DNA of 64,000 nucleotides. It comes from Flectonema sp. DT1601 (taxonomy: Eukaryota). Within the stretch, counting starts at the first letter, position 1; the number at the start of each line of letters is the position of its first letter. The translations under genes were made by a program, and so were the position numbers. The notes under the pieces were generated by a model that ran no database searches, had not been told where the DNA came from, and worked only from the letters and a program-made list of their open reading frames with translations. The stretch is taken from positions 496,001 through 560,000 of the forward strand of contig OZ025780.1 of NCBI GenBank assembly GCA_964019425.1, given 5' to 3'. Positions 1 through 64,000 of this stretch are shown one piece after another.

Positions 1-1887
1 TAAGTGACCAGGGAAGAGCTGAAGGGAAAGTTGTGGCTGTGTTTGATGATGATGTGGATTTGGCATCAGTATTTCTAAGAGAAGCACCCCACTGAGAACG
101 TGTTTGAGCACCATCTCTTGTTCGTAATGATTTTCTACCTGCAGTGCTGGTTGAGCCGACAGCTTCTCTGGAAGGCTCTTCTTGAAGAACATGAGGGCAT
201 TCGGCTTCTGATAGACTTCCCGTTACTAAGTGTTCAGCCATAGTTCTTAAAGGTGAGATGTATCTGCTCCAGTCATACGCAGTGGATTCGCTCTTTCCTT
301 TCTTCTTTTTAGTTTTACCGACTTGGTACCATTTCTTCTTCTCAGTCGTCACATCTAATTGGCTTAAATTATTTATTAGTATCGGAGTAGTTATTAGTGC
401 GTTCTTCTCCCAAGAAGCATTTCCATTACAGCGAGTTGAATTTAGTCCCTGAATCCACTTTGTTTGACGATCACCAGAAACAGGACCCTGTGTGATTATA
501 TACAACAGAAGCAATCGAAGTTTATTCGTGTATGTGTTTGATGGTTCTACCGAGTTCATGTATTCGTCTAGGTTTTTTTTAATGCCTTCTTTGTCAATCT
601 ATTTTTTTATTTTATTTTTTTTTTTTTTTTAAAGTGACAAAAAAAATAATAACTTACCTTTGTTCCATCTGCTGCTTCGTGTGTTGCAAGCGTCTGTTCT
701 AAATCACAAACAGTATCGAGTCCACATTTAGTCATGAGATTCATTAATGCACGATGTAGTTCTATGTGAGCCTTGTAGGACTTAATCTGAGCTGTGATGT
801 GTGGGGTTTCCTGAATAGCCGCAGAGATTTGAGTAGTAGTGACCTCCGATGCGTTCTGTTTTCGAATATTCAGAGCTTTGCTATTTGAGACCAGTTCATT
901 TAATTCTTTTGATAGCACGTCTCCGTTGTCAGCAATGTGAGAATGTCTCATTCTGCACCAAATCTCGTTGTCTTCATCAAATCGAAGAGATGACTTACTT
1001 TGAGGACCATCTCCCGACATGGTTACCGTCGCTCTGGTTGGGACACTTTCATCAAATTTCAACTTCACTGATGAATTATCCGGAGGCTGGTCCGCAAGCA
1101 TCGCCTGATACGTTAACTCATGTAGTAACGGTCCTATGCAGTCAAGTGACCTGTCAAGTACTAATAATGGTACTGATGTTGATGGTGGGACAGCCATGTC
1201 AATTCTTTCTGATTGAACTTTACTGAGTGTTGTTGCTAATAAGTGAGAAGCAGCACATTTACCTCCCTTTTGATGTCTTATTGAGACGGTGTCTCCCATG
1301 GTTAAGATCACGTCCATTAACTGATGGGCAATTCTGGTTGTGATCTCTTCAGTGTCTCCTTTTGCTTTTGAAAAGAAGAACGACAAATCATTCGGGATTT
1401 GAAGATTAAACAAATGAGGTTCCACAGCTAAGAATTCCACACTAAGAGACTTCAGAGTTTTTAAGTGTGATGTCAGTACCTTTGCTTCTTGTAAAGGACG
1501 AAGGTACTGAGACTTAACTTGTGAAGTAAAAAAGACATGCGCTTCAGCATAAGGCTTTGCCTTCCAACCTTTATCTTTTGAAGGCGTCCAATCATTTATT
1601 ATAAGAGAGATATTCTTTGCCGTACACTGACATAGATAGATTACGGGATTTCTTGCTAGGAATTGTCTACCGTTGCTTAAATTTTCAACCAACGGTACGC
1701 CATGTCTGGTTAGATCGTTTACCTTGTAGATACACTCTAATATAGACAGTGACCAGTCATCACATACTAATACACAACCCAGTTGTTTTACTGCTTCATT
1801 TGGTGCGCTGAATACTTCGTTCTCAAAACGTTCTCTAACTGCCTTCATCAACCCCGGGGGTTGGGGTGTTCGCCTTCCCTGTTGCAT
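1..1887 (-). CDS. Sec1/Munc18 (SM family) vesicle-trafficking protein, 3' end runs off the window
   Basis: SM-family motifs (VLVCDDWS, VENL..GRQ, LLVLDRSLDCIGPLLHELTYQAM, W.RMRHSHIAD, LEQTLAT). Exon 1887-658, GT-AG intron 657-599, exon 2 from 598 continues in frame (IDKEGIKKNLDEYM...). Confidence 0.92.
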
Positions 1888-3311
1888 TATTGAGGAAGGG
1901 TGTCTGGGTGAAAAAGAAAAATGAAGTTTAAATATAAAAAAACGGAAACCCCTACAGATCTACCCCCCAGGTTTGGAGAAACATATACTACGGCCTCGGC
2001 CTTCTTTAGCTTTTTTTTCCCCCTGAATATGTGTTTAAATCGGCAAAATTGAAAGCGACGCACTTTCATCACATAACTAACTATGTACCTGTGTGAGAAA
2101 TGAGAAAGGGATTCATAATGTGATTATTAAAAAATAATTTTAAAAGTAATTATCAAAGAAAAAAAAAAAAAAAAAAAAAAAAAGAAGAGAAGAGAAGAAG
2201 AAAAAAAAAGAATCTCCTGCAACCAAAAAAAAAAAAAAAAAAAAAAAACCAAACTATTCCTAGAAAACACAAACAGGAATCAAAAACAACATCAGAGTTT
2301 TTTCTATGTTAGTAGGCACACGGTCTATTTGTTTATAACGCAGATCACTCCATTAGTAGCAGTCATCCCATATTGGTTCTATTTCCAGAGATAATTAACA
2401 CACGGCATCTAAAAACATTATAGTACAGGAAAATGTCTCTTTATGTGTTAGTTACTTTTGGTACGATCAAAAAGTAAGGGATAATTAACATATGGCACCC
2501 AGCACACTGGTCTATTTAGTTAGAGTAGATATTTGTTTGTGGTAATGCGCCCACGGGGGGTACACACACAAGGAAAAACATTAAAAACCTTTTTTTTTGC
2601 AGAGCATTGAGATTCTTTTTTTTTTTTAGAGCGTGGGGGGAAAATAAAAAAAATAAAATAAAAATGTCGAAAAATTCTGTAACTTTAGGAAGGGAAGTGA
2701 CAAAGGTCGACTTTTAGTACAGAGATAATCAGAGTTAGGGAAACAGCACATGGTCTAGAAATCGAAACATGATGCGCAGGATGGTTGTCCCTTCCACTTC
2801 CCCTTCTCACCAATCACCGTACAACGTTAAAAGACGAAAAACTCCTCTTTTTAACGTATACAGTGAAAGAGAACGAAAGGGGAAAAAGAAAGGGAAAACG
2901 AGGGGTGAAAAAAAAAAAAAAAAAAAAAAAAAAAGGAGTGGGGGGAAAAAGTGACATACAGGAACTTCAAAAAAAAAAACAACATAACAAAGAAAAAGGA
3001 AAGGTACTTTTTTCTCTTTTTTTTAAAAATAATTGCTGCGTAACTGGTAGTAGCTGGAAGATAGACCGCATGCGTCAGAGGAATAAATCCAAACGCCGTA
3101 ATTATTTTGAAGAAAATAAGCTGGAGATTAAAACCAAGAAGGAAATTTCAAGAAAAGAAAAACAATAAACGAAAATAACGCAATAGTAGCCACTGGTTGT
3201 TTCCTTTTTTTTTTTCTTTTTTTTTTTTTATTATTAACCTGTGACACAAAACATTGTTAAGATGTTTATTTAAAAAAAACAAAAAAAAAAAAGTGAAATT
3301 TTTGGAAAGGG

Positions 3312-3342
<31 letters not shown>

Positions 3343-6300
3343 GGGTTTTGTTTGCACACAATTGGAAACAAAAAAACTTGAAAACTAATTGTTTCTCTTT
3401 CAGAACAAGAAAAACTCAAAAGATAATAACTGCACAGGAACGATAACGTAACATCTGTTACAGACACAGTAACTATCTCTTGTAACTCAACTAAACCTTT
3501 TGAAGTAACTACAAGAGCAACTGAGAATCCAATTTTCAGCGCTTTTTGGATTTTTTTCTTCGGCCGACAAACATCCTTCGAAATCTTGTTTTTTAAGAAA
3601 TGAAGATTCGTTAAACCGGCAAAAAGGAAGAGTAAGTTTTTTTATAAATAAAAAAAAAAAAAAAAAAAAAGTGTTGATCGCACGGAGCTTGTTTCCGGCT
3701 TTATGGTGCCTTTTACAAGAAAATAATATATCCTCGACAACCTTAGTAACAATTTTTTTTTTTTTCTTTTTTCTAGAAAGGGGGGAGAGTCTTAGTGATT
3801 CTGACGAAAATACACATTCCGCAAGACATGTTATTTGTTTGGGAGTATTCTTAAAAATAATTTATTTCAGATTCAAACCCAAAATAAAAAAATAAAAAAA
3901 TAAACTCCCAGAGCCGTCTGGTGAGTTGCAAGTCATCTTCCTCAACAAGTCGACTTTGCAAATTTAAAAAAAAAAAAAAAAAAGAAGAGGAAGAGGAAGA
4001 GGAAAAAAAAAAGATATCATCGAGGGAAGCCTATTACGATATTTGTTCATATCACAAAACAAACAATTTCGAAGAGGGCATGTGTGCAAAAAAGAAGAAA
4101 AAAGGGGGGAAATTTGAAGAGGGGAAGTAATTAAATAAAACGAAATCACTGTAAGAAATACTGACCTCAATTATAAACGACGATGCTTTTAATTGGTACA
4201 ATTTCTTGACAGGTGAAACGACAATGAAAAGAGAGAGAGAGTAGGGGGGAAAACGTGATAAGAGTATGAGTTAGTTAGTTAGTATGACTTTGATTATCCG
4301 CCAAAAACGAAAAATCATTTCGTCAACACCCGAACAGGGGAACGAGGAAATTAGGAAATTTTTTTTTTTTTTTTATACACAAAAAAGATTCCGTTTGAAA
4401 TTTTTTTTTTTTTTTAAAAAAGATCGACACCCAGCAACAGCTGGGGATCAATTTATGTATCTAAGCCAGGAAACTTAGTTCTTCAATGCTGGTAGTGTAG
4501 TCAGAAAGTGATGCTCACTTCTTTATTCAACCAACAAAAACATTCCATCTTGATCCAAATCAAGAGTACTTTTTAAAATACTAAATTAACTCTGTACTTG
4601 TGAAGGAGATAACCTACTTAGCAACAGCTGAGTGAGGTCATCTTCACTGGGATGAGGAATCATTTTGGGACGTCTAAAAACACGATTCGAGTAAAATTAT
4701 TAAAGTTTTTTATATATAAAACAAGAATAGGGGAAAAAAAAAAAAAAAAAAAAATTACCTCGGAAAAAAAAAAACAATCTTTTTCTTTTGGTTTTAAATA
4801 AACCAAAGACAGGTTCCTCATGAAACTTAGAGTCTTAGAGCAGAAATTAAATCAGTTGTGGGGGTGAAACTTTGACAATGTAAAAACAATAACAACTTTT
4901 AGGTATTTAAAAACAAAATTAATATCAAGTACTTGACTGAAAGATATTGTTGCGGGAGGGGTGTTTTTTTTATTGGGGTCTTGTTGTTGTTTTCGGGGAA
5001 ACCACAAACTAAAGAACAGAATTAGGACATCCTTTTTTTCTTTTGGTATGTTTCAACACAACCAAAGATAAGGGAAGTAATTAAGAACAGATACATTTGT
5101 ATGGTTGATCACCAACCAAAAAGTGTATGGAAGACAGGTGTGAAGGATAAAGACGCAAATCTAAAAAAGAGGATTAATCGAGTTATTTATTAAGAGACGT
5201 CAGGGTAGCCAAAACTTTTTTTTTTTTTTTTTTTTTTTTTGGAAAAAAAAAAAGCTCACCTCTACCCAGACTCGCAGACTTGCAGTGTGAAGAGACGACC
5301 GATGACCAATTTAATCACATACATACCCTTTTCAATCACTCAATACAACGCTGCAAGTACAGCTGATGGGAAAACTAATTCTACGTTGTGTGATCTCACC
5401 AACGACAGGGGCGGTGAGGGATCACACTTCTATTTAGGAAACCAAGCCCCATTGGATAAGAAGCCCAGCAAAAGAAAACTAAATTACCTACTTGGGAAAC
5501 TACAATTGAAGAAAGGGTTGGCGTCGCAATTTTTACATTTGCGTTCTTTGTTTTGATTTGTTTTTTGTTGTTATCGGTGTTGTCTTTTGGTCGTACAGTC
5601 AACCAAAGAGGGTATAAAAAGTAAGTAGTAGTAAAGAATACCAAAATCATCTTTTTCAAAAGTGTTAAGTTATATTTTTTTTTTATATTTTTATATTTTT
5701 TTTTATTTATTTATTTTGTTCATTTATCCAAAAATCAGGGAATCAGTATTTTTTTTTTTTTTTTTTTGTTATCATTAATTGGAAAAAAAAAAAACAAAAA
5801 AAAAAAAAAAGAGAAACTAACTAATTCCCTTCCATCTTATATAACCAACAAAAATGAAAGAGGAAAAAAAACGGGGAGAGAGAGAGAGAAAAATTTTTAT
5901 TAATTTACTGCAGAATAGACACGCTAAGCTTCTCAGCAACACCTGCAGAACAGACTCAGAGAGGATGTATAAGAGAAAGGGGAAAAATAACTTTTTTTTT
6001 TTTTTTTTTCCAGGCAAATCAGGTCACGGAGGGTGCACCTAAGCATCTTTAAAAAATTGTTTCCAAAAAAAAGTTTTTTTCGGCTAGAAAACAGCCGAAT
6101 AAAATAGGAAACACGTCACATATAGGGTTCAATTGTGTGTTAACGGAAAATCCATCCGAAAGAAACTCAATGAAAAAAAGGGAGAACAAATAGTAAAAAG
6201 TACCTATTTGAAAACATGCGAGGAAAAAGGATAATTTTAAAAAAAAAATGCTACTTTATTGTTGAAGTGTTTTTTTTTTTTTTTTCTTTTTTTTTTTTTC

Positions 6301-6398
6301 CTTTTACAGCTGTAAAAAATTCCTTTGAATTGACACAGCTATCAGTAAGACACCCACCCTTGACAGGTGAGTCCAACCCCAAAAGGGAAACGAGAGGC

Positions 6399-6611
6399 CT
6401 ACTGGTCACACTTTTCTTCTATCGAAGAACAAGGCGACAATGAATGTTGCGACTGTGCATCCGACCACTCTCTCACTATTCTCGCAGCTCTTTTTTGACG
6501 CCTCTTTGAGAGGTCAGCTTTTGTACGCTTTGATCTTTTCACATCGTTGTTTATAAAAGACAACGCAGTAATAGCTCCGGCACCGAGTGCAAGAAAGTGA
6601 AGAGACGACAT
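6399..6611 (-). CDS. Putative 70-aa protein with hydrophobic N-terminus and basic middle
   Basis: ATG preceded by an A-rich leader like neighbouring genes, same strand as the gene run, no homopolymer-derived codons. No family recognised. Confidence 0.35.
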   Translation of the reverse strand: MSSLHFLALGAGAITALSFINNDVKRSKRTKADLSKRRQKRAARIVREWSDAQSQHSLSPCSSIEEKCDQ

Positions 6612-6711
6612 TTTTTGTTTGTTTTGGTAAAAAAGTGCTGAATGAGAACTAAATTTGAATTAAGAATCATCCCTACTAAGGTAAGTTAGAATACGAGTTT
6701 ACTATAAAAAA

Positions 6712-7760
6712 AGTGCACTAATCATAGATGGAAGTGCCCTCCAAATTTGGAGGGCGCCTGGTGAAAATCAGCCACAAAAATTTGTAGGGCCAAAATAGGG
6801 CCATTGTAGGGCCAAAATAGGGCCAAAATAGGGCGCTGGAGGGCGCGTAGGGCGCTTTTTTAATTAAATTTAATATAATGCCGAGCTCATTTTGACACAC
6901 CCCTGCCCTCAGCGAGGGTCGAATCGCATCTTATTTGACTTTTCTCCGGTTCGCCCGATCAAATGCGTCTCTGGGATATCAGTTTACTTGCCACCAGTAA
7001 ACTTCTTTTTTTTCTCACACGGTACCGTGAAGACCGGCCTATTAACAGGTTAGCAAGAACGCACTCTCCCTCCTCGAATCCCTTATATTCGACTCGGTGC
7101 ATTCTGCGGGCTAATCAGCTCCTTGTAGATCCGGGATGCATCGTCCACTGAAATGAGTTTCAGCTTCAGGGATTGCAGCAGGCCCGGAAGCTCTCAAGGA
7201 GTGGCCCATTGTTTTTGCCATTGTTCACCTCCGACCATGACCTGGAGGTCTCAGGTTCGAACCCCTTGACACCCTTTTTTTTTTTCGAAAGACTGCCAAG
7301 CATGTCAAAAAAAATTTTTTTGGCTTCTGCGTCAAAATACTTGTGCGTCAGTGTAAGTCCCCGTCAACTTAGCTGTCTTATAGTAATAAAAAAAGTAAAA
7401 AAAAGCGCCCTCCAAAATAATATTTATATTAAAAGCGCCCTACAAGCGCCCTACACGCCCTCCAAATTGTAGGGCACTTCCATCTATGACTAATAATAAA
7501 AAAAAAAAATTTAAAAAAATTATAAAAACACAATTGTTCTGCTGTTCCATAATACACCGCGGAATATGTAGTTTCAGGAGCCTTAATTTTATACTACTTG
7601 TCCCTCTTAGGCCTTCATCTGTAAGTTCTAAGGGACTTCATTCCAGTTAATTAATAAATCGGATTTATCAATTGGTCCATTTTCACCTGACAAAAAGTAA
7701 ATAATAACATCACAACTCACACTATTCAACAAGACTGGAAGGTGTACTTCTGAGGTGTAA
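6712..7760. repeat. Dispersed ~230-bp repeat, copy A (split by the MITE)
   Basis: AGTGCACTA...TGTTCTGCTGTTCCA...GGAATATGTAGTTTCAG...ATACTACTTGTCCCTCTTAGG is shared with 43463-43690. Confidence 0.75.
6723..7488. mobile_element. Non-autonomous TIR element (MITE-like), 766 bp
   Basis: Terminal inverted repeats CATAGATGGAAGTGCCCT...AGGGCACTTCCATCTATG with subterminal AGGGCG/AGGGCCAAAAT repeats; flanked by direct repeat ACTAAT (6717-6722 and 7489-7494); no convincing coding ORF. Confidence 0.85.
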
Positions 7761-7858
7761 ATAGCACACTTATGGCTGGCTTCTTTGTTTTTTTTTTTTT
7801 TTTTTGTTTTTTTGTCTTCCGTCTCCTCCACATATTCGAAGAACAGTTTATTTGTGTA

Positions 7859-8168
7859 TCAGCTGCCTTCGATGCTTTTGCGAGCGTAGGCTGCTGCTAC
7901 TCCTCCAGACTGGTGGGGGTTGATTTTTTTTTTTGTATTCAAAAAAAAAAAATAAATAAAAATATATCCACGAATCGACTAAGAATAATGGACATACCGC
8001 AGAACCAGAGTGTATACTTTGAAAGACGCTTGATGCTTCCATACTCCCTGCTACTGATGGTCTAGCATAGTCAGTAACCATATCATTATTGTTGATTGGA
8101 TTTTGAGCCAGTGTTGGAACATCGAGAGTTCCCCAATCACCTGCAAGTACACGAGCGCTATGCACCAT
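7859..8168 (-). CDS. Small two-exon hypothetical protein (73 aa)
   Basis: Exon 8168-7998, intron GTATGT...CCAG 7997-7910, exon 7909-7859 (SGGVAAAYARKSIEGS*). Splicing removes the homopolymer-rich part of the ORF-track call and keeps frame. Confidence 0.6.
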
Positions 8169-9255
8169 CTTTGTGTATCTGATTTGTGATGATAGGGGAA
8201 AAAAAATCTATTTTTTTTTTTTTTTTAAATATTTTTCCATCACATCATCTCAACTTAAGACAAGCAAGTAATCTGTTGAAAATAAAATAATAAATTCAGT
8301 TAAATCAAAAACAATAAACAACAACAACAGAAAAACAGTAAAATAACTAAACTACAGAAAGAGCCTATCGTCTTAGGGCATGCGACTGCGACGAATAAAA
8401 AAAATCACACACGAAAAAACACAGTCTGCAAGATTTCAGTAAGCCTTATGACCTAACGAATCCTAGAGCTGTGATGTGTATGTCTATGTATTCATAAGGG
8501 TTTCCCTTCACAAAAAAAAAAGAAAGGGGAAAAAAAAACCAATCCAGCCTTATATTGAACGCAGCTCATGGTCATAGAGACCGCTAAGCAATTAGAAATA
8601 ACGGCTTTCAATCTGAATAGTTTCTTCTCCCGACTACGTCGGTACAAACAAAAAAAAAAAAAAAAAAAAAAAAACAGAGATTCCATATCAAAGCCTACTA
8701 TTCAGAAATGAACACTCACAGATGAAATGGAAGCGTGTTTTTTACTCTTATAATGAGGCTGACAGAGTACCAAAAAGAATACCAAAAAAAAACCAATTTG
8801 GGAAGCAGGTTGGAGGGCTCTACGACTCACAACCAAGTACATAGTTAATACATACATAATGGAGAAAGCCGAAACAAAATCTAACTAAAGAAAAAAAAAA
8901 AGAGCTTCGGGTTGTTCCAAAAAAAAAAAAAAAAAATCGTTTGTGCAAAGAAACTGTAAAACACGATTCGATATGACAAGAAAAAGAAAATAAAGCTTTT
9001 TTCTAAGAAGAGGGAAATCAATCTAGGGTATAGCGAAGGAGAAGTATGTAAAAGGTAAAAAGTCATCAGAACAGACTTGTAAACATTCTGAGCAGTGAAT
9101 GTTAAGAAAGAAAGGTTTAACGGAGCTCCATATTATTTTCTATGTTTATCCATGAAGGTATGTGAAATGTTAATTGCATTTAAAGAAGAACAATTGAGCG
9201 ATGAAACTGTGCATCTCATGCGTCTGTCGATTTGGTCCAATTTCAAGTGAAGAAA

Positions 9256-12200
9256 TCATCCAGATCTCGCTCCATAGAACTCATCGTGAAGAGGGTTATT
9301 CTCTTTTGCTGCTGCTTCAGCAGAGTTATTGGGAGTGGCGTTTGAATCAAGTTTCTGCATTTGCTGATCTTTTTTCCTCTTCTGCAAGACGTAGTACGCA
9401 ACTGCTGCGAGGAGGAGGATAACAGCAGCACAGATTCCTACAATGAGAGCTATCTGTTCTGGTGAAAGACCACTACCACCACCTCCAGATGTCGTTCCTT
9501 GGGTACTAACTAAGTTACAACTTTGTGAAGTTGCTGACCATACACAACCAGTTGTAGCAGTACACTGTACTTCAGTAGTCAGACCAACACATACTGATCC
9601 TGTACCAATTGGTGTTGTAGGCCACGCTCTTATTATTCCCATTCCATTTTGAGTAGTTGCACTTGCTAAGAATCGTCTGGCTAACTCAACAGCAGTCGGT
9701 TCATTTCTATTTGCAGGAAGTGGTTGGAATTCCACCTGAACTTCTAACCCTTGAGGATCTGATCTAACAGCCGTGACAATACATCGATCACTCTGAACAT
9801 TAAGAGAAGCGCACACTGTGGCAGCATACGCATTCCTATCAAAATTAACATCAGAAGTGGTAGTTCTGATGAGTGCTCTCACTGCTGTTGTTACTATTTC
9901 ATTTACGACCTGTTTTGTTTGTTTGTAGTTTATATAAAATAACATAAAAAGTCACAAGTATAACAACCACAAACCTCAAAAGTAGTCGGCTGTGAAGGAA
10001 GATTCTCGCTATCAAAAGCAACAACGCTGACTCGAGCAGTTCCCCCTGCAGATGTACCAGAAGTAGTGAAAGAGAGAACACCTGCCTCACTAACTTGTGG
10101 TTGAGTTGAGAAGATGCCTGGGTTATCAGTTGATACTTCAAACCTAACACGTTGGTTCTCGTTAGGTGGTCCTCCTGTTTAGTTTATTATATTTCATTCA
10201 ATAAATAATAAACAACTCCCACACAATACATACCAATTATACTCGTAGCCCATGCCTGTGAGTAGGTTGTCTGAGCAGCAATTGGAATGGTTAGAGCCCC
10301 TGGAACAAATGACGGAGGATCATTAACACTTAATACTTCAATAGTAAATGTTTGAGGTGGTGATGTGTCTATTCCTCCATTAGCAACTCCTCCATTGTCG
10401 ATTAGAGTTACCGACATCTGTGAAACTCCAAAAGCATTTGGTGCTAAAGTAAAACTTAACGTTCCCGTAGATGAAATAATCGGATTCGATGCGAACAGTC
10501 CAGCAGTACCTGCCTGGACTTGAAATTGCATCGTCTGTCCAATCTCATCAGTAGAATCAACAGGACCAGGTAGTATTCCTGTAGCCCATTGTGCTAACAC
10601 TAAATCAGCTGCTGGTGCATCCTCATTAACTTGAACATTAGATCCAACACTAAACTGTGGAGCATCATTCACTGCAACTATTGATATGGTAAAGGTTCTG
10701 GGCGTGCTGGTGTCTAGTCCTCCGTTTGCTGTCCCACCAGTGTCCTGATTTGGTTTTTTTTTTTACGACGAATTTTTCAGGGGGAAAAAAAAAAAAAAAA
10801 AAAAGAAAGAAAAAAAGAAAAAAACATACCCTAGCAATAACAGTAATGGCAGCATTCCCGTTACGATTTGAATTTGGTGTATAAGTGAGATCACCAGATA
10901 TTGATGACAACCGAACTTGCTCAGAGAACAAGTTTGGCTGAGCAGCAGTAGCCGTGTAAGAAATTGTTTGATCCGTTTCAAGAGGACCTGCATTTTGAAA
11001 TGACAACCACTGAGAGACGACTTGCTGAGGAGCATCCTCAAACACTGTGATATCTGGTCCAACAGTAAATATCGGAGGATCGTTAACAGGTAGAATTGTT
11101 ATTGAGAAACTTTGATCAACTGAACGGAGGTTTTGCTGCGGATCAGTCAACGCTGCGGTGACCAACACAACACCAAAAGTATTCAAATTAGGAACAAACG
11201 ACAACACACCAGCACTATCAATAACAGGTCTGTTGACTGTGATATTATCCGGCACCGTCGACACAATTTCAAAAACCGGAGTTCCGACAACATTTCGAAA
11301 CGTTGTCGCAAATATACCTGAATAGGCACCGCTATCTTCTAAAACAGTAACATCAGTTCCCCTCGTCCAGGTTGGAAGACTCTGAATACCAGTTACTTGA
11401 ATGTTAATTGTTTGTGATGTCGAAGTATCAACTCCATTATTTGATATTCCCCCATTGTCTTGTAAGGTAACAACAGCAGTCGTATTTCCTGAACGAGTTG
11501 CGGATGGAATGAATGAAAGAACTCCTGAAGTAGCATCAACAGCAGGTTGTTGTGCAAACAACAATGGATCTCCTACGACAATATTAAATTGCAGTACTTG
11601 AGATGCCTCATTTGCTGGTCCCGGAGAGATGGCAGTAGCCCACAACTGACTGTATCGTCCACCATTCTCACCTGACCTGATATTAGTACTCAATGATGTA
11701 AATGATGGCTGGTCATTGACTGGTGAAATTTCAATAGTAAATGGAACCCTAGCTTGATTATTTCCAGTGTCAGTAGCAACAACTTGTAGTTCTACAGTTC
11801 CAAAGGCGTTTGGTAATACCTGGTAGTGGGTTGTGATTGTGTCTGGTTTTGATAATAATAAAAAAAAATCAAAAAAATAATAAACAACAAACCTGAACTG
11901 TAATAGGTCCTTGAGGGTAACGAATAACCCTAGGTAGTTGAGTCAGTTGATTACTCCAAATGACTGTCGCCGAAGCGTCTTGTTCGATGGTAACACTTGT
12001 GATTCCTTGAGAGAGTTCATCAGGAGGTCCTGGTACGACATTTACTAACCAATTATCAAAAGTTGTAGAACCAGAATCTTCAACTACTCTAATACGAGAA
12101 GTATCAAGTGTTACTACTGGAGGATCATCAACAGGGGTGATTGTTATTGATGATGTCCAACACGTTGAATCAACTCCTCCATTCAATGTACCTCCGTCAT

Positions 12201-15200
12201 CAGTAGCACACACTTGTATTGATGTTTGACCGTTTCTGTTTGCTGTTGGAACAAATCTCAAATCAGCATTCGTCGAACCCGAAACACCAATCACAACAGG
12301 TTGAGAACTAAACAATGTCGGATCAGCAGGTATGATTCTCCAGGATAACTGCTGACTGGCTTCATTGACTGCTCCTTTTGTTATTTGTGTTATCCACGAA
12401 GAGATAGTACCTTGTAAGTCAGTCGCATCTTCAGGAACAACAGGAGGAGCTCCTAAAGTAGCCGTTGGCATATCATTCACTGGTAAGATCTCAAGTGTGA
12501 ATATTCTACTTGGGGCAGACCTGACATCAGGTGGACCTCCACCAACTCCATCTCCAGTACCTGGACCGTTGTCTGATGCTATCAGCGTGACTGTTGTTAA
12601 TCCAAATGCATTCGACGCAGGTGTGAATTGCAAAGATCTAAAATCACCAGTTCCTGACAGCACTGGTTGTGTTGAAAACAATGTAGGATCAGTTGCTGTA
12701 AGCGCGAATGACACCACTTGTGATAACTCATCAGCACCACCACCTGGTGTGATAGCGTGAACGAATCGAGTTACTGTTTGAAGTCCACTGTCTTCAAGAA
12801 TACCTCTAACGTCTAAAGCTCCTTGATAAGTTGGGAAATCATTAACTGACACTACTGTAATAGTAGCAGCGTGTACTGTTGATGTATCCCTTCCAAGATT
12901 CTGAACACCACCTGTGTCTTGTGCAATCACATTGAAGGTTGATGTTCCCCATAAGTTTGGAGAAACTGAAAAAGTCAACACCCCTCCTGAAGTGATTGCT
13001 GGAGGGACAGAAAATAAATTCGTTGGAGATGACTGAAAACTCGACAGTCTGAATGATAATCCCTGAGATGCTTCATTAGTAGCCCCCAAGTTGATAGCTG
13101 TAGCGAACTGAGAAGAATACGCAGGAGCGTCTTCCAAGACCGTAACAGTTGGAGGAGAATCAAAAGATGGCTGATCGTTAACAGGAATGATAGTTATTAA
13201 TATCGAAACAGTCGTTTGTGAATTTAACGCCTGCCCATCATTTAGAATAACTCTCGCTTCTGTAACCCCAAATGCATTAGGTGCTGGTGTGAATGTCAAC
13301 GCTCCAGTAGTCGTTGATACCTGCGGCAGTGTCGCAAATAAACTAACATCATCGACGCTAACACTAAATGTGAGTCCTGGTGTTTGGGTGCTTTCATCTG
13401 GTGGTCCAGCTGATATTTGTCTTGCCCAGTTTGGGAATAAAGCATCACCTGAGTCCTCAAGAACTTCGACGTTACCCCCGGATATAAAAGTAGGAGCATT
13501 ATTCAAAGGGGTGATTTGCATCTCAAAAGTCTGAGTTGACATTCCAGTGCAACCTGCTTGGTTCACACCATCATCACGCGCAGTTATCGTAACAGTGAAT
13601 GGTGCTGCTGAGTTTGCGTTTACTCGAGGAGTTACGGTTAGAGTTCCAAATCGATCTATTTTCGGTTCTCCATCAGGACCTTCAAACAGACTACTGTCAT
13701 ATCCAGATAAGAAGAATCGAATTGACGCCGCTTGACTCAACTCATCAACAGCTGTGACAGGTCCTGGTCTGATGTCTGTTAAAAAATTTTGAAACTGACG
13801 AGTACACGACCTAGCAGTACACTCAACTAGTGTATTTCCTAATATATTTGCTGGTATGGTAAACTCTGGAGGATCATTACAGCAATTAATTGTGATTGTA
13901 AACATTTCTACAGTACTTCTCAAGGGAGGAACTCCATTATCCTCAGCATAGACAGTCGCTAACACTGTCCCACAGGCATCAGGAGCAGCAACAAAGAATA
14001 AATTTCCCGTCGTCGGATCAATTGTCGGAGTTTGACCATTTCTAAACATCCCGTCGTTGTCAGTGGATATAATAAAAGTAACAGCTTGAGGTGTTGGAGG
14101 TCCTTCACCAGGACCTGCTGATATCGAAGTTGCCCATGAAACAGATGTGAATCCCATTGGAAATTGATCCTCTTGAATGACAATATTCGGGCCTTTTACA
14201 AAGCTTGGAGGGTTATTTACTGATAGAACTCTGATTGTGAATGTTACTTCAGCTTCATCTCCACAATCACATCCTCCAGGCATCATGTTACATCGAAGTG
14301 AAAGACCATCGTCTTTAACGAATACGGTAACGTCAGAGTCACAATTAACTCCATTTGGAGTACTCATGACAGGTTCGAATGACAATCGAACAGCTGTCGT
14401 TGCAGTGAAATCATGTGTTGGCTGAATACGAAAACAAGCCGGATTACTTACAAAAGTTCTTAAAGAAAGTTGCTGTAACAATTCATTATCTGGACCCCTC
14501 GACACTCTACTCAACCAGGAATCATATTCCAACGGACCAGAATTTTCATTCACTTGTAATATATTTGGTGCTACTCCTTTAGAATCTAAGTCAAAGGTTG
14601 GTCTGTTGTTTACTGGTAAAACAGTAATTTTAAACACCGCTGTCGGTCCTTCATTTCCAGGGTTAGGACCAGTATCCCATAATGTCGCACGAACGTTACT
14701 GATGCCGTTAGCATTTGGTGCGAGAGTGAATGACAGTGAACCTGTATCATCGATGACAGGACCACCACCAGCAGCGAATAATCCATCGTTGTCGGTGGTC
14801 ACAACGAAAAATAACGTTTGACCTTCAGGATTGAAAACCATAGGGTTGGGTGATATCAAACCTTCAGAAGGTGTTCCGACTGATAAGTCTCTCGCCCAGT
14901 TTGGAACAACAAACGTTAATGGAACTGGTGGTACTGGTAAGTTACATAAGTTTTCAAATATTAAAACATCCTCTCCAGGAGTAAACGATGGAGCATCATT
15001 GATAGGCCTGATAACAATCTCACATCTGGGACAGTTTGTAATCGGATCACACGTACATAACGGAGCTGGAGCTGGAGGATTAGTCTTTAAAACTCCATCA
15101 TCACAAAGTTGAATATACATTTCAATATTTCTACCAAAAGAGTTAGCATTAGCTCTCGCAGTAAATGACAACGCACCAGTCAATGAATTTATATTTGGTT

Positions 15201-16530
15201 GTACATCAAACAGACCTTGATCAGCTGGATTGATCAGCTGAATATTAAATGTCAAGTCTTGTTGATTTTCTTCTCCTGACCCTGACATACATCCTTTTGA
15301 TAGTCGTTTAGCCCACGCATCTGCTGAATATATCCCTGTGTCTTCATCTAATACTATCGGACATGGTCCAAGGTCGTATGTTGGAGCTGTGTTTCTGTCT
15401 CTAATTTCAATCTGAAAAACGCAATCGACTGGAGCGACGTTCATTCCCCCGTTGACAGTACCTCCATCGTCAAACATTCGAACGGTAACGGCAGCTGTTC
15501 CAACTTCACATTCCTTCGGATCGTATCTGTGTTGAGTTTGTGTTTAGATTCTTAATTTTTTGGTCAAAAGATAAACAAAAGTAATAATTTCACACCTCAA
15601 ATCAGCAGTAAAAGGATCATTAGGATCCCAATGAATACTCGGCTGTACATTAAACAAACTTGGATTGTCATTCGATATTGTGAATGAGACCTGATCAAAG
15701 TTCTCATTATTCATCGTCGCTCCACAACTTGAACAGGTCCGAATGTTAAATATGTAGTCGGGAATCTCAACAGTCGTGTCACCTTTGAATGCGGCGTTTG
15801 CTCCGGAAGTTGCTCCTGAACCGAGGCAGTCAAAAGAAGGAGGATCATTAACACAAATAATTGTGATTGAGAATTGGTGATTAATCGATTTGGTACAATC
15901 CTCTGGTTGACAACCTGCTGGACATAAGAATGGAGTAGCGACTGTCATACATCCCATTGGATCACACTGTAATCCAGTACAGCAACCGTTACACTGACAT
16001 GATGATGCACCAGTATCTTCAACACACTGGTCTTCACCATCATCAGTTAATACGATGTCACAAAGAGTTGTTCCGCATTGATTTGGAGCTGTTACGAATT
16101 CTAATATACCTCCACAAGCTGCAGGGTTTGGAATCGGCATCATAGGACCACAATTACCACAGTTACCATTACCACACGGTGATAAGGTTGGTTGTTGTGC
16201 AAATAGACCAGGAAAATCACAAGTAATCGCAAAAGATAAACCTTGAACATTAGCGTGATTAGGTCCACATCTACTTGCGTAAGGCTGAGTCATTAATAGA
16301 GCGGTATCGACTACTGGTGGTCCTTCTCCATCACAAATCTCTGTAGCCCATACCTCGCCATGAACATAAATTCCAACGTCCTCAACAACTGTTATATCAG
16401 GACCTCTTGAAAATGACGGATTATGATTTCCCGGAACTCCATTTCTCCCAACGTGATTTAAAAAATCATACCACGCTCTTCGTTTTGATCCCAAACAACA
16501 CAGGGCTGTCAGTACCAGCAACCCTGACAT
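9256..16530 (-). CDS. Large type-I membrane protein (~2307 aa) with many bacterial-type cadherin-like/Ig-like (VND.P.F) repeats
   Basis: Six exons 16530-15596, 15526-11893, 11819-10830, 10744-10234, 10174-9975, 9909-9256 joined by GT-AG introns (6924 nt, in frame). Signal peptide MSGLLVLTALCCLG; repeats VND.P.F...V.ED...WA..I..GP..E..Q...G.L.F...NA.G...D.GG; TM IALIVGICAAVILLLAAVAYYVL then QKRKK. Confidence 0.88.
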
Positions 16531-17786
16531 GTGTGCTGGCTGACTGAATTGTAAATAAAAAGTGAAAAGTAATAAGAAACACAACACAACACACACAAGT
16601 CCAACTCCGTAAACCGTCGCACACACAAACATCGTTATCCTGTAGCGGGGAAAGGAATGAGTGATGATCTAATGTCAGCATCACAATAGTCACGACAAGA
16701 AAACGATCGATTCATGCGGTGGGAAGCAGAAGAATGCCAACACACCCGCAGGATGGAAGAAAACAAGGAAAAAGAAAATAGAAACGGAGAGGAAAGGGGA
16801 GGGGAAAGGAAGTGAAATACCACTAATTCCCTCACAAGAAGAACTCAGTCACAGACACCAGTAGATCAGCGGATCAAGACCATCTACGAATAAGACTCAA
16901 GTGATGGGAAGTGGTGTTATAATATGGATCGCATGTAATATTTACATGTCATATTTCAAAAACCTTTTCAAAACAATTCCATAACAAGAGATCACATCAA
17001 TGCCGGGATAAGATAAAGATTGCAAAAGCGGCAAGGCTGTGCACCTGAAACGAAATTGAGTGAAGAAACCATTCTATTTTTAGTTTGATAAATTAGTTTG
17101 TTTTTGGCAGCAGAGCTATCTCGAAACGAAAAACCACTTTTCTCAAAACAGCGTTTTCGTCGAGTCAATGATAAAACAGGCGCGGTGAGCAGAATGTGAA
17201 ATCTTTTTCACGTTCCTTGCGTCCCCGCGAAGGAAAAAAAAAAAAAAAAAGAAACGTTTCCAAAAAAGCAATCCGAAGACGCAGAGAAGTCAGTAATGCG
17301 TTAAATAAAAACACGACACCACCTGGAAAGCGGTGGAATGATTCATTCACTGGTGAAAGGAAACAAAAGACCGCACCTCACCCACTGCTGCATGTGCCTC
17401 ACGAAAAAACACTGATGACCGATTAACAACAACAACAACTTTCGGTCAACTCTCTCGTGACTCGGCACAGCTCTATAATTGTACTCCGCCCGTACAACTT
17501 GATGCACCTCCGATGACCTTCCTAAGAAGGCTGCGGGGATGCTTGCTGTGAGCAAGGTCGGCCAAATGTCAAAGGAAAAAATAAGATTTTGCGGATAACG
17601 AGTTGTTTGTGTTGGGAAGGGGGGGGGCATATAATGAGGTGGGAAAAAACAACCAGTTTTAAAAAATAGAATAGAGAGAAGTGCAAGAAAAATAAGTAAA
17701 TTCAAAAAAAAAAGAAGCAGAAAACAAGGCAGACATTTATAAGGACATATCATGTGGTCCATTCAAATGCGCTGTTCCTTTTGCTC

Positions 17787-19708
17787 CTACAAACAAGTGG
17801 AGCATCCCAAAACTCCATTGAATGCTGGTCCACGACTCTTCTGACACCACAGCGCAGGAAGGGCTGCCTGGTATCCGAACACGGCGACGTGGCTGCTGTC
17901 AGTCTGAGCAACTGGAAGCTCAACCGTCTCACCTCTCGCGACATCCAAGCGGAATGCGGTCATTGGGAACCCCGCTCCGTTCACTTCGATCTTCGGAGCA
18001 CAGGATCCCGCAGTCCATCCAGCGGCCGGAAGGCTCGCTGGGAATCCCAAGTTCTGAGTCTTCGAGCAAGGTGGGCAGTGGTACACCACAACCAAGAACG
18101 TGCACGACGCGCTGTCTCCGCACTCCACTTCGAACTTCGCTCCCGCCGCCACTGGAAGGGCAGGAAAGAACGCGTCCATCTGAGAGTACACGTCAGGAAC
18201 CTGCACCAGGTTGAGACCCTGTCCAGACACAGCGGTCGCTCCACTGACTGGGGTCAGGGCGAGCTCAACTCCATTCTGTCTCACTCCGTAGAAAGGAACA
18301 CGGCAGCACGATTCCAACTTGCACGGGAAAGTCGCGCACGCGGTGCTCACCGGAAGTGGAAAAGGGGAAGCAGCTGGGCACATCGAACCTGCTGGCAGAG
18401 TCTCACAAGTGGCGAGGAAGGTTTCAGTTTCCCTCTTTCTCGACGATTGCATTTCGAAGAAGGTGATTCCGTATCCAGCACTCTTGTAAAAGGCGTGTGG
18501 TCTGAAGTTTGGTCCGATTTCGTAGAACTGTCCTTGGGCTACCCCGTGGTCTGAGTACTCTTGGCTGACAATTCCTGTTTGTTTTTTTTAATAATAACAA
18601 CAACAACAACAACCGTTACTCTTGACCATATGCGCCACATAAAAAACACGAAAATATCAAAAAAAAAAGAAAACATGACAAGAAGGAAGAAGGCAATTAT
18701 ATAAAATCACAAACCGTTGTATCCCAAAGCACTATTTTCAATCCAACTGACGACGTATCCTCCCCAACCCTGGGCACCGATCCCCGTGAGAGTGTGAAGA
18801 AGCTGCTGGTCATCAGCGGCCGTGTTCGAAGTGTGGCGAAGCTGCACGATCCCCGTCGTCGCTGAACCACTTCCATCGTACCTTCTCATGAAAAGTTTGC
18901 CGTTGTAGTTCCAGACAACTGCGAACCCTCCGCTTCCGGACAACGTGGCCACGCTTGGAAGCTCAGGTTGGGTACCGGCGAAGATTTCAGCTTGAGTTGC
19001 CGTCTGGCTCACTTGAAATGTTGTTCTGCTCAATCCTCCGGATGGCTGAATCGTTACCTCGACACTTCCACGGGCTTCGTACGCAATCGCCCATCCGCCT
19101 CCCACCAAAGCAACCACCCGCGGTCTGTTTCCGAAGTCCGAAATCTCCTCCGCGTGAACCGACCTGCTTCCATCAGCTGCGTACACCGAAAGGTACAACT
19201 TGTAACGAATGGCGCTGTGCCACGTCACCGCGAACCCTCCTCCCTCCAACATCGACACGTCCGGGTGCCACTGACCCTGTCCGCTTGGGTCCACGAACTC
19301 CAATTCGTCGCTCAGCTTCACACCCGCGGAGTTGAAGATCGCCGTGTGCAGCGTTCTCCCCGTCTCCTCGACGTACACAATGACAAACCCTCCCTGCCTT
19401 CCGGAGATCACCGGCCAAGCGTACGGAGCCTCGTCGTTGTGATTCAAAGCCCAGAACTTGAACAGGTCCGGCAGCTGTACTTCCACATCAGGTCCGGTCA
19501 CGTGACCGTCGCAGTCGTAGGTCCTAATATGGTGCTTGCTCTTCGTCGCCAAGTCAGTTCGGTGTTCAACGTGACCACATGTAGGAAGCGGTGACGCCCC
19601 GATGACGAGGTAGTCCCCAGCAGGTGTCAGCGGCTGGCGGGTGTACGGCGAAGGAGTCGCTGATGCCGTCAGTGCCGCAACACCGACCGTGAAAGCTGCG
19701 CGAAGCAT
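17787..19708 (-). CDS. Secreted 593-aa protein: P.V..L.GGGF.V.W repeats (probable beta-propeller) plus Cys-rich C-terminal domain, copy 1
   Basis: Exon 19708-18715, GT-AG intron 18714-18575, exon 18574-17787; splicing joins the 333-aa and 221-aa ORFs in frame (YNG-IVSQEYSDHG). Signal peptide MLRAAFTVGVAALTASA. Confidence 0.85.
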
Positions 19709-21063
19709 TATTTTTTTTTTTTTTTTAGTGAAAAAGAGATAACTGCGAGAGAAGCAATAAAGTAATTATAATCCAGTCCGCAACAAAAACACCAACAAAG
19801 AATACGGAAAGACTACTAACAACATGTTACCCACCCGACAACACGACACAACAAAACACAACACAACACACACAAGTCCAACTCCGTAAACCGTCGCACA
19901 CACAAACATCGTTATCCTGTAGCGGGGAAAGGAATGAGTGATGATCTAATGTCAGCATCACAATAGTCACGACAAGAAAACGATCGATTCATGCGGTGGG
20001 AAGCAGAAGAATGCCAACACACCCGCAGGATGGAAGAAAACAAGGAAAAAGAAAATAGAAACGGAGAGGAAAGGGGAGGGGAAAGGAAGTGAAATACCAC
20101 TAATTCCCTCACAAGAAGAACTCAGTCACAGACACCAGTAGATCAGCGGATCAAGACCATCTACGAATAAGACTCAAGTGATGGGAAGTGGTGTTATAAT
20201 ATGGATCGCATGTAATATTTACATGTCATATTTCAAAAACCTTTTCAAAACAATTCCATAACAAGAGATCACATCAATGCCGGGATAAGATAAAGATTGC
20301 AAAAGCGGCAAGGCTGTGCACCTGAAACGAAATTGAGTGAAGAAACCATTCTATTTTTAGTTTGATAAATTAGTTTGTTTTTGGCAGCAGAGCTATCTCG
20401 AAACGAAAAACCACTTTTCTCAAAACAGCGTTTTCGTCGAGTCAATGATAAAACAGGCGCGGTGAGCAGAATGTGAAATCTTTTTCACGTTCCTTGCGTC
20501 CCCGCGAAGGAAAAAAAAAAAAAAAAAGAAACGTTTCCAAAAAAGCAATCCGAAGACGCAGAGAAGTCAGTAATGCGTTAAATAAAAACACGACACCACC
20601 TGGAAAGCGGTGGAATGATTCATTCACTGGTGAAAGGAAACAAAAGACCGCACCTCACCCACTGCTGCATGTGCCTCACGAAAAAACACTGATGACCGAT
20701 TAACAACAACAACAACTTTCGGTCAACTCTCTCGTGACTCGGCACAGCTCTATAATTGTACTCCGCCCGTACAACTTGATGCACCTCCGATGACCTTCCT
20801 AAGAAGGCTGCGGGGATGCTTGCTGTGAGCAAGGTCGGCCAAATGTCAAAGGAAAAAATAAGATTTTGCGGATAACGAGTTGTTTGTGTTGGGAAGGGGG
20901 GGGGCATATAATGAGGTGGGAAAAAACAACCAGTTTTAAAAAATAGAATAGAGAGAAGTGCAAGAAAAATAAGTAAATTCAAAAAAAAAAGAAGCAGAAA
21001 ACAAGGCAGACATTTATAAGGACATATCATGTGGTCCATTCAAATGCGCTGTTCCTTTTGCTC

Positions 21064-22985
21064 CTACAAACAAGTGGAGCATCCCAAAACTCCATTGAAT
21101 GCTGGTCCACGACTCTTCTGACACCACAGCGCAGGAAGGGCTGCCTGGTATCCGAACACGGCGACGTGGCTGCTGTCAGTCTGAGCAACTGGAAGCTCAA
21201 CCGTCTCACCTCTCGCGACATCCAAGCGGAATGCGGTCATTGGGAACCCCGCTCCGTTCACTTCGATCTTCGGAGCACAGGATCCCGCAGTCCATCCAGC
21301 GGCCGGAAGGCTCGCTGGGAATCCCAAGTTCTGAGTCTTCGAGCAAGGTGGGCAGTGGTACACCACAACCAAGAACGTGCACGACGCGCTGTCTCCGCAC
21401 TCCACTTCGAACTTCGCTCCCGCCGCCACTGGAAGGGCAGGAAAGAACGCGTCCATCTGAGAGTACACGTCAGGAACCTGCACCAGGTTGAGACCCTGTC
21501 CAGACACAGCGGTCGCTCCACTGACTGGGGTCAGGGCGAGCTCAACTCCATTCTGTCTCACTCCGTAGAAAGGAACACGGCAGCACGATTCCAACTTGCA
21601 CGGGAAAGTCGCGCACGCGGTGCTCACCGGAAGTGGAAAAGGGGAAGCAGCTGGGCACATCGAACCTGCTGGCAGAGTCTCACAAGTGGCGAGGAAGGTT
21701 TCAGTTTCCCTCTTTCTCGACGATTGCATTTCGAAGAAGGTGATTCCGTATCCAGCACTCTTGTAAAAGGCGTGTGGTCTGAAGTTTGGTCCGATTTCGT
21801 AGAACTGTCCTTGGGCTACCCCGTGGTCTGAGTACTCTTGGCTGACAATTCCTGTTTGTTTTTTTTAATAATAACAACAACAACAACAACCGTTACTCTT
21901 GACCATATGCGCCACATAAAAAACACGAAAATATCAAAAAAAAAAGAAAACATGACAAGAAGGAAGAAGGCAATTATATAAAATCACAAACCGTTGTATC
22001 CCAAAGCACTATTTTCAATCCAACTGACGACGTATCCTCCCCAACCCTGGGCACCGATCCCCGTGAGAGTGTGAAGAAGCTGCTGGTCATCAGCGGCCGT
22101 GTTCGAAGTGTGGCGAAGCTGCACGATCCCCGTCGTCGCTGAACCACTTCCATCGTACCTTCTCATGAAAAGTTTGCCGTTGTAGTTCCAGACAACTGCG
22201 AACCCTCCGCTTCCGGACAACGTGGCCACGCTTGGAAGCTCAGGTTGGGTACCGGCGAAGATTTCAGCTTGAGTTGCCGTCTGGCTCACTTGAAATGTTG
22301 TTCTGCTCAATCCTCCGGATGGCTGAATCGTTACCTCGACACTTCCACGGGCTTCGTACGCAATCGCCCATCCGCCTCCCACCAAAGCAACCACCCGCGG
22401 TCTGTTTCCGAAGTCCGAAATCTCCTCCGCGTGAACCGACCTGCTTCCATCAGCTGCGTACACCGAAAGGTACAACTTGTAACGAATGGCGCTGTGCCAC
22501 GTCACCGCGAACCCTCCTCCCTCCAACATCGACACGTCCGGGTGCCACTGACCCTGTCCGCTTGGGTCCACGAACTCCAATTCGTCGCTCAGCTTCACAC
22601 CCGCGGAGTTGAAGATCGCCGTGTGCAGCGTTCTCCCCGTCTCCTCGACGTACACAATGACAAACCCTCCCTGCCTTCCGGAGATCACCGGCCAAGCGTA
22701 CGGAGCCTCGTCGTTGTGATTCAAAGCCCAGAACTTGAACAGGTCCGGCAGCTGTACTTCCACATCAGGTCCGGTCACGTGACCGTCGCAGTCGTAGGTC
22801 CTAATATGGTGCTTGCTCTTCGTCGCCAAGTCAGTTCGGTGTTCAACGTGACCACATGTAGGAAGCGGTGACGCCCCGATGACGAGGTAGTCCCCAGCAG
22901 GTGTCAGCGGCTGGCGGGTGTACGGCGAAGGAGTCGCTGATGCCGTCAGTGCCGCAACACCGACCGTGAAAGCTGCGCGAAGCAT
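21064..22985 (-). CDS. Secreted 593-aa repeat protein, copy 2
   Basis: Same as copy 1 shifted by 3277 bp (intron 21991-21852). Confidence 0.85.
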
Positions 22986-24340
22986 TATTTTTTTTTTTTT
23001 TTTAGTGAAAAAGAGATAACTGCGAGAGAAGCAATAAAGTAATTATAATCCAGTCCGCAACAAAAACACCAACAAAGAATACGGAAAGACTACTAACAAC
23101 ATGTTACCCACCCGACAACACGACACAACAAAACACAACACAACACACACAAGTCCAACTCCGTAAACCGTCGCACACACAAACATCGTTATCCTGTAGC
23201 GGGGAAAGGAATGAGTGATGATCTAATGTCAGCATCACAATAGTCACGACAAGAAAACGATCGATTCATGCGGTGGGAAGCAGAAGAATGCCAACACACC
23301 CGCAGGATGGAAGAAAACAAGGAAAAAGAAAATAGAAACGGAGAGGAAAGGGGAGGGGAAAGGAAGTGAAATACCACTAATTCCCTCACAAGAAGAACTC
23401 AGTCACAGACACCAGTAGATCAGCGGATCAAGACCATCTACGAATAAGACTCAAGTGATGGGAAGTGGTGTTATAATATGGATCGCATGTAATATTTACA
23501 TGTCATATTTCAAAAACCTTTTCAAAACAATTCCATAACAAGAGATCACATCAATGCCGGGATAAGATAAAGATTGCAAAAGCGGCAAGGCTGTGCACCT
23601 GAAACGAAATTGAGTGAAGAAACCATTCTATTTTTAGTTTGATAAATTAGTTTGTTTTTGGCAGCAGAGCTATCTCGAAACGAAAAACCACTTTTCTCAA
23701 AACAGCGTTTTCGTCGAGTCAATGATAAAACAGGCGCGGTGAGCAGAATGTGAAATCTTTTTCACGTTCCTTGCGTCCCCGCGAAGGAAAAAAAAAAAAA
23801 AAAAGAAACGTTTCCAAAAAAGCAATCCGAAGACGCAGAGAAGTCAGTAATGCGTTAAATAAAAACACGACACCACCTGGAAAGCGGTGGAATGATTCAT
23901 TCACTGGTGAAAGGAAACAAAAGACCGCACCTCACCCACTGCTGCATGTGCCTCACGAAAAAACACTGATGACCGATTAACAACAACAACAACTTTCGGT
24001 CAACTCTCTCGTGACTCGGCACAGCTCTATAATTGTACTCCGCCCGTACAACTTGATGCACCTCCGATGACCTTCCTAAGAAGGCTGCGGGGATGCTTGC
24101 TGTGAGCAAGGTCGGCCAAATGTCAAAGGAAAAAATAAGATTTTGCGGATAACGAGTTGTTTGTGTTGGGAAGGGGGGGGGCATATAATGAGGTGGGAAA
24201 AAACAACCAGTTTTAAAAAATAGAATAGAGAGAAGTGCAAGAAAAATAAGTAAATTCAAAAAAAAAAGAAGCAGAAAACAAGGCAGACATTTATAAGGAC
24301 ATATCATGTGGTCCATTCAAATGCGCTGTTCCTTTTGCTC

Positions 24341-26262
24341 CTACAAACAAGTGGAGCATCCCAAAACTCCATTGAATGCTGGTCCACGACTCTTCTGACA
24401 CCACAGCGCAGGAAGGGCTGCCTGGTATCCGAACACGGCGACGTGGCTGCTGTCAGTCTGAGCAACTGGAAGCTCAACCGTCTCACCTCTCGCGACATCC
24501 AAGCGGAATGCGGTCATTGGGAACCCCGCTCCGTTCACTTCGATCTTCGGAGCACAGGATCCCGCAGTCCATCCAGCGGCCGGAAGGCTCGCTGGGAATC
24601 CCAAGTTCTGAGTCTTCGAGCAAGGTGGGCAGTGGTACACCACAACCAAGAACGTGCACGACGCGCTGTCTCCGCACTCCACTTCGAACTTCGCTCCCGC
24701 CGCCACTGGAAGGGCAGGAAAGAACGCGTCCATCTGAGAGTACACGTCAGGAACCTGCACCAGGTTGAGACCCTGTCCAGACACAGCGGTCGCTCCACTG
24801 ACTGGGGTCAGGGCGAGCTCAACTCCATTCTGTCTCACTCCGTAGAAAGGAACACGGCAGCACGATTCCAACTTGCACGGGAAAGTCGCGCACGCGGTGC
24901 TCACCGGAAGTGGAAAAGGGGAAGCAGCTGGGCACATCGAACCTGCTGGCAGAGTCTCACAAGTGGCGAGGAAGGTTTCAGTTTCCCTCTTTCTCGACGA
25001 TTGCATTTCGAAGAAGGTGATTCCGTATCCAGCACTCTTGTAAAAGGCGTGTGGTCTGAAGTTTGGTCCGATTTCGTAGAACTGTCCTTGGGCTACCCCG
25101 TGGTCTGAGTACTCTTGGCTGACAATTCCTGTTTGTTTTTTTTAATAATAACAACAACAACAACAACCGTTACTCTTGACCATATGCGCCACATAAAAAA
25201 CACGAAAATATCAAAAAAAAAAGAAAACATGACAAGAAGGAAGAAGGCAATTATATAAAATCACAAACCGTTGTATCCCAAAGCACTATTTTCAATCCAA
25301 CTGACGACGTATCCTCCCCAACCCTGGGCACCGATCCCCGTGAGAGTGTGAAGAAGCTGCTGGTCATCAGCGGCCGTGTTCGAAGTGTGGCGAAGCTGCA
25401 CGATCCCCGTCGTCGCTGAACCACTTCCATCGTACCTTCTCATGAAAAGTTTGCCGTTGTAGTTCCAGACAACTGCGAACCCTCCGCTTCCGGACAACGT
25501 GGCCACGCTTGGAAGCTCAGGTTGGGTACCGGCGAAGATTTCAGCTTGAGTTGCCGTCTGGCTCACTTGAAATGTTGTTCTGCTCAATCCTCCGGATGGC
25601 TGAATCGTTACCTCGACACTTCCACGGGCTTCGTACGCAATCGCCCATCCGCCTCCCACCAAAGCAACCACCCGCGGTCTGTTTCCGAAGTCCGAAATCT
25701 CCTCCGCGCGAACCGACCTGCTTCCATCAGCTGCGTACACCGAAAGGTACAACTTGTAACGAATGGCGCTGTGCCACGTCACCGCGAACCCTCCTCCCTC
25801 CAACATCGACACGTCCGGGTGCCACTGACCCTGTCCGCTTGGGTCCACGAACTCCAATTCGTCGCTCAGCTTCACACCCGCGGAGTTGAAGATCGCCGTG
25901 TGCAGTGTTCTCCCCGTCTCCTCGACGTACACAATGACAAACCCTCCCTGCCTTCCGGAGATCACCGGCCAAGCGTACGGAGCCTCGTCGTTGTGATTCA
26001 AAGCCCAGAACTTGAACAGGTCCGGCAGCTGTACTTCCACATCAGGTCCGGTCACGTGACCGTCGCAGTCGTAGGTCCTAATATGGTGCTTGCTCTTCGT
26101 CGCCAAGTCAGTTCGGTGTTCAACGTGACCACATGTAGGAAGCGGTGACGCCCCGATGACGAGGTAGTCCCCAGCAGGTGTCAGCGGCTGGCGGGTGTAC
26201 GGCGAAGGAGTCGCTGATGCCGTCAGTGCCGCAACACCGACCGTGAAAGCTGCGCGAAGCAT
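24341..26262 (-). CDS. Secreted 593-aa repeat protein, copy 3 (one H>R change)
   Basis: Same as copy 1 shifted by 6554 bp; RSVHAEE becomes RSVRAEE (25709), synonymous change at 25906. Confidence 0.85.
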
Positions 26263-26699
26263 TATTTTTTTTTTTTTTTTAGTGAAAAAGAGATAACTGC
26301 GAGAGAAGCAATAAAGTAATTATAATCCAGTCCGCAACGACTAAAAAAATGAATAAAAATTTATTCCACAGCATAGGATTAAATCACAATAACGAACTGC
26401 TAACACACACCCAGTATTCAGACATTGTTTCTGCTGGTCTTCTGGGCAATGAGTACACAATTAAATCTCTCTTTTTAAGTACAAAAAGCAGGCGGAGTCG
26501 AAAAAAGAAACAGAAGAAGTTATGGTACAGGAAGTTGAGTCAGACAGTAGCTGTCTGAGAAGGCTCTTCTTCTGCTATTAAAAAAAGAATCACATATCCC
26601 TGCTGCTTGTTAAGTAAGTTAGGTACCTTCTCTTCGAGATGTGAGGGATGAATTCAATAAGCAGAAAATTGTTTCGAATCAGTTGAGAAATAATAGTGA

Positions 26700-27738
26700 C
26701 TAAGGAAGGTGAGCAGCAGTCATGGATATAACCCATTTAAGGTTTATTAACATACACTTTAAGGCTTTTGTCCAGTTCTCATCAGACTGACCGTGACTTG
26801 TAAGTCTAATAGAACAATTTCCAATCTTATCCTCATCCATGTGAAAAGGAATGGCTTCTCCAGGAGGAACTCGACTAAGACAATGTCGACAGAGTTCATC
26901 AACACAACACAGAAAGCCTGCCATTCCATTGTCATAGCGAGCTGATGCCCAAAGACCAGTCGCTCCAGCCCAAAGCTCATATTGGTGTTTGCTGCCAACT
27001 TTTTTAACGGTACTGAAATTCCCTTTTGGTATTGTTTTATATCTCGATGTAGTAACTTTCCATTTTAATAAAAGAATATCCAATAGCTGTGCTGTGTATC
27101 CCCAGGCAGCGTTTGTTTCATTTTGTTCAACAGGTTGAGAGACAAGTTTTCCAAGTCTCAGTTTGTTTATTGTACCAAAATGACCATCACACCAAATATG
27201 AAAAGCTTCATTAAGAATATTAGTTTTATTTATACGAGTGGATTCTATCTCATCGGTTTGGCAAATTCGAAGTAGATTTTCTCTTTGCTCATACAACTCT
27301 GTTTCTTTTACAGCTTGATTGTTTAATTTAGTCCAAAGATCTTGTTTTTCAATTGATATTTTAGTATGTTCTTCATTCTTATCTTTTATGGAATCAGCGA
27401 GTAGTCGTTCTTCTCTTTCTATTTCTTCGATCTCTTCGATTAGACGTTTTTCTTCATTTGAGAGTTGCTGTAGTTCAGCTTCGCATTGATTTCCGTTTTC
27501 CTCCGCAATAATATCTTCCAATCGGAGTTGACGATATTGTTCTTTGTGAATCATTATGTCAGCTTTTAGGTGGTTTAATTGTTCATTAAGACCAGCTCTA
27601 CCTAAGGTAGTCGCGTGATAACACTCTTGGCATAGCGGAGTATCAACATTAGCTTCATTGGAGGCATACAACAGAAGCGTGCAAACTGTCTGATGGATTG
27701 CTTCAGGTGTCATGTCAGGGGGAATGGTATCTGTGTTG

Positions 27739-27783
<45 letters not shown>

Positions 27784-27991
27784 ACAAACCTTGAATCCAA
27801 GCATAAGCACTGTTTTCTTCATTCTTTGTAAGACCTCCTTCAATTAGTTTGAATGATCTTTTACAATTTTGACAGGTATAATATCTACCAACTGCTGGTA
27901 CTTGACTCATAGTGGTCGATGCATTTGAGTGAGCTTGTCGAGGCGTTTTAACTGGAGTTCCGCTAGATGACTGAACACTACGAGCTGACAT
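26700..27991 (-). CDS. ATG6: Beclin-1/Atg6/Vps30 autophagy protein (410 aa)
   Basis: N-terminal CQNC, PLCQEC, coiled coil, then FHIWCDGHFGTINKLRLG...NAAWG and WTKALKCMLINLKW (BARA domain). Exons 27991-27790 and 27730-26700. Confidence 0.93.
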
Positions 27992-28059
27992 ATTATTTTT
28001 TTTTTTTTTTGATGTTCAGAGACTCTGTTTTAGTATTAATAAAAGTTCTCTCTCTCTCT

Positions 28060-28091
<32 letters not shown>

Positions 28092-28215
28092 GTAATAGAG
28101 AATAGTGTGTGCTGTTTTAACAAAATTAGGTTACAACATTGACGAAAAATTGAAAAAAAAAGCAACAAAACAAAAAAATTGGCTGGAAAAATAACCCGAT
28201 ACCGATACCCCCTTT

Positions 28216-28246
<31 letters not shown>

Positions 28247-28661
28247 CGGGAGAATAATAAATATAATGAAAAAACCACTAACATAAAAAATTAAAAACAA
28301 GTCTCCCCATCTCCCTAAATTGAAAAAGACGAAGAAAGAGCTCCTCAAATCGAAAGTCGAGACTTGCTTATCCACTGATGTGATATAATGGAGATTAGTG
28401 ACATTTGCCCTTTTGCTTGTTATGTTTTTTTTTTTTTTTTTTTAAAGTTCGAAGGACAGTGTCAATATAAAAGGCAAAAAAAAAAACCATGTCATCAAAA
28501 AAATAAAATAAAAGAGAACAAAGAAGAAAAGAAAAAAGGGGGAAAGAAAGAAAAAAAAAGAATAATCAAAATAACACTCCCATTTTCCAAAGGTTCCCTT
28601 GAGTGGGTGGGCGGTGAGGTGGGTAGTTGGGTAGAATAGGGAATACAGATTACTAAAATGC

Positions 28662-30463
<1,802 letters not shown>

Positions 30464-31169
30464 TTTTTGTTATTTAATGATGCTGAGTTGAGCAATTATA
30501 TAAACTATAAGCTTATTGAAGTCCTCAATCACAATAATAGTTTTTAACTACGTCTAATAATTACATCATTCAGTACTACAGACTTCACTTTGATTATGTT
30601 TCTCCTGTAAGAGGAAGAAGAGAACGTATTTTTATGTTGGCAGAGATACTTAATCAGAAAACACCACTTCGATAATGATTTTCCCGACCCGACACACCCT
30701 CCCGTGACCCTCCCCAGGGACTCCCATTGAAAACAAAAATAAAGCAAAAAAAATGCATCCACTTGTATTTTATTTCTTTTTTTTGAGTTTTTTTTTTTTT
30801 TTTTTTTTTTTTCGATAACCCCACGGCCTTGTATTTGCTCGCCGGTGTGGCAATACAGTTTTTTTTTTTTTTTTTTTTTTGAAAATTTCTTTTTTTTTTT
30901 TTTTTTTTTCCTTCTCCCGGGTGCGCCATACTAAAAACAATAGTAGCAAAAAAAGAAAAAGAAAAGGTTTAAAACAAAAGAAAATAGAAAATATCGTAAA
31001 TGAGAAATGAAGAGATTTGGAACCTCACAATTCTGATTTTTTGACCTCACGCGAGACGTAATAATTAATGGCTGTGAGAAAGTATTAACAACTGCCATAG
31101 CGCTAGACGATTAGTTTGTTTTTTCCTGAGGTGAAACTATTCCACTTACACTAGTCGTTGAGTTGGTGT

Positions 31170-32968
<1,799 letters not shown>

Positions 32969-33801
32969 TTTATAAAATGGGATCGCCTGAATGAAAAACA
33001 ACTCATTTTTAAAAATAATTCACCCTCTCAAATAATCCATTCCTTCACGACCTGCTAAAGAAATACAACATAACCACACTCACACACGAACACCTTTAGT
33101 CAGGATTACAAGTGTGTGGGAGAGAAGCTACAAAACACACTCTGACTATTAGAGGAAGAGATGAATTTTGTTTGTTTTTTTTTTTTGAATCAGTAAAAAC
33201 GATCGTTCAAAACAAATCTTTTCCCCCTTCAACACAATTAATTTTTTGAAATAATAAAAAGAGTCGACTGAAGATACAAATAGTTTGGTGTAAGCTATTG
33301 GAGAACAGTAAACGTAGAGTTAGAAATAGTGAAAGTAGTGAAATATTAATTAATAAAAGAAATCTCTTAACCCGTCTAATGCTGAGACGTTTATTCATCA
33401 AAGACATTAACTGGGAATTTATTCTTGCGATATAAAAAAAAAAAAAAATTAACTCAAATTAGCCTTATATTTCGTTTGAACGTAGACGAGATGTTCTTCA
33501 CGGAAGAAGAGAGTGATAAAGTTATAACTATAAAGAAATATCGGCTTTTTTTCAATCTGAATAACTACACGGATATAAAAAAATATATATTTAAACTAGA
33601 GTTGTTGAAAGAGAATTATCCCAGAGAAGACTTATTGCAATGACAATGGATAGCTACATTCACAATAAAGACAGGTGGGTGATACAGCGACAGTACTCAA
33701 ATTAACCTAATCTTGTTTAAGTTGTTTTCTTTTGATTTGATAATATTTGTCATTGAGGTGGATACAAAAAAAATTGATTGATTTTTTTTTTTTTTGTCTT
33801 T

Positions 33802-34422
33802 TTACATCTTTGACTTCTTTTGCCTCTCATCAATAAATGCCACAGGTGTCTTCATTCCATTAGTATGTTCTCTCACAGTAAATATAAATCTTTCTTTGTT
33901 TTGATAAGATGCTCTTGCAGGAGACACAGCACAACCCCTTTCACTGATGTAGTCACGAGAGTTTTTTGAGTTGGTAGTACAGAAAGTAATTCCCATAATG
34001 ACAGTTTTACTTGAGGGAGATTCCAAAACTTCCAAAACGGTATTCTTGACCAGATAAAACATAATACTACGTCCTTTAATAGAGACAGGTCCCTTTCGTG
34101 GATTTATCTTCAGGTTGTTATAAAAACTAGTTTTAAAATCATTCAGGTTTTCAGCTCTAACTACGACATGATCAATTCCCGATGCCGGTCCATTTGAAGT
34201 AATTTCAGGAGCATTCTCTAACTTCTTAATTGTAGTTGGTATTCCACAAATGTCAACAACCTTATCGCAATCACCGCTGAATTCCCATCCCTGAGAGCCG
34301 CCTTCTTTAATTGATATTTGTGTTCCTCCGATATTGAAATCTCCTGTTTTCTGAACAGCGAATCCAATCTTGTCCCACAACTGTTTCTTATCAACTAGGG
34401 TGAGTCCTGTCAAAAACGTCAT
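33802..34422 (-). CDS. VOC/glyoxalase-like protein (206 aa), intronless
   Basis: GIDHVVV...LEVL...GITF...FTVR...PVAFI pattern typical of VOC-fold proteins; clean non-homopolymer ORF. Confidence 0.65.
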   Translation of the reverse strand: MTFLTGLTLVDKKQLWDKIGFAVQKTGDFNIGGTQISIKEGGSQGWEFSGDCDKVVDICGIPTTIKKLENAPEITSNGPASGIDHVVVRAENLNDFKTSFYNNLKINPRKGPVSIKGRSIMFYLVKNTVLEVLESPSSKTVIMGITFCTTNSKNSRDYISERGCAVSPARASYQNKERFIFTVREHTNGMKTPVAFIDERQKKSKM

Positions 34423-34754
34423 TTGGTTTTTTTTTAACTTTTTATTTTTTTGACTAATAGGAAGAGAGAGAGAGAGGGAAAAAAATTAAAAAATTTCACT
34501 TTCATCTTCAACAACATTATTTTTACCTCCCAAGGAAGTAATATTAAAAAAGGAACACAAAGTGGGAAATCCCGAGAAATATTCAACCACACGCTCTGAA
34601 TGCGGATGCAATACGTTTTTTTGTTTGTTTTTTTTTTTTTTTTTTTTTGCATTAATAAGTATAATAAGAACTAAAAAGAATGTTGGGGGGCAACACACGT
34701 AAATCTCCTTTAGCTTTATTAGTTTAAGTTGATTCACGGTTTCGTGCACAAATA

Positions 34755-34960
34755 AGAAATCACGGTCAGTGTTATATTACTATTGCAATGGATGATATTT
34801 AAATCTGTCAGTGAGTATCAATTGGTGGACAAGTCTGGTGCCAGCACCCTCGGTAATTCCAGCACCAATAGCGTATATTAATGCTGCTGCTGTTAAAAAG
34901 CTCGTAGTTGGATCCAGAGTACAAGTTACATCGGGCTTCCTCGGTGGTAGCTCCCGTACT
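34755..34960 (+). pseudogene. Isolated 18S (SSU) rRNA gene fragment; ends approximate
   Basis: CAAGTCTGGTGCCAGCACCCTCGGTAATTCCAGC...GCGTATATTAATGCTGCTGCTGTTAAAAAGCTCGTAGTTGGA (34830-34912) is the conserved 530-loop/pre-V4 region; flanks are not rDNA. Confidence 0.9.
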
Positions 34961-35939
34961 GGGGGTTATGATTGTTAAAGACTATTTTCTGTATAGTTCA
35001 AGAGAAAAGCCAATTCTTTTTTTTCCCTGGCACAATTTTTCCTCTTTGAATGTACGATAAGATGAAGTCGTTTAAACGATACAAAAAAAAAAAAAAAAAA
35101 AAAAGCAGCAGCAGCAGCTGTCAGATTTTTCTTCACTTGGCAGATTCCGTTTTCGACACCAGGGAAATAATACATTCAAGTTGGGGAGTATGTTCGATTT
35201 TGTCAAAATCACAACCGTGTTTGTATCATAAAACATAAAGATAATTTTAACATTAGTTTTTTAGATACATGTTGACTACGGGTGATGCGCAACTAAGCAT
35301 AATAAAGTAACTATTTAGGTTTCGAGAATAATCCATATACCTCTTTACCTCTATTCTCTCTCATCAGTATGGTGTAGAAGTAAGTCAGTCAAATGTTGAG
35401 ACTGAGTCATTCCAGTTTGCAGGACTGGAATGTAGTTACTTTAAGAAGAATTATTTTATAATTATAAAAAAAGAAGGGAAATTATATTTTTTTTGTCTTA
35501 TTGACCTTTAAGTGGGGGGGAGAATCGAAAAGAAGAAAAACGGAAAAAAAATAATAAGAGGTTCAACGATTAGCAGTTTATTAACACCAACGCCAAGAAA
35601 AACAGACAACACAACATATTTGTGTGAAAACAAAGGTTATTCACCGATCTTCGTCGGTGCAAACAGGAAAAAAAAGAAGAGAGGGGGAAAAAGAAAAAAA
35701 AGCATTGCGTTGAAAGCATTGTTCACGGTGGCCTAAAAACCTGTAATTTTTTTTTTTTCATTTTTTTTTTTTTTTATTGCACCGTAGTAATAAATAAAAA
35801 AAAAATAAAAAATAAAAAACAAGAAAGGTAATCGTTCAGTTAAAAATAGAAAATACCTGAACGAAGAAAAAAGAATATACAGCAGCAGTAACATAAGTGA
35901 TGTTGTAAATAAATAAATGAAACAAACAAAAAAAAAAAA

Positions 35940-37335
35940 GGGAAAAACTATAATTCCACAAAAAAGTTTCTGAAATGTCCGATCTCAACATGAAAGTTTC
36001 CGAAATGGACAGCTCCACACAAAAAAGTTTCCGAAATGGACAGCTCCACACAAAATAGTTTCCGAAATGGACAGCTCCACACACGAAAGTTTCCGAAATG
36101 GACAGCTGTTTTTTTTTTTTTTTATAGCTTACTGCCAGTGCATTTCGGGGTCGCCCAAAGTCATGGGGATTTTTTTTTCTCCCAAAAAAATTTTTTTTTC
36201 CTACATAAGGCAAGGCCATCCGACGAGATGAGTGAAATACACCGAACCTGTGTGACCTGGGCCTAGGACTGACTGCGCCCCTGGATCGGCATAGCTCGGT
36301 ATGTGCAGGGCCAGGTATAGGGATGGACGAATTTCGGGTAGAGACACTTGTCCCGACTTGTCAGCTCATACAACCATGAGAATTCAGAGTGTATTAAAAT
36401 ACTAGAGGTGCATCACAAGCGTCAGATAGGAGACAAGAGAAATCCAACATCATGAATCTTTAGAAGAGTGATACAGCTCGGTATGTGTGCAGGGCCGGGT
36501 CACCTACGCAGAGACAAGTCTCCGCTACACGTCGTACCAACCAAGATGAGGTATGAGAGCGCAAAAACCAAGTATACATGATCAGCGGCCTAGGGCTTGA
36601 CATGAATAGCTGTGGAGTGGCGAAACCATTTAGTGTTCTCAAGTCTGAGATCACCTCACTGAGCCACACAGTACTGTCCTTTCGGAGTTTCTGTGAAAGT
36701 AGCCCACGGAACACTTTTCTAAAGATTCAATCAGCCGAACTACTCCGCTACTGACTTTCACTTGATTAGCGAGCTACTAGTATATATTATTATGTCACCT
36801 GTTGAAGGAGTACTAAGAGGTTGATTCAGGCCCTGCACGTATTAGTTGTAATTACAGCACTTGCTTTACCTTAAATTACTCCTTCCCTCATTGAGAACCA
36901 ACCCATCTCGGCCATCCCGGTGTATTTGGGAACGAAGAAAAACCTTGTTTTCTTACCGAACAGCGAAAAATCCGAATATCACTTTCAGTGAATAGCGAAA
37001 GAAAAACTTTTCCGTTTACTGAACAGCGAAAATGAAATTACCTACCATAGCAATTTTATACAGGAAAAAAAAAGTTGTTCACTAGCGAAAAGTTTTTTTG
37101 GGTGCAGGCAACGGAGAAAAAAAAAAAAAAAATTCATTTTGCCAACAAAAAAAAAAAAAATTTTTTTTGCTGTCCATTTCGGAAACTTTCGTGTGTGGAG
37201 CTGTCCATTTCGGAAACTATTTTGTGTGGAGCTGTCCATTTCGGAAACTATTTTGTGTGGAGCTGTCCGTTTCGGAAACTTTCATGTTGAGATCGGACAT
37301 TTCAGTAACATTTACGTGGAATTAGAGGTTTTCCC
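35940..37335. mobile_element. Non-autonomous foldback/MULE-like TIR element (~1.4 kb) with 31-bp tandem subrepeats in the TIRs
   Basis: ~165-bp inverted termini GGGAAAA..TAATTCCAC...(AAAGTTTCCGAAATGGACAGCTCCACAC)n; poly-A on both flanks is compatible with a TSD in an A-run. Superfamily assignment is inference. Confidence 0.85.
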
Positions 37336-37817
37336 AAAAAAAAAAAAAGAAACATTTAATTAGCGCGATTCATTTATACTTTTATTGTTTTCAATTCAGA
37401 AAATGAATTTTTTTTTTTTTTTTTACAGTAAACATACACAGTCGATATCAAGTGAGTCCTGCAGTAACCGATCGTCCAACAAGTGAATGCTTCTGCTCTG
37501 CTACACTTACATGATGAAGAAGTAAGTATCTTATCTCTGTAGCTAAAAGAGTGCGAATTGTGTACACCGATTGTCGGCAAAAAAAAAAAAAAATGAAATA
37601 ACATAAAACACTGCTATAGAAATCGAAAACAAACAACTCACATACGTATGTGTAAGACAGTTTCCCTTCACACACAATAGAATGATAGTTCCGTTCTCAC
37701 GTAAATAAAAAATGTCGCAAACGGAACAGGACTCCCCCCCCCTCCCCCAACAGCAGCGACACAGAAAACACACATCCCAGCTGCAACACTACGGATTTAG
37801 GTTTTTATAAAATTTTT

Positions 37818-37848
<31 letters not shown>

Positions 37849-38163
37849 CCAACCCCCTTCTTTGAAGTGATCAAAAACAGATAATTCCGATTGCAAGTTA
37901 CGCGAGTGTTTCTTAACAACCATCGAGTAACGTTTTTAAAAAAATACAAAACATTTCAGGTATTTTTAATAAACATAATCACTCGTACCTACACATAACA
38001 TTATTAATAGAATACATAATAGTACAGTTACCAACGGCAGAACGGTAGCAGATATTTCCGAGGAAAACAAAAAGGGTATTTGGGATACGATCGATTCTAT
38101 AATGTGATGATGTTTTCACTATTATTATCACCGATGAGTAATTGATACGTAAAAATGAGTTCC

Positions 38164-40905
38164 TTATTGCGCTACTTCTATTGCTGCACTCATTCCTTGC
38201 TCAATAGCGTGACCAGTAAGATTCTTTCTGGTAATCATTCCAACGACCTGATTATGAGCATTCACAACTGGCAGATGACGAAGTGCCATCGTTCTAAATA
38301 AGTTTCTTACGATATTCACAGTGAAAAATTCTGAAACTGAGAACGATGAAGTATTGACGTGTGGAACCAAATCCAAGAACTGCCCGCTGACATCACGAGA
38401 AGGGTTCGGAATTCCACATCTTTTATAAAGCATAATGTCTTTACTTGCTTCAAAGTCTTTCCAGTCGTGAGGAGATCCCGGGCTTCTTGGACTGTTTGGT
38501 TGCTCACCACTCACAGCTAGGTGCAGTAACGCATATAATTGAGATCTGAGAATAATTCCTTTGAAGACATTGTTACCTTCTGGGCTATCGTCAATAACCG
38601 GAAATCCATTATGCGAACAGTTAGCAAGCATCCGAACTAGGTCTCCAACCCGTTCTCGACTTTTCACAAGTTTTACGGGTGTGACCATTATGTCTCGGGC
38701 TTGGAAACAATCCATTTTCTTGATATCGCATAAAAAGTCTAAAAATGGAACACACTTAACTTCCAACAGCGCGTGGTACAAACTGTGAGTTGCGAAGTCA
38801 GCCACCCACTTAGCCACCAAAACTGTAGCCATTATAGGCAATAAGAAGTGCACAGCCCCACTGACTTCTAACATGATCACTGCTAATGAAATCGTCAATC
38901 GAGAAACACCAGCGAAAAAGGCTGCAGCGCCTAACAAGGCAAAGATTGACGGGTCATTCCAGTGAGCTGTTGCTACTGTTTCGATAAGAACTCCACACAA
39001 CCTGCCCATCGTTGCTCCAGTTATCAACATTGGGATAACAAGACCTGATGAGATAGTCATTCCTGATTGTAATATTGGATTATATTTATAACAGTCAATA
39101 CACTGCTCACACGAACATAAATAAAAATCATACCTGCAGACCAACAAGCAAACGTAAAATAAACACAAAGAAACCCAGCGAGGTGCAACGCTCCAATATC
39201 GAAACCCAGTTTCGGAGATGTGAATAGTAGTTTTACGACTTCTTCACCAGAGCTGAGAAACAGCGTAGCGGCTGGTGAGAATCGATTTGGAACTGGCTTG
39301 TCCTTATGTTGCTTACAGACGTGGTGAACGATCCACTCACAAGCAGGTTGCTCAATAACTTCGGTTTGTAGACCAAAACCGATTTCAGATGCTTCCGCAG
39401 GTTCAGCGCAACCCAAATAGTCTGGAATATCTGTACAATCATCAGTGAAGGCAGCGACACTAAAAGTTATCGTTAAGTACACTGCCGTGACAGCGCACAC
39501 CTATTTTTTTTTTTTTTTTTTTAAATTCATCAATGTTGGTATACATTATTGAATTTGAGAAGAAGGAAAACCATACCTCTAACACCCGAAGGAATCTCTT
39601 ATTTGCCAGGTTTCGAAGCCTCATTCTGACAATCTTAAGGTTAAAGAATGTAAAGATCCCACCAAGTGCCCCACCTATGAGCCCCAGAACAATAGTTGGA
39701 ATCATCGTCAATATGTGAAAGCGATAACCGTCGGCACGAAGAGGGAAAATTATGTCTAATTTATCAGCAAAATAACCGAACCCACCTGTATTCAAGTTTT
39801 TTTTATTCCTATTAGGGTGTAAGCTCACTATATGGTATGTACAAAAAAGAAATGAAAACAAACCTTCAAATTCCCATGCCTCAAATGAAGAAGCAAAGAA
39901 TGAATTCGCAAATGAAGACATTAAACAAGCAAAGAAAACCATCCAAGTAAGTCGAGGCTCCCAGAATGAAGCAACTTCTTCAAAGACGAAAAGTAGTCCA
40001 CCAACAGGTGCAGAGAACGCAGCGCTGACTCCGGCAGCTGCGCCACCTGTGATGAAATCTCTGTGTTCCTTTGGTTCACGAAACTTTTGAAACCAATAAT
40101 TAAGTCGAGTGTTTTCACAAGCTACTCCAAGAGTTCGTGAACGACCCGTAGGTAACCCTGCTCCAAGTAAAGCTCCGATGTGGATGATTGGACCTTCAGG
40201 ACCAACAGGTATACCTGATCCTACCGCAAGAATGCAGGAAGTAAATTTTACCAACAGAGTCTTCACATTAAACACGTGAGGAATAAGAACACCATTTAGG
40301 TATCCCATAACATCAGGAACTCCTGAACCTGCAGCTGCAGGAGCCACAAACATAACAATACAAGACGCCAGACATGAACAGAGTACACCACTCCCAACAT
40401 GAAAGAAGTAAGCCTCCCAATAAGTTGAATTATCTGATGGATCGATACTCGTGAGAGTCGCTTCTTTTCTTTTTTTTGCAATAAAACCGATCGATTGAAA
40501 TAACAAGAAAGCAATAACACCGACAGTGAGTCCAATAATCATAAACATTATCCACTTAGAAGTGAAAGAGGCGGGTTCTTTGTCAGCGGCAATGTGTCGT
40601 TTGTAGACCGTGTTTTCTTCTTTGCAGTAGTCAAGCCCCTCAAAAGTGTTCATTTTATCAATTTCTTTGAGTGTGAACTTGTGGCTCACATTACTGCTTT
40701 CAAAATCTCTTCCAGGGTGAAAGAATCCAAATTCCTCTCTCGGAACATCCTCCATAAGAAGCTCATTTTCAGGTCCCTCAGTCGCTTCTCTTACTACCTC
40801 TTCCATTCCCAACATTGATATTGGAGTCCATCCTCGTTGGACATTACCTGGAACATTGTCAGCAGGCGCCTCCTGAAGCAACGACGTAGTCAGTGGTGTT
40901 GCCAT
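38164..40905 (-). CDS. CLC family chloride channel/exchanger with two CBS domains (838 aa)
   Basis: GSGVP, GPEGP, GAAAGVSAAFSAPVGGLLFVFEE, SGLVIP, HNGFPV, LRHLPVV. Exons 40905-39864, 39785-39577, 39500-39134, 39062-38164 (2517 nt, in frame). Confidence 0.95.
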
Positions 40906-41589
40906 ATCTTTAGACACCTTTGAGTAATAATTATTATCATTCAATCAAAAAAAAAAAAAAAGCAAAAGCAAAAGCAAAAGCAAAATTTCGTAGGACAACA
41001 AACAAGTTGGTTTCGGGCTAAGACTAAAAACAATCTTTCTTCAGACCATTCCCCTTACCCAGCCCTCTTCAGCGAAGAAAGCAACGACGTAGTCAGTGGT
41101 GTTGCCATATCTTTAGACAGCTTTGAGTAAATTTAATAAATACTAATATGATGAACCTGATTGTTTAAAAATAATCTTCAATTCCGCATTAGCGATTCGC
41201 ATCTCCTTACCTGAAGGGAGAAAAACTGACTTATCGCACAAAGGACTACAGAAGTCAAAGAAAAAAAACAATTCTTTGCAAGAAAATTAAAAAAGAATTA
41301 TTAAAAAAAAAAGTGATAGAGCAGGCAACTCCCAAAATCAACGTAAGGAATGCGCTCAGAAACAATGCTAGCGAAGGTGATACTGACGAGGGAAAATAGA
41401 AAATGAAAACGCAAACAGCCAACTCACACAGCAAGACACAAGACAACAGCAGATGGGTGGTTCCCGAACGGTAACTACCCCTCTGCAGTATCACGCGCAG
41501 TCTCTTGGAGAGGAAACAATACGCTAAATATGATCCTACACATCCGCTGCAATATTCGCTCAAGATGCTGCACTGACTACTAGTTGACT

Positions 41590-43271
41590 TTACCACCAGG
41601 CAATACTAGGATCCATCGCTGGCAGGATAGCAGCCACAGCAATAGGTAAAATTAAAAAGATAATGACCACCCACACTGTCCACTGTTGAAAGAATGGCTT
41701 CTTTAAGCATGTCGTTCCTCTTACTGAGTGTTTGGTAGCTGAAACTATCCTCGCCGTTATATTTGTTCCGATCGCTGCTTCTGAAGGATCGATAAGAACC
41801 TGAGCGTATCCCTTAGTATGACCAACTAAATTATGACCGTCGTGCGCAAATTCTGTTATCCAAACCCTCTGAATCGAACCTACAAGAGAACTAGTGTGAC
41901 TTGAGTACGAGTCAAATACCTGAGTGATTCTCCTGCTCCTATTCTTCTTAATCTGAGTAATTAACTGCTGCATACCAGCAGCAGGAGTTCCCCTTCTTGG
42001 GTAAAATTGACTGATGTACAATGACGGGAATTCATATTTCTGACAGAGGCGTAACGTTCTTTGAAAGCTTTCTTCACTTTCAGTAGGAAATCCACAGATG
42101 ACATCAGTCGCAATCAGAACTCCAGGAACTTTGGTCATTAAGGTGTCACATATCAGCTCAAAGTCTTCTACTGTATATTCTCTGTTCATAGTTTCTAACA
42201 CGTCATTACAACCAGCCTGAACCGGAACGTGCAAAAAAGCATAAACCCTCGGATGATTTAATATTTTAACTATATCCTCTAAATGTTCTAATATGTAAGG
42301 AGGGTTAGTCATTCCCAGTCTTAGCATTACTCCATCGGGGATCAGCTTTACAACTTCGCGAAGAAGAAGAACGATGTTCGTGCCTGTGTTTGTTCGTTTT
42401 TTTGTTTTTCTTTGTATCGTATAATTGAAAAATACATTTCCAACTATCATGAAGTACTTACTTGAATAAAGAAAGCGGGGTTCAATCATTTAACGTTGAA
42501 TTCGCACATATCAAAAAAAGAGTTCACACCAATATCTTTACCATATGCACCAGAGTCTTCAGATGTGAGACGGATTTCGGTTACTCCCTCTTTGAGGACT
42601 TGTTCAACCCGTTCACAAATTTCACTAATTGGGTAGGACATCAAGTCACCTCTGGCGTGTTTCGTCTTACAGTAGGTGCATTTATTGAGACAACCAGCAT
42701 TGATTGGAATTATCTCAACCCATTTATTGCGTCGAATTTTGGCGTGTTCTGTAAGGGAGGGGAGGCCTGCGGCCTTACCCTTGGCGGTCAAGGTGACGGT
42801 ATTTCCACGAAGGGTTTCCTTAACTGCTTCCGATATCCTGTGAATCTGCTGGACTCCGACAACCGAAACATTTGCGAATTCAGGGTTCTTGGGATCGCCT
42901 TGCGGGACACAGCCGCTTACAATTGTTGGCTTATTGGTTTTTTGAGCTTTTTTCATCTCGTGAATAAAATGTTCCTCAGATGGATTCTTGACTGTGCAAC
43001 TGTTGATTAAGTAAATGTCAGCCTCGTTGAAGTCTTCAGTTATTCCATATCCCTCCTCCGCCAGGATCCCTGCCATGTACTCACTGTCACTGTTGTTGTG
43101 ACTACACCCGTAAGTCTTCAAATAAACCATTTGCGACCCGGGGATGTCATAACCAACAGCTTTAGGTCGATTCTTTCTTGCACGTGGTACCACGCCACCC
43201 GGAGTTCCTTCAATTTCCGATGTTGGAACTGCGGGCCGCATGTTTGCTGCCATATCTTCCAAGTCCTCCAT
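41590..43271 (-). CDS. CDKAL1: CDKAL1/e-MtaB tRNA methylthiotransferase (radical SAM, TRAM domain, C-terminal TM; 511 aa)
   Basis: TYGCSHNNSDSEYM, NSCTVK, GCLNKCTYCKT, GMTNPPY, SQFYPRRGTPAA, C-terminal hydrophobic anchor. Exons 43271-42530 and 42383-41590. Confidence 0.95.
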
Positions 43272-43462
43272 TTTTTCTTTATACTTTTGAGTATTGCTGT
43301 GTAATAATTATTTAGTTAAAGAAATTTCTCCAAACACTCACTATTTCCCTCCAACACCTCGTAACCTAGCTGTATAATACAAACACAGTAGGAAGAGTTT
43401 TCGCATCAGACAAGGAAAGAAACAAGCGATATCAATGCAACAGTATTACGAAGTTATAAGAT

Positions 43463-43690
43463 AGTGCACTAAATCAAAATATATAAAAAAAAAAAGGAGT
43501 TTTAAAACCCACACACAACTGTTCTGCTGTTCCACACTGTGGAATATGTAGTTTCAGACCTTAATTTATACTACTTGTCCCTCTTAGGACTTCATTCTAG
43601 TTTTTTGATAAATCAGATTTATTAATATCTATATTTCAAAAGAACTGAAGTCCATTTAGACGAAGGAGTAGAAGCACTTATGCTTGTCTT
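43463..43690. repeat. Dispersed repeat, copy B (no MITE)
   Basis: Diverged match to 6712-6722 joined to 7489-7760. Confidence 0.75.
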
Positions 43691-43860
43691 ATTCTGACCT
43701 ACGATGAGAACACCGAGATCTCTTGAAGGGCTCCCCTCTGCGACTCTTGGGTAACCGATTCTAATCCATTATTATTTCTGGTTCTGAAAGAATGAGAAAA
43801 CTGCTTCGGAACAACTGGTGGAACTGCTTGACTCCTTACACCTCACAATGAGGCGATCGG

Positions 43861-45239
43861 CAGGGTGGAGGTGTTCACGATTTTTCACTTTGCTACACGA
43901 AAATTCACGATTTTTCACTTAATTTTTTGCTGCTTTCTGGTAGTGAAATCCCGTGAAAATGTGTGAAAATGTGTGAATTCTAGTGAAAAAAGTGAGTGAT
44001 ATCCTGTTAACAATATGTGTTGCAATAGTACTGCTTTTGGATCTCTATGTGTCTTCGTTGCAATCTCTGCTGTCTTAACGATGGTGTGTCGACATCAATG
44101 TTCTCATGTGGAACTCGCACAAGTAGGATGGTACCGTTGGTGCTGGTGTGCTGTGCGATGTCAAACCTGTTCAGTTTGCCATACATGTCACTTTGACAAC
44201 TAAATGGGCATCGCTTGTGCCCAGTGACCCATCACCCTTCCTGACCATCGCTTGTGGTGAGGTTCCGGACTTTGGACCGGCGCATCGCGTGTGCGGTGGG
44301 TTTAATCACTGAGGGGCTCATTCTCGTTCAGACTGTTCTGTTCTGTGGTGTCTTTCCATTACTCGCGGTGTGCGATGCTCCCGGGAGAATGAGATGAGAC
44401 GTCTGAGCACACCATTCACAATACTATATTGTGCACACATGAACTTCATGATGTTGCCCATTTCCTCGTTACTGAGAGACATCAGGTAAGCGTATGCCCG
44501 CCTGCGACGATGAGAGTACTTGATGAGGCGCTTGTTGCGCTGCAAGAATGTGAGAACCCACCTGAGGAATGGAATACCTCGAAGCGGGCATGATAACACA
44601 TAGCATGCAAATGCTAAGGTTCCGAAGCGCCCATTCGTAACCTTCTCTTTAAATGGGCACGCCCTAAAAGAGATGCGGTGCTTCTTGCGAAGCCAGTAAG
44701 CAAACGACCTATGAAGAAGCACAGCGTTACTATTGAACGGAGGAAGTCACTGAGGCCAAAGTACTTCGCAATCCAGGAGGCAATGCAATGAACTCGGTGT
44801 GTAGGCTCCGGGATGAGGCAGATATTGCCATCTTGGTCAAATAATTTAAACCCCCTGTATTCTGATCCACCCCGATCACTGAGCGCAGGTAATCGTGCAG
44901 GTTGACAGAGGTGGTGGTGCCGGATCAGTGATTAAGATTCCGAGCTGCTGGAAGTGGTGCAGCGCACGTCGTAGCGTGTCACAGAATGATTGAGCTTGGT
45001 GGCTCTGTGTCAGTGTGTTAGAATAGTTCAGCAACCACATGAAACTGTAACAAGAGCTGGATTAAAGAGAACTTTAGTATTAACAACGGTGCATCATTGC
45101 AAGAACTTTGAAGAATGTGATTGAGCTACTCAACAATCAGAAGCAATCGCGATGTTTTCGCAACATCGACATCGTGAATTTTCGTGAATTTTGATATTGA
45201 GATTTGTAGTCGTAAAAAAAACTACTCAGGGGGGGCCCG
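43861..45239 (-). mobile_element. Degenerate DNA transposon remnant (DDE-like); ends uncertain
   Basis: Starts CAGGG; CACGAAAATTCACGAT (43895) is inverted at 45171; minus-strand frameshifted translation LSDRGGSE...CLIPEPTHRVH...NGRFGT resembles the D...H...R(W/F) spacing of hAT-like transposases. Confidence 0.35.
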
Positions 45240-45264
45240 AACTGCATTGCTTCGTAGTTGTCAT

Positions 45265-45695
45265 AGTGAACTTTTGATTCAGGCCCTTCCCATCGAACAG
45301 GACGAAGACTTCTAAAACCTGAGATGAACCAATTGAGTTGAAACAAACAAATAACAGAGACGCAACACATACCGGAACATCATCGCAAGCAATGCTTCGG
45401 ACCTCCGTCGACCTTCGTTCTTCCGGCGGCAAAAGGGAACAAGAAAGAACGGGCAATGAGACAAACCTGTTAGTTGGTGTTGTGTTGTTGTTAAAAACAA
45501 AAACATAAACGCCAGGAAGTTCGACAACGAAGACATCGACATCGATCGCTGCTCTGCAGATGTCCGGCGGGTGTTTGTCTACACTGTGTTTATTGTTTGT
45601 TTTTTTCCCAAGGTTCAACCTTGGGAAGAGAGGTAAAAAATTCCGTCAATGTTGGCCTTCCTGCTCGAAGGTGCGCACCAATGACGATAAATAGA
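45265..45695. repeat. ~430-bp segment repeated in inverted orientation at 51492-51920
   Basis: ORF-track peptides 45226-45618(-) and 51568-52098(+) are nearly identical; contains intron-like GT...AACAG segments. Confidence 0.9.
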
Positions 45696-46855
45696 GTGAC
45701 ATGGGCAGAAGGTTTGAGTCCGCCAGACACAGAAGAACATGAGGAAAATGAAACTCCGCCGAGAAAGTCTGAGCGTTCAACTCTGAAAAAACGAACCCCT
45801 CCATCAAGATATCGTTACAATCGAAGGAGATGTTCTGCTGATGACGTTCACGGTGACTCCACCCCCTTGTAATTCTCTTTTTCCTTACTTTCACATCACT
45901 TTGTTTATTTAGTTTTTTAGCTTATTTATTATTTATTGTTCGTTTTTGTTTGTATTATTTTATCGATATGTTTATGTCCGTCAGATCATAACGTTAATCA
46001 GGTTAATTGTTAATTGTTAATTGTAAATGGTCTCCATGGTGTCCAACTAAATTAAAGGACAAGTCTGGGATAATCCCTGCCAGAGGGGCGAGTATTCTAC
46101 CATGGTTGAAATACTCTGGCAACTGATCTTCAATTTTATGTTGTTTGTTAGCTGCTGGTGTATCTTGATCATGTGTTGATACTTGCATTTTTTTATTTGT
46201 AATCTTCTATTACAATTCTCTTTCTGTTCTGGTCTGTTACTTCATTTGTCTTGTTTAACTTCAGTTATATGCATTTTACTTTTTATTGTTTCCCATCTAC
46301 TTTTTATTTTCTATTAGTTCTGGTCAGAAACCCCTGGGCAGCAAGAAGGAAAGCAGTTAAGTACTTCTGGGTGTTTGGCATCACCCCCCATAGTGAGCAA
46401 GTACAACAGGTAGCATTGGTAGTCTGTTGATCCTGAGTGATCCCAGCTACAGTTTTGTTTTTCTTTCTTTTTTTAGAAGAAGATCAGGACATCCAAGCAC
46501 TGCTGGATAGTTGCTGAATGCAGGGCCTGCCTGTGGCATTATAATAACAGGCTAAGTCATTTGTAGTTCATAGTTTACCTTTGATTTTATAACTTCACAT
46601 AGGTACTATGAACGATGAGAGATCCAGTGGGATCACTCAGGGTCTAGTAGAGACCACCAATGTTGTGCGTTGATATGCAAGGTGACCAACCTTGACATTC
46701 TTTCTTTTCTCTCCTGTTGTGACAAACACAAAATACACACACAGCTTACAGTGTGTTCTTTGTGTATGTTTTCTTCAGGTGTGAGTAGTTTTTTTGTTCT
46801 TGCTCTTCAGGGAGGGCCTTAGCCAAAAGCTAACAGTCCAAATCTCACCTGGTAG

Positions 46856-47175
46856 GACGCTAAACTGATTGTTTTTTCTTTAAAAATAAATAAAAAGAAT
46901 AAAAAAAAAAAAAAAAAGGAATAAACAATGTTATCATTGTTTTTTTTTATCGATCGACTATGTCGATTACTTTCTATTTTCCGTCCTGGTCAAGACGCTA
47001 AACTGATTGTTTTTTCTTTAAAATAATTAAAAGGATTTAAAAAAAAAAAAAAAAAAAAAAGAATAAACAATGTTATCATTGTTTTTTTTTCTATCGATCG
47101 ACTATGTCGATTAATTTCTATTTTCCGTCCTGATCGAGACGCTAAACTGATTGTTTCCTTTTTTTTAAATAATAA

Positions 47176-47190
<15 letters not shown>
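46856..47190. repeat. Tandem ~140-bp repeat, about 2.4 copies
   Basis: GACGCTAAACTGATTGTTT at about 46856, 46994 and 47138; two copies of GAATAAACAATGTTATCATTG...ATCGATCGACTATGTCGATTA. Confidence 0.85.
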
Positions 47191-47216
<26 letters not shown>

Positions 47217-47345
47217 ATCTCCCTGCTATCCCTCATATCCCCACAATAATATTATACCTTTTCATTTTCTCTTTCCTTTTCTGGTCTTTTTTTTTTTTTT
47301 TTTTTTTTTTTTCCTTTTTCATACAACGTTTTTTTATTTATATAT

Positions 47346-49120
47346 GAGGATGTGCAGAAACCCCCCCCCCAATTTTTACCAGGCTATCCCGTGGGCACCT
47401 AACACCCAATCCGAGCCCACCACCCCACGAAAATAGTATCCAAAAAACTCAAATCCGGTACTGGGGCACCCTTTTACTGCCCACCAGTTTAAAAATTTCA
47501 CTTTTTTGACTGTTTCTAGTAACATTTGCCTTGTAAGCTGTGTGGCACTGGTAGAAATTATGTTTGAAATTTTGTTTTTCTTGAAGGCCCAGATTTCCTG
47601 CGATTTAGATGCGAGTGTCAGCACAGATGTGATATTGCCAAAGTGTCAACCACATTCGGACTTGCCATGCCGACTAGGGAAAAAGTTAACCCAAGCTGAT
47701 TAACCTATTTTACAGAACAGGCTGATGACGGTTGTGTTCTCAAGGTGCCTACCAGCATCAGCCCAATAGTGAATCATCTTATCATTCTCAGACATCAAGA
47801 AGAACTTATTCATAACCTGATACGTTACTATCGCATTCTGGTTGATGTGTGGGAGTAGGAAGTTGTTATGGCCACACTGAACCTCAGTTCCAAACTGCTC
47901 ATGTAGTACACATCCAAGCAGACTATTTCCCCTGTTGATAGAAAGGGGAATTTGGCCCTTCTGTCATTAGAAGCCCTTTTCTTTATAATCCAGAGTCATG
48001 ATATAGTCACCAGGATGGATTAGATGTATCTTCTCAATACACCTGACATGTCTCTTATCTTCAATGTGAGAATCTATTTCAATAATTCCTCTCATTGTTG
48101 TTCGCTTCTCAGCTTCGGACTTTATGAGCGCCAGAAGGAAGTTACGATGATGTTGAAGGCCCCAGAGATCCACCCATTACGTCTGTCAACATCACAGATA
48201 CATGTGGCGAATACTGAAGATGCCGGGCAGGCAAGCTTCTTTCATGGATTCTTGTCGATGAGACGGTAGTTGCACACATTCGTACAGCGTCGTAACTGCT
48301 GAAACTCAACTCCAGGTAGAGAACAGTACTGTGTGTATGAGATAGTGTCTTTTAGAGGGGAGTTATTATCGACTAGTTGATACGAGGTCATCATGTTTTC
48401 AACAGTAACAGTAAAAGTAACTGCCTCTCTCCTTTTTTTGATACTTGGAGGAGTTTTATATTATGGTACCAATAATGGTTACCAGTTCTTATTGAACCTG
48501 ATTTTTCATGTCAGGTGTTACAACTGACAGGCAACCACTGACTCCACCTTCTTGTCCCTATTCTTCCACAATTCCTTTCCTACTACTATCCCAGTCTTAT
48601 TCACTTCTGCTATCCCCAGCCACTGGAACATAGAGCTTGTAGCGGCGTCCTCAAGCGGCTATAGATTCTAGAAAAACTCCAGTAATCCTGAGGGTGTACT
48701 TATTGTGAACAGCATGCTCACATTGCTCAATCATCACTGCCAGCAAGGGTGACTCAGAATCACCACCCGATATCGTACTCTGCAGTTCTCACGGGATCTA
48801 TGATTCTCCTGTCTCATCACTTCTCCTGTTCCTATCATTCCAGTCTTCATAGGAACCCAGGGTGTAAACAAATTTTTGCAATGTAGCTGCTAAGCTGGTT
48901 TTTGAGTATTTTGAGGGCAACCAACAGAGACACAAGGCAAAAGTACCAGAAACAGTCAAAAAATATAGAATTTTGAAACTGGTGAGCAGTTAGAGGATGC
49001 CCCAGTACCGGATTTGAGTTTTTTGGATAGTATTTTCGTGGGGTGGTGAGCTCGGATTGGGTATTAGGTGCCCACAGAATAGCCTGGTAAAAATTGGGGG
49101 GGGGGTTTCTGCACCGCCTC
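47346..49120 (-). mobile_element. Sola-like (Sola2-type) DNA transposon with decayed transposase, 1775 bp
   Basis: ~200-bp imperfect TIRs with GAG...CTC ends, 4-bp direct repeat ATAT; minus-strand remnant LDYKEK...HYWADAGRH...NFFPSRHGKSECG*HFG with in-frame stops (about 47630-48170). Confidence 0.8.
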
Positions 49121-49339
49121 ATATATATTTTTTTTTTTTTTTTTCATGTTTGATTATTTCCTCTTCATATTTTTTTCTTTTTTCTTTTCTTTCTTTTTTT
49201 TCTTTTTTTTCTCTGCCTCTCTCTTAATTCTGTTCGTTTCTTTGAAACGAAAATTCATTTGAATATTATTCCTTGGTCAGCAACCATCATTGTCGCCCTT
49301 TGGGCCTGTTAAAAAAAATAAAAAATAAAAAGAAAGTTT

Positions 49340-49906
49340 ACATCGGGAATAGGGCAGGAGCCAAAAGCTCCCAGTCCGTTACTTCCCACTTTATCGAAAT
49401 TCAGCCCTGTCTTTGCTAGGTATGGGCACCCCTGCCAGCATGTTATAAGAACTCTCATGCACCTCAGCATTGACATTAAGACCGGAGCCCTTCCCCACTG
49501 CTATAGTATTCTGGGTTATCGGAAGCTGTATCGTCCAGCGCTATACCCTTCACGAACACCATTAGGTGCCCTTCAAGCAGATGGCACACTGCCACCGGAA
49601 GTGAGGAAGGGAGTTGGGAGAAAAAAGAAGCTCCGAATTAGGAGTAAGGGGGAGGTCCGTGAAATCACGTGCCGTAAGTGCTTGCAGAAAGGTCACAACA
49701 AGAGGGGATGCAAAAACACAACGGCTGGAGCTGCCAAGCCTGCCCCAAAGGTAGCTGCCAAGAAGTCATCTGCCAAGCCTGCCCCAAAGGTAGCTGCCAA
49801 GAAGTCATCTGCCAAGCCTGCAAAGAGGCGGAAGCGTAAGTACTCATCAAGCTCAACAAGTTCCTTAACAAGTTCATCGTCAAGTTCATCATCAAGTTAT
49901 TCATAG
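49340..49906 (+). pseudogene. 3' fragment of a Mutator (MULE) transposase: degenerate SWIM plus CCHC knuckle
   Basis: FARYGHPCQHV (SWIM), Y...Y, PP.VRK..GR.KK.R, CRKCLQKGHNKRGC, then a 39-bp tandem AKPAPKVAAKKSS and Ser-rich tail; followed by (TTAG)n. Confidence 0.8.
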
Positions 49907-50162
49907 GGCAAGTTAGTTAGTTAGTTAGTTAGTTAGCAAGTCCATCAGACCACCGAGTATCGGTTAGGTGGACACTCAAAGAGTACCGGGTGGCTCTCCT
50001 GAGGGTCCCCAATACTGCGGCAGTAGGAAGAACCTAATCCCGGGGGATTATTTTGTTAGTATCAGCACAGGGCATACTAGATCAGGAGATCTAGAAACCC
50101 TTTGCTTCCACCTTGTCCGGTATACTAGCAGGAAACCACGCAATTAAGTAAACAAAAAAAAA

Positions 50163-50900
50163 GCTAGGGACTCCACGAAGGAGGTCTCAAGAGTCGAGGA
50201 AAAGACAGAGCCAAGACCCCAGAGCCAACCCAAAACACATGGTAGAGGACGAGGGAGAACAAGAGCGGGAGCGAGGTTAGAAACGTGACCAAAGCCCCCT
50301 CGAAGCAGGAGACACAACCTGCAACCAGACCCCCCCAAAAAAAAAAAAAAACCCCCGGTCAACGAGGCAAACTCAGACCAGAACATGCTTTTCACCCCCC
50401 CCAGGAAACACCGACCAGTGGAGCCAAAGGCCGCACACATATTATAAAAATCAAAGGCCGCCCCCCAACCCAAGAAAAGGATGAAAAACTATCAAGCGAA
50501 AAAACTTGACGTCCGTACGCCCCAGAGAACAAAGGACGGACGACTCACACCCCCTTCTTTCGCCCCATTTTATTTACTGGTACAGCGACAAATGTAAAGC
50601 TGGGTAGACGACGAATTATTTTTTGTGCACAGAGACAAGGGATCCATGAGAACAAAGGATCAAGAGAAGAAGTGCACATTCCCCATCCCAAACCCAGAAA
50701 CATGAGAACTCATTAAATTGAAGGGTCATGTCTTTTCAAGTCGAAAAATGCTTAAATGCTAAAGAAGACTGTCGTCCCCAGCTCGCGGGTTTTCCCTGTC
50801 GCTGTATGTCGAGACAACGATCAGAGTCAGTAGAAAGATTGTACAAATTTGTTGTATAATGAGAAAGGACAAAGAGAGTAGTTTCCATTTTATCTTCCCG

Positions 50901-50964
<64 letters not shown>
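50163..50964 (+). mobile_element. 5'-truncated copy of the RLE retrotransposon (3'UTR plus poly(A))
   Basis: Reverse complement of 52717-53458 with scattered substitutions; ends TTATCTTCCCG plus A-tail 50901-50964. Confidence 0.92.
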
Positions 50965-50966
<2 letters not shown>

Positions 50967-51108
50967 AGTTCTAATCTGAAACACTAAATAAACTTGGCAA
51001 GAGGAAAAGAAAAGCCTTATGGTAAAAAAAGCTAAATATCATCATAATTTATTGGATTTGGTTCATATAGAAAATTATTTCACGTATTCCACCCACAGGG
51101 GGTTGTAG

Positions 51109-51146
51109 GGTCAGGGCCCCAGTAACTTAAAAAAAAAAAAAAATGG
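51109..51146 (+). repeat. 38-bp direct repeat, left copy (right copy 63959-63996)
   Basis: GGTCAGGGCCCCAGTAACTT(A)15TGG is identical at both positions. Confidence 0.92.
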
Positions 51147-51443
51147 CTGTCTATTTCGGAAACTATTTTGTGTGGAGCTGTTAGCAGATTATAGGTTTTC
51201 TACTGGAAAAAAAAAATTTTTTGCTGAAAAAATTTTTTTTGTTGCTGAAAAAAAAATTTTTGTTGCTGAAAAAAAAAATTTTTTTTTGCTGTCCATTTCG
51301 GAAACTTTCGTGTGTGGAGCTGTCCATTTCGGAAACTTTTTTGTGTGGAGCTGTCCATTTCGGAAACTTTTTTGTGTGGAGCTGTCCATTTCGCAAACTT
51401 TTGTGTTGAAATCCGACATTTCGCAAACTTTTTTGTGGAATTA
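51147..51443. mobile_element. Solo right-end TIR of the 35940-37335 element family
   Basis: GCTGTCCATTTCGGAAACT...GTGTGGA 31-bp subrepeats ending GTGGAATTA. Confidence 0.85.
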
Positions 51444-51491
51444 TCAGCTCGTGAAGGGATCCAGTTGGTTCAAAGGTTTTCTCCCCCCACT

Positions 51492-51920
51492 CTATTTATC
51501 GTCATTGGTGCGCACCTTCGAACAGGAAGGCCAACATTGACGGAATTTTTTACTTCTCTTCCCAAGGTTGAACCTTGGGAAAAAAACAAACAATAAACAC
51601 AGTGTAGACAAACACCCGCCGGACATCTGCAGAGCAGCGATCGATGTCGATGTCTTCGTTGTCGAACTTCCTGGCGTTTATGTTTTTGTTTTTAACAACA
51701 ACACAACACCAACTAACAGGTTTGTCTCATTGCCCATTCTTTCTTGTTTCCCTTTGCCGCCGGAAGAACGAAGGTCGACGGAGGTCCGAAGCATTGCTTG
51801 CGATGATGTTCCGGTATGTGTTGCGTCTCTGTTATTTGTTTGTTTCAACTCAATTGGTTCATCTCAGGTTTTAGAAGTCCTCGTCCTGTTCGATGGGAAG
51901 GGCCTGAACCAAAAGTTCAC
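51492..51920. repeat. Inverted copy of 45265-45695
   Basis: Direct comparison of the two segments. Confidence 0.9.
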
Positions 51921-52649
51921 TGCCCCTATTCCTTTCCCAAATCTCTTATCCATTGTTTTTCCCAAAAAAAAAAAAAGGAAAAGAAAAAAAAAATATGAAG
52001 AGGAAATAATCAAACATGAAAAAAAAAAAAAAAAAAAAAATATATACTGTAAATATTCTTGTGGGGAAAAACCCGCGAGTTTTTTTTATTTTTTCTAAAT
52101 CCGCGAGAATTTTTCCCCGCGAGAGTATTTCCCTGCCAGCATACATTTTTATACAGCCATTTTTTTAGTTCCTTTTTGTGGAGGAGTGAATAAATCAACA
52201 GGGGGGATAGGGGCTGGATCCTTTTGGGATCGGCCCTCCCTTCACTTCCGCTCTCCAACGGGGGTCGCATCCCAGCCAATCGTCAGCGAAGAAAAGATTG
52301 CAAGGCATCGGCAAGCAGGCACAAAGAAACACTTAAGAGGGTAATAGTACAAACCTGTTTATTTTGTTTTTTTTAGGCGATTAACTATGCCAGATGCCAA
52401 GCAAACCAAGCGAGTGACGATCAGCTTCCTTCAGAGGTGGAGGAGCAGCGGCAGTGTGGCAAACCTCCTCCTTCATCTGCATCCATGCTCCAGTGCAGGT
52501 GAGCCACTCTCTTCATCAAGTTGATGCTATCGCCTGTAACTGATGCATGTGACGTTATAGTCTATAGCCCGAAATTAAAAAAAAAGGAATAGTTTAAAAA
52601 AAAAAAAGATCTTAACTCATTGATATTGTTTCTGAGCCATTCTCTTTTC

Positions 52650-52707
<58 letters not shown>

Positions 52708-53453
52708 TTTTTTTTTCGGGAAGATAAAATGGAAACTACTCTCTTTGTCCTTTTTCATTATACTGTTAATTAGTACAATCTTTCTACTGACTCTGATCGT
52801 TGTCTCGACATACAGCGACAGGGAAAACCCGCGAGCTGGGGACGACAGTCTTCTTCAGCATTTAAGCATTTTTCGACTTGAAAAGACATGACCCTTCAAT
52901 TTAATGAGTTCTCATGTTTCTGGGTTTGGGAAGGGGGAATGTGCACTTCTTCTCTTGATCCTTTGTTCTCATGGATCCCTTGTCTCTGTGCACAAAAGAT
53001 AATTCGTCGTCTACCCAGCTTTACATTTGTCGCTGTACCAGTAAATAAAATGGGGCGTAAGAAGGGGGTGTGAGTCGTCCGTCCTTTGATCTCTGGGGCG
53101 TACGGACGTCAAGTTTTTTCGCTTGAAAGTTTTTCATCCTTTTCTTGGGTTGGGGGGCGGCCTTTGATTTTTATAATATGTGTGCGGCCTTTGGCTCCAC
53201 TGGTCGGTGTTTCCTGGGGGGGGTGAAAAGCATGTTTTGGTCCGAGTTTTCCTCGTTGACCGGGGTTTTTTTTTTTTTTTTTTGGGGGGGGTCTGGTTGC
53301 AGGTTGTGTCTCCTGCTTCGCGGGGGCTTTGGTCACGTTTCTAACCTCGCTCCCGCTCTTGTTCTCCCTCGTCCTCTACCATGTGTTTTGGGTTGGCTCT
53401 GGGGTCTTGGCTCTGTCTTTTCCTCGACTCTTGAGACCTCCTTCGTGGAGTCC

Positions 53454-56400
53454 CTAGCGCCTTCCCCCTTTCGACGAGAAGTCCAGGACCCTTCGCGTTG
53501 GATCCCCTTCTCTCTCCCTCATCTCTCCTTGGGTGCTTTTCTCACTCTGTGACGACGACCTTGTGACCAACTCTACTCCTGCCACACCTTGTCCGTCTCG
53601 CTCCGCCGGCTCCGGGCGTACGCCCGCGTCCGTGAACGAGGTCAGGGAGCCCGGGGGCCCGTGTGCGTACCCCATTGTGTCGGGTGTGTCTCCCTTACCT
53701 ACCCGACGCAGTGTGGGTTTCCTGTTGTAACTCCGCGGCGCCTGTTCCCTCGTGGTGCCCTCCACTGGCTCCGGTTCCTTCTGCTTGCGTCTCTTCCTCT
53801 TCGCTTTCCTGCTCGGGTCTGGGGAGAGAACCTCTATCCTCTCCCTCTCTTCTCCCTTCCTGTACCTCCTCCTCGCCTGCCGTTCACCTGAGCTCGGGGT
53901 GGACTCTCCCATTTCCGCCTGCAACACCTGCGGACTTGGGTCCTCCTTTCCGGCCCCCTTTGCCCCCGTCTTTGCCTTCCGGCCTCTCGTGCGTCCCCTT
54001 CCCGTATTTGTCTTCGGCGACACACACTCCTCCCTCTCCTCCTCCATTCCCTTTCTGTACTTCGTCCTCCCTCTCGTGCTCGGTGTCGACACCGTGCCCG
54101 GCGATCTCTCTGCGTCTTCCCCGCTCCCGTCACTACCCACTGCGCGTGGTCCCATCTTCGCCCCCAAACTGGATCTCTCGGCCATTGGTTTTGTTTCGCC
54201 TGAGTTCACCAGCTTTGAAAGGGGCTCCGATTGGCCCTCCCGTCGTGTTTCCGCGTTCCCCCCTTCTGGGTGTAGTCCCAGCATCCAGGCCATCTGACCT
54301 GCGTTCCCCTCGGGCGCCGCTCCCTCTTCCCATTCCTGTTCATCGACCGTCATGGTCATTTGGGAGTCTGACGATCCCTCCTCCTCTGTGTCCGACTCTG
54401 CCACCTGGACCACGTCCTCTGACGTCTCCTCGACGTACTGGACTACTGACCCTTCCGTCACATTTTCTCCGTCGACTTCCATCTCCGACTGTGAGTCTTC
54501 CAGGTCCTCCAACCCCTCCACTCCGTCCATGCCGTCTGACGACGGTGGTTCTCCTGAGTGGTGGGACGTCTCGTCCAGCTCGTCCCCCTTCTCGGCTTGC
54601 AGGTCCTCGGCCAGGTGATGGTTTTCGCCTGAGGTCTCTGCTGCCGACGGGTCTACTGACTGGTCCCTTTCGTCCGTCTGTTCTTCCGCTTCCATGTCCG
54701 ACGTCCCTGGACTCCCCAAGGAGCCTCCCGACATGGAACCGTTCCCTTCGTCCTGCCCTGTCGCTGGGGAGGATGATCTATCGTCATCTCCCTCCGACCC
54801 TTCCGAGCTCAACTCCAGGACTCCCGCCTCTACCCTTTGCACGGCCCCCTTCGGGGTTGGGACCGGGCTCTGCTCGTCTCGGCCCTCTACCCTCGCGTCT
54901 TCTCCTTCCACCGACTCTCGGCCGCCTGACGATCCCGTCCCCTCTTCTGTGTACTGGGGTTCCAGACGCAGTTGTCTTCCCTCCCACCGCATCGTGAAGG
55001 GACCCGTCTGTGTCCCGTGTCCCAGGCAGTTCTTTGCCCCCTCTGTGAAAACCTTCATCACGGCTTCCGTCACTGAGGTCGAGCCCTCCTTCGCCGCTTT
55101 TTCAGCCTCCTCCGTCGCGTGTGTTCTCATCCTCTCTGGCATCTCCACCAGCGTCGTACGCCTCCCCATCAACTCCGCCTCCTCCAGCACCTCTCTCTGG
55201 TCCGTCGACCAGTGTGTCGTGCTTCCTCGCAGCAGCAGGGATGCCTCCGCTGGGACGAGGCCTCCACACGCCTTGGCCGCTACCAGCCCCACCAGGGCTG
55301 CGAAGTATCGCCCCCAGTGTGTGTCTCCCGCTGGCAGGCCAGCTGACCATGTGCCCAACACCTCGAAACGGTGTGTGTCCAACCAGCTCGCCGCCGCCCC
55401 CAGACGGCCCGTTACCGGGTCTTCCTCGCATGCGTACACCAAGGTGTACCTCGTCCCTACTTCGCCAACCACCTCCCCCAGCAGGTGGGTTCGGAGGTAT
55501 CCCTCCGCCTCCCCCTTGCTTGCGAAACTCTTGTGTCTCGCCGCCGCGTAGCCTGACACCATCGAGTTCGCCTCGTTCCAGCATTGGAACAGGCCTACCG
55601 CCCTGCCCCTCGCCACTGCGTACCACTTACGTGGGCTGACACCCTCCGTGGCCCGGGTCGGTTCCCTGGTCTCCGGCTGCCACCTCTCTACGAACCTGTC
55701 CGCCTCCTTCCTGGAGGAGAAACTCTGGTGTGTCGCATTCGGGCACCCTTCCGTCTGTGCCTTCGCCTCCTCCCACGATGCATACACTCCCGGTTTCCAT
55801 CCCACCGCCACCGCATACAGCTTCTCCTCCTTCGACGGGGGGTCGGGGGATGGGGGCTCTTTTTCCTCGGGTTGTCCCACTTCCTGTGCTGGCTCGTCTC
55901 TCAGCCCTACTGCTTCCGCTCCTTGTGCGTCCGTCGTCCGCGCTTCCACCTGGGCTGGCGCTTCGGCTCGTGGTCTGTCTTCGCCTGATGCCGTCGACCC
56001 TCCTGGGAGCGACTGGGATTCATCCGGTTCCGCCGCCTTTCCCCTCAATTGGGACAGCCCCAGATTCATCTCCAGCTCGATCACCAAGTAGTCGAGCCCG
56101 TCCTCCGAGAGTTCCACCGGCTCGTCCCATGCCGCCGATTCCGCTTCCCAGAGGGCCAGGTTCTCCACCCCTCGTGAGCTTTCCGTCACCTGGTGTTCTA
56201 TCACCGACGGGAGCGCTACCAACTTCAGCGCCTCCTGCTGCTCGACTCCCCACCCCTGCTGCGGTGTGACCACCTCGATCTGTGTCTCACCCCCCAGCAG
56301 TTGCGATCTCTCCCTGATCGCGTTGAGCCCTAGCAGCGCTGCCACGTACTCCGCAGTCGCTTCGTCCCATGTCGGTAGGCAGCCCGACCACGTGAACCTC

Positions 56401-59400
56401 CTGTCGAGCGTTCCCATGTGTATCAGGCATGCCGCCGCCCCCAGCTTCTCCATCTCCGCGTTCCAGACGCTCGATACCAGTAGGAGCAGCTTGCGCTGTG
56501 CCTGCCCCCCTGTTACTCGCGTCCGGAGGACACACTCCGCCTCTTCCCTGGACGTGTACCCCGCGGTGTCCTCCTCCGACGGCGGTGCCTCGCGTACCTC
56601 CATCCGGTCCTTGTTCGCCACCGGAATCCATCTCACCGGCACCCCGACGTCCTCTTGGGTCGATCCCTCCACCCTCGAGTAGACCACTACTACTGGTTTC
56701 GTCCCGTGGATCTCCTCTGTCGACACTTGGCTTATTGCCTTGTCGTCTTGCTTCTGCCAGCCTACTCCGTCCCACGTGTATGACACGTAATGCCCCGCGT
56801 TGTCACTCCCGAGGTGTGCGATCGCTCCCGTTTGCTGGTACGTCATCACCCTCTCCCCGACCTGCACCTGGAAGCGCTCTTCCCATCCCAAGGACCCTTG
56901 CGTGTCCTGCTTGTCTCTCTGGAAGATCAAGGAGCTTGGGAGCGAGGCGAAACTCTCTTCCAGCGTGGCCTCATTGCTGCCGCACAGCTTCTCGCAGGAC
57001 CGCTCGACTCTCTCCTTCGTCGGCTGAAGCCTCACTTGTGGTGTACGGCCACACAGTGGGATCAGCGTCAACTCATCCGTCGATCCGGAGGCGTCCGCAC
57101 ATCCCGTGCAGACCAGCTGTTTCAGCTGTACTGCCGAGAACAACGGTTCGCACACCTCTTTCTTCTCCTCCAACAGGGCGTCTACTATGGACGTCAGGGT
57201 TCCTACTACCTCCCCCTGCCGCCTGTCTTGTAGCGGGTCGAACATCTCGGACAGCTTCTCCAGGCACTCCCCACTCCCTTTGACCACTCCACTCAGGAGG
57301 CCCGACATCCCCACTTCCTCCTTCCCCGTCAGCACTTGTGTCAGTGCCGTGCCCTTCAGCAGGCACTGTACGGACGCGTTGAGGTAGCAGGAGTTCCCGA
57401 TGTTCGGCAAACCTCTCATCGTCGGGGGCGGTCCTGCCGACTGTCGCATTACTTCCGGCTGCTGGATCTCTTCCGTTTCCGCTCTCGGTCTTGGTTCTCT
57501 CTCTTGTGATGTCGGCTTCTCCGTCATCTCGGGCGGCGGTTTCGTCCTTGGCAATGGGTTCACTGAGTCCATCGCCACCGACGCCTCCCTCGCTCTCAGT
57601 GCTTCCGCCGTCGCCACTACCACCGATGTCGAGATCCTCCTCGCCATCTCCCCCGCGATCTCCCGGTGTGGCACCGTCGAGTTCGTTGCGCAGATCTGCA
57701 CCAACTTCTTCAGGGTCCCCACTGCTTCCCGTCCCATCCCTCCGTACGCTTCCAGCGCAATTGTCGAGAAATTAATCCCGTGTTTCGTGCACTGCTCCGC
57801 GTACTTGTTCCCTTTCAGGGACTCTGCTTCTCTCGCGGCTTGCCCCGGGGTTTTATACAATTTAATTTTCCCCGGGTTTACCACTGTGATGTCGAAGGCT
57901 CTGCCTCTCCCCTCCCTCAGCCCCTCTTGGCAGTACCAGTCCCCCGGTCTCTGCTTGTTGGGTCCCAGTAGGTGGCTGGGTTCTCTCAGCAGCGGCAATC
58001 CCGCCTGCTTAAAGATGGAGATGAACTCCTCCTTCACCCTCTCGTGTCGCTGGTGCACGTGGCCGTTTTTGATACAGATTGAGGCATGGTATCCCTGCCT
58101 ATCCTGTGGGCCTGAGCATATCCTGCATACTGCCCCTTCCGCGAACAGCGCTGCGCCCAATCGCATCCCACATGCGATCCTGAACGTCTCTGGGTCCATC
58201 GCGCACTCTTCATCTGCTTGTTGCAGCCATGCGCTCGCCTTATCCATGCGCAGGGAGAGCAGCCTCCCTTTATCGCGCGGGTCATTCGCCCCCGCCAGCA
58301 GGCAGTCTCTCTTGACCTGGTCCAGTTTCGCCGAGGACAGCCTCTGGGGGTTCGGCCCCGGCCCGTCTTCTTCTATCCTTAGCTCCTCCGGGAGGGCGAG
58401 GTTCAACCCCTTCTTCAGTGCTGGCATCAGCACCCCCTTGAACCCCTCCCACAGTGACTTGCTCACCCCTTGGACTAATTCCAGGGATCCCAATAGTGCT
58501 GCTCCCCTGTGCTCTGCACATGACCGCAGCCCCAATCCCCCCATCCGGGTCGGCAGTTGTGCTTGCATCCACTTTGGCCCCTCCAGTGTCAGGCCCAACA
58601 CTCGGCTCGCCGTGGACCTCATCAGCTCGTCCACCTTCCGCATCGAGGTGTCCATTTTCCCATGCGTGCAGCATCGCATCAGGTGGGTCACCTTGCAGAA
58701 GCCCATGCATTGCCTTAGGAGCACCATGGCCACCTGCCGGTCCTGCAGGTCTGCTAGCAGCTCCGCTTTCTTCTCCAGCTGCGCCACCTTCCTGTCGACG
58801 AACTCCTGGCAGTGTTCCTCCGTCCCGAACGGTGCCCCCAGGAAGTCCCCGTTGTACAGTGGGGGTCTCATCCCTTCCAACCCCCACCCCAAGGGCAGGG
58901 TGTTCTGGGCTGAGTCGAGCACGTGCGTCTGGCACTTGTCCGGCCTCAGCGTCAGCCCCAGCTCCGCCGTCTCCTTCTGCAGGATTTGGAGGGCCTTGTC
59001 TACCTGTTCCAGGGTGCCCGCCACCAGCCCATCGTCCAGGTAGAAGCACGCCAACTCCGGCTTCGCCTCCAACACCTTCTGCAGCGCCGGCTTGATTGCC
59101 AACGAGAACAGCAAGGGACCCAACGGATCCCCCTGCTGAGCGCCCTCCTCCGAGCTCAGCCTCTCGTCCCCAAACAGCAACCACGTCGGCGCTCCGTAAC
59201 ACCAGCTGACCCAGCTCTCCAGCAGGGTATCCCTCGTCGAATCCAGGAACGCCCCCCTCTTCACGCAGTTGAAGGCGTTCGAGAAGTCTATCTTCACGAA
59301 CACTTTCTGTGACGAGAGCGCGTGCTCCGCGCGGAACTCATGCAGGGTGTGCACCGCCGCCTCCACTCCCCCCGACACCGCTACTCCCAGCTGTCTCACT

Positions 59401-61976
59401 TCTAGCAACGAGCTCCTCGCCTGGGACCTGTATGCCCCGCACAGGATCTTCGCCACCAGCCGCCTCCATGTTTCCCCCACCGCGACTGGCCGGTGCTCCC
59501 CCGGCTTCCCTTCTTTCTCCAGCGCCGTCAGGTTCGCCCCCGCCAGCAGCGGCGCTACTTCCCGCGGCGCCCTCCCGTTCGCCAGAATCCTCACCACCTC
59601 CGTGATCGAGGCTACCAGCCCCGGCACCTCACCCCGCTCCACCACGTCCTTCAGGTGTTGCGGCGCGAGGCCCGAAGGCCCTCCACTCGACCCCCTGTGG
59701 AAGGAGCGTAGGCATGCTAGCAGCTCCACCTCTGCTATCTGCACCTCCTGCCCTGCCGTGGCCGATGGGGGTCCGCTCGCCCTCGGGTGTAGGGTGCGCA
59801 TCTGCTCCAGCACCTTCTCGGTTCGTTCTGCTGGCGGCGGCGCGTCTAGGGCCGAGATCGCCTGTGACAGGCAACCCTCCCTCGCTAGCGACGTGGCCCT
59901 GTCGTTCCTTCCTTTTTGCCCCGCCTCTTTCACTGCTGGCCTTCCCGTCGCCTTGCGGGGGGCCGCCGCTTTCCACAGTCCCTCAAATTCCCCCCGAATC
60001 CATGCTTGCAGGTCGTCGACCGCCCCTGTCAGCTCGCTGGTCGACAACCTCCTACCCCCCCTCCGTATCCTCCGCAGTGTACAAGTCGGGAGCATCAAGA
60101 GCAGCTTCCATGCCCACTCATCGTTCCGCTCCACGACTAGGTCGAGCGACAGCTTGAGTGCTCGCCCCAGATGATGCAACAGGGACACCGGCAGCTTCTT
60201 CGCTATCGGCCTCCTCCTGCTGGCTATTTCCTCCAAAGAGGGGAAGCTCTGGCTCTCCAGCACCCGCTTCCGGAACGCCGTGTACACGTCCCCCAGTTGG
60301 ACCTTCTGCAGTTTCTCACTGCACCCCGGATGCATCGGCTGGTCCTGCCCGATGATCCCACAGCACACCGGACATTCCCGGAGGCCTAGCCTCGCCAACT
60401 GTCCATGCGTCAGCGGGTTGCCACTGAATGCGTGCTCGTCCACGTGTCTTAGGAGCTCCGCCCACTCCTCGAAGCCTCCCTTGTGTTTCGGGCACTCCGC
60501 TTGGGGGCACTCGTGCAGCTGGGCCTGTCGGGAGGCTGTCTGCAGCACTGCCGGCTCGCCTCCTGCTGCTTGCGACAGCGGGCCTGGCGACACTAACTCC
60601 AACCTCCGGGCGCTCTGTAGCAGCCGCGCGACGCAGTCCTCGGATGCCTCCACTGGGTCGTAGTGACACCCGTTCTGCAGGGTCAAGACCAGCGTCTGCT
60701 TCGGGTCCGATGGCCCTTCCACCACCAGCGTTTCCGTCCTCACCACGACGACGAAGCGGCACTGTAGGTCCTCTGCCATGACCTGTAGGGCCAACGCATC
60801 GCCCCAGCATCCATCTTCTTCTAACGCCCTCGCATATACTCCGAATGCGTTCGCGTCCTGGAAGAAGACCTCGAACCTTTCCCTGTTCTTGGTCAGGTAC
60901 CCTGCCGTTCTCCTGCGGAGCTCTCCATGTCTGCCCTTCCACCCCTCTGGCGTCTCTAGGAGTTGGCACACACTCCTGAACAGGCAATTCCCATCCCCAA
61001 TCACCCGAAATACTTTTGCTCCCTCGCACTTCAGGCTTGCCAGTTCCGGCGCGGGTCCCGTCGCTACCCCCAGCCGTCCCTTGAGGTCCAACATCTCCCG
61101 ACACCTCACTGTCTGGTGCACCAATCCGGTACTCAGCTCCCCGCAGGCCTTGCAGATCTGCTTTCCGAGTCTGTCGGAAGCCATCTGGGCCGTTACCTCC
61201 CCCGGTACCACTCCCTTCAGGTGTTGTTTGAAGTGGTACTCTAGGTCACCCCTCACCCAGACGCTGCACCCCACCACCGGGCACTTCGTCCTCTCCTTGC
61301 TTTGCCCTCCTCCTGCCAGGTCTGACGGCCTCGCATACCATGGTCTGGGCTCCGCCTTGTGCCCTCCTGGCTTTGTCCAGTCCCTTTCGGGCCCTGCCCG
61401 TCGCTTCTTCGGTGTCTCCGCCTTGTTCTTCCTTGGCCTCTCTGTCTCCGCGCGGAATCTCTCTCGCCTGGCGTGGAACTTCTCCAACTCTCCCGCCCAC
61501 CGCTCCCACCTCTCCTGCCGTTCCTTCAGCAGCTTCCTCCTCCTCCTTTCCAGCCGCCTTGCCGCCTTGGACGCCACTTTCGGGGACGCCCTCTTCAGGA
61601 GCTCCCTTCCTCCCTTGTCTGGAGGTGGCTTTGGGTGGTCTCGCCTCACCCGGTTCCCGGCCGTTTCCGTTCCCCTCCGCGGGACCCACACCCCCTCTCG
61701 TCCATGTTGGAAAGCGCGTCCGCTTGCCGTATTGTTGGGGCTGTTTGAGCTGTTGGGGGTTACAAATGGGTGCGGGGGGATCGGGCGTGTTACGCGTCGG
61801 CTGATGCGCGATGAAAACAGTGGGCCTTTGTCCAGCGTTGTGAATAGAGGGGTGTGCCATCCGCCTGGCACTGGGGCTAACCTCTGCTTACCCACTCCGG
61901 ACGTCTGTTGCGCCCTCGTTCCACTTAGTAGTGCCCACAGCAGCACGTACCCACACAGTAACATTGTTTTCTCCAT
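53454..61976 (-). CDS. Retrotransposon polyprotein (~2840 aa): ZnF - OTU - ZnF - RT - CCHC - RLE - USP - RNaseH-like - 2x RNase H1 hybrid-binding - RNaseH-like - acidic tail
   Basis: First in-frame ATG 61976 (MEKTMLL). RT: HRPVAVGE, KIDFSNAFN, QQGDPLGPLLF, FYLDD, GGLG. CRIC..HASIC; RH..RPGD..FDITV..K..KY (RLE). GDGNCLFRS..HYD (OTU). GLPNIGNSCYLN..GHYVSY..QDD (USP). YAVAVGWKPGVYASW and YAVARGRAVGLFQCW. Confidence 0.95.
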   Translation of the reverse strand: MEKTMLLCGYVLLWALLSGTRAQQTSGVGKQRLAPVPGGWHTPLFTTLDKGPLFSSRISRRVTRPIPPHPFVTPNSSNSPNNTASGRAFQHGREGVWVPRRGTETAGNRVRRDHPKPPPDKGGRELLKRASPKVASKAARRLERRRRKLLKERQERWERWAGELEKFHARRERFRAETERPRKNKAETPKKRRAGPERDWTKPGGHKAEPRPWYARPSDLAGGGQSKERTKCPVVGCSVWVRGDLEYHFKQHLKGVVPGEVTAQMASDRLGKQICKACGELSTGLVHQTVRCREMLDLKGRLGVATGPAPELASLKCEGAKVFRVIGDGNCLFRSVCQLLETPEGWKGRHGELRRRTAGYLTKNRERFEVFFQDANAFGVYARALEEDGCWGDALALQVMAEDLQCRFVVVVRTETLVVEGPSDPKQTLVLTLQNGCHYDPVEASEDCVARLLQSARRLELVSPGPLSQAAGGEPAVLQTASRQAQLHECPQAECPKHKGGFEEWAELLRHVDEHAFSGNPLTHGQLARLGLRECPVCCGIIGQDQPMHPGCSEKLQKVQLGDVYTAFRKRVLESQSFPSLEEIASRRRPIAKKLPVSLLHHLGRALKLSLDLVVERNDEWAWKLLLMLPTCTLRRIRRGGRRLSTSELTGAVDDLQAWIRGEFEGLWKAAAPRKATGRPAVKEAGQKGRNDRATSLAREGCLSQAISALDAPPPAERTEKVLEQMRTLHPRASGPPSATAGQEVQIAEVELLACLRSFHRGSSGGPSGLAPQHLKDVVERGEVPGLVASITEVVRILANGRAPREVAPLLAGANLTALEKEGKPGEHRPVAVGETWRRLVAKILCGAYRSQARSSLLEVRQLGVAVSGGVEAAVHTLHEFRAEHALSSQKVFVKIDFSNAFNCVKRGAFLDSTRDTLLESWVSWCYGAPTWLLFGDERLSSEEGAQQGDPLGPLLFSLAIKPALQKVLEAKPELACFYLDDGLVAGTLEQVDKALQILQKETAELGLTLRPDKCQTHVLDSAQNTLPLGWGLEGMRPPLYNGDFLGAPFGTEEHCQEFVDRKVAQLEKKAELLADLQDRQVAMVLLRQCMGFCKVTHLMRCCTHGKMDTSMRKVDELMRSTASRVLGLTLEGPKWMQAQLPTRMGGLGLRSCAEHRGAALLGSLELVQGVSKSLWEGFKGVLMPALKKGLNLALPEELRIEEDGPGPNPQRLSSAKLDQVKRDCLLAGANDPRDKGRLLSLRMDKASAWLQQADEECAMDPETFRIACGMRLGAALFAEGAVCRICSGPQDRQGYHASICIKNGHVHQRHERVKEEFISIFKQAGLPLLREPSHLLGPNKQRPGDWYCQEGLREGRGRAFDITVVNPGKIKLYKTPGQAAREAESLKGNKYAEQCTKHGINFSTIALEAYGGMGREAVGTLKKLVQICATNSTVPHREIAGEMARRISTSVVVATAEALRAREASVAMDSVNPLPRTKPPPEMTEKPTSQEREPRPRAETEEIQQPEVMRQSAGPPPTMRGLPNIGNSCYLNASVQCLLKGTALTQVLTGKEEVGMSGLLSGVVKGSGECLEKLSEMFDPLQDRRQGEVVGTLTSIVDALLEEKKEVCEPLFSAVQLKQLVCTGCADASGSTDELTLIPLCGRTPQVRLQPTKERVERSCEKLCGSNEATLEESFASLPSSLIFQRDKQDTQGSLGWEERFQVQVGERVMTYQQTGAIAHLGSDNAGHYVSYTWDGVGWQKQDDKAISQVSTEEIHGTKPVVVVYSRVEGSTQEDVGVPVRWIPVANKDRMEVREAPPSEEDTAGYTSREEAECVLRTRVTGGQAQRKLLLLVSSVWNAEMEKLGAAACLIHMGTLDRRFTWSGCLPTWDEATAEYVAALLGLNAIRERSQLLGGETQIEVVTPQQGWGVEQQEALKLVALPSVIEHQVTESSRGVENLALWEAESAAWDEPVELSEDGLDYLVIELEMNLGLSQLRGKAAEPDESQSLPGGSTASGEDRPRAEAPAQVEARTTDAQGAEAVGLRDEPAQEVGQPEEKEPPSPDPPSKEEKLYAVAVGWKPGVYASWEEAKAQTEGCPNATHQSFSSRKEADRFVERWQPETREPTRATEGVSPRKWYAVARGRAVGLFQCWNEANSMVSGYAAARHKSFASKGEAEGYLRTHLLGEVVGEVGTRYTLVYACEEDPVTGRLGAAASWLDTHRFEVLGTWSAGLPAGDTHWGRYFAALVGLVAAKACGGLVPAEASLLLRGSTTHWSTDQREVLEEAELMGRRTTLVEMPERMRTHATEEAEKAAKEGSTSVTEAVMKVFTEGAKNCLGHGTQTGPFTMRWEGRQLRLEPQYTEEGTGSSGGRESVEGEDARVEGRDEQSPVPTPKGAVQRVEAGVLELSSEGSEGDDDRSSSPATGQDEGNGSMSGGSLGSPGTSDMEAEEQTDERDQSVDPSAAETSGENHHLAEDLQAEKGDELDETSHHSGEPPSSDGMDGVEGLEDLEDSQSEMEVDGENVTEGSVVQYVEETSEDVVQVAESDTEEEGSSDSQMTMTVDEQEWEEGAAPEGNAGQMAWMLGLHPEGGNAETRREGQSEPLSKLVNSGETKPMAERSSLGAKMGPRAVGSDGSGEDAERSPGTVSTPSTRGRTKYRKGMEEEREECVSPKTNTGRGRTRGRKAKTGAKGAGKEDPSPQVLQAEMGESTPSSGERQARRRYRKGEERERIEVLSPDPSRKAKRKRRKQKEPEPVEGTTREQAPRSYNRKPTLRRVGKGDTPDTMGYAHGPPGSLTSFTDAGVRPEPAERDGQGVAGVELVTRSSSQSEKSTQGEMREREGDPTRRVLDFSSKGGRR

Positions 61977-61979
61977 TCT

Positions 61980-62016
<37 letters not shown>

Positions 62017-62127
62017 ACTCTTCCTTTTCCGTTCCCTTCGCTGTGGATGATTTGTGTATGGAACCCGAAAAAAGACAATCGACTTACCTGCTCTTCTCCT
62101 TGTTAGCCCTGTACGTGTGTGTGGAGT

Positions 62128-62182
<55 letters not shown>

Positions 62183-62349
62183 CCGGCTCGCGTATCCTCC
62201 GCTTTCCGAACTCTTCTGTCTATGCGGTCACCCCCGTACAGTTCCGACGCAGAATGGTAGTCACCACCACAGGCACCAAACAAAGCTAGTGAGAGAGTTC
62301 TTCCTTCTCCTCTCCCGCAGGCTGATTCGTAAAGTTTTGTCTTAAAAGA

Positions 62350-62650
62350 GAGTTTTAACAAGAACAAAAAAAGGATATGCTCTGTTTGCAGGTCTTAAAA
62401 GCAAAGTTTAAACGAGAACAAGAAAAGATATGTTCTTCTCGCGCGCTGACTAGCGGAAGACCGTGTATCAAAGCAGAGTTTAAACAAGAACAAAAAAAAA
62501 AAAAAAGGATTTGTTCTTTTCGCTGTCTTAAGCGGTGTTTAAACGAGAACAAGAAAAGATATGTTCTGTTCGTGCGATGTTTTGCGGAAGACCGTGTCTC
62601 AGTGTAGTCTTAACGAAGAACAAAAGAAAATATTTGTTCTGTTTGCGCGT
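62350..62650. repeat. Degenerate ~60-70-bp tandem repeats upstream of the retrotransposon ORF
   Basis: TTAAAC(A/G)AGAACAA..AAA.GATATGTTC-like motif about five times. Confidence 0.75.
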
Positions 62651-62887
62651 TCACCAGCGGTCCAGTCTCCAGAAAAGATGAGAAGGACGTATGAGCTGGA
62701 GGAATAATTAACTTTTGACAAAAGCAAAGTACTCTCGAAGACAACTCGAATCAGAATGCAGGTGGGGAAAATTTCAACTCCCTCTTCAGCAGAGCAAGGT
62801 TTCCACAGCAACAACAATTATCCGCGCCTTCAATGTCCGTTTGTGACTGCTGGCCGACTCAAAGCGTTCGTAGACCGAAGATAGATG

Positions 62888-62918
<31 letters not shown>

Positions 62919-63002
62919 TCCTACCCCGCCGATGTACTAGAGCTTACTGAAGGACCCGCGTTTATCTCCTCCTCTGCAAGTATGCCTATGCAAAATCTAA
63001 TT

Positions 63003-63034
<32 letters not shown>

Positions 63035-63159
63035 CCTCTTTCTTCCTTAGTATTTTCTAAATAAACAACGACAAGTAATACCAAATTCTTCTAAATAAAT
63101 ATGACCTAATTAATATATATAATAAACAATAAATAAAAATTTTTTTCAACAATATACTT

Positions 63160-63213
63160 TGGCGCAGTGGTTTTTGTCACCGTCTGTCTTCTGGTCCACC
63201 TGGGTTCAATACC
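63160..63213 (+). promoter_or_regulatory. tRNA-like A-box/B-box pair
   Basis: TGGCGCAGTGG (63160-63170) and GGTTCAATACC (63203-63213) fit Pol III type-2 consensus; no full cloverleaf. Confidence 0.45.
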
Positions 63214-63277
63214 CTGTGGGGGTCGGGGGGCGACGGGGGCGACTTCTGCGACTTAAAAGACTTTAAAGCGCTAAGCG

Positions 63278-63923
63278 CTTCGCTACACGAACACGAGTGT
63301 GTCACGTGGCTGCCGCCGATTTCTTCTTTTGTTGGGGTGGGGGAGGGTGGATGGGGTGAGCGTGGGGAAGGGTGGTCGGGTTGTGGGATCCGCTTGCGTG
63401 GAAAAATTCCTAGCTGCGCTTTCCTACTCGCTGACGGGGATGGGGCGAGGGAGGGAAAAAACTGTGAAGAAGATGTTTTAATTTAACAATAACAAAAATG
63501 TACTCTAATGTAGACAGATAAATGTAACAAAATAACAGATAGTAACAGAATATACAGACAGATAAACAGACAGATAAACAAACAAATAAATAAGCAAATA
63601 AACAACAATCTAAGAGAGGAATGAAATTAAGAGGAAGTAATTAACAAAAGTAAACAAATAAATAAGGAAGAAGAAGGTCAGTCACATACACCGTCTCTTC
63701 TACGTCGTCGTCGTCGTCGTCTTCGAAGTCGCCGAAACGCTTCGCTACACGAACACGAGTGTGTCACGTGGCTGCCGCCGATTTCTTCTTTTGTTGGGGT
63801 GGGGGAGGGTGGATGGGGTGAGCGTGGGGAAGGGTGGTCGGGTTGTGGGATCCGCTTGCGTGGAAAAATTCCTAGCTGCGCTTTCCTACTCGCTGACGGG
63901 GATGGGGCGAGGGAGGGAAAAAA
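63278..63923 (-). repeat. Two direct copies of a ~185-bp GC-rich unit (63278-63461, 63738-63923) separated by a pyrimidine-rich (minus strand) spacer
   Basis: CGCTTCGCTACACGAACACGAG...GGGGCGAGGGAGGGAAAAAA occurs twice. Confidence 0.95.
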
Positions 63924-63961
63924 CAATAAAGTACAGAAACTGTAGCTTTAGAATCGTTGGT
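63924..63961 (-). other. Retroposed spliced-leader (mini-exon) sequence, diplonemid type
   Basis: Minus strand ACCAACGATTCTAAAGCTACAGTTTCTGTACTTTATTG; the 3' half CAGTTTCTGTACTTTATTG is the conserved euglenozoan SL; followed by TTTTTTCCC, not by the GT donor of an SL RNA gene. Confidence 0.93.
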
Positions 63962-64000
63962 CAGGGCCCCAGTAACTTAAAAAAAAAAAAAAATGGTTTT

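Follow-up and report, generated by a model that had tools for sequence, protein, structure and literature searches.

Deubiquitinase-type proteases of two families, OTU and USP, in the single open reading frame of a CRE-like retrotransposon from Flectonema sp. DT1601

Does one retrotransposon of Flectonema sp. DT1601, probably a diplonemid (marine protist), encode deubiquitinase-type proteases of two different families, and on what might they act? The window analyzed here (64,000 nt of contig OZ025780.1, assembly GCA_964019425.1, positions 496,001 to 560,000) carries an ORF that an initial annotation, made from the letters alone, had described as an uninterrupted frame of ~2840 codons with an OTU motif set upstream of the RT and a USP/C19 domain after the RLE endonuclease. 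The frame is indeed open throughout its 2,840 codons, and it is evenly GC-rich along its length. Pfam families above cut-off are OTU, RVT_1 and UCH, together with Cauli_VI. We regard the identity and layout of the element as very nearly certain; it is best read as a CRE-like non-LTR retrotransposon, intact and present in multiple copies. Its protein is laid out as follows, in window coordinates.

53454..61976 (-): single ORF, 2,840 aa, with full-length sister copies P0007 and P0015 at 99.4-99.5%
61308..61976 (-): leader, aa 1-223, with a basic part after hydrophobic aa 4-20 and LAGG as its end; nothing significant in Pfam
61308..61319 (-): LAGG, aa 220-223, ubiquitin-tail-like, predicted self-cleavage site
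61101..61283 (-): zinc-finger pair 1, aa 232-292, Cys/His motifs below the Pfam cut-off, aligning with the D. papillatum element
60636..61034 (-): OTU protease, aa 315-447, D328/C331/H438/D440, Pfam 49.2 bits
60321..60509 (-): zinc-finger pair 2, aa 490-552, recognized by motifs, matching relatives P0108, P0027 and P0024
58140..60179 (-): RT, aa 600-1279, including the thumb and an N-terminal extension, YLDD at 979-982, RVT_1 62.2 bits
57567..58127 (-): CCHC knuckle and RLE, aa 1284-1470, near the SLACS/CRE consensus quoted in PMC12857005
56667..57425 (-): compact USP/C19 protease, aa 1518-1770, C1530/H1729/D1744, Pfam UCH 44.0 bits
56097..56654 (-): degenerate hybrid-binding-like stub and RNase H-like domain 1, aa 1775-1960, probably inactive
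55491..55823 (-): two RNase H1 hybrid-binding domains, aa 2052-2095 and about 2117-2162, Cauli_VI 95.2 bits
54987..55481 (-): RNase H-like domain 2, aa 2166-2330, catalytic acids replaced
53457..54986 (-): low-complexity tail, aa 2331-2840, its acidic part preceding a basic one, recognized by composition; no Pfam match

Both protease domains are supported as real, the OTU by profile and the USP by profile and predicted fold. Pfam OTU matches aa 327-414 (cut-off 23.3), and the best PDB sequence match is OTUD3 (4bou, E 7.6e-9), which is full-length and modest (36 bits). The motifs reported initially were recovered at 60984-60998 (GDGNC) and 60657-60665 (HYD), and they provide the Asp-x-x-Cys loop and the His-x-Asp. 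Pfam UCH matches aa 1521-1766 over profile positions 1-254 of 254 (cut-off 23.9), with the Cys box GLPNIGNSCYLN at 57378-57413, and with GHYVSY at 56778-56795 and QDD at 56742-56750 in the His box, so that the triad is completed by D1744-D1745. The USP model, folded from a 6-row alignment that includes USP-like rows, reaches pLDDT 77 and matches USP36 in Foldseek (8bs3, E 3e-18, TM 0.77). The Q-x-D motif of this domain reads Q-G-E. The catalytic Cys, His and Asp are thus intact in both proteases, as had been claimed, and the pair could plausibly constitute the "ubiquitin-editing toolkit" that was proposed with them. A giant-virus origin of the USP was considered and found no backing: the tree did not pair it with a viral USP; relatives of the domain are encoded in 227 of 600 viral stretches scanned (~20-25% over the domain), and an RT match was found at 0 of 80 viral USP loci.

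Between the two proteases lie the enzymes of a retrotransposon. RVT_1 covers aa 821-1019 (cut-off 29.6), and the RT has a PDB sequence match to the R2 protein 9nl2 (E 1.2e-5). The RLE residues are intact (C1284/C1287/H1297/C1301, D1346, D1362, K1388) in a motif reading C-X2-C-X9-H-X3-C-X8-RHE-X19-E-X10-RPGD-X15-D, with spacings that differ by 1 in places from the SLACS/CRE consensus, excerpted from PMC12857005 as C-C-H-C, RHD/N, E, R/KPD, D/E. This region is matched by 134/150 relatives; TALE matches to it were dismissed as an artefact, being sums of weak repeat scores. Traits of the CRE clade are present (RT then RLE in a single ORF, the RLE consensus, N-terminal zinc-finger motifs and a 3' poly(A)), except for insertion into the spliced-leader RNA gene, which is absent for both copies in the window. 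In the RT trees the only clade names are "SLACS 132 kDa" labels that D. papillatum records carry by transfer, not curated CRE references.

The protein continues for about 1,370 aa past the RLE, close to the ~1350 aa first estimated. The initial annotation missed the hybrid-binding/RNase H-like module in this extension, as well as the SL-headed 5' UTR, the poly(A) with a nearby truncated copy, and the (L/M)xGG motif discussed below. The hybrid-binding domains are matched by sequence (3bsu, E 3e-6) and in Foldseek (prob 1.00, E 0.015), and such a domain occurs in none of the 150 nearest RT relatives. The two RNase H-like units share 28% identity (E 2e-10), and their Atlas clusters both give RNase H at 0.90-0.91. 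In a PDB profile search E. coli RNase H ranks behind MoaC (E 0.2-0.7 and 0.005, respectively), the model is poor (pLDDT 50) and no fold match exceeds Z 4.2; the RNase H-like fold is therefore a weakly founded assignment. When the two units are aligned with the RNase H1 P0222 (3 rows, 23% identity), unit 2 keeps none of the catalytic Asp-Glu-Asp and unit 1 just the Glu, and both domains are probably inactive. The C-terminal tail is likely disordered, and 173 aa at its start are absent from sister copy P0002.

The element itself reaches well past the ORF, and the window contains a second copy.

about 52652-63958 (-): probable full-length element, ~11.3 kb, comprising SL, 5' UTR, ORF, 3' UTR and poly(A)
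63959..63996 (-): 38-bp segment directly next to the SL, with an identical counterpart at 51109-51146
63924..63962 (-): SL exon copy, 36/39 nt identical to the row "Euglenozoa 14" (PMC3795323)
63273..63924 (-): 190-bp unit in two copies, 63735-63924 and 63273-63462, 99.5%
61977..63923 (-): probable 5' UTR, almost AUG-free, with degenerate internal repeats at about 62338-62630
52717..53453 (-): 3' UTR, 737 nt, 97.2% to the 5'-truncated copy
52652..52716 (-): poly(A) tail, about 65 nt
50163..50964 (+): second copy, 5'-truncated, consisting of 3' UTR and 64 A, with 10 consecutive A in front of it

The 3' end is set by the second copy, which ends identically, and a poly(A) tail closes both. The 5' extent would follow from two features of this one copy, the SL exon and the depletion of AUG. 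The SL exon is present once in the window and is joined at the splice-acceptor position, as in a trans-spliced mRNA, with no GT intron after it. Where the SL joins the first 190-bp unit, the second is preceded by a pyrimidine-rich tract and AG; the stretch separating the units is covered by contigs of both public runs. The probable 5' UTR has 1 ATG in 1,947 nt versus 26 on the opposite strand (shuffle mean 13.9, with a count this low in 0/1,000 shuffles), and its last 1,486 nt have 0, versus a minimum of 7 among 410 other windows. An Rfam search of 62000-64000 returned no match. Contigs matching the 5' region of the element number 3 in one public run and 0 in the other, which does not fix the 5' end. 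The 3' UTR has a folding z of -3.6, with just 20 shuffles as reference.

SL sequence is found at the 3' flank of neither copy in the window, and the element is not inserted in a spliced-leader gene. As to target-site duplications, an A-run flanks the 5'-truncated copy, while the 38-bp repeat of the long copy and a 9-mer misfit a simple duplication. The 9-mer (at 61973 and 52637) was discarded as a target duplication, since part of it is the start codon, which sister P0007 shares. The 38-bp segment may be filler taken over from the target region, or else the target may have been duplicated; the window stops 4 nt past its upper copy. Strict poly(A) targeting was downgraded because, at one contig junction (61782), the 5' side of the element lacks an A-run; A-rich insertion targets are at most hinted at.

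Could the ORF nevertheless be a chimera made in assembly, or the product of a single fusion between a retrotransposon and a host USP gene? One relative, P0137, does look chimeric, matching P0178 to aa 995 and then a USP Cys box. However, the RLE-USP junction is spanned by 6 of the 15 sister copies listed, on contigs of six different sizes, contigs of two public runs share four variants with sister copies, the ORF is uniform in composition and uninterrupted, and the domain order recurs in D. papillatum; we consider a chimera or one-off fusion refuted, its probability being negligible. The sister cluster has 35 members, and the 15 listed comprise 2 full-length copies, 11 with the C-terminus but without the N-terminus, and 2 internal fragments. 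The D. papillatum protein KAJ9439003.1 (P0204, 3,379 aa) has the same OTU-RT-RLE-USP order at 37% RT identity. Its OTU and USP are 24% and 22% identical to those of the Flectonema element and retain the catalytic Cys and His; its OTU scores 20.2 bits, below the Pfam cut-off of 23.3, and its USP has D-G in place of the usual two Asp/Asn. The extension after the RLE is thus common to other copies and to a deeply diverged family.

Elsewhere among the relatives, a sister branch has an N-terminal OTU and an OTU-like domain at the C-terminus (OTU-RT-RLE-OTU-like); a layout with two proteases is thus retained, but with a different enzyme at the C-terminus. A USP after the RLE also occurs in a separate branch of related RTs, which makes the USP less singular than the initial annotation had it and is probably a second capture. 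P0130, P0133, P0157 and P0175 are candidate USP captures that may instead be chimeric gene models. Under a mixture model the lineage is supported at 89/93 and four USP-bearing rows at 83/91, neither starred, and a USP-domain tree unites the USP-bearing rows at 89, with a long-branch warning. The first tree left out 17/155 proteins with too short RT-RLE coverage, and later trees used hand-picked subsets of 57, 31 and 23 rows. Word-based homolog searches were nearly blind (2 matches for aa 300-2300, 1 for the USP and 2 for the hybrid-binding unit), and a scan of metagenomes for close relatives gave no match.

Of the three uses suggested initially for the proteases (resisting host degradation, removing ubiquitin at the insertion site, and processing the polyprotein), polyprotein processing is indirectly favored by the conserved motif at the leader boundary. 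(L/M)xGG stands there in 5/5 lineage members that have the region (P0001, P0204, P0186, P0209 and P0108), which form two related groups rather than five independent cases. In P0204 it is the sole (L/M)xGG in 3,379 aa; in P0209 it is located at the predicted protein start. Within 30 aa before the first zinc finger, the motif is found in 0/32 and 0/19 protease-free relatives (0/51), and anywhere upstream of the RT in 3/41. It was spotted by eye, post hoc, and the anchor is the zinc finger in two members and the OTU in three. Coronavirus PLpro, a deubiquitinase within the replicase polyprotein, cuts that polyprotein at LXGG (as described in the accessible portion of PMC7464072).

The reading that we prefer, and on which we are nearly evenly divided, is that the element turns its OTU and USP on itself, removing the leader and stripping ubiquitin from its own complex. 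The RNA would be trans-spliced and polyadenylated by the host, with a 2-kb, nearly AUG-free 5' UTR leading to the ORF. The OTU (or the USP) might then cut after aa 223, freeing the hydrophobic and basic leader, a step that we propose tentatively by analogy with PLpro. It is established for RLE elements that the endonuclease makes a nick in the target and that the RNA is copied by the RT; with these residues intact, the RLE would nick here as well and the RT would copy from the poly(A) tail, often halting early. The hybrid-binding and inactive RNase H-like domains may, with an even chance in our judgment, grip the RNA:DNA hybrid without cutting it. The deubiquitinases would shield the complex against removal through ubiquitin, letting it last until insertion. 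A broader version is somewhat doubtful: that this RLE lineage, at least in diplonemids, follows an RNA-virus strategy, with a polyprotein matured at a ubiquitin-mimicking (L/M)xGG by a built-in deubiquitinase and an exchangeable second one (USP or OTU) behind the endonuclease. If true, a non-LTR retrotransposon would be processing its own protein by proteolysis.

Other targets can be envisaged. The proteases might mainly deubiquitinate host histones or repair factors at the insertion site, steering repair towards completed insertion. The USP lies 45 aa past the endonuclease and adjoins the hybrid-binding domains, and would therefore sit at the nick; moreover, other relatives carry PHD fingers, and a DNA-repair role has been proposed for transposon OTU/Ulp1 domains (accessible text of PMC2836005). 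Nonetheless, this leaves the leader-boundary motif unexplained, and the linker before the USP grows to ~600-900 aa in P0030 and P0204; we think it unlikely. That the proteases counter ribosome quality control, letting the 8.5-kb ORF be fully translated, is suggested by OTUD3 as best PDB match, given that OTUD3 and USP21 counteract ZNF598-driven ribosome ubiquitylation (PMC7064338, in part) and that a similar link has been suggested for ORF2p-borne deubiquitinases (PMC13405545). Yet that match is modest, and the ORF has no run of at least 6 A, two basic runs of at least 5 residues and no 2A-like motif, which leaves this explanation highly improbable.

Little more probable is that one or both domains are captured cargo that contributes little to transposition, or that their substrate is a ubiquitin-like modifier or some other peptide instead of ubiquitin. 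Accessory domains of RT relatives are varied (MLLE, PHD, Prim-Pol, Ulp1, RNase H), so capture is frequent; in the majority of relatives the protein does not extend past the RLE, and the USP, a short one, shares only 16-20% identity with solved USPs. Against this, the catalytic Cys and His are retained across families whose protease domains are only 22-24% identical, and five long sisters, too few for a selection test, show 1 variant in the 261 aa of the USP versus 7 in the 510-aa tail.

Self-directed proteases, our preferred reading, would bear on a wider pattern, as ubiquitin- and SUMO-type proteases recur across unrelated transposons with roles that the cited literature only proposes. An intact multi-copy element with two enzyme families, a counterpart in the sequenced model diplonemid D. 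papillatum and a predicted cleavage site opens the question to point mutants, and the proposed trimming and protection of its own protein would make these unexplained proteases directly testable. The slot past the endonuclease holds a USP in one branch and an OTU-like enzyme in its sister, and a probably full-length copy retaining a trans-spliced leader is informative as to how elements of this sort come to be expressed while lacking their own promoter.

Transposons with a single ubiquitin-type protease are already known. A search of the searchable literature, though not of Repbase and Dfam, turned up no account of this layout, nor of any non-LTR element with a USP or with two such proteases. 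The uniqueness that the initial annotation implied is overstated, as the layout stands in GenBank in KAJ9439003.1, under the transferred name "Retrotransposable element SLACS 132 kDa protein". That protein shares the LAGG-ending leader, both sets of zinc fingers around the OTU, and the RT, RLE and USP, and is likewise multi-copy, with C-terminal fragments across many contigs. It differs in a ~900-aa linker before the USP, in lacking the hybrid-binding/RNase H-like module and in its RT; its proteases are absent from the record name and from the accessible parts of the D. papillatum genome paper and supplement. With the CRE clade (SLACS, CZAR, CRE1, CRE2; as excerpted in PMC12278014 and PMC12857005) the Flectonema element shares N-terminal zinc fingers, RT and C-terminal RLE in one ORF, a poly(A) tail, internal repeats and a similar RLE motif. 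Unlike these, it lies outside the SL RNA gene, continues ~1,370 aa past the RLE with OTU, USP and hybrid-binding/RNase H-like domains, and has a trans-spliced SL at its 5' end. In RNase H1, too, a catalytic RNase H domain comes after a hybrid-binding one, whereas here the unit is duplicated and its catalytic acids are replaced; RNase H occurs in Utopia, L1 and Dualen (PMC4640811, PMC5348765). A cysteine protease of deubiquitinase type is joined N-terminally to the RT protein in the non-LTR elements NeSL and Utopia-1_TSP (Ulp1; PMC4640811), in Dualen/RandI (Josephin) and in a Symbiodinium ORF2p (OTU) (PMC13405545), but each has that one protease only, with no USP/C19 and none after the endonuclease. 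DNA transposons also bear such proteases, namely Ginger1 (OTU or Ulp1, "not both"), Mutator (Ulp1) and Helitron/Helentron (OTU) (PMC2836005 and PMC6431247, in their accessible parts), with one C19 case, the Trichomonas transposase XP_001314237.1 (PMC2836005), although these have one protease each, of proposed function. The coronavirus PLpro, viral and of unrelated descent, offers the working analogy for LAGG: a polyprotein deubiquitinase whose LXGG cleavage, according to the same part of PMC7464072, is demonstrated, where that of the Flectonema element is predicted.

A single reading frame of 2,840 open codons occupies 53454-61976 on the minus strand, bearing out the uninterrupted ~2840-codon ORF of the initial annotation, whose motif positions were all reproduced; the ORF is a GC-rich island (~62% GC, against ~40% in the window). 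Pfam profiles detected OTU (49.2 bits), UCH (44.0 bits, spanning the whole profile) and RVT_1 (62.2 bits), all above curated cut-offs, and the catalytic residues described as intact in both proteases are present, as they are in the RT and the RLE. OTUD3 was matched along the length of the OTU, and the predicted USP model (pLDDT 77, from an input alignment of 6 rows that included USP-like rows) resembled solved USPs, best USP36 (E 3e-18, TM 0.77). The frame also encodes two RNase H1 hybrid-binding domains (Pfam, 95.2 bits) that had been missed; no such domain was found by Pfam in the best 150 RT relatives. As in RNase H1, the RNase H-like parts come after the hybrid-binding domains, and aa 1775-1960 and 2113-2330 are duplicates (28% identity, E 2e-10). 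In the Atlas, both RNase H-like parts hit clusters of RNase H (0.90-0.91); a PDB profile search was weak, with MoaC ranked first, and the fold model was poor. Sequence alignment has the RNase H catalytic acids mostly substituted, and these parts are probably inactive hybrid-binding modules.

The following features belong to the element or adjoin it:
61917-61967, minus strand: hydrophobic stretch at the ORF start, resembling a signal peptide
63962-63924: spliced-leader (SL) exon, 36/39 nt as in a published euglenozoan exon (a table row in PMC3795323)
52716-52652: ~65 A, after a 3′ UTR of 737 nt
51109-51146 and 63959-63996: perfect 38-bp direct repeat, copies 12,850 bp apart
50163-50964, plus strand: 5′-truncated copy, 97.2% identical, sharing its 3′ end with the long copy
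49322-49906, plus strand: open frame encoding Lys/Ala/Pro repeats and a CCHC knuckle; the truncated copy follows after 260 bp; by eye possibly a transposon remnant

The element is a mobile family. The 90% cluster of its protein has 35 members; among the 15 listed, two are full-length (99.4-99.5% identical), two are older internal fragments, and 11 have the C-terminus and lack the N-terminus, the pattern expected from 5′-truncated copies. An assembly chimera or one-off fusion is ruled out by the six of these 15 copies that span the RLE-USP junction; the post-RLE extension further recurs, in the same domain order, in Diplonema papillatum. By our own reading of positions, the variants T2764S, M2329V, D2016E and R2013Q occur in contigs of two public runs and also in sister copies. 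An A-run surrounds the truncated copy, the contig junction at 61782 has no A-run, and insertion into an SL RNA gene was seen for neither copy in the window.

At the 5′ end the SL runs straight into a 190-bp unit; a second copy of this unit, 462 bp further downstream, is preceded, exactly at the SL joining position, by a pyrimidine-rich tract and AG. The SL copy is read as the trace of a reverse-transcribed trans-spliced RNA, and an SL gene was rejected. The 1,947 nt from the SL to the start codon hold one ATG (opposite strand, 26; shuffled mean 13.9, with 0/1,000 shuffles as low), and the last 1,486 nt hold none, the lowest among 410 other windows being 7. This depletion is read as a 5′ UTR of 2 kb, which would make the element ~11.3 kb long. 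One copy of the 38-bp repeat abuts the SL, with 4 nt visible past it, and the other lies 1.5 kb beyond the poly(A); this arrangement is not that of a simple target duplication, and our best guess is filler copied from the target region.

Relatives were taken as the best 150 matches of aa 600-1781 to 1.84 billion representatives. By Pfam, six carried UCH above cut-off after the RLE, a ranking that favours USP carriers because the USP was included in the query; one carried OTU above cut-off and two below, one carried Ulp1 above cut-off, and none combined OTU with UCH. A cluster look-up identified D. papillatum KAJ9439003.1 (3,379 aa), with OTU (20.2 bits, below cut-off, Cys and His kept), RT, RLE and UCH (32.2 bits) ordered as in the window element, at identities of 24% (OTU), 37% (RT), 32% (RLE) and 22% (USP). 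In a neutral control set of 80 metagenome loci chosen on RT motifs alone, our own narrow profiles found no USP, OTU or hybrid-binding match, and 3/63 of those covering the RLE end extended >90 aa beyond it. Related RTs carry other accessory domains, namely MLLE, Prim-Pol, PHD, Ulp1 and N-terminal RNase H (P0047, P0053, P0064, P0038, P0043, P0112, P0170, P0158, P0063, P0132). Compact USP domains (median match 261 aa), as short as that of the element, occur in viral contigs L001-L080, many labelled giant-virus assemblies.

In RT-RLE trees, whose rows include no curated CRE reference, the element fell inside an 11-row group (SH 100 and 99 under LG+G4; 89/93, unstarred, under a mixture model). Four USP-bearing rows lie within it (support 88, 97, then 83/91), as do six rows (100/100) in whose full-length members an OTU sits at the N-terminus and an OTU-like domain at the C-terminus. 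The latter was detected by motif and by the N-terminal OTU profile (iE 2.7e-4 in P0186, 0.027 in P0209), which matched no reversed sequences. This domain lies behind the endonuclease and is followed by Cys-rich fingers in the sister RLE elements P0186, P0187, P0180, P0208, P0209, P0029 and P0110; it is apparently doubled in P0110 and degenerate in P0025/P0215. Other USP carriers sit in a distant RT branch, and a single group of all eight was rejected (AU p 2e-44). Host-like USPs follow the RLE there in P0130, P0133, P0157 (USP35-like), P0112/P0175 and P0137. Because P0137 resembles a gene-model chimera, as we suspect it to be, a second USP capture in that branch is graded probable.

RLE and RT act by target-primed reverse transcription. 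Element RNA would be expressed by trans-splicing, and the deubiquitinases may shield the element complex against ubiquitin-dependent removal; the hybrid-binding modules, on an even chance, would hold the hybrid without cutting it. The motif (L/M)xGG stands at the junction of leader and first folded domain in 5/5 lineage members with the region, a pattern spotted post hoc, with varying anchors, in members that form two related groups. It reads LAGG in the window element and KAJ9439003.1 (its sole copy there) and LRGG, MRGG or MQGG in the others. Protease-free relatives have it within 30 aa upstream of the first zinc finger in 0/32 and 0/19 cases, and anywhere upstream of the RT in 3/41. LXGG is the ubiquitin C-terminus, and coronavirus PLpro cleaves its own polyprotein at this motif (PMC7464072, in part); LAGG is a candidate site of the same type, offered as a lead, and removal of the leader there is possible but doubtful. 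Leaders of three relatives also have hydrophobic segments, followed in two by Arg runs.

Self-directed action of the proteases is predicted tentatively, at a little short of an even chance. That they edit host chromatin or repair factors is unlikely, and that they are passive cargo, or act on another modifier, more so. Countering ribosome quality control has a precedent in OTUD3/USP21 (in the part of PMC7064338 available); neither A-runs nor 2A motifs occur in the ORF, however, and we consider this quite improbable.

The window holds further features:
9256-16668, minus strand: large, apparently intron-split gene with many ~120-aa repeats and a C-terminal hydrophobic segment, by eye looking like a cell-surface protein
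16577-26500: 3,277-bp unit in three near-identical tandem copies, with two minus-strand reading frames
28659-32765, minus strand: ATP synthase beta gene in two near-identical copies at a distance of 2,508 bp
34710-35124, plus strand: isolated eukaryotic small-subunit rRNA fragment (Rfam, 84 bits)
35940-37335 and 51146-51443: family of 31-nt tandem units, with 167-nt inverted arms at 35940-36106 and 37169-37335
45265-45698 and 51488-51921: 434-bp inverted pair, 98%
46848-47209: 142-bp tandem repeat
47339-47507 and 48959-49127: 169-nt inverted arms, 1.45-kb interior

The 434-bp pair, the 169-nt arms and the 142-bp repeat are likely other small mobile elements. The best scores of ATP synthase beta were 858 bits (6f5d) and 813 bits (6tdy), entries that we take to be trypanosome and Euglena ATP synthases, with all other entries at 672 or less. 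A diplonemid host is suggested by the SL exon and by the closest relatives that bear a name, those of D. papillatum.

Proteases are known from several mobile elements, as far as the cited texts were available: NeSL and Utopia carry Ulp1 (PMC4640811); Ginger1 has OTU or Ulp1, "but not both", and a Trichomonas transposase is fused to C19 (PMC2836005); Helentrons carry OTU (PMC6431247), as does a Symbiodinium ORF2p, and Dualen carries Josephin (both PMC13405545). RNase H capture has likewise been described (PMC5348765). D. papillatum gene models have been labelled SLACS (PMC10161547), with no mention of their proteases in the available parts of that paper or its seven supplements; transposon terms are absent from PMC10318531. 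In the literature searched, itself covered in part and with Repbase, Dfam and bioRxiv supplements outside its scope, no USP or pair of deubiquitinases in a non-LTR element was described. The layout is real, lineage-wide and new, and may already be catalogued outside that literature; the kind of retrotransposon is itself known. The element works like CRE elements (PMC12278014, PMC12857005, in part), but the SL-gene insertion of SLACS, CZAR and CRE1 is absent here, and for that reason it is placed apart from them.

Follow-up and report, generated by a model that had tools for sequence, protein, structure and literature searches.

A genomic spliced leader fused to a duplicated splice-acceptor unit upstream of a CRE-like non-LTR retrotransposon

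The window analysed here is a 64,000-nt stretch of Flectonema sp. DT1601 (contig OZ025780.1, positions 496,001 to 560,000), and all coordinates below refer to it. Its minus strand carries one open reading frame (ORF) of 2,840 amino acids counted from the first Met (53454-61976), which encodes a polyprotein with a reverse transcriptase (RT) and a restriction-like endonuclease (RLE). The ORF comprises zinc-finger-like motifs, an OTU domain, the RT (RVT_1 at residues 863-1061), a CCHC and RLE motif, a UCH/USP domain and two RNase H1 N-terminal (Cauli_VI) domains. The endonuclease motif at residues ~1326-1404, C-x2-C-x9-H-x3-C-x8-RHE...E...RPGD...D, is near the SLACS/CRE pattern given in the relevant part of PMC12857005, with RHE in place of RHD/N and small differences in spacing. 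All PDB matches of the ORF were R2 proteins, and the homologues found were almost all without a name. The ORF is followed by a 3’ UTR and poly(A) tail (52652-53453, minus strand; A-run 52716-52652). The element thus combines a single ORF, in which the RT precedes the CCHC and RLE motifs, with N-terminal zinc-finger-like motifs, repeat regions and a 3’ poly(A), all of which characterize the CRE clade, and the best reading of its sequence is a CRE-like non-LTR retrotransposon. The two deubiquitinase-like domains of the polyprotein (OTU and UCH) carry Cys and His motifs, and its N-terminus is hydrophobic and signal-peptide-like.

The ORF belongs to a protein cluster of 35 members. Among the 15 listed members, each located on a contig of different size, 12 are 96.7-99.7% identical and two are 94-95% identical, while a large internal stretch is deleted from the representative. 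Two of the 15 are of full length; in most, the N-terminal part is absent. From these sequences we judge the ORF family to be young and dispersed. The window itself contains an inverted, 5’-truncated copy (50163-50968, plus strand) consisting of the 3’ UTR and A64 at 97% identity, which begins at a 5-nt microhomology and has a possible 4-nt target site duplication (TSD) on both sides. No relatives of the RT were found in viral contigs.

Upstream of the ORF and on the same strand, the order is a flank, a 38-nt spliced leader (SL), a unit A, a spacer B ending with CTTCACAG, a second unit A and further leader sequence. The original prediction read this arrangement as a genomic SL fused at a trans-splice acceptor beside an unspliced twin of the same unit, and its coordinates for both junctions were right: the SL meets the first unit A at 63924/63923 (...ACTTTATTG/TTTTTTCCC), and the acceptor meets the second at 63462/63461 (...CTTCACAG/TTTTTTCCC). 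The unit, put at ~185 nt and repeated ~460 nt downstream, turned out to be 186 nt long (copy 1, SL-fused, 63738-63923; copy 2, behind the intact AG acceptor, 63276-63461), with identity between the copies over all 186 nt and a period of 462. Likewise, the ~2 kb given for its distance to the co-oriented ORF corresponds to 1,985 nt from the SL start to the first Met at 61976. Spacer B (276 nt, 63462-63737) consists of 48 nt, a donor-like GTATGT at 63689 and a 228-nt tract (54% T, 26% GC) whose T-rich sequence, ending in CACAG, directly precedes unit A copy 2. Host genes have short GT-AG introns, and their inferred acceptors read ACAG in all four and CACAG in three of the four introns picked by hand in this window. 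Judged from its sequence, spacer B may be either an outron or a retained cis-intron.

The SL therefore replaces the AG acceptor to the nucleotide, as had been predicted, in front of an identical twin of unit A. The last G is common to the SL (TG) and the acceptor (AG), which is the expected outcome of trans-splicing, and an exact swap of this kind on an identical twin is the trace that a reverse-transcribed trans-spliced RNA leaves. We consequently regard the junction as very probably the mark of a trans-spliced RNA that was reverse-transcribed, and this part of the original prediction is well supported. A relict-SL retrocopy would have a DNA-encoded SL exactly at a trans-splice acceptor and a fully processed body; the first is present here, whereas the body still contains spacer B and a second donor-like site. 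For unit A itself, a small-protein gene, a known non-coding RNA and a ribozyme were considered and dropped: it has stops in all six frames, no Rfam match at E values up to 5 and no folding signal (z 0.25). It had no matches in metagenome contigs and none in viral contigs.

The genomic SL (63961-63924, minus strand) comprises nt 2-39 of a 39-nt euglenozoan SL, with the first 5’ A absent. The full 39-nt form with the extra A occurs in SL RNA genes of other loci and in one contig of another run (X4), and the window SL equals nt 2-39 of the SL in both marine and freshwater SL RNA gene loci. Its 3’ motif occurs once in the window against a chance mean of 0.01 (100 shuffles). One published leader of 39 nt, ‘Euglenozoa 14’, is presumably attributed to Diplonema. 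The SL differs from this leader, as listed in part of PMC3795323, at 2 positions. Together with the short introns of the host genes, the SL points to a diplonemid, a marine protist, as the most likely host.

In 49 fetched loci we counted 54 SL matches, none of them near an RT, and GT came next in 32 of the 54. GT also follows the SL in the X4 contig. In the window, the SL is followed by unit A and not by GT and an SL intron, and it was accordingly rejected as an SL RNA gene. The 22 matches without GT form a different group: 20 of them have an AAAA(T)TGA motif ~20 nt upstream, a motif seen in 0 of the 32 GT matches. The flank of the window SL does not contain this motif either, and a DNA-encoded SL of giant-virus type was dropped as well. 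We also considered that the element might have inserted site-specifically into an SL RNA gene in the manner of SLACS, CRE and CZAR, so that the SL would be target sequence, a thought invited by the CRE-like RLE motif and the presence of the SL beside the element. However, the SL is complete and runs straight into unit A, neither a further SL fragment nor an SL intron occurs in the window, the flank upstream of the SL does not resemble what precedes the SL gene in X4, and family members lie on many different contigs (15 contigs of different sizes among those listed). Insertion at a fixed SL-gene position is thus largely refuted and would be most surprising, and the contrast with SLACS, CRE and CZAR drawn in the original prediction holds.

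Between the second unit A and the ORF lies the remaining 5’ leader (61977-63275, minus strand). It contains no ATG, and has four A-runs of 29-52 nt each on the sense strand, degenerate ~126-bp repeats (62630-62338) and a donor-like GTAAGT at 62087. A possible 47-nt cis-intron (62041-62087, minus strand; CAG/GTAAGT ... CCACAG) is retained just 5’ of the start codon. The 1,485 nt that separate the acceptor at 63461 from the first Met contain 0 ATG, compared to 19 on the opposite strand and a mean of 9.8 in shuffled sequence (0 of 1,000 shuffles as low). The whole 1,985 nt from the SL to the first Met contain one ATG (shuffle mean 14.2, 0 of 1,000 as low), while all 202 control windows, which overlap one another, contain at least 12. 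ATG is by ratio the most depleted of the 64 triplets in the leader. The ATG-free run from 63686 to 61977 (1,710 nt) is the longest on either strand of the window, the next being 970 nt, and terminates at the start codon of the ORF; the 3’ UTR of the element has 11 ATG and no depletion. The sole leader ATG lies within the donor-like GTATGT at 63689; either trans-splicing at 63461 or cis-splicing of 63689-63462 would remove it.

A second line of evidence comes from a leader segment (62377-62604, a spurious plus-strand frame), which is present on 13 contigs. Among the seven such contigs listed, two (779,553 and 769,174 nt) equal in size two of the 15 listed contigs of the RT cluster, a match of size and not of adjacency, for which some chance overlap is expected with large contigs. 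The segment lies ~670 nt downstream of the unit, and the match does not cover the unit. Profile searches found only this segment and one unrelated repeat protein and are uninformative on the copy number of the unit; none of ten ORFs taken from the unit, the leader and the extended ORF was present in the protein collection by exact look-up. The link between unit and retrotransposon, which the original prediction only assumed, is now backed by the ATG-free leader reaching the first Met and by the multi-copy leader segment, while co-location on the same contigs extends to contig size and not to adjacency. On these grounds unit A and its SL are, with good probability, linked to the neighbouring retrotransposon. 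The reading that we prefer, and consider likely, is that the SL-unit is the 5’ end of this non-LTR element, whose host-trans-spliced RNA would have been reverse-transcribed up to its capped end with the second acceptor retained.

The four sense A-runs between unit and ORF tell against this reading, being also expected of a chimera formed by template switching. In that case, SL-A-B-A-C, where C is the segment after the second unit, would come from a partly processed RNA of a host tandem array ending at an A-run (for example 63034-63001). It would have been retrotransposed separately, as a one-off retrocopy, or have become attached to the element when the RT switched templates. The R2 RT is known to jump between templates end to end, according to the title of a reference in PMC3636483. 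Consistent with a separate array, the 462-bp unit closes on itself (63737 joined to 63276) in contigs of three of four other runs (X2, X3 and X4), and arrays of it may thus be present independently of the element; this counts for the chimera and against our preferred reading. The four runs are among five that were listed for the window, all with a share below 0.2 and none of them RNA. The cycle fits a longer (A-B)n array inside or outside the element, but a repeat of two copies whose ends are clipped, collapsed in the contig graph, produces it as well. In X3 and X4 the cycle occurs without real cover of the ORF, and in X1 and X2 the ORF cover is patchy; missing cover and contig depth in these four runs were not taken as evidence, and no copy number was drawn. 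Between spacer B and segment C, no significant homology appeared (162 of 500 local shuffles). Against the chimera, the depletion of ATG continues through each of the four A-runs as far as the first Met, with 0 ATG in the 818 nt from 63000 to 62183 (shuffle mean 6.0, 0 of 1,000 as low), and the sequences after the internal A-runs match the 5’ flank over at most 5 nt. A-runs of at least 20 nt occur 24 more times in this window besides those of the leader. A chimera or separate retrocopy is, in our estimate, improbable.

The outer boundaries of the element were compared for a target site. The 5’ flank (63959-63996, minus strand) is a 38-nt sequence identical to 51109-51146 (minus strand), 1.5 kb beyond the poly(A) and next to an element with 31-nt repeats, whose 36-kb copy ends in similar sequence. 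The 38-nt flank may thus be a member of a repeat family. The element with 31-nt tandem repeats is short and has three copies in the window (35940-36124, 37124-37335 and 51146-51444). No clean TSD pairing the SL junction with the poly(A) of the full copy was found, which is a difficulty for a complete insertion running from SL to poly(A), as is the recurrence of the flank beside a repeat family, and which suits the chimera. A 9-nt match between the sequence after the poly(A) and that at 61981 was discarded as a TSD, since an equal match occurs in 9 of 64 control flanks and another full-length copy has the same Met start. The last three nucleotides of the flank (ACC) overlap the start of the SL: base 1 of the SL is absent, and the three bases after it are shared with the target, giving a 3-nt microhomology. 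This structure supports an element 5’ end, since microhomology is likewise found where the truncated sister copy begins. The missing base and the shared ACC would fit an RT that stopped near a modified cap, followed by joining through microhomology; the cap chemistry of the SL is known from trypanosomatids.

The junction is known from one 5’ end in one assembly, which weakens our preferred reading and leaves room for an assembly or library artefact such as a cDNA chimera; among the contig pieces listed from the other runs, none bridges 63924/63923. On the other side, the SL is internal and stands behind a 38-nt genomic repeat that is also present elsewhere in the window, to which it is joined by microhomology. 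We consider such an artefact highly improbable.

If the SL-unit is the 5’ end of the element, the cycle could proceed as follows. First, a parent copy would be transcribed by read-through within a polycistronic unit. Second, the host would add the SL at an AG of the tandem A-B repeat, which would form the 5’ end of the element. Third, the ribosome would scan the ATG-free leader up to the ORF. Finally, the RT would copy the RNA by target priming, starting at the poly(A) and ending at nt 2-5 of the SL; the cDNA would be joined to the target via the 3-nt microhomology. In Diplonema papillatum, transcription is polycistronic and essentially all mRNAs carry the SL, as described in part of PMC10161547. 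For the present copy, the SL would have been added at the upstream acceptor, and the next spacer and acceptor would have been kept, leaving the copy still spliceable. The parent would then need at least two acceptors and be spliced at the upstream one, its daughter retaining one, while splicing at the last acceptor would leave a copy without any. Each round of transposition would use up one acceptor; therefore, the array must regrow, or the AG inside the genomic SL must be used. The RNA intermediates, the use of the acceptors, the regrowth of the array and the lack of an internal promoter are all inferred. The wider proposal, in which the element is autonomous and promoterless, its 5’ end is defined by trans-splicing and the tandem acceptor cassettes are consumable and restored by array expansion, we put forward tentatively, as somewhat less than an even bet. 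That the element may lack a promoter and that the duplicate may keep new copies spliceable had been suggested in the original prediction, which overlooked the loss of one acceptor per round, the donor-like site in the spacer and the tandem repeats already described for CRE-type elements. The same reserve applies to an adaptive, family-wide role of the spare acceptor, which is conceivable and yet doubtful.

The required regrowth of the array and the chance that spacer B is an ordinary cis-intron both weigh against our preferred reading. In a further alternative, the unit is indeed the 5’ end of the element while its twin is there by accident, as a common 5’ tandem repeat or an exon-intron duplication such as other CRE-type elements have. 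The SL would then be there because every host mRNA has one, and the element might have its own promoter or reuse the AG of the relict SL. Several precedents can be named from the parts of the sources that bear on this: internal repeat regions in trypanosomatid CRE elements (PMC12278014), 5’ VNTRs in FoTeR/MoTeR (PMC12857005), an SL on ~30% of Iso-Seq reads from Hydra transposable elements (PMC12220107) and an internal promoter in trypanosomatid L1Tc. The donor-like site of spacer B points the same way. Against it, the boundary of the repeat coincides exactly with the acceptor, and a read-through transcript needs just the portion that was kept, the spacer. An incidental twin seems to us rather unlikely, and because this alternative shares the linkage of unit and element with our preferred reading, the confidence placed in the two overlaps.

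Each ingredient of the arrangement has a precedent. Trypanosomatid members of the CRE clade (SLACS, CZAR, CRE1 and CRE2), in those parts of PMC12278014 and PMC3447711 that describe them, resemble the window element in having a single ORF with RT and RLE, zinc-finger-like motifs, poly(A), repeat regions and a reliance on the host SL system. They occupy a fixed position in SL RNA genes, and SLACS transcription starts at +1 of the interrupted SL gene (in the part of PMC3447711 concerned), whereas the window family is dispersed and its SL apparently RNA-derived at an acceptor. The window element further differs from the trypanosomatid elements, as partly described there, in its OTU, UCH and RNase H1 N-terminal domains. 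In dinoflagellate relict-SL retrogenes (PMC12014239 and PMC3942190, in the sections on these genes), a retroposed RNA likewise has a DNA-encoded SL as its 5’ end; what is carried there is host mRNA, and the relict SL is trimmed off by re-splicing, while the cargo here is apparently an autonomous element with a separate downstream acceptor. The fungal CRE-related elements FoTeR and MoTeR have tandem repeats within long 5’ UTRs, and their RLE motif is similar, but they are telomere-targeted and, in the part of PMC12857005 that covers them, have no SL. In D. papillatum, likely of the same host group, a large SLACS-like RT family (OG0000024), which may or may not be orthologous to the window ORF, is listed with 745 proteins in supplement 5 of PMC10161547; its 5’ ends are not described in the part of the paper concerned. 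A term search of the supplement files of PMC10161547, possibly excluding its long supplementary document, found no SL text. We found no report of a genomic non-LTR copy in which an RNA-derived SL forms the start and is followed by a retained acceptor, nor the combination of these ingredients in print, in a literature search that mostly did not extend to subscription and older papers.

How a non-LTR element regains, with every new copy, a 5’ end that can be transcribed is a long-standing question. Internal promoters, ribozymes and insertion downstream of a host promoter are among the known solutions. Host trans-splicing with a spare acceptor would, if true, be another. In the 5’ monomer arrays of mouse L1, tandem units ensure that a copy made from a shortened RNA keeps its expression signal; those monomers are promoters, whereas the unit described here would supply a splice acceptor, making it a splice-site counterpart of promoter-monomer arrays. 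Such a mechanism, if confirmed, would also bear on the dispersal of hundreds of SLACS-like RTs in diplonemids and offer SLACS-like elements a route out of the SL gene array into the polycistronic genome. Since the SL marks the true start of the RNA, full-length insertions can be delimited exactly.

The search for SL loci also yielded a side finding that may be even more striking than the main one. In giant-virus-like DNA, the same 39-nt SL as that of the window is hard-coded ~20 nt behind AAAA(T)TGA, which we take to be an early-promoter motif, and an ATG follows shortly after. This arrangement was seen in loci L001-L004 (IMGVR_UViG_3300046534_001516), L008, L009, L013, L014, L021, L022, L026-L028, L036, L039, L045, L047 and L048. 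One giant-virus-like contig of 238 kb has matches to VLTF3, an A32-like protein and a poly(A) polymerase subunit. These sequences suggest that viruses of diplonemid-like hosts mimic or capture SL mRNAs. A separate locus (L018) has a tandem SL-SL in the first 54 nt of its contig (minus strand), ahead of an ORF, with the first two bases missing from the second SL; by its sequence it looks like a recycled mRNA, retroposed and re-spliced, in a euglenozoan.

Elsewhere in the window, a decayed fragment of eukaryotic SSU rRNA (Rfam RF01960) lies at 34710-35124 on the plus strand. Further dispersed repeats pair 45265-45698 with 51488-51921 and 47339-47534 with 48932-49127. In the regions 16577-26338 and 28659-32971, a gene unit of 3,277 bp is present in three nearly identical tandem copies, and ATP synthase beta genes form a tandem pair.
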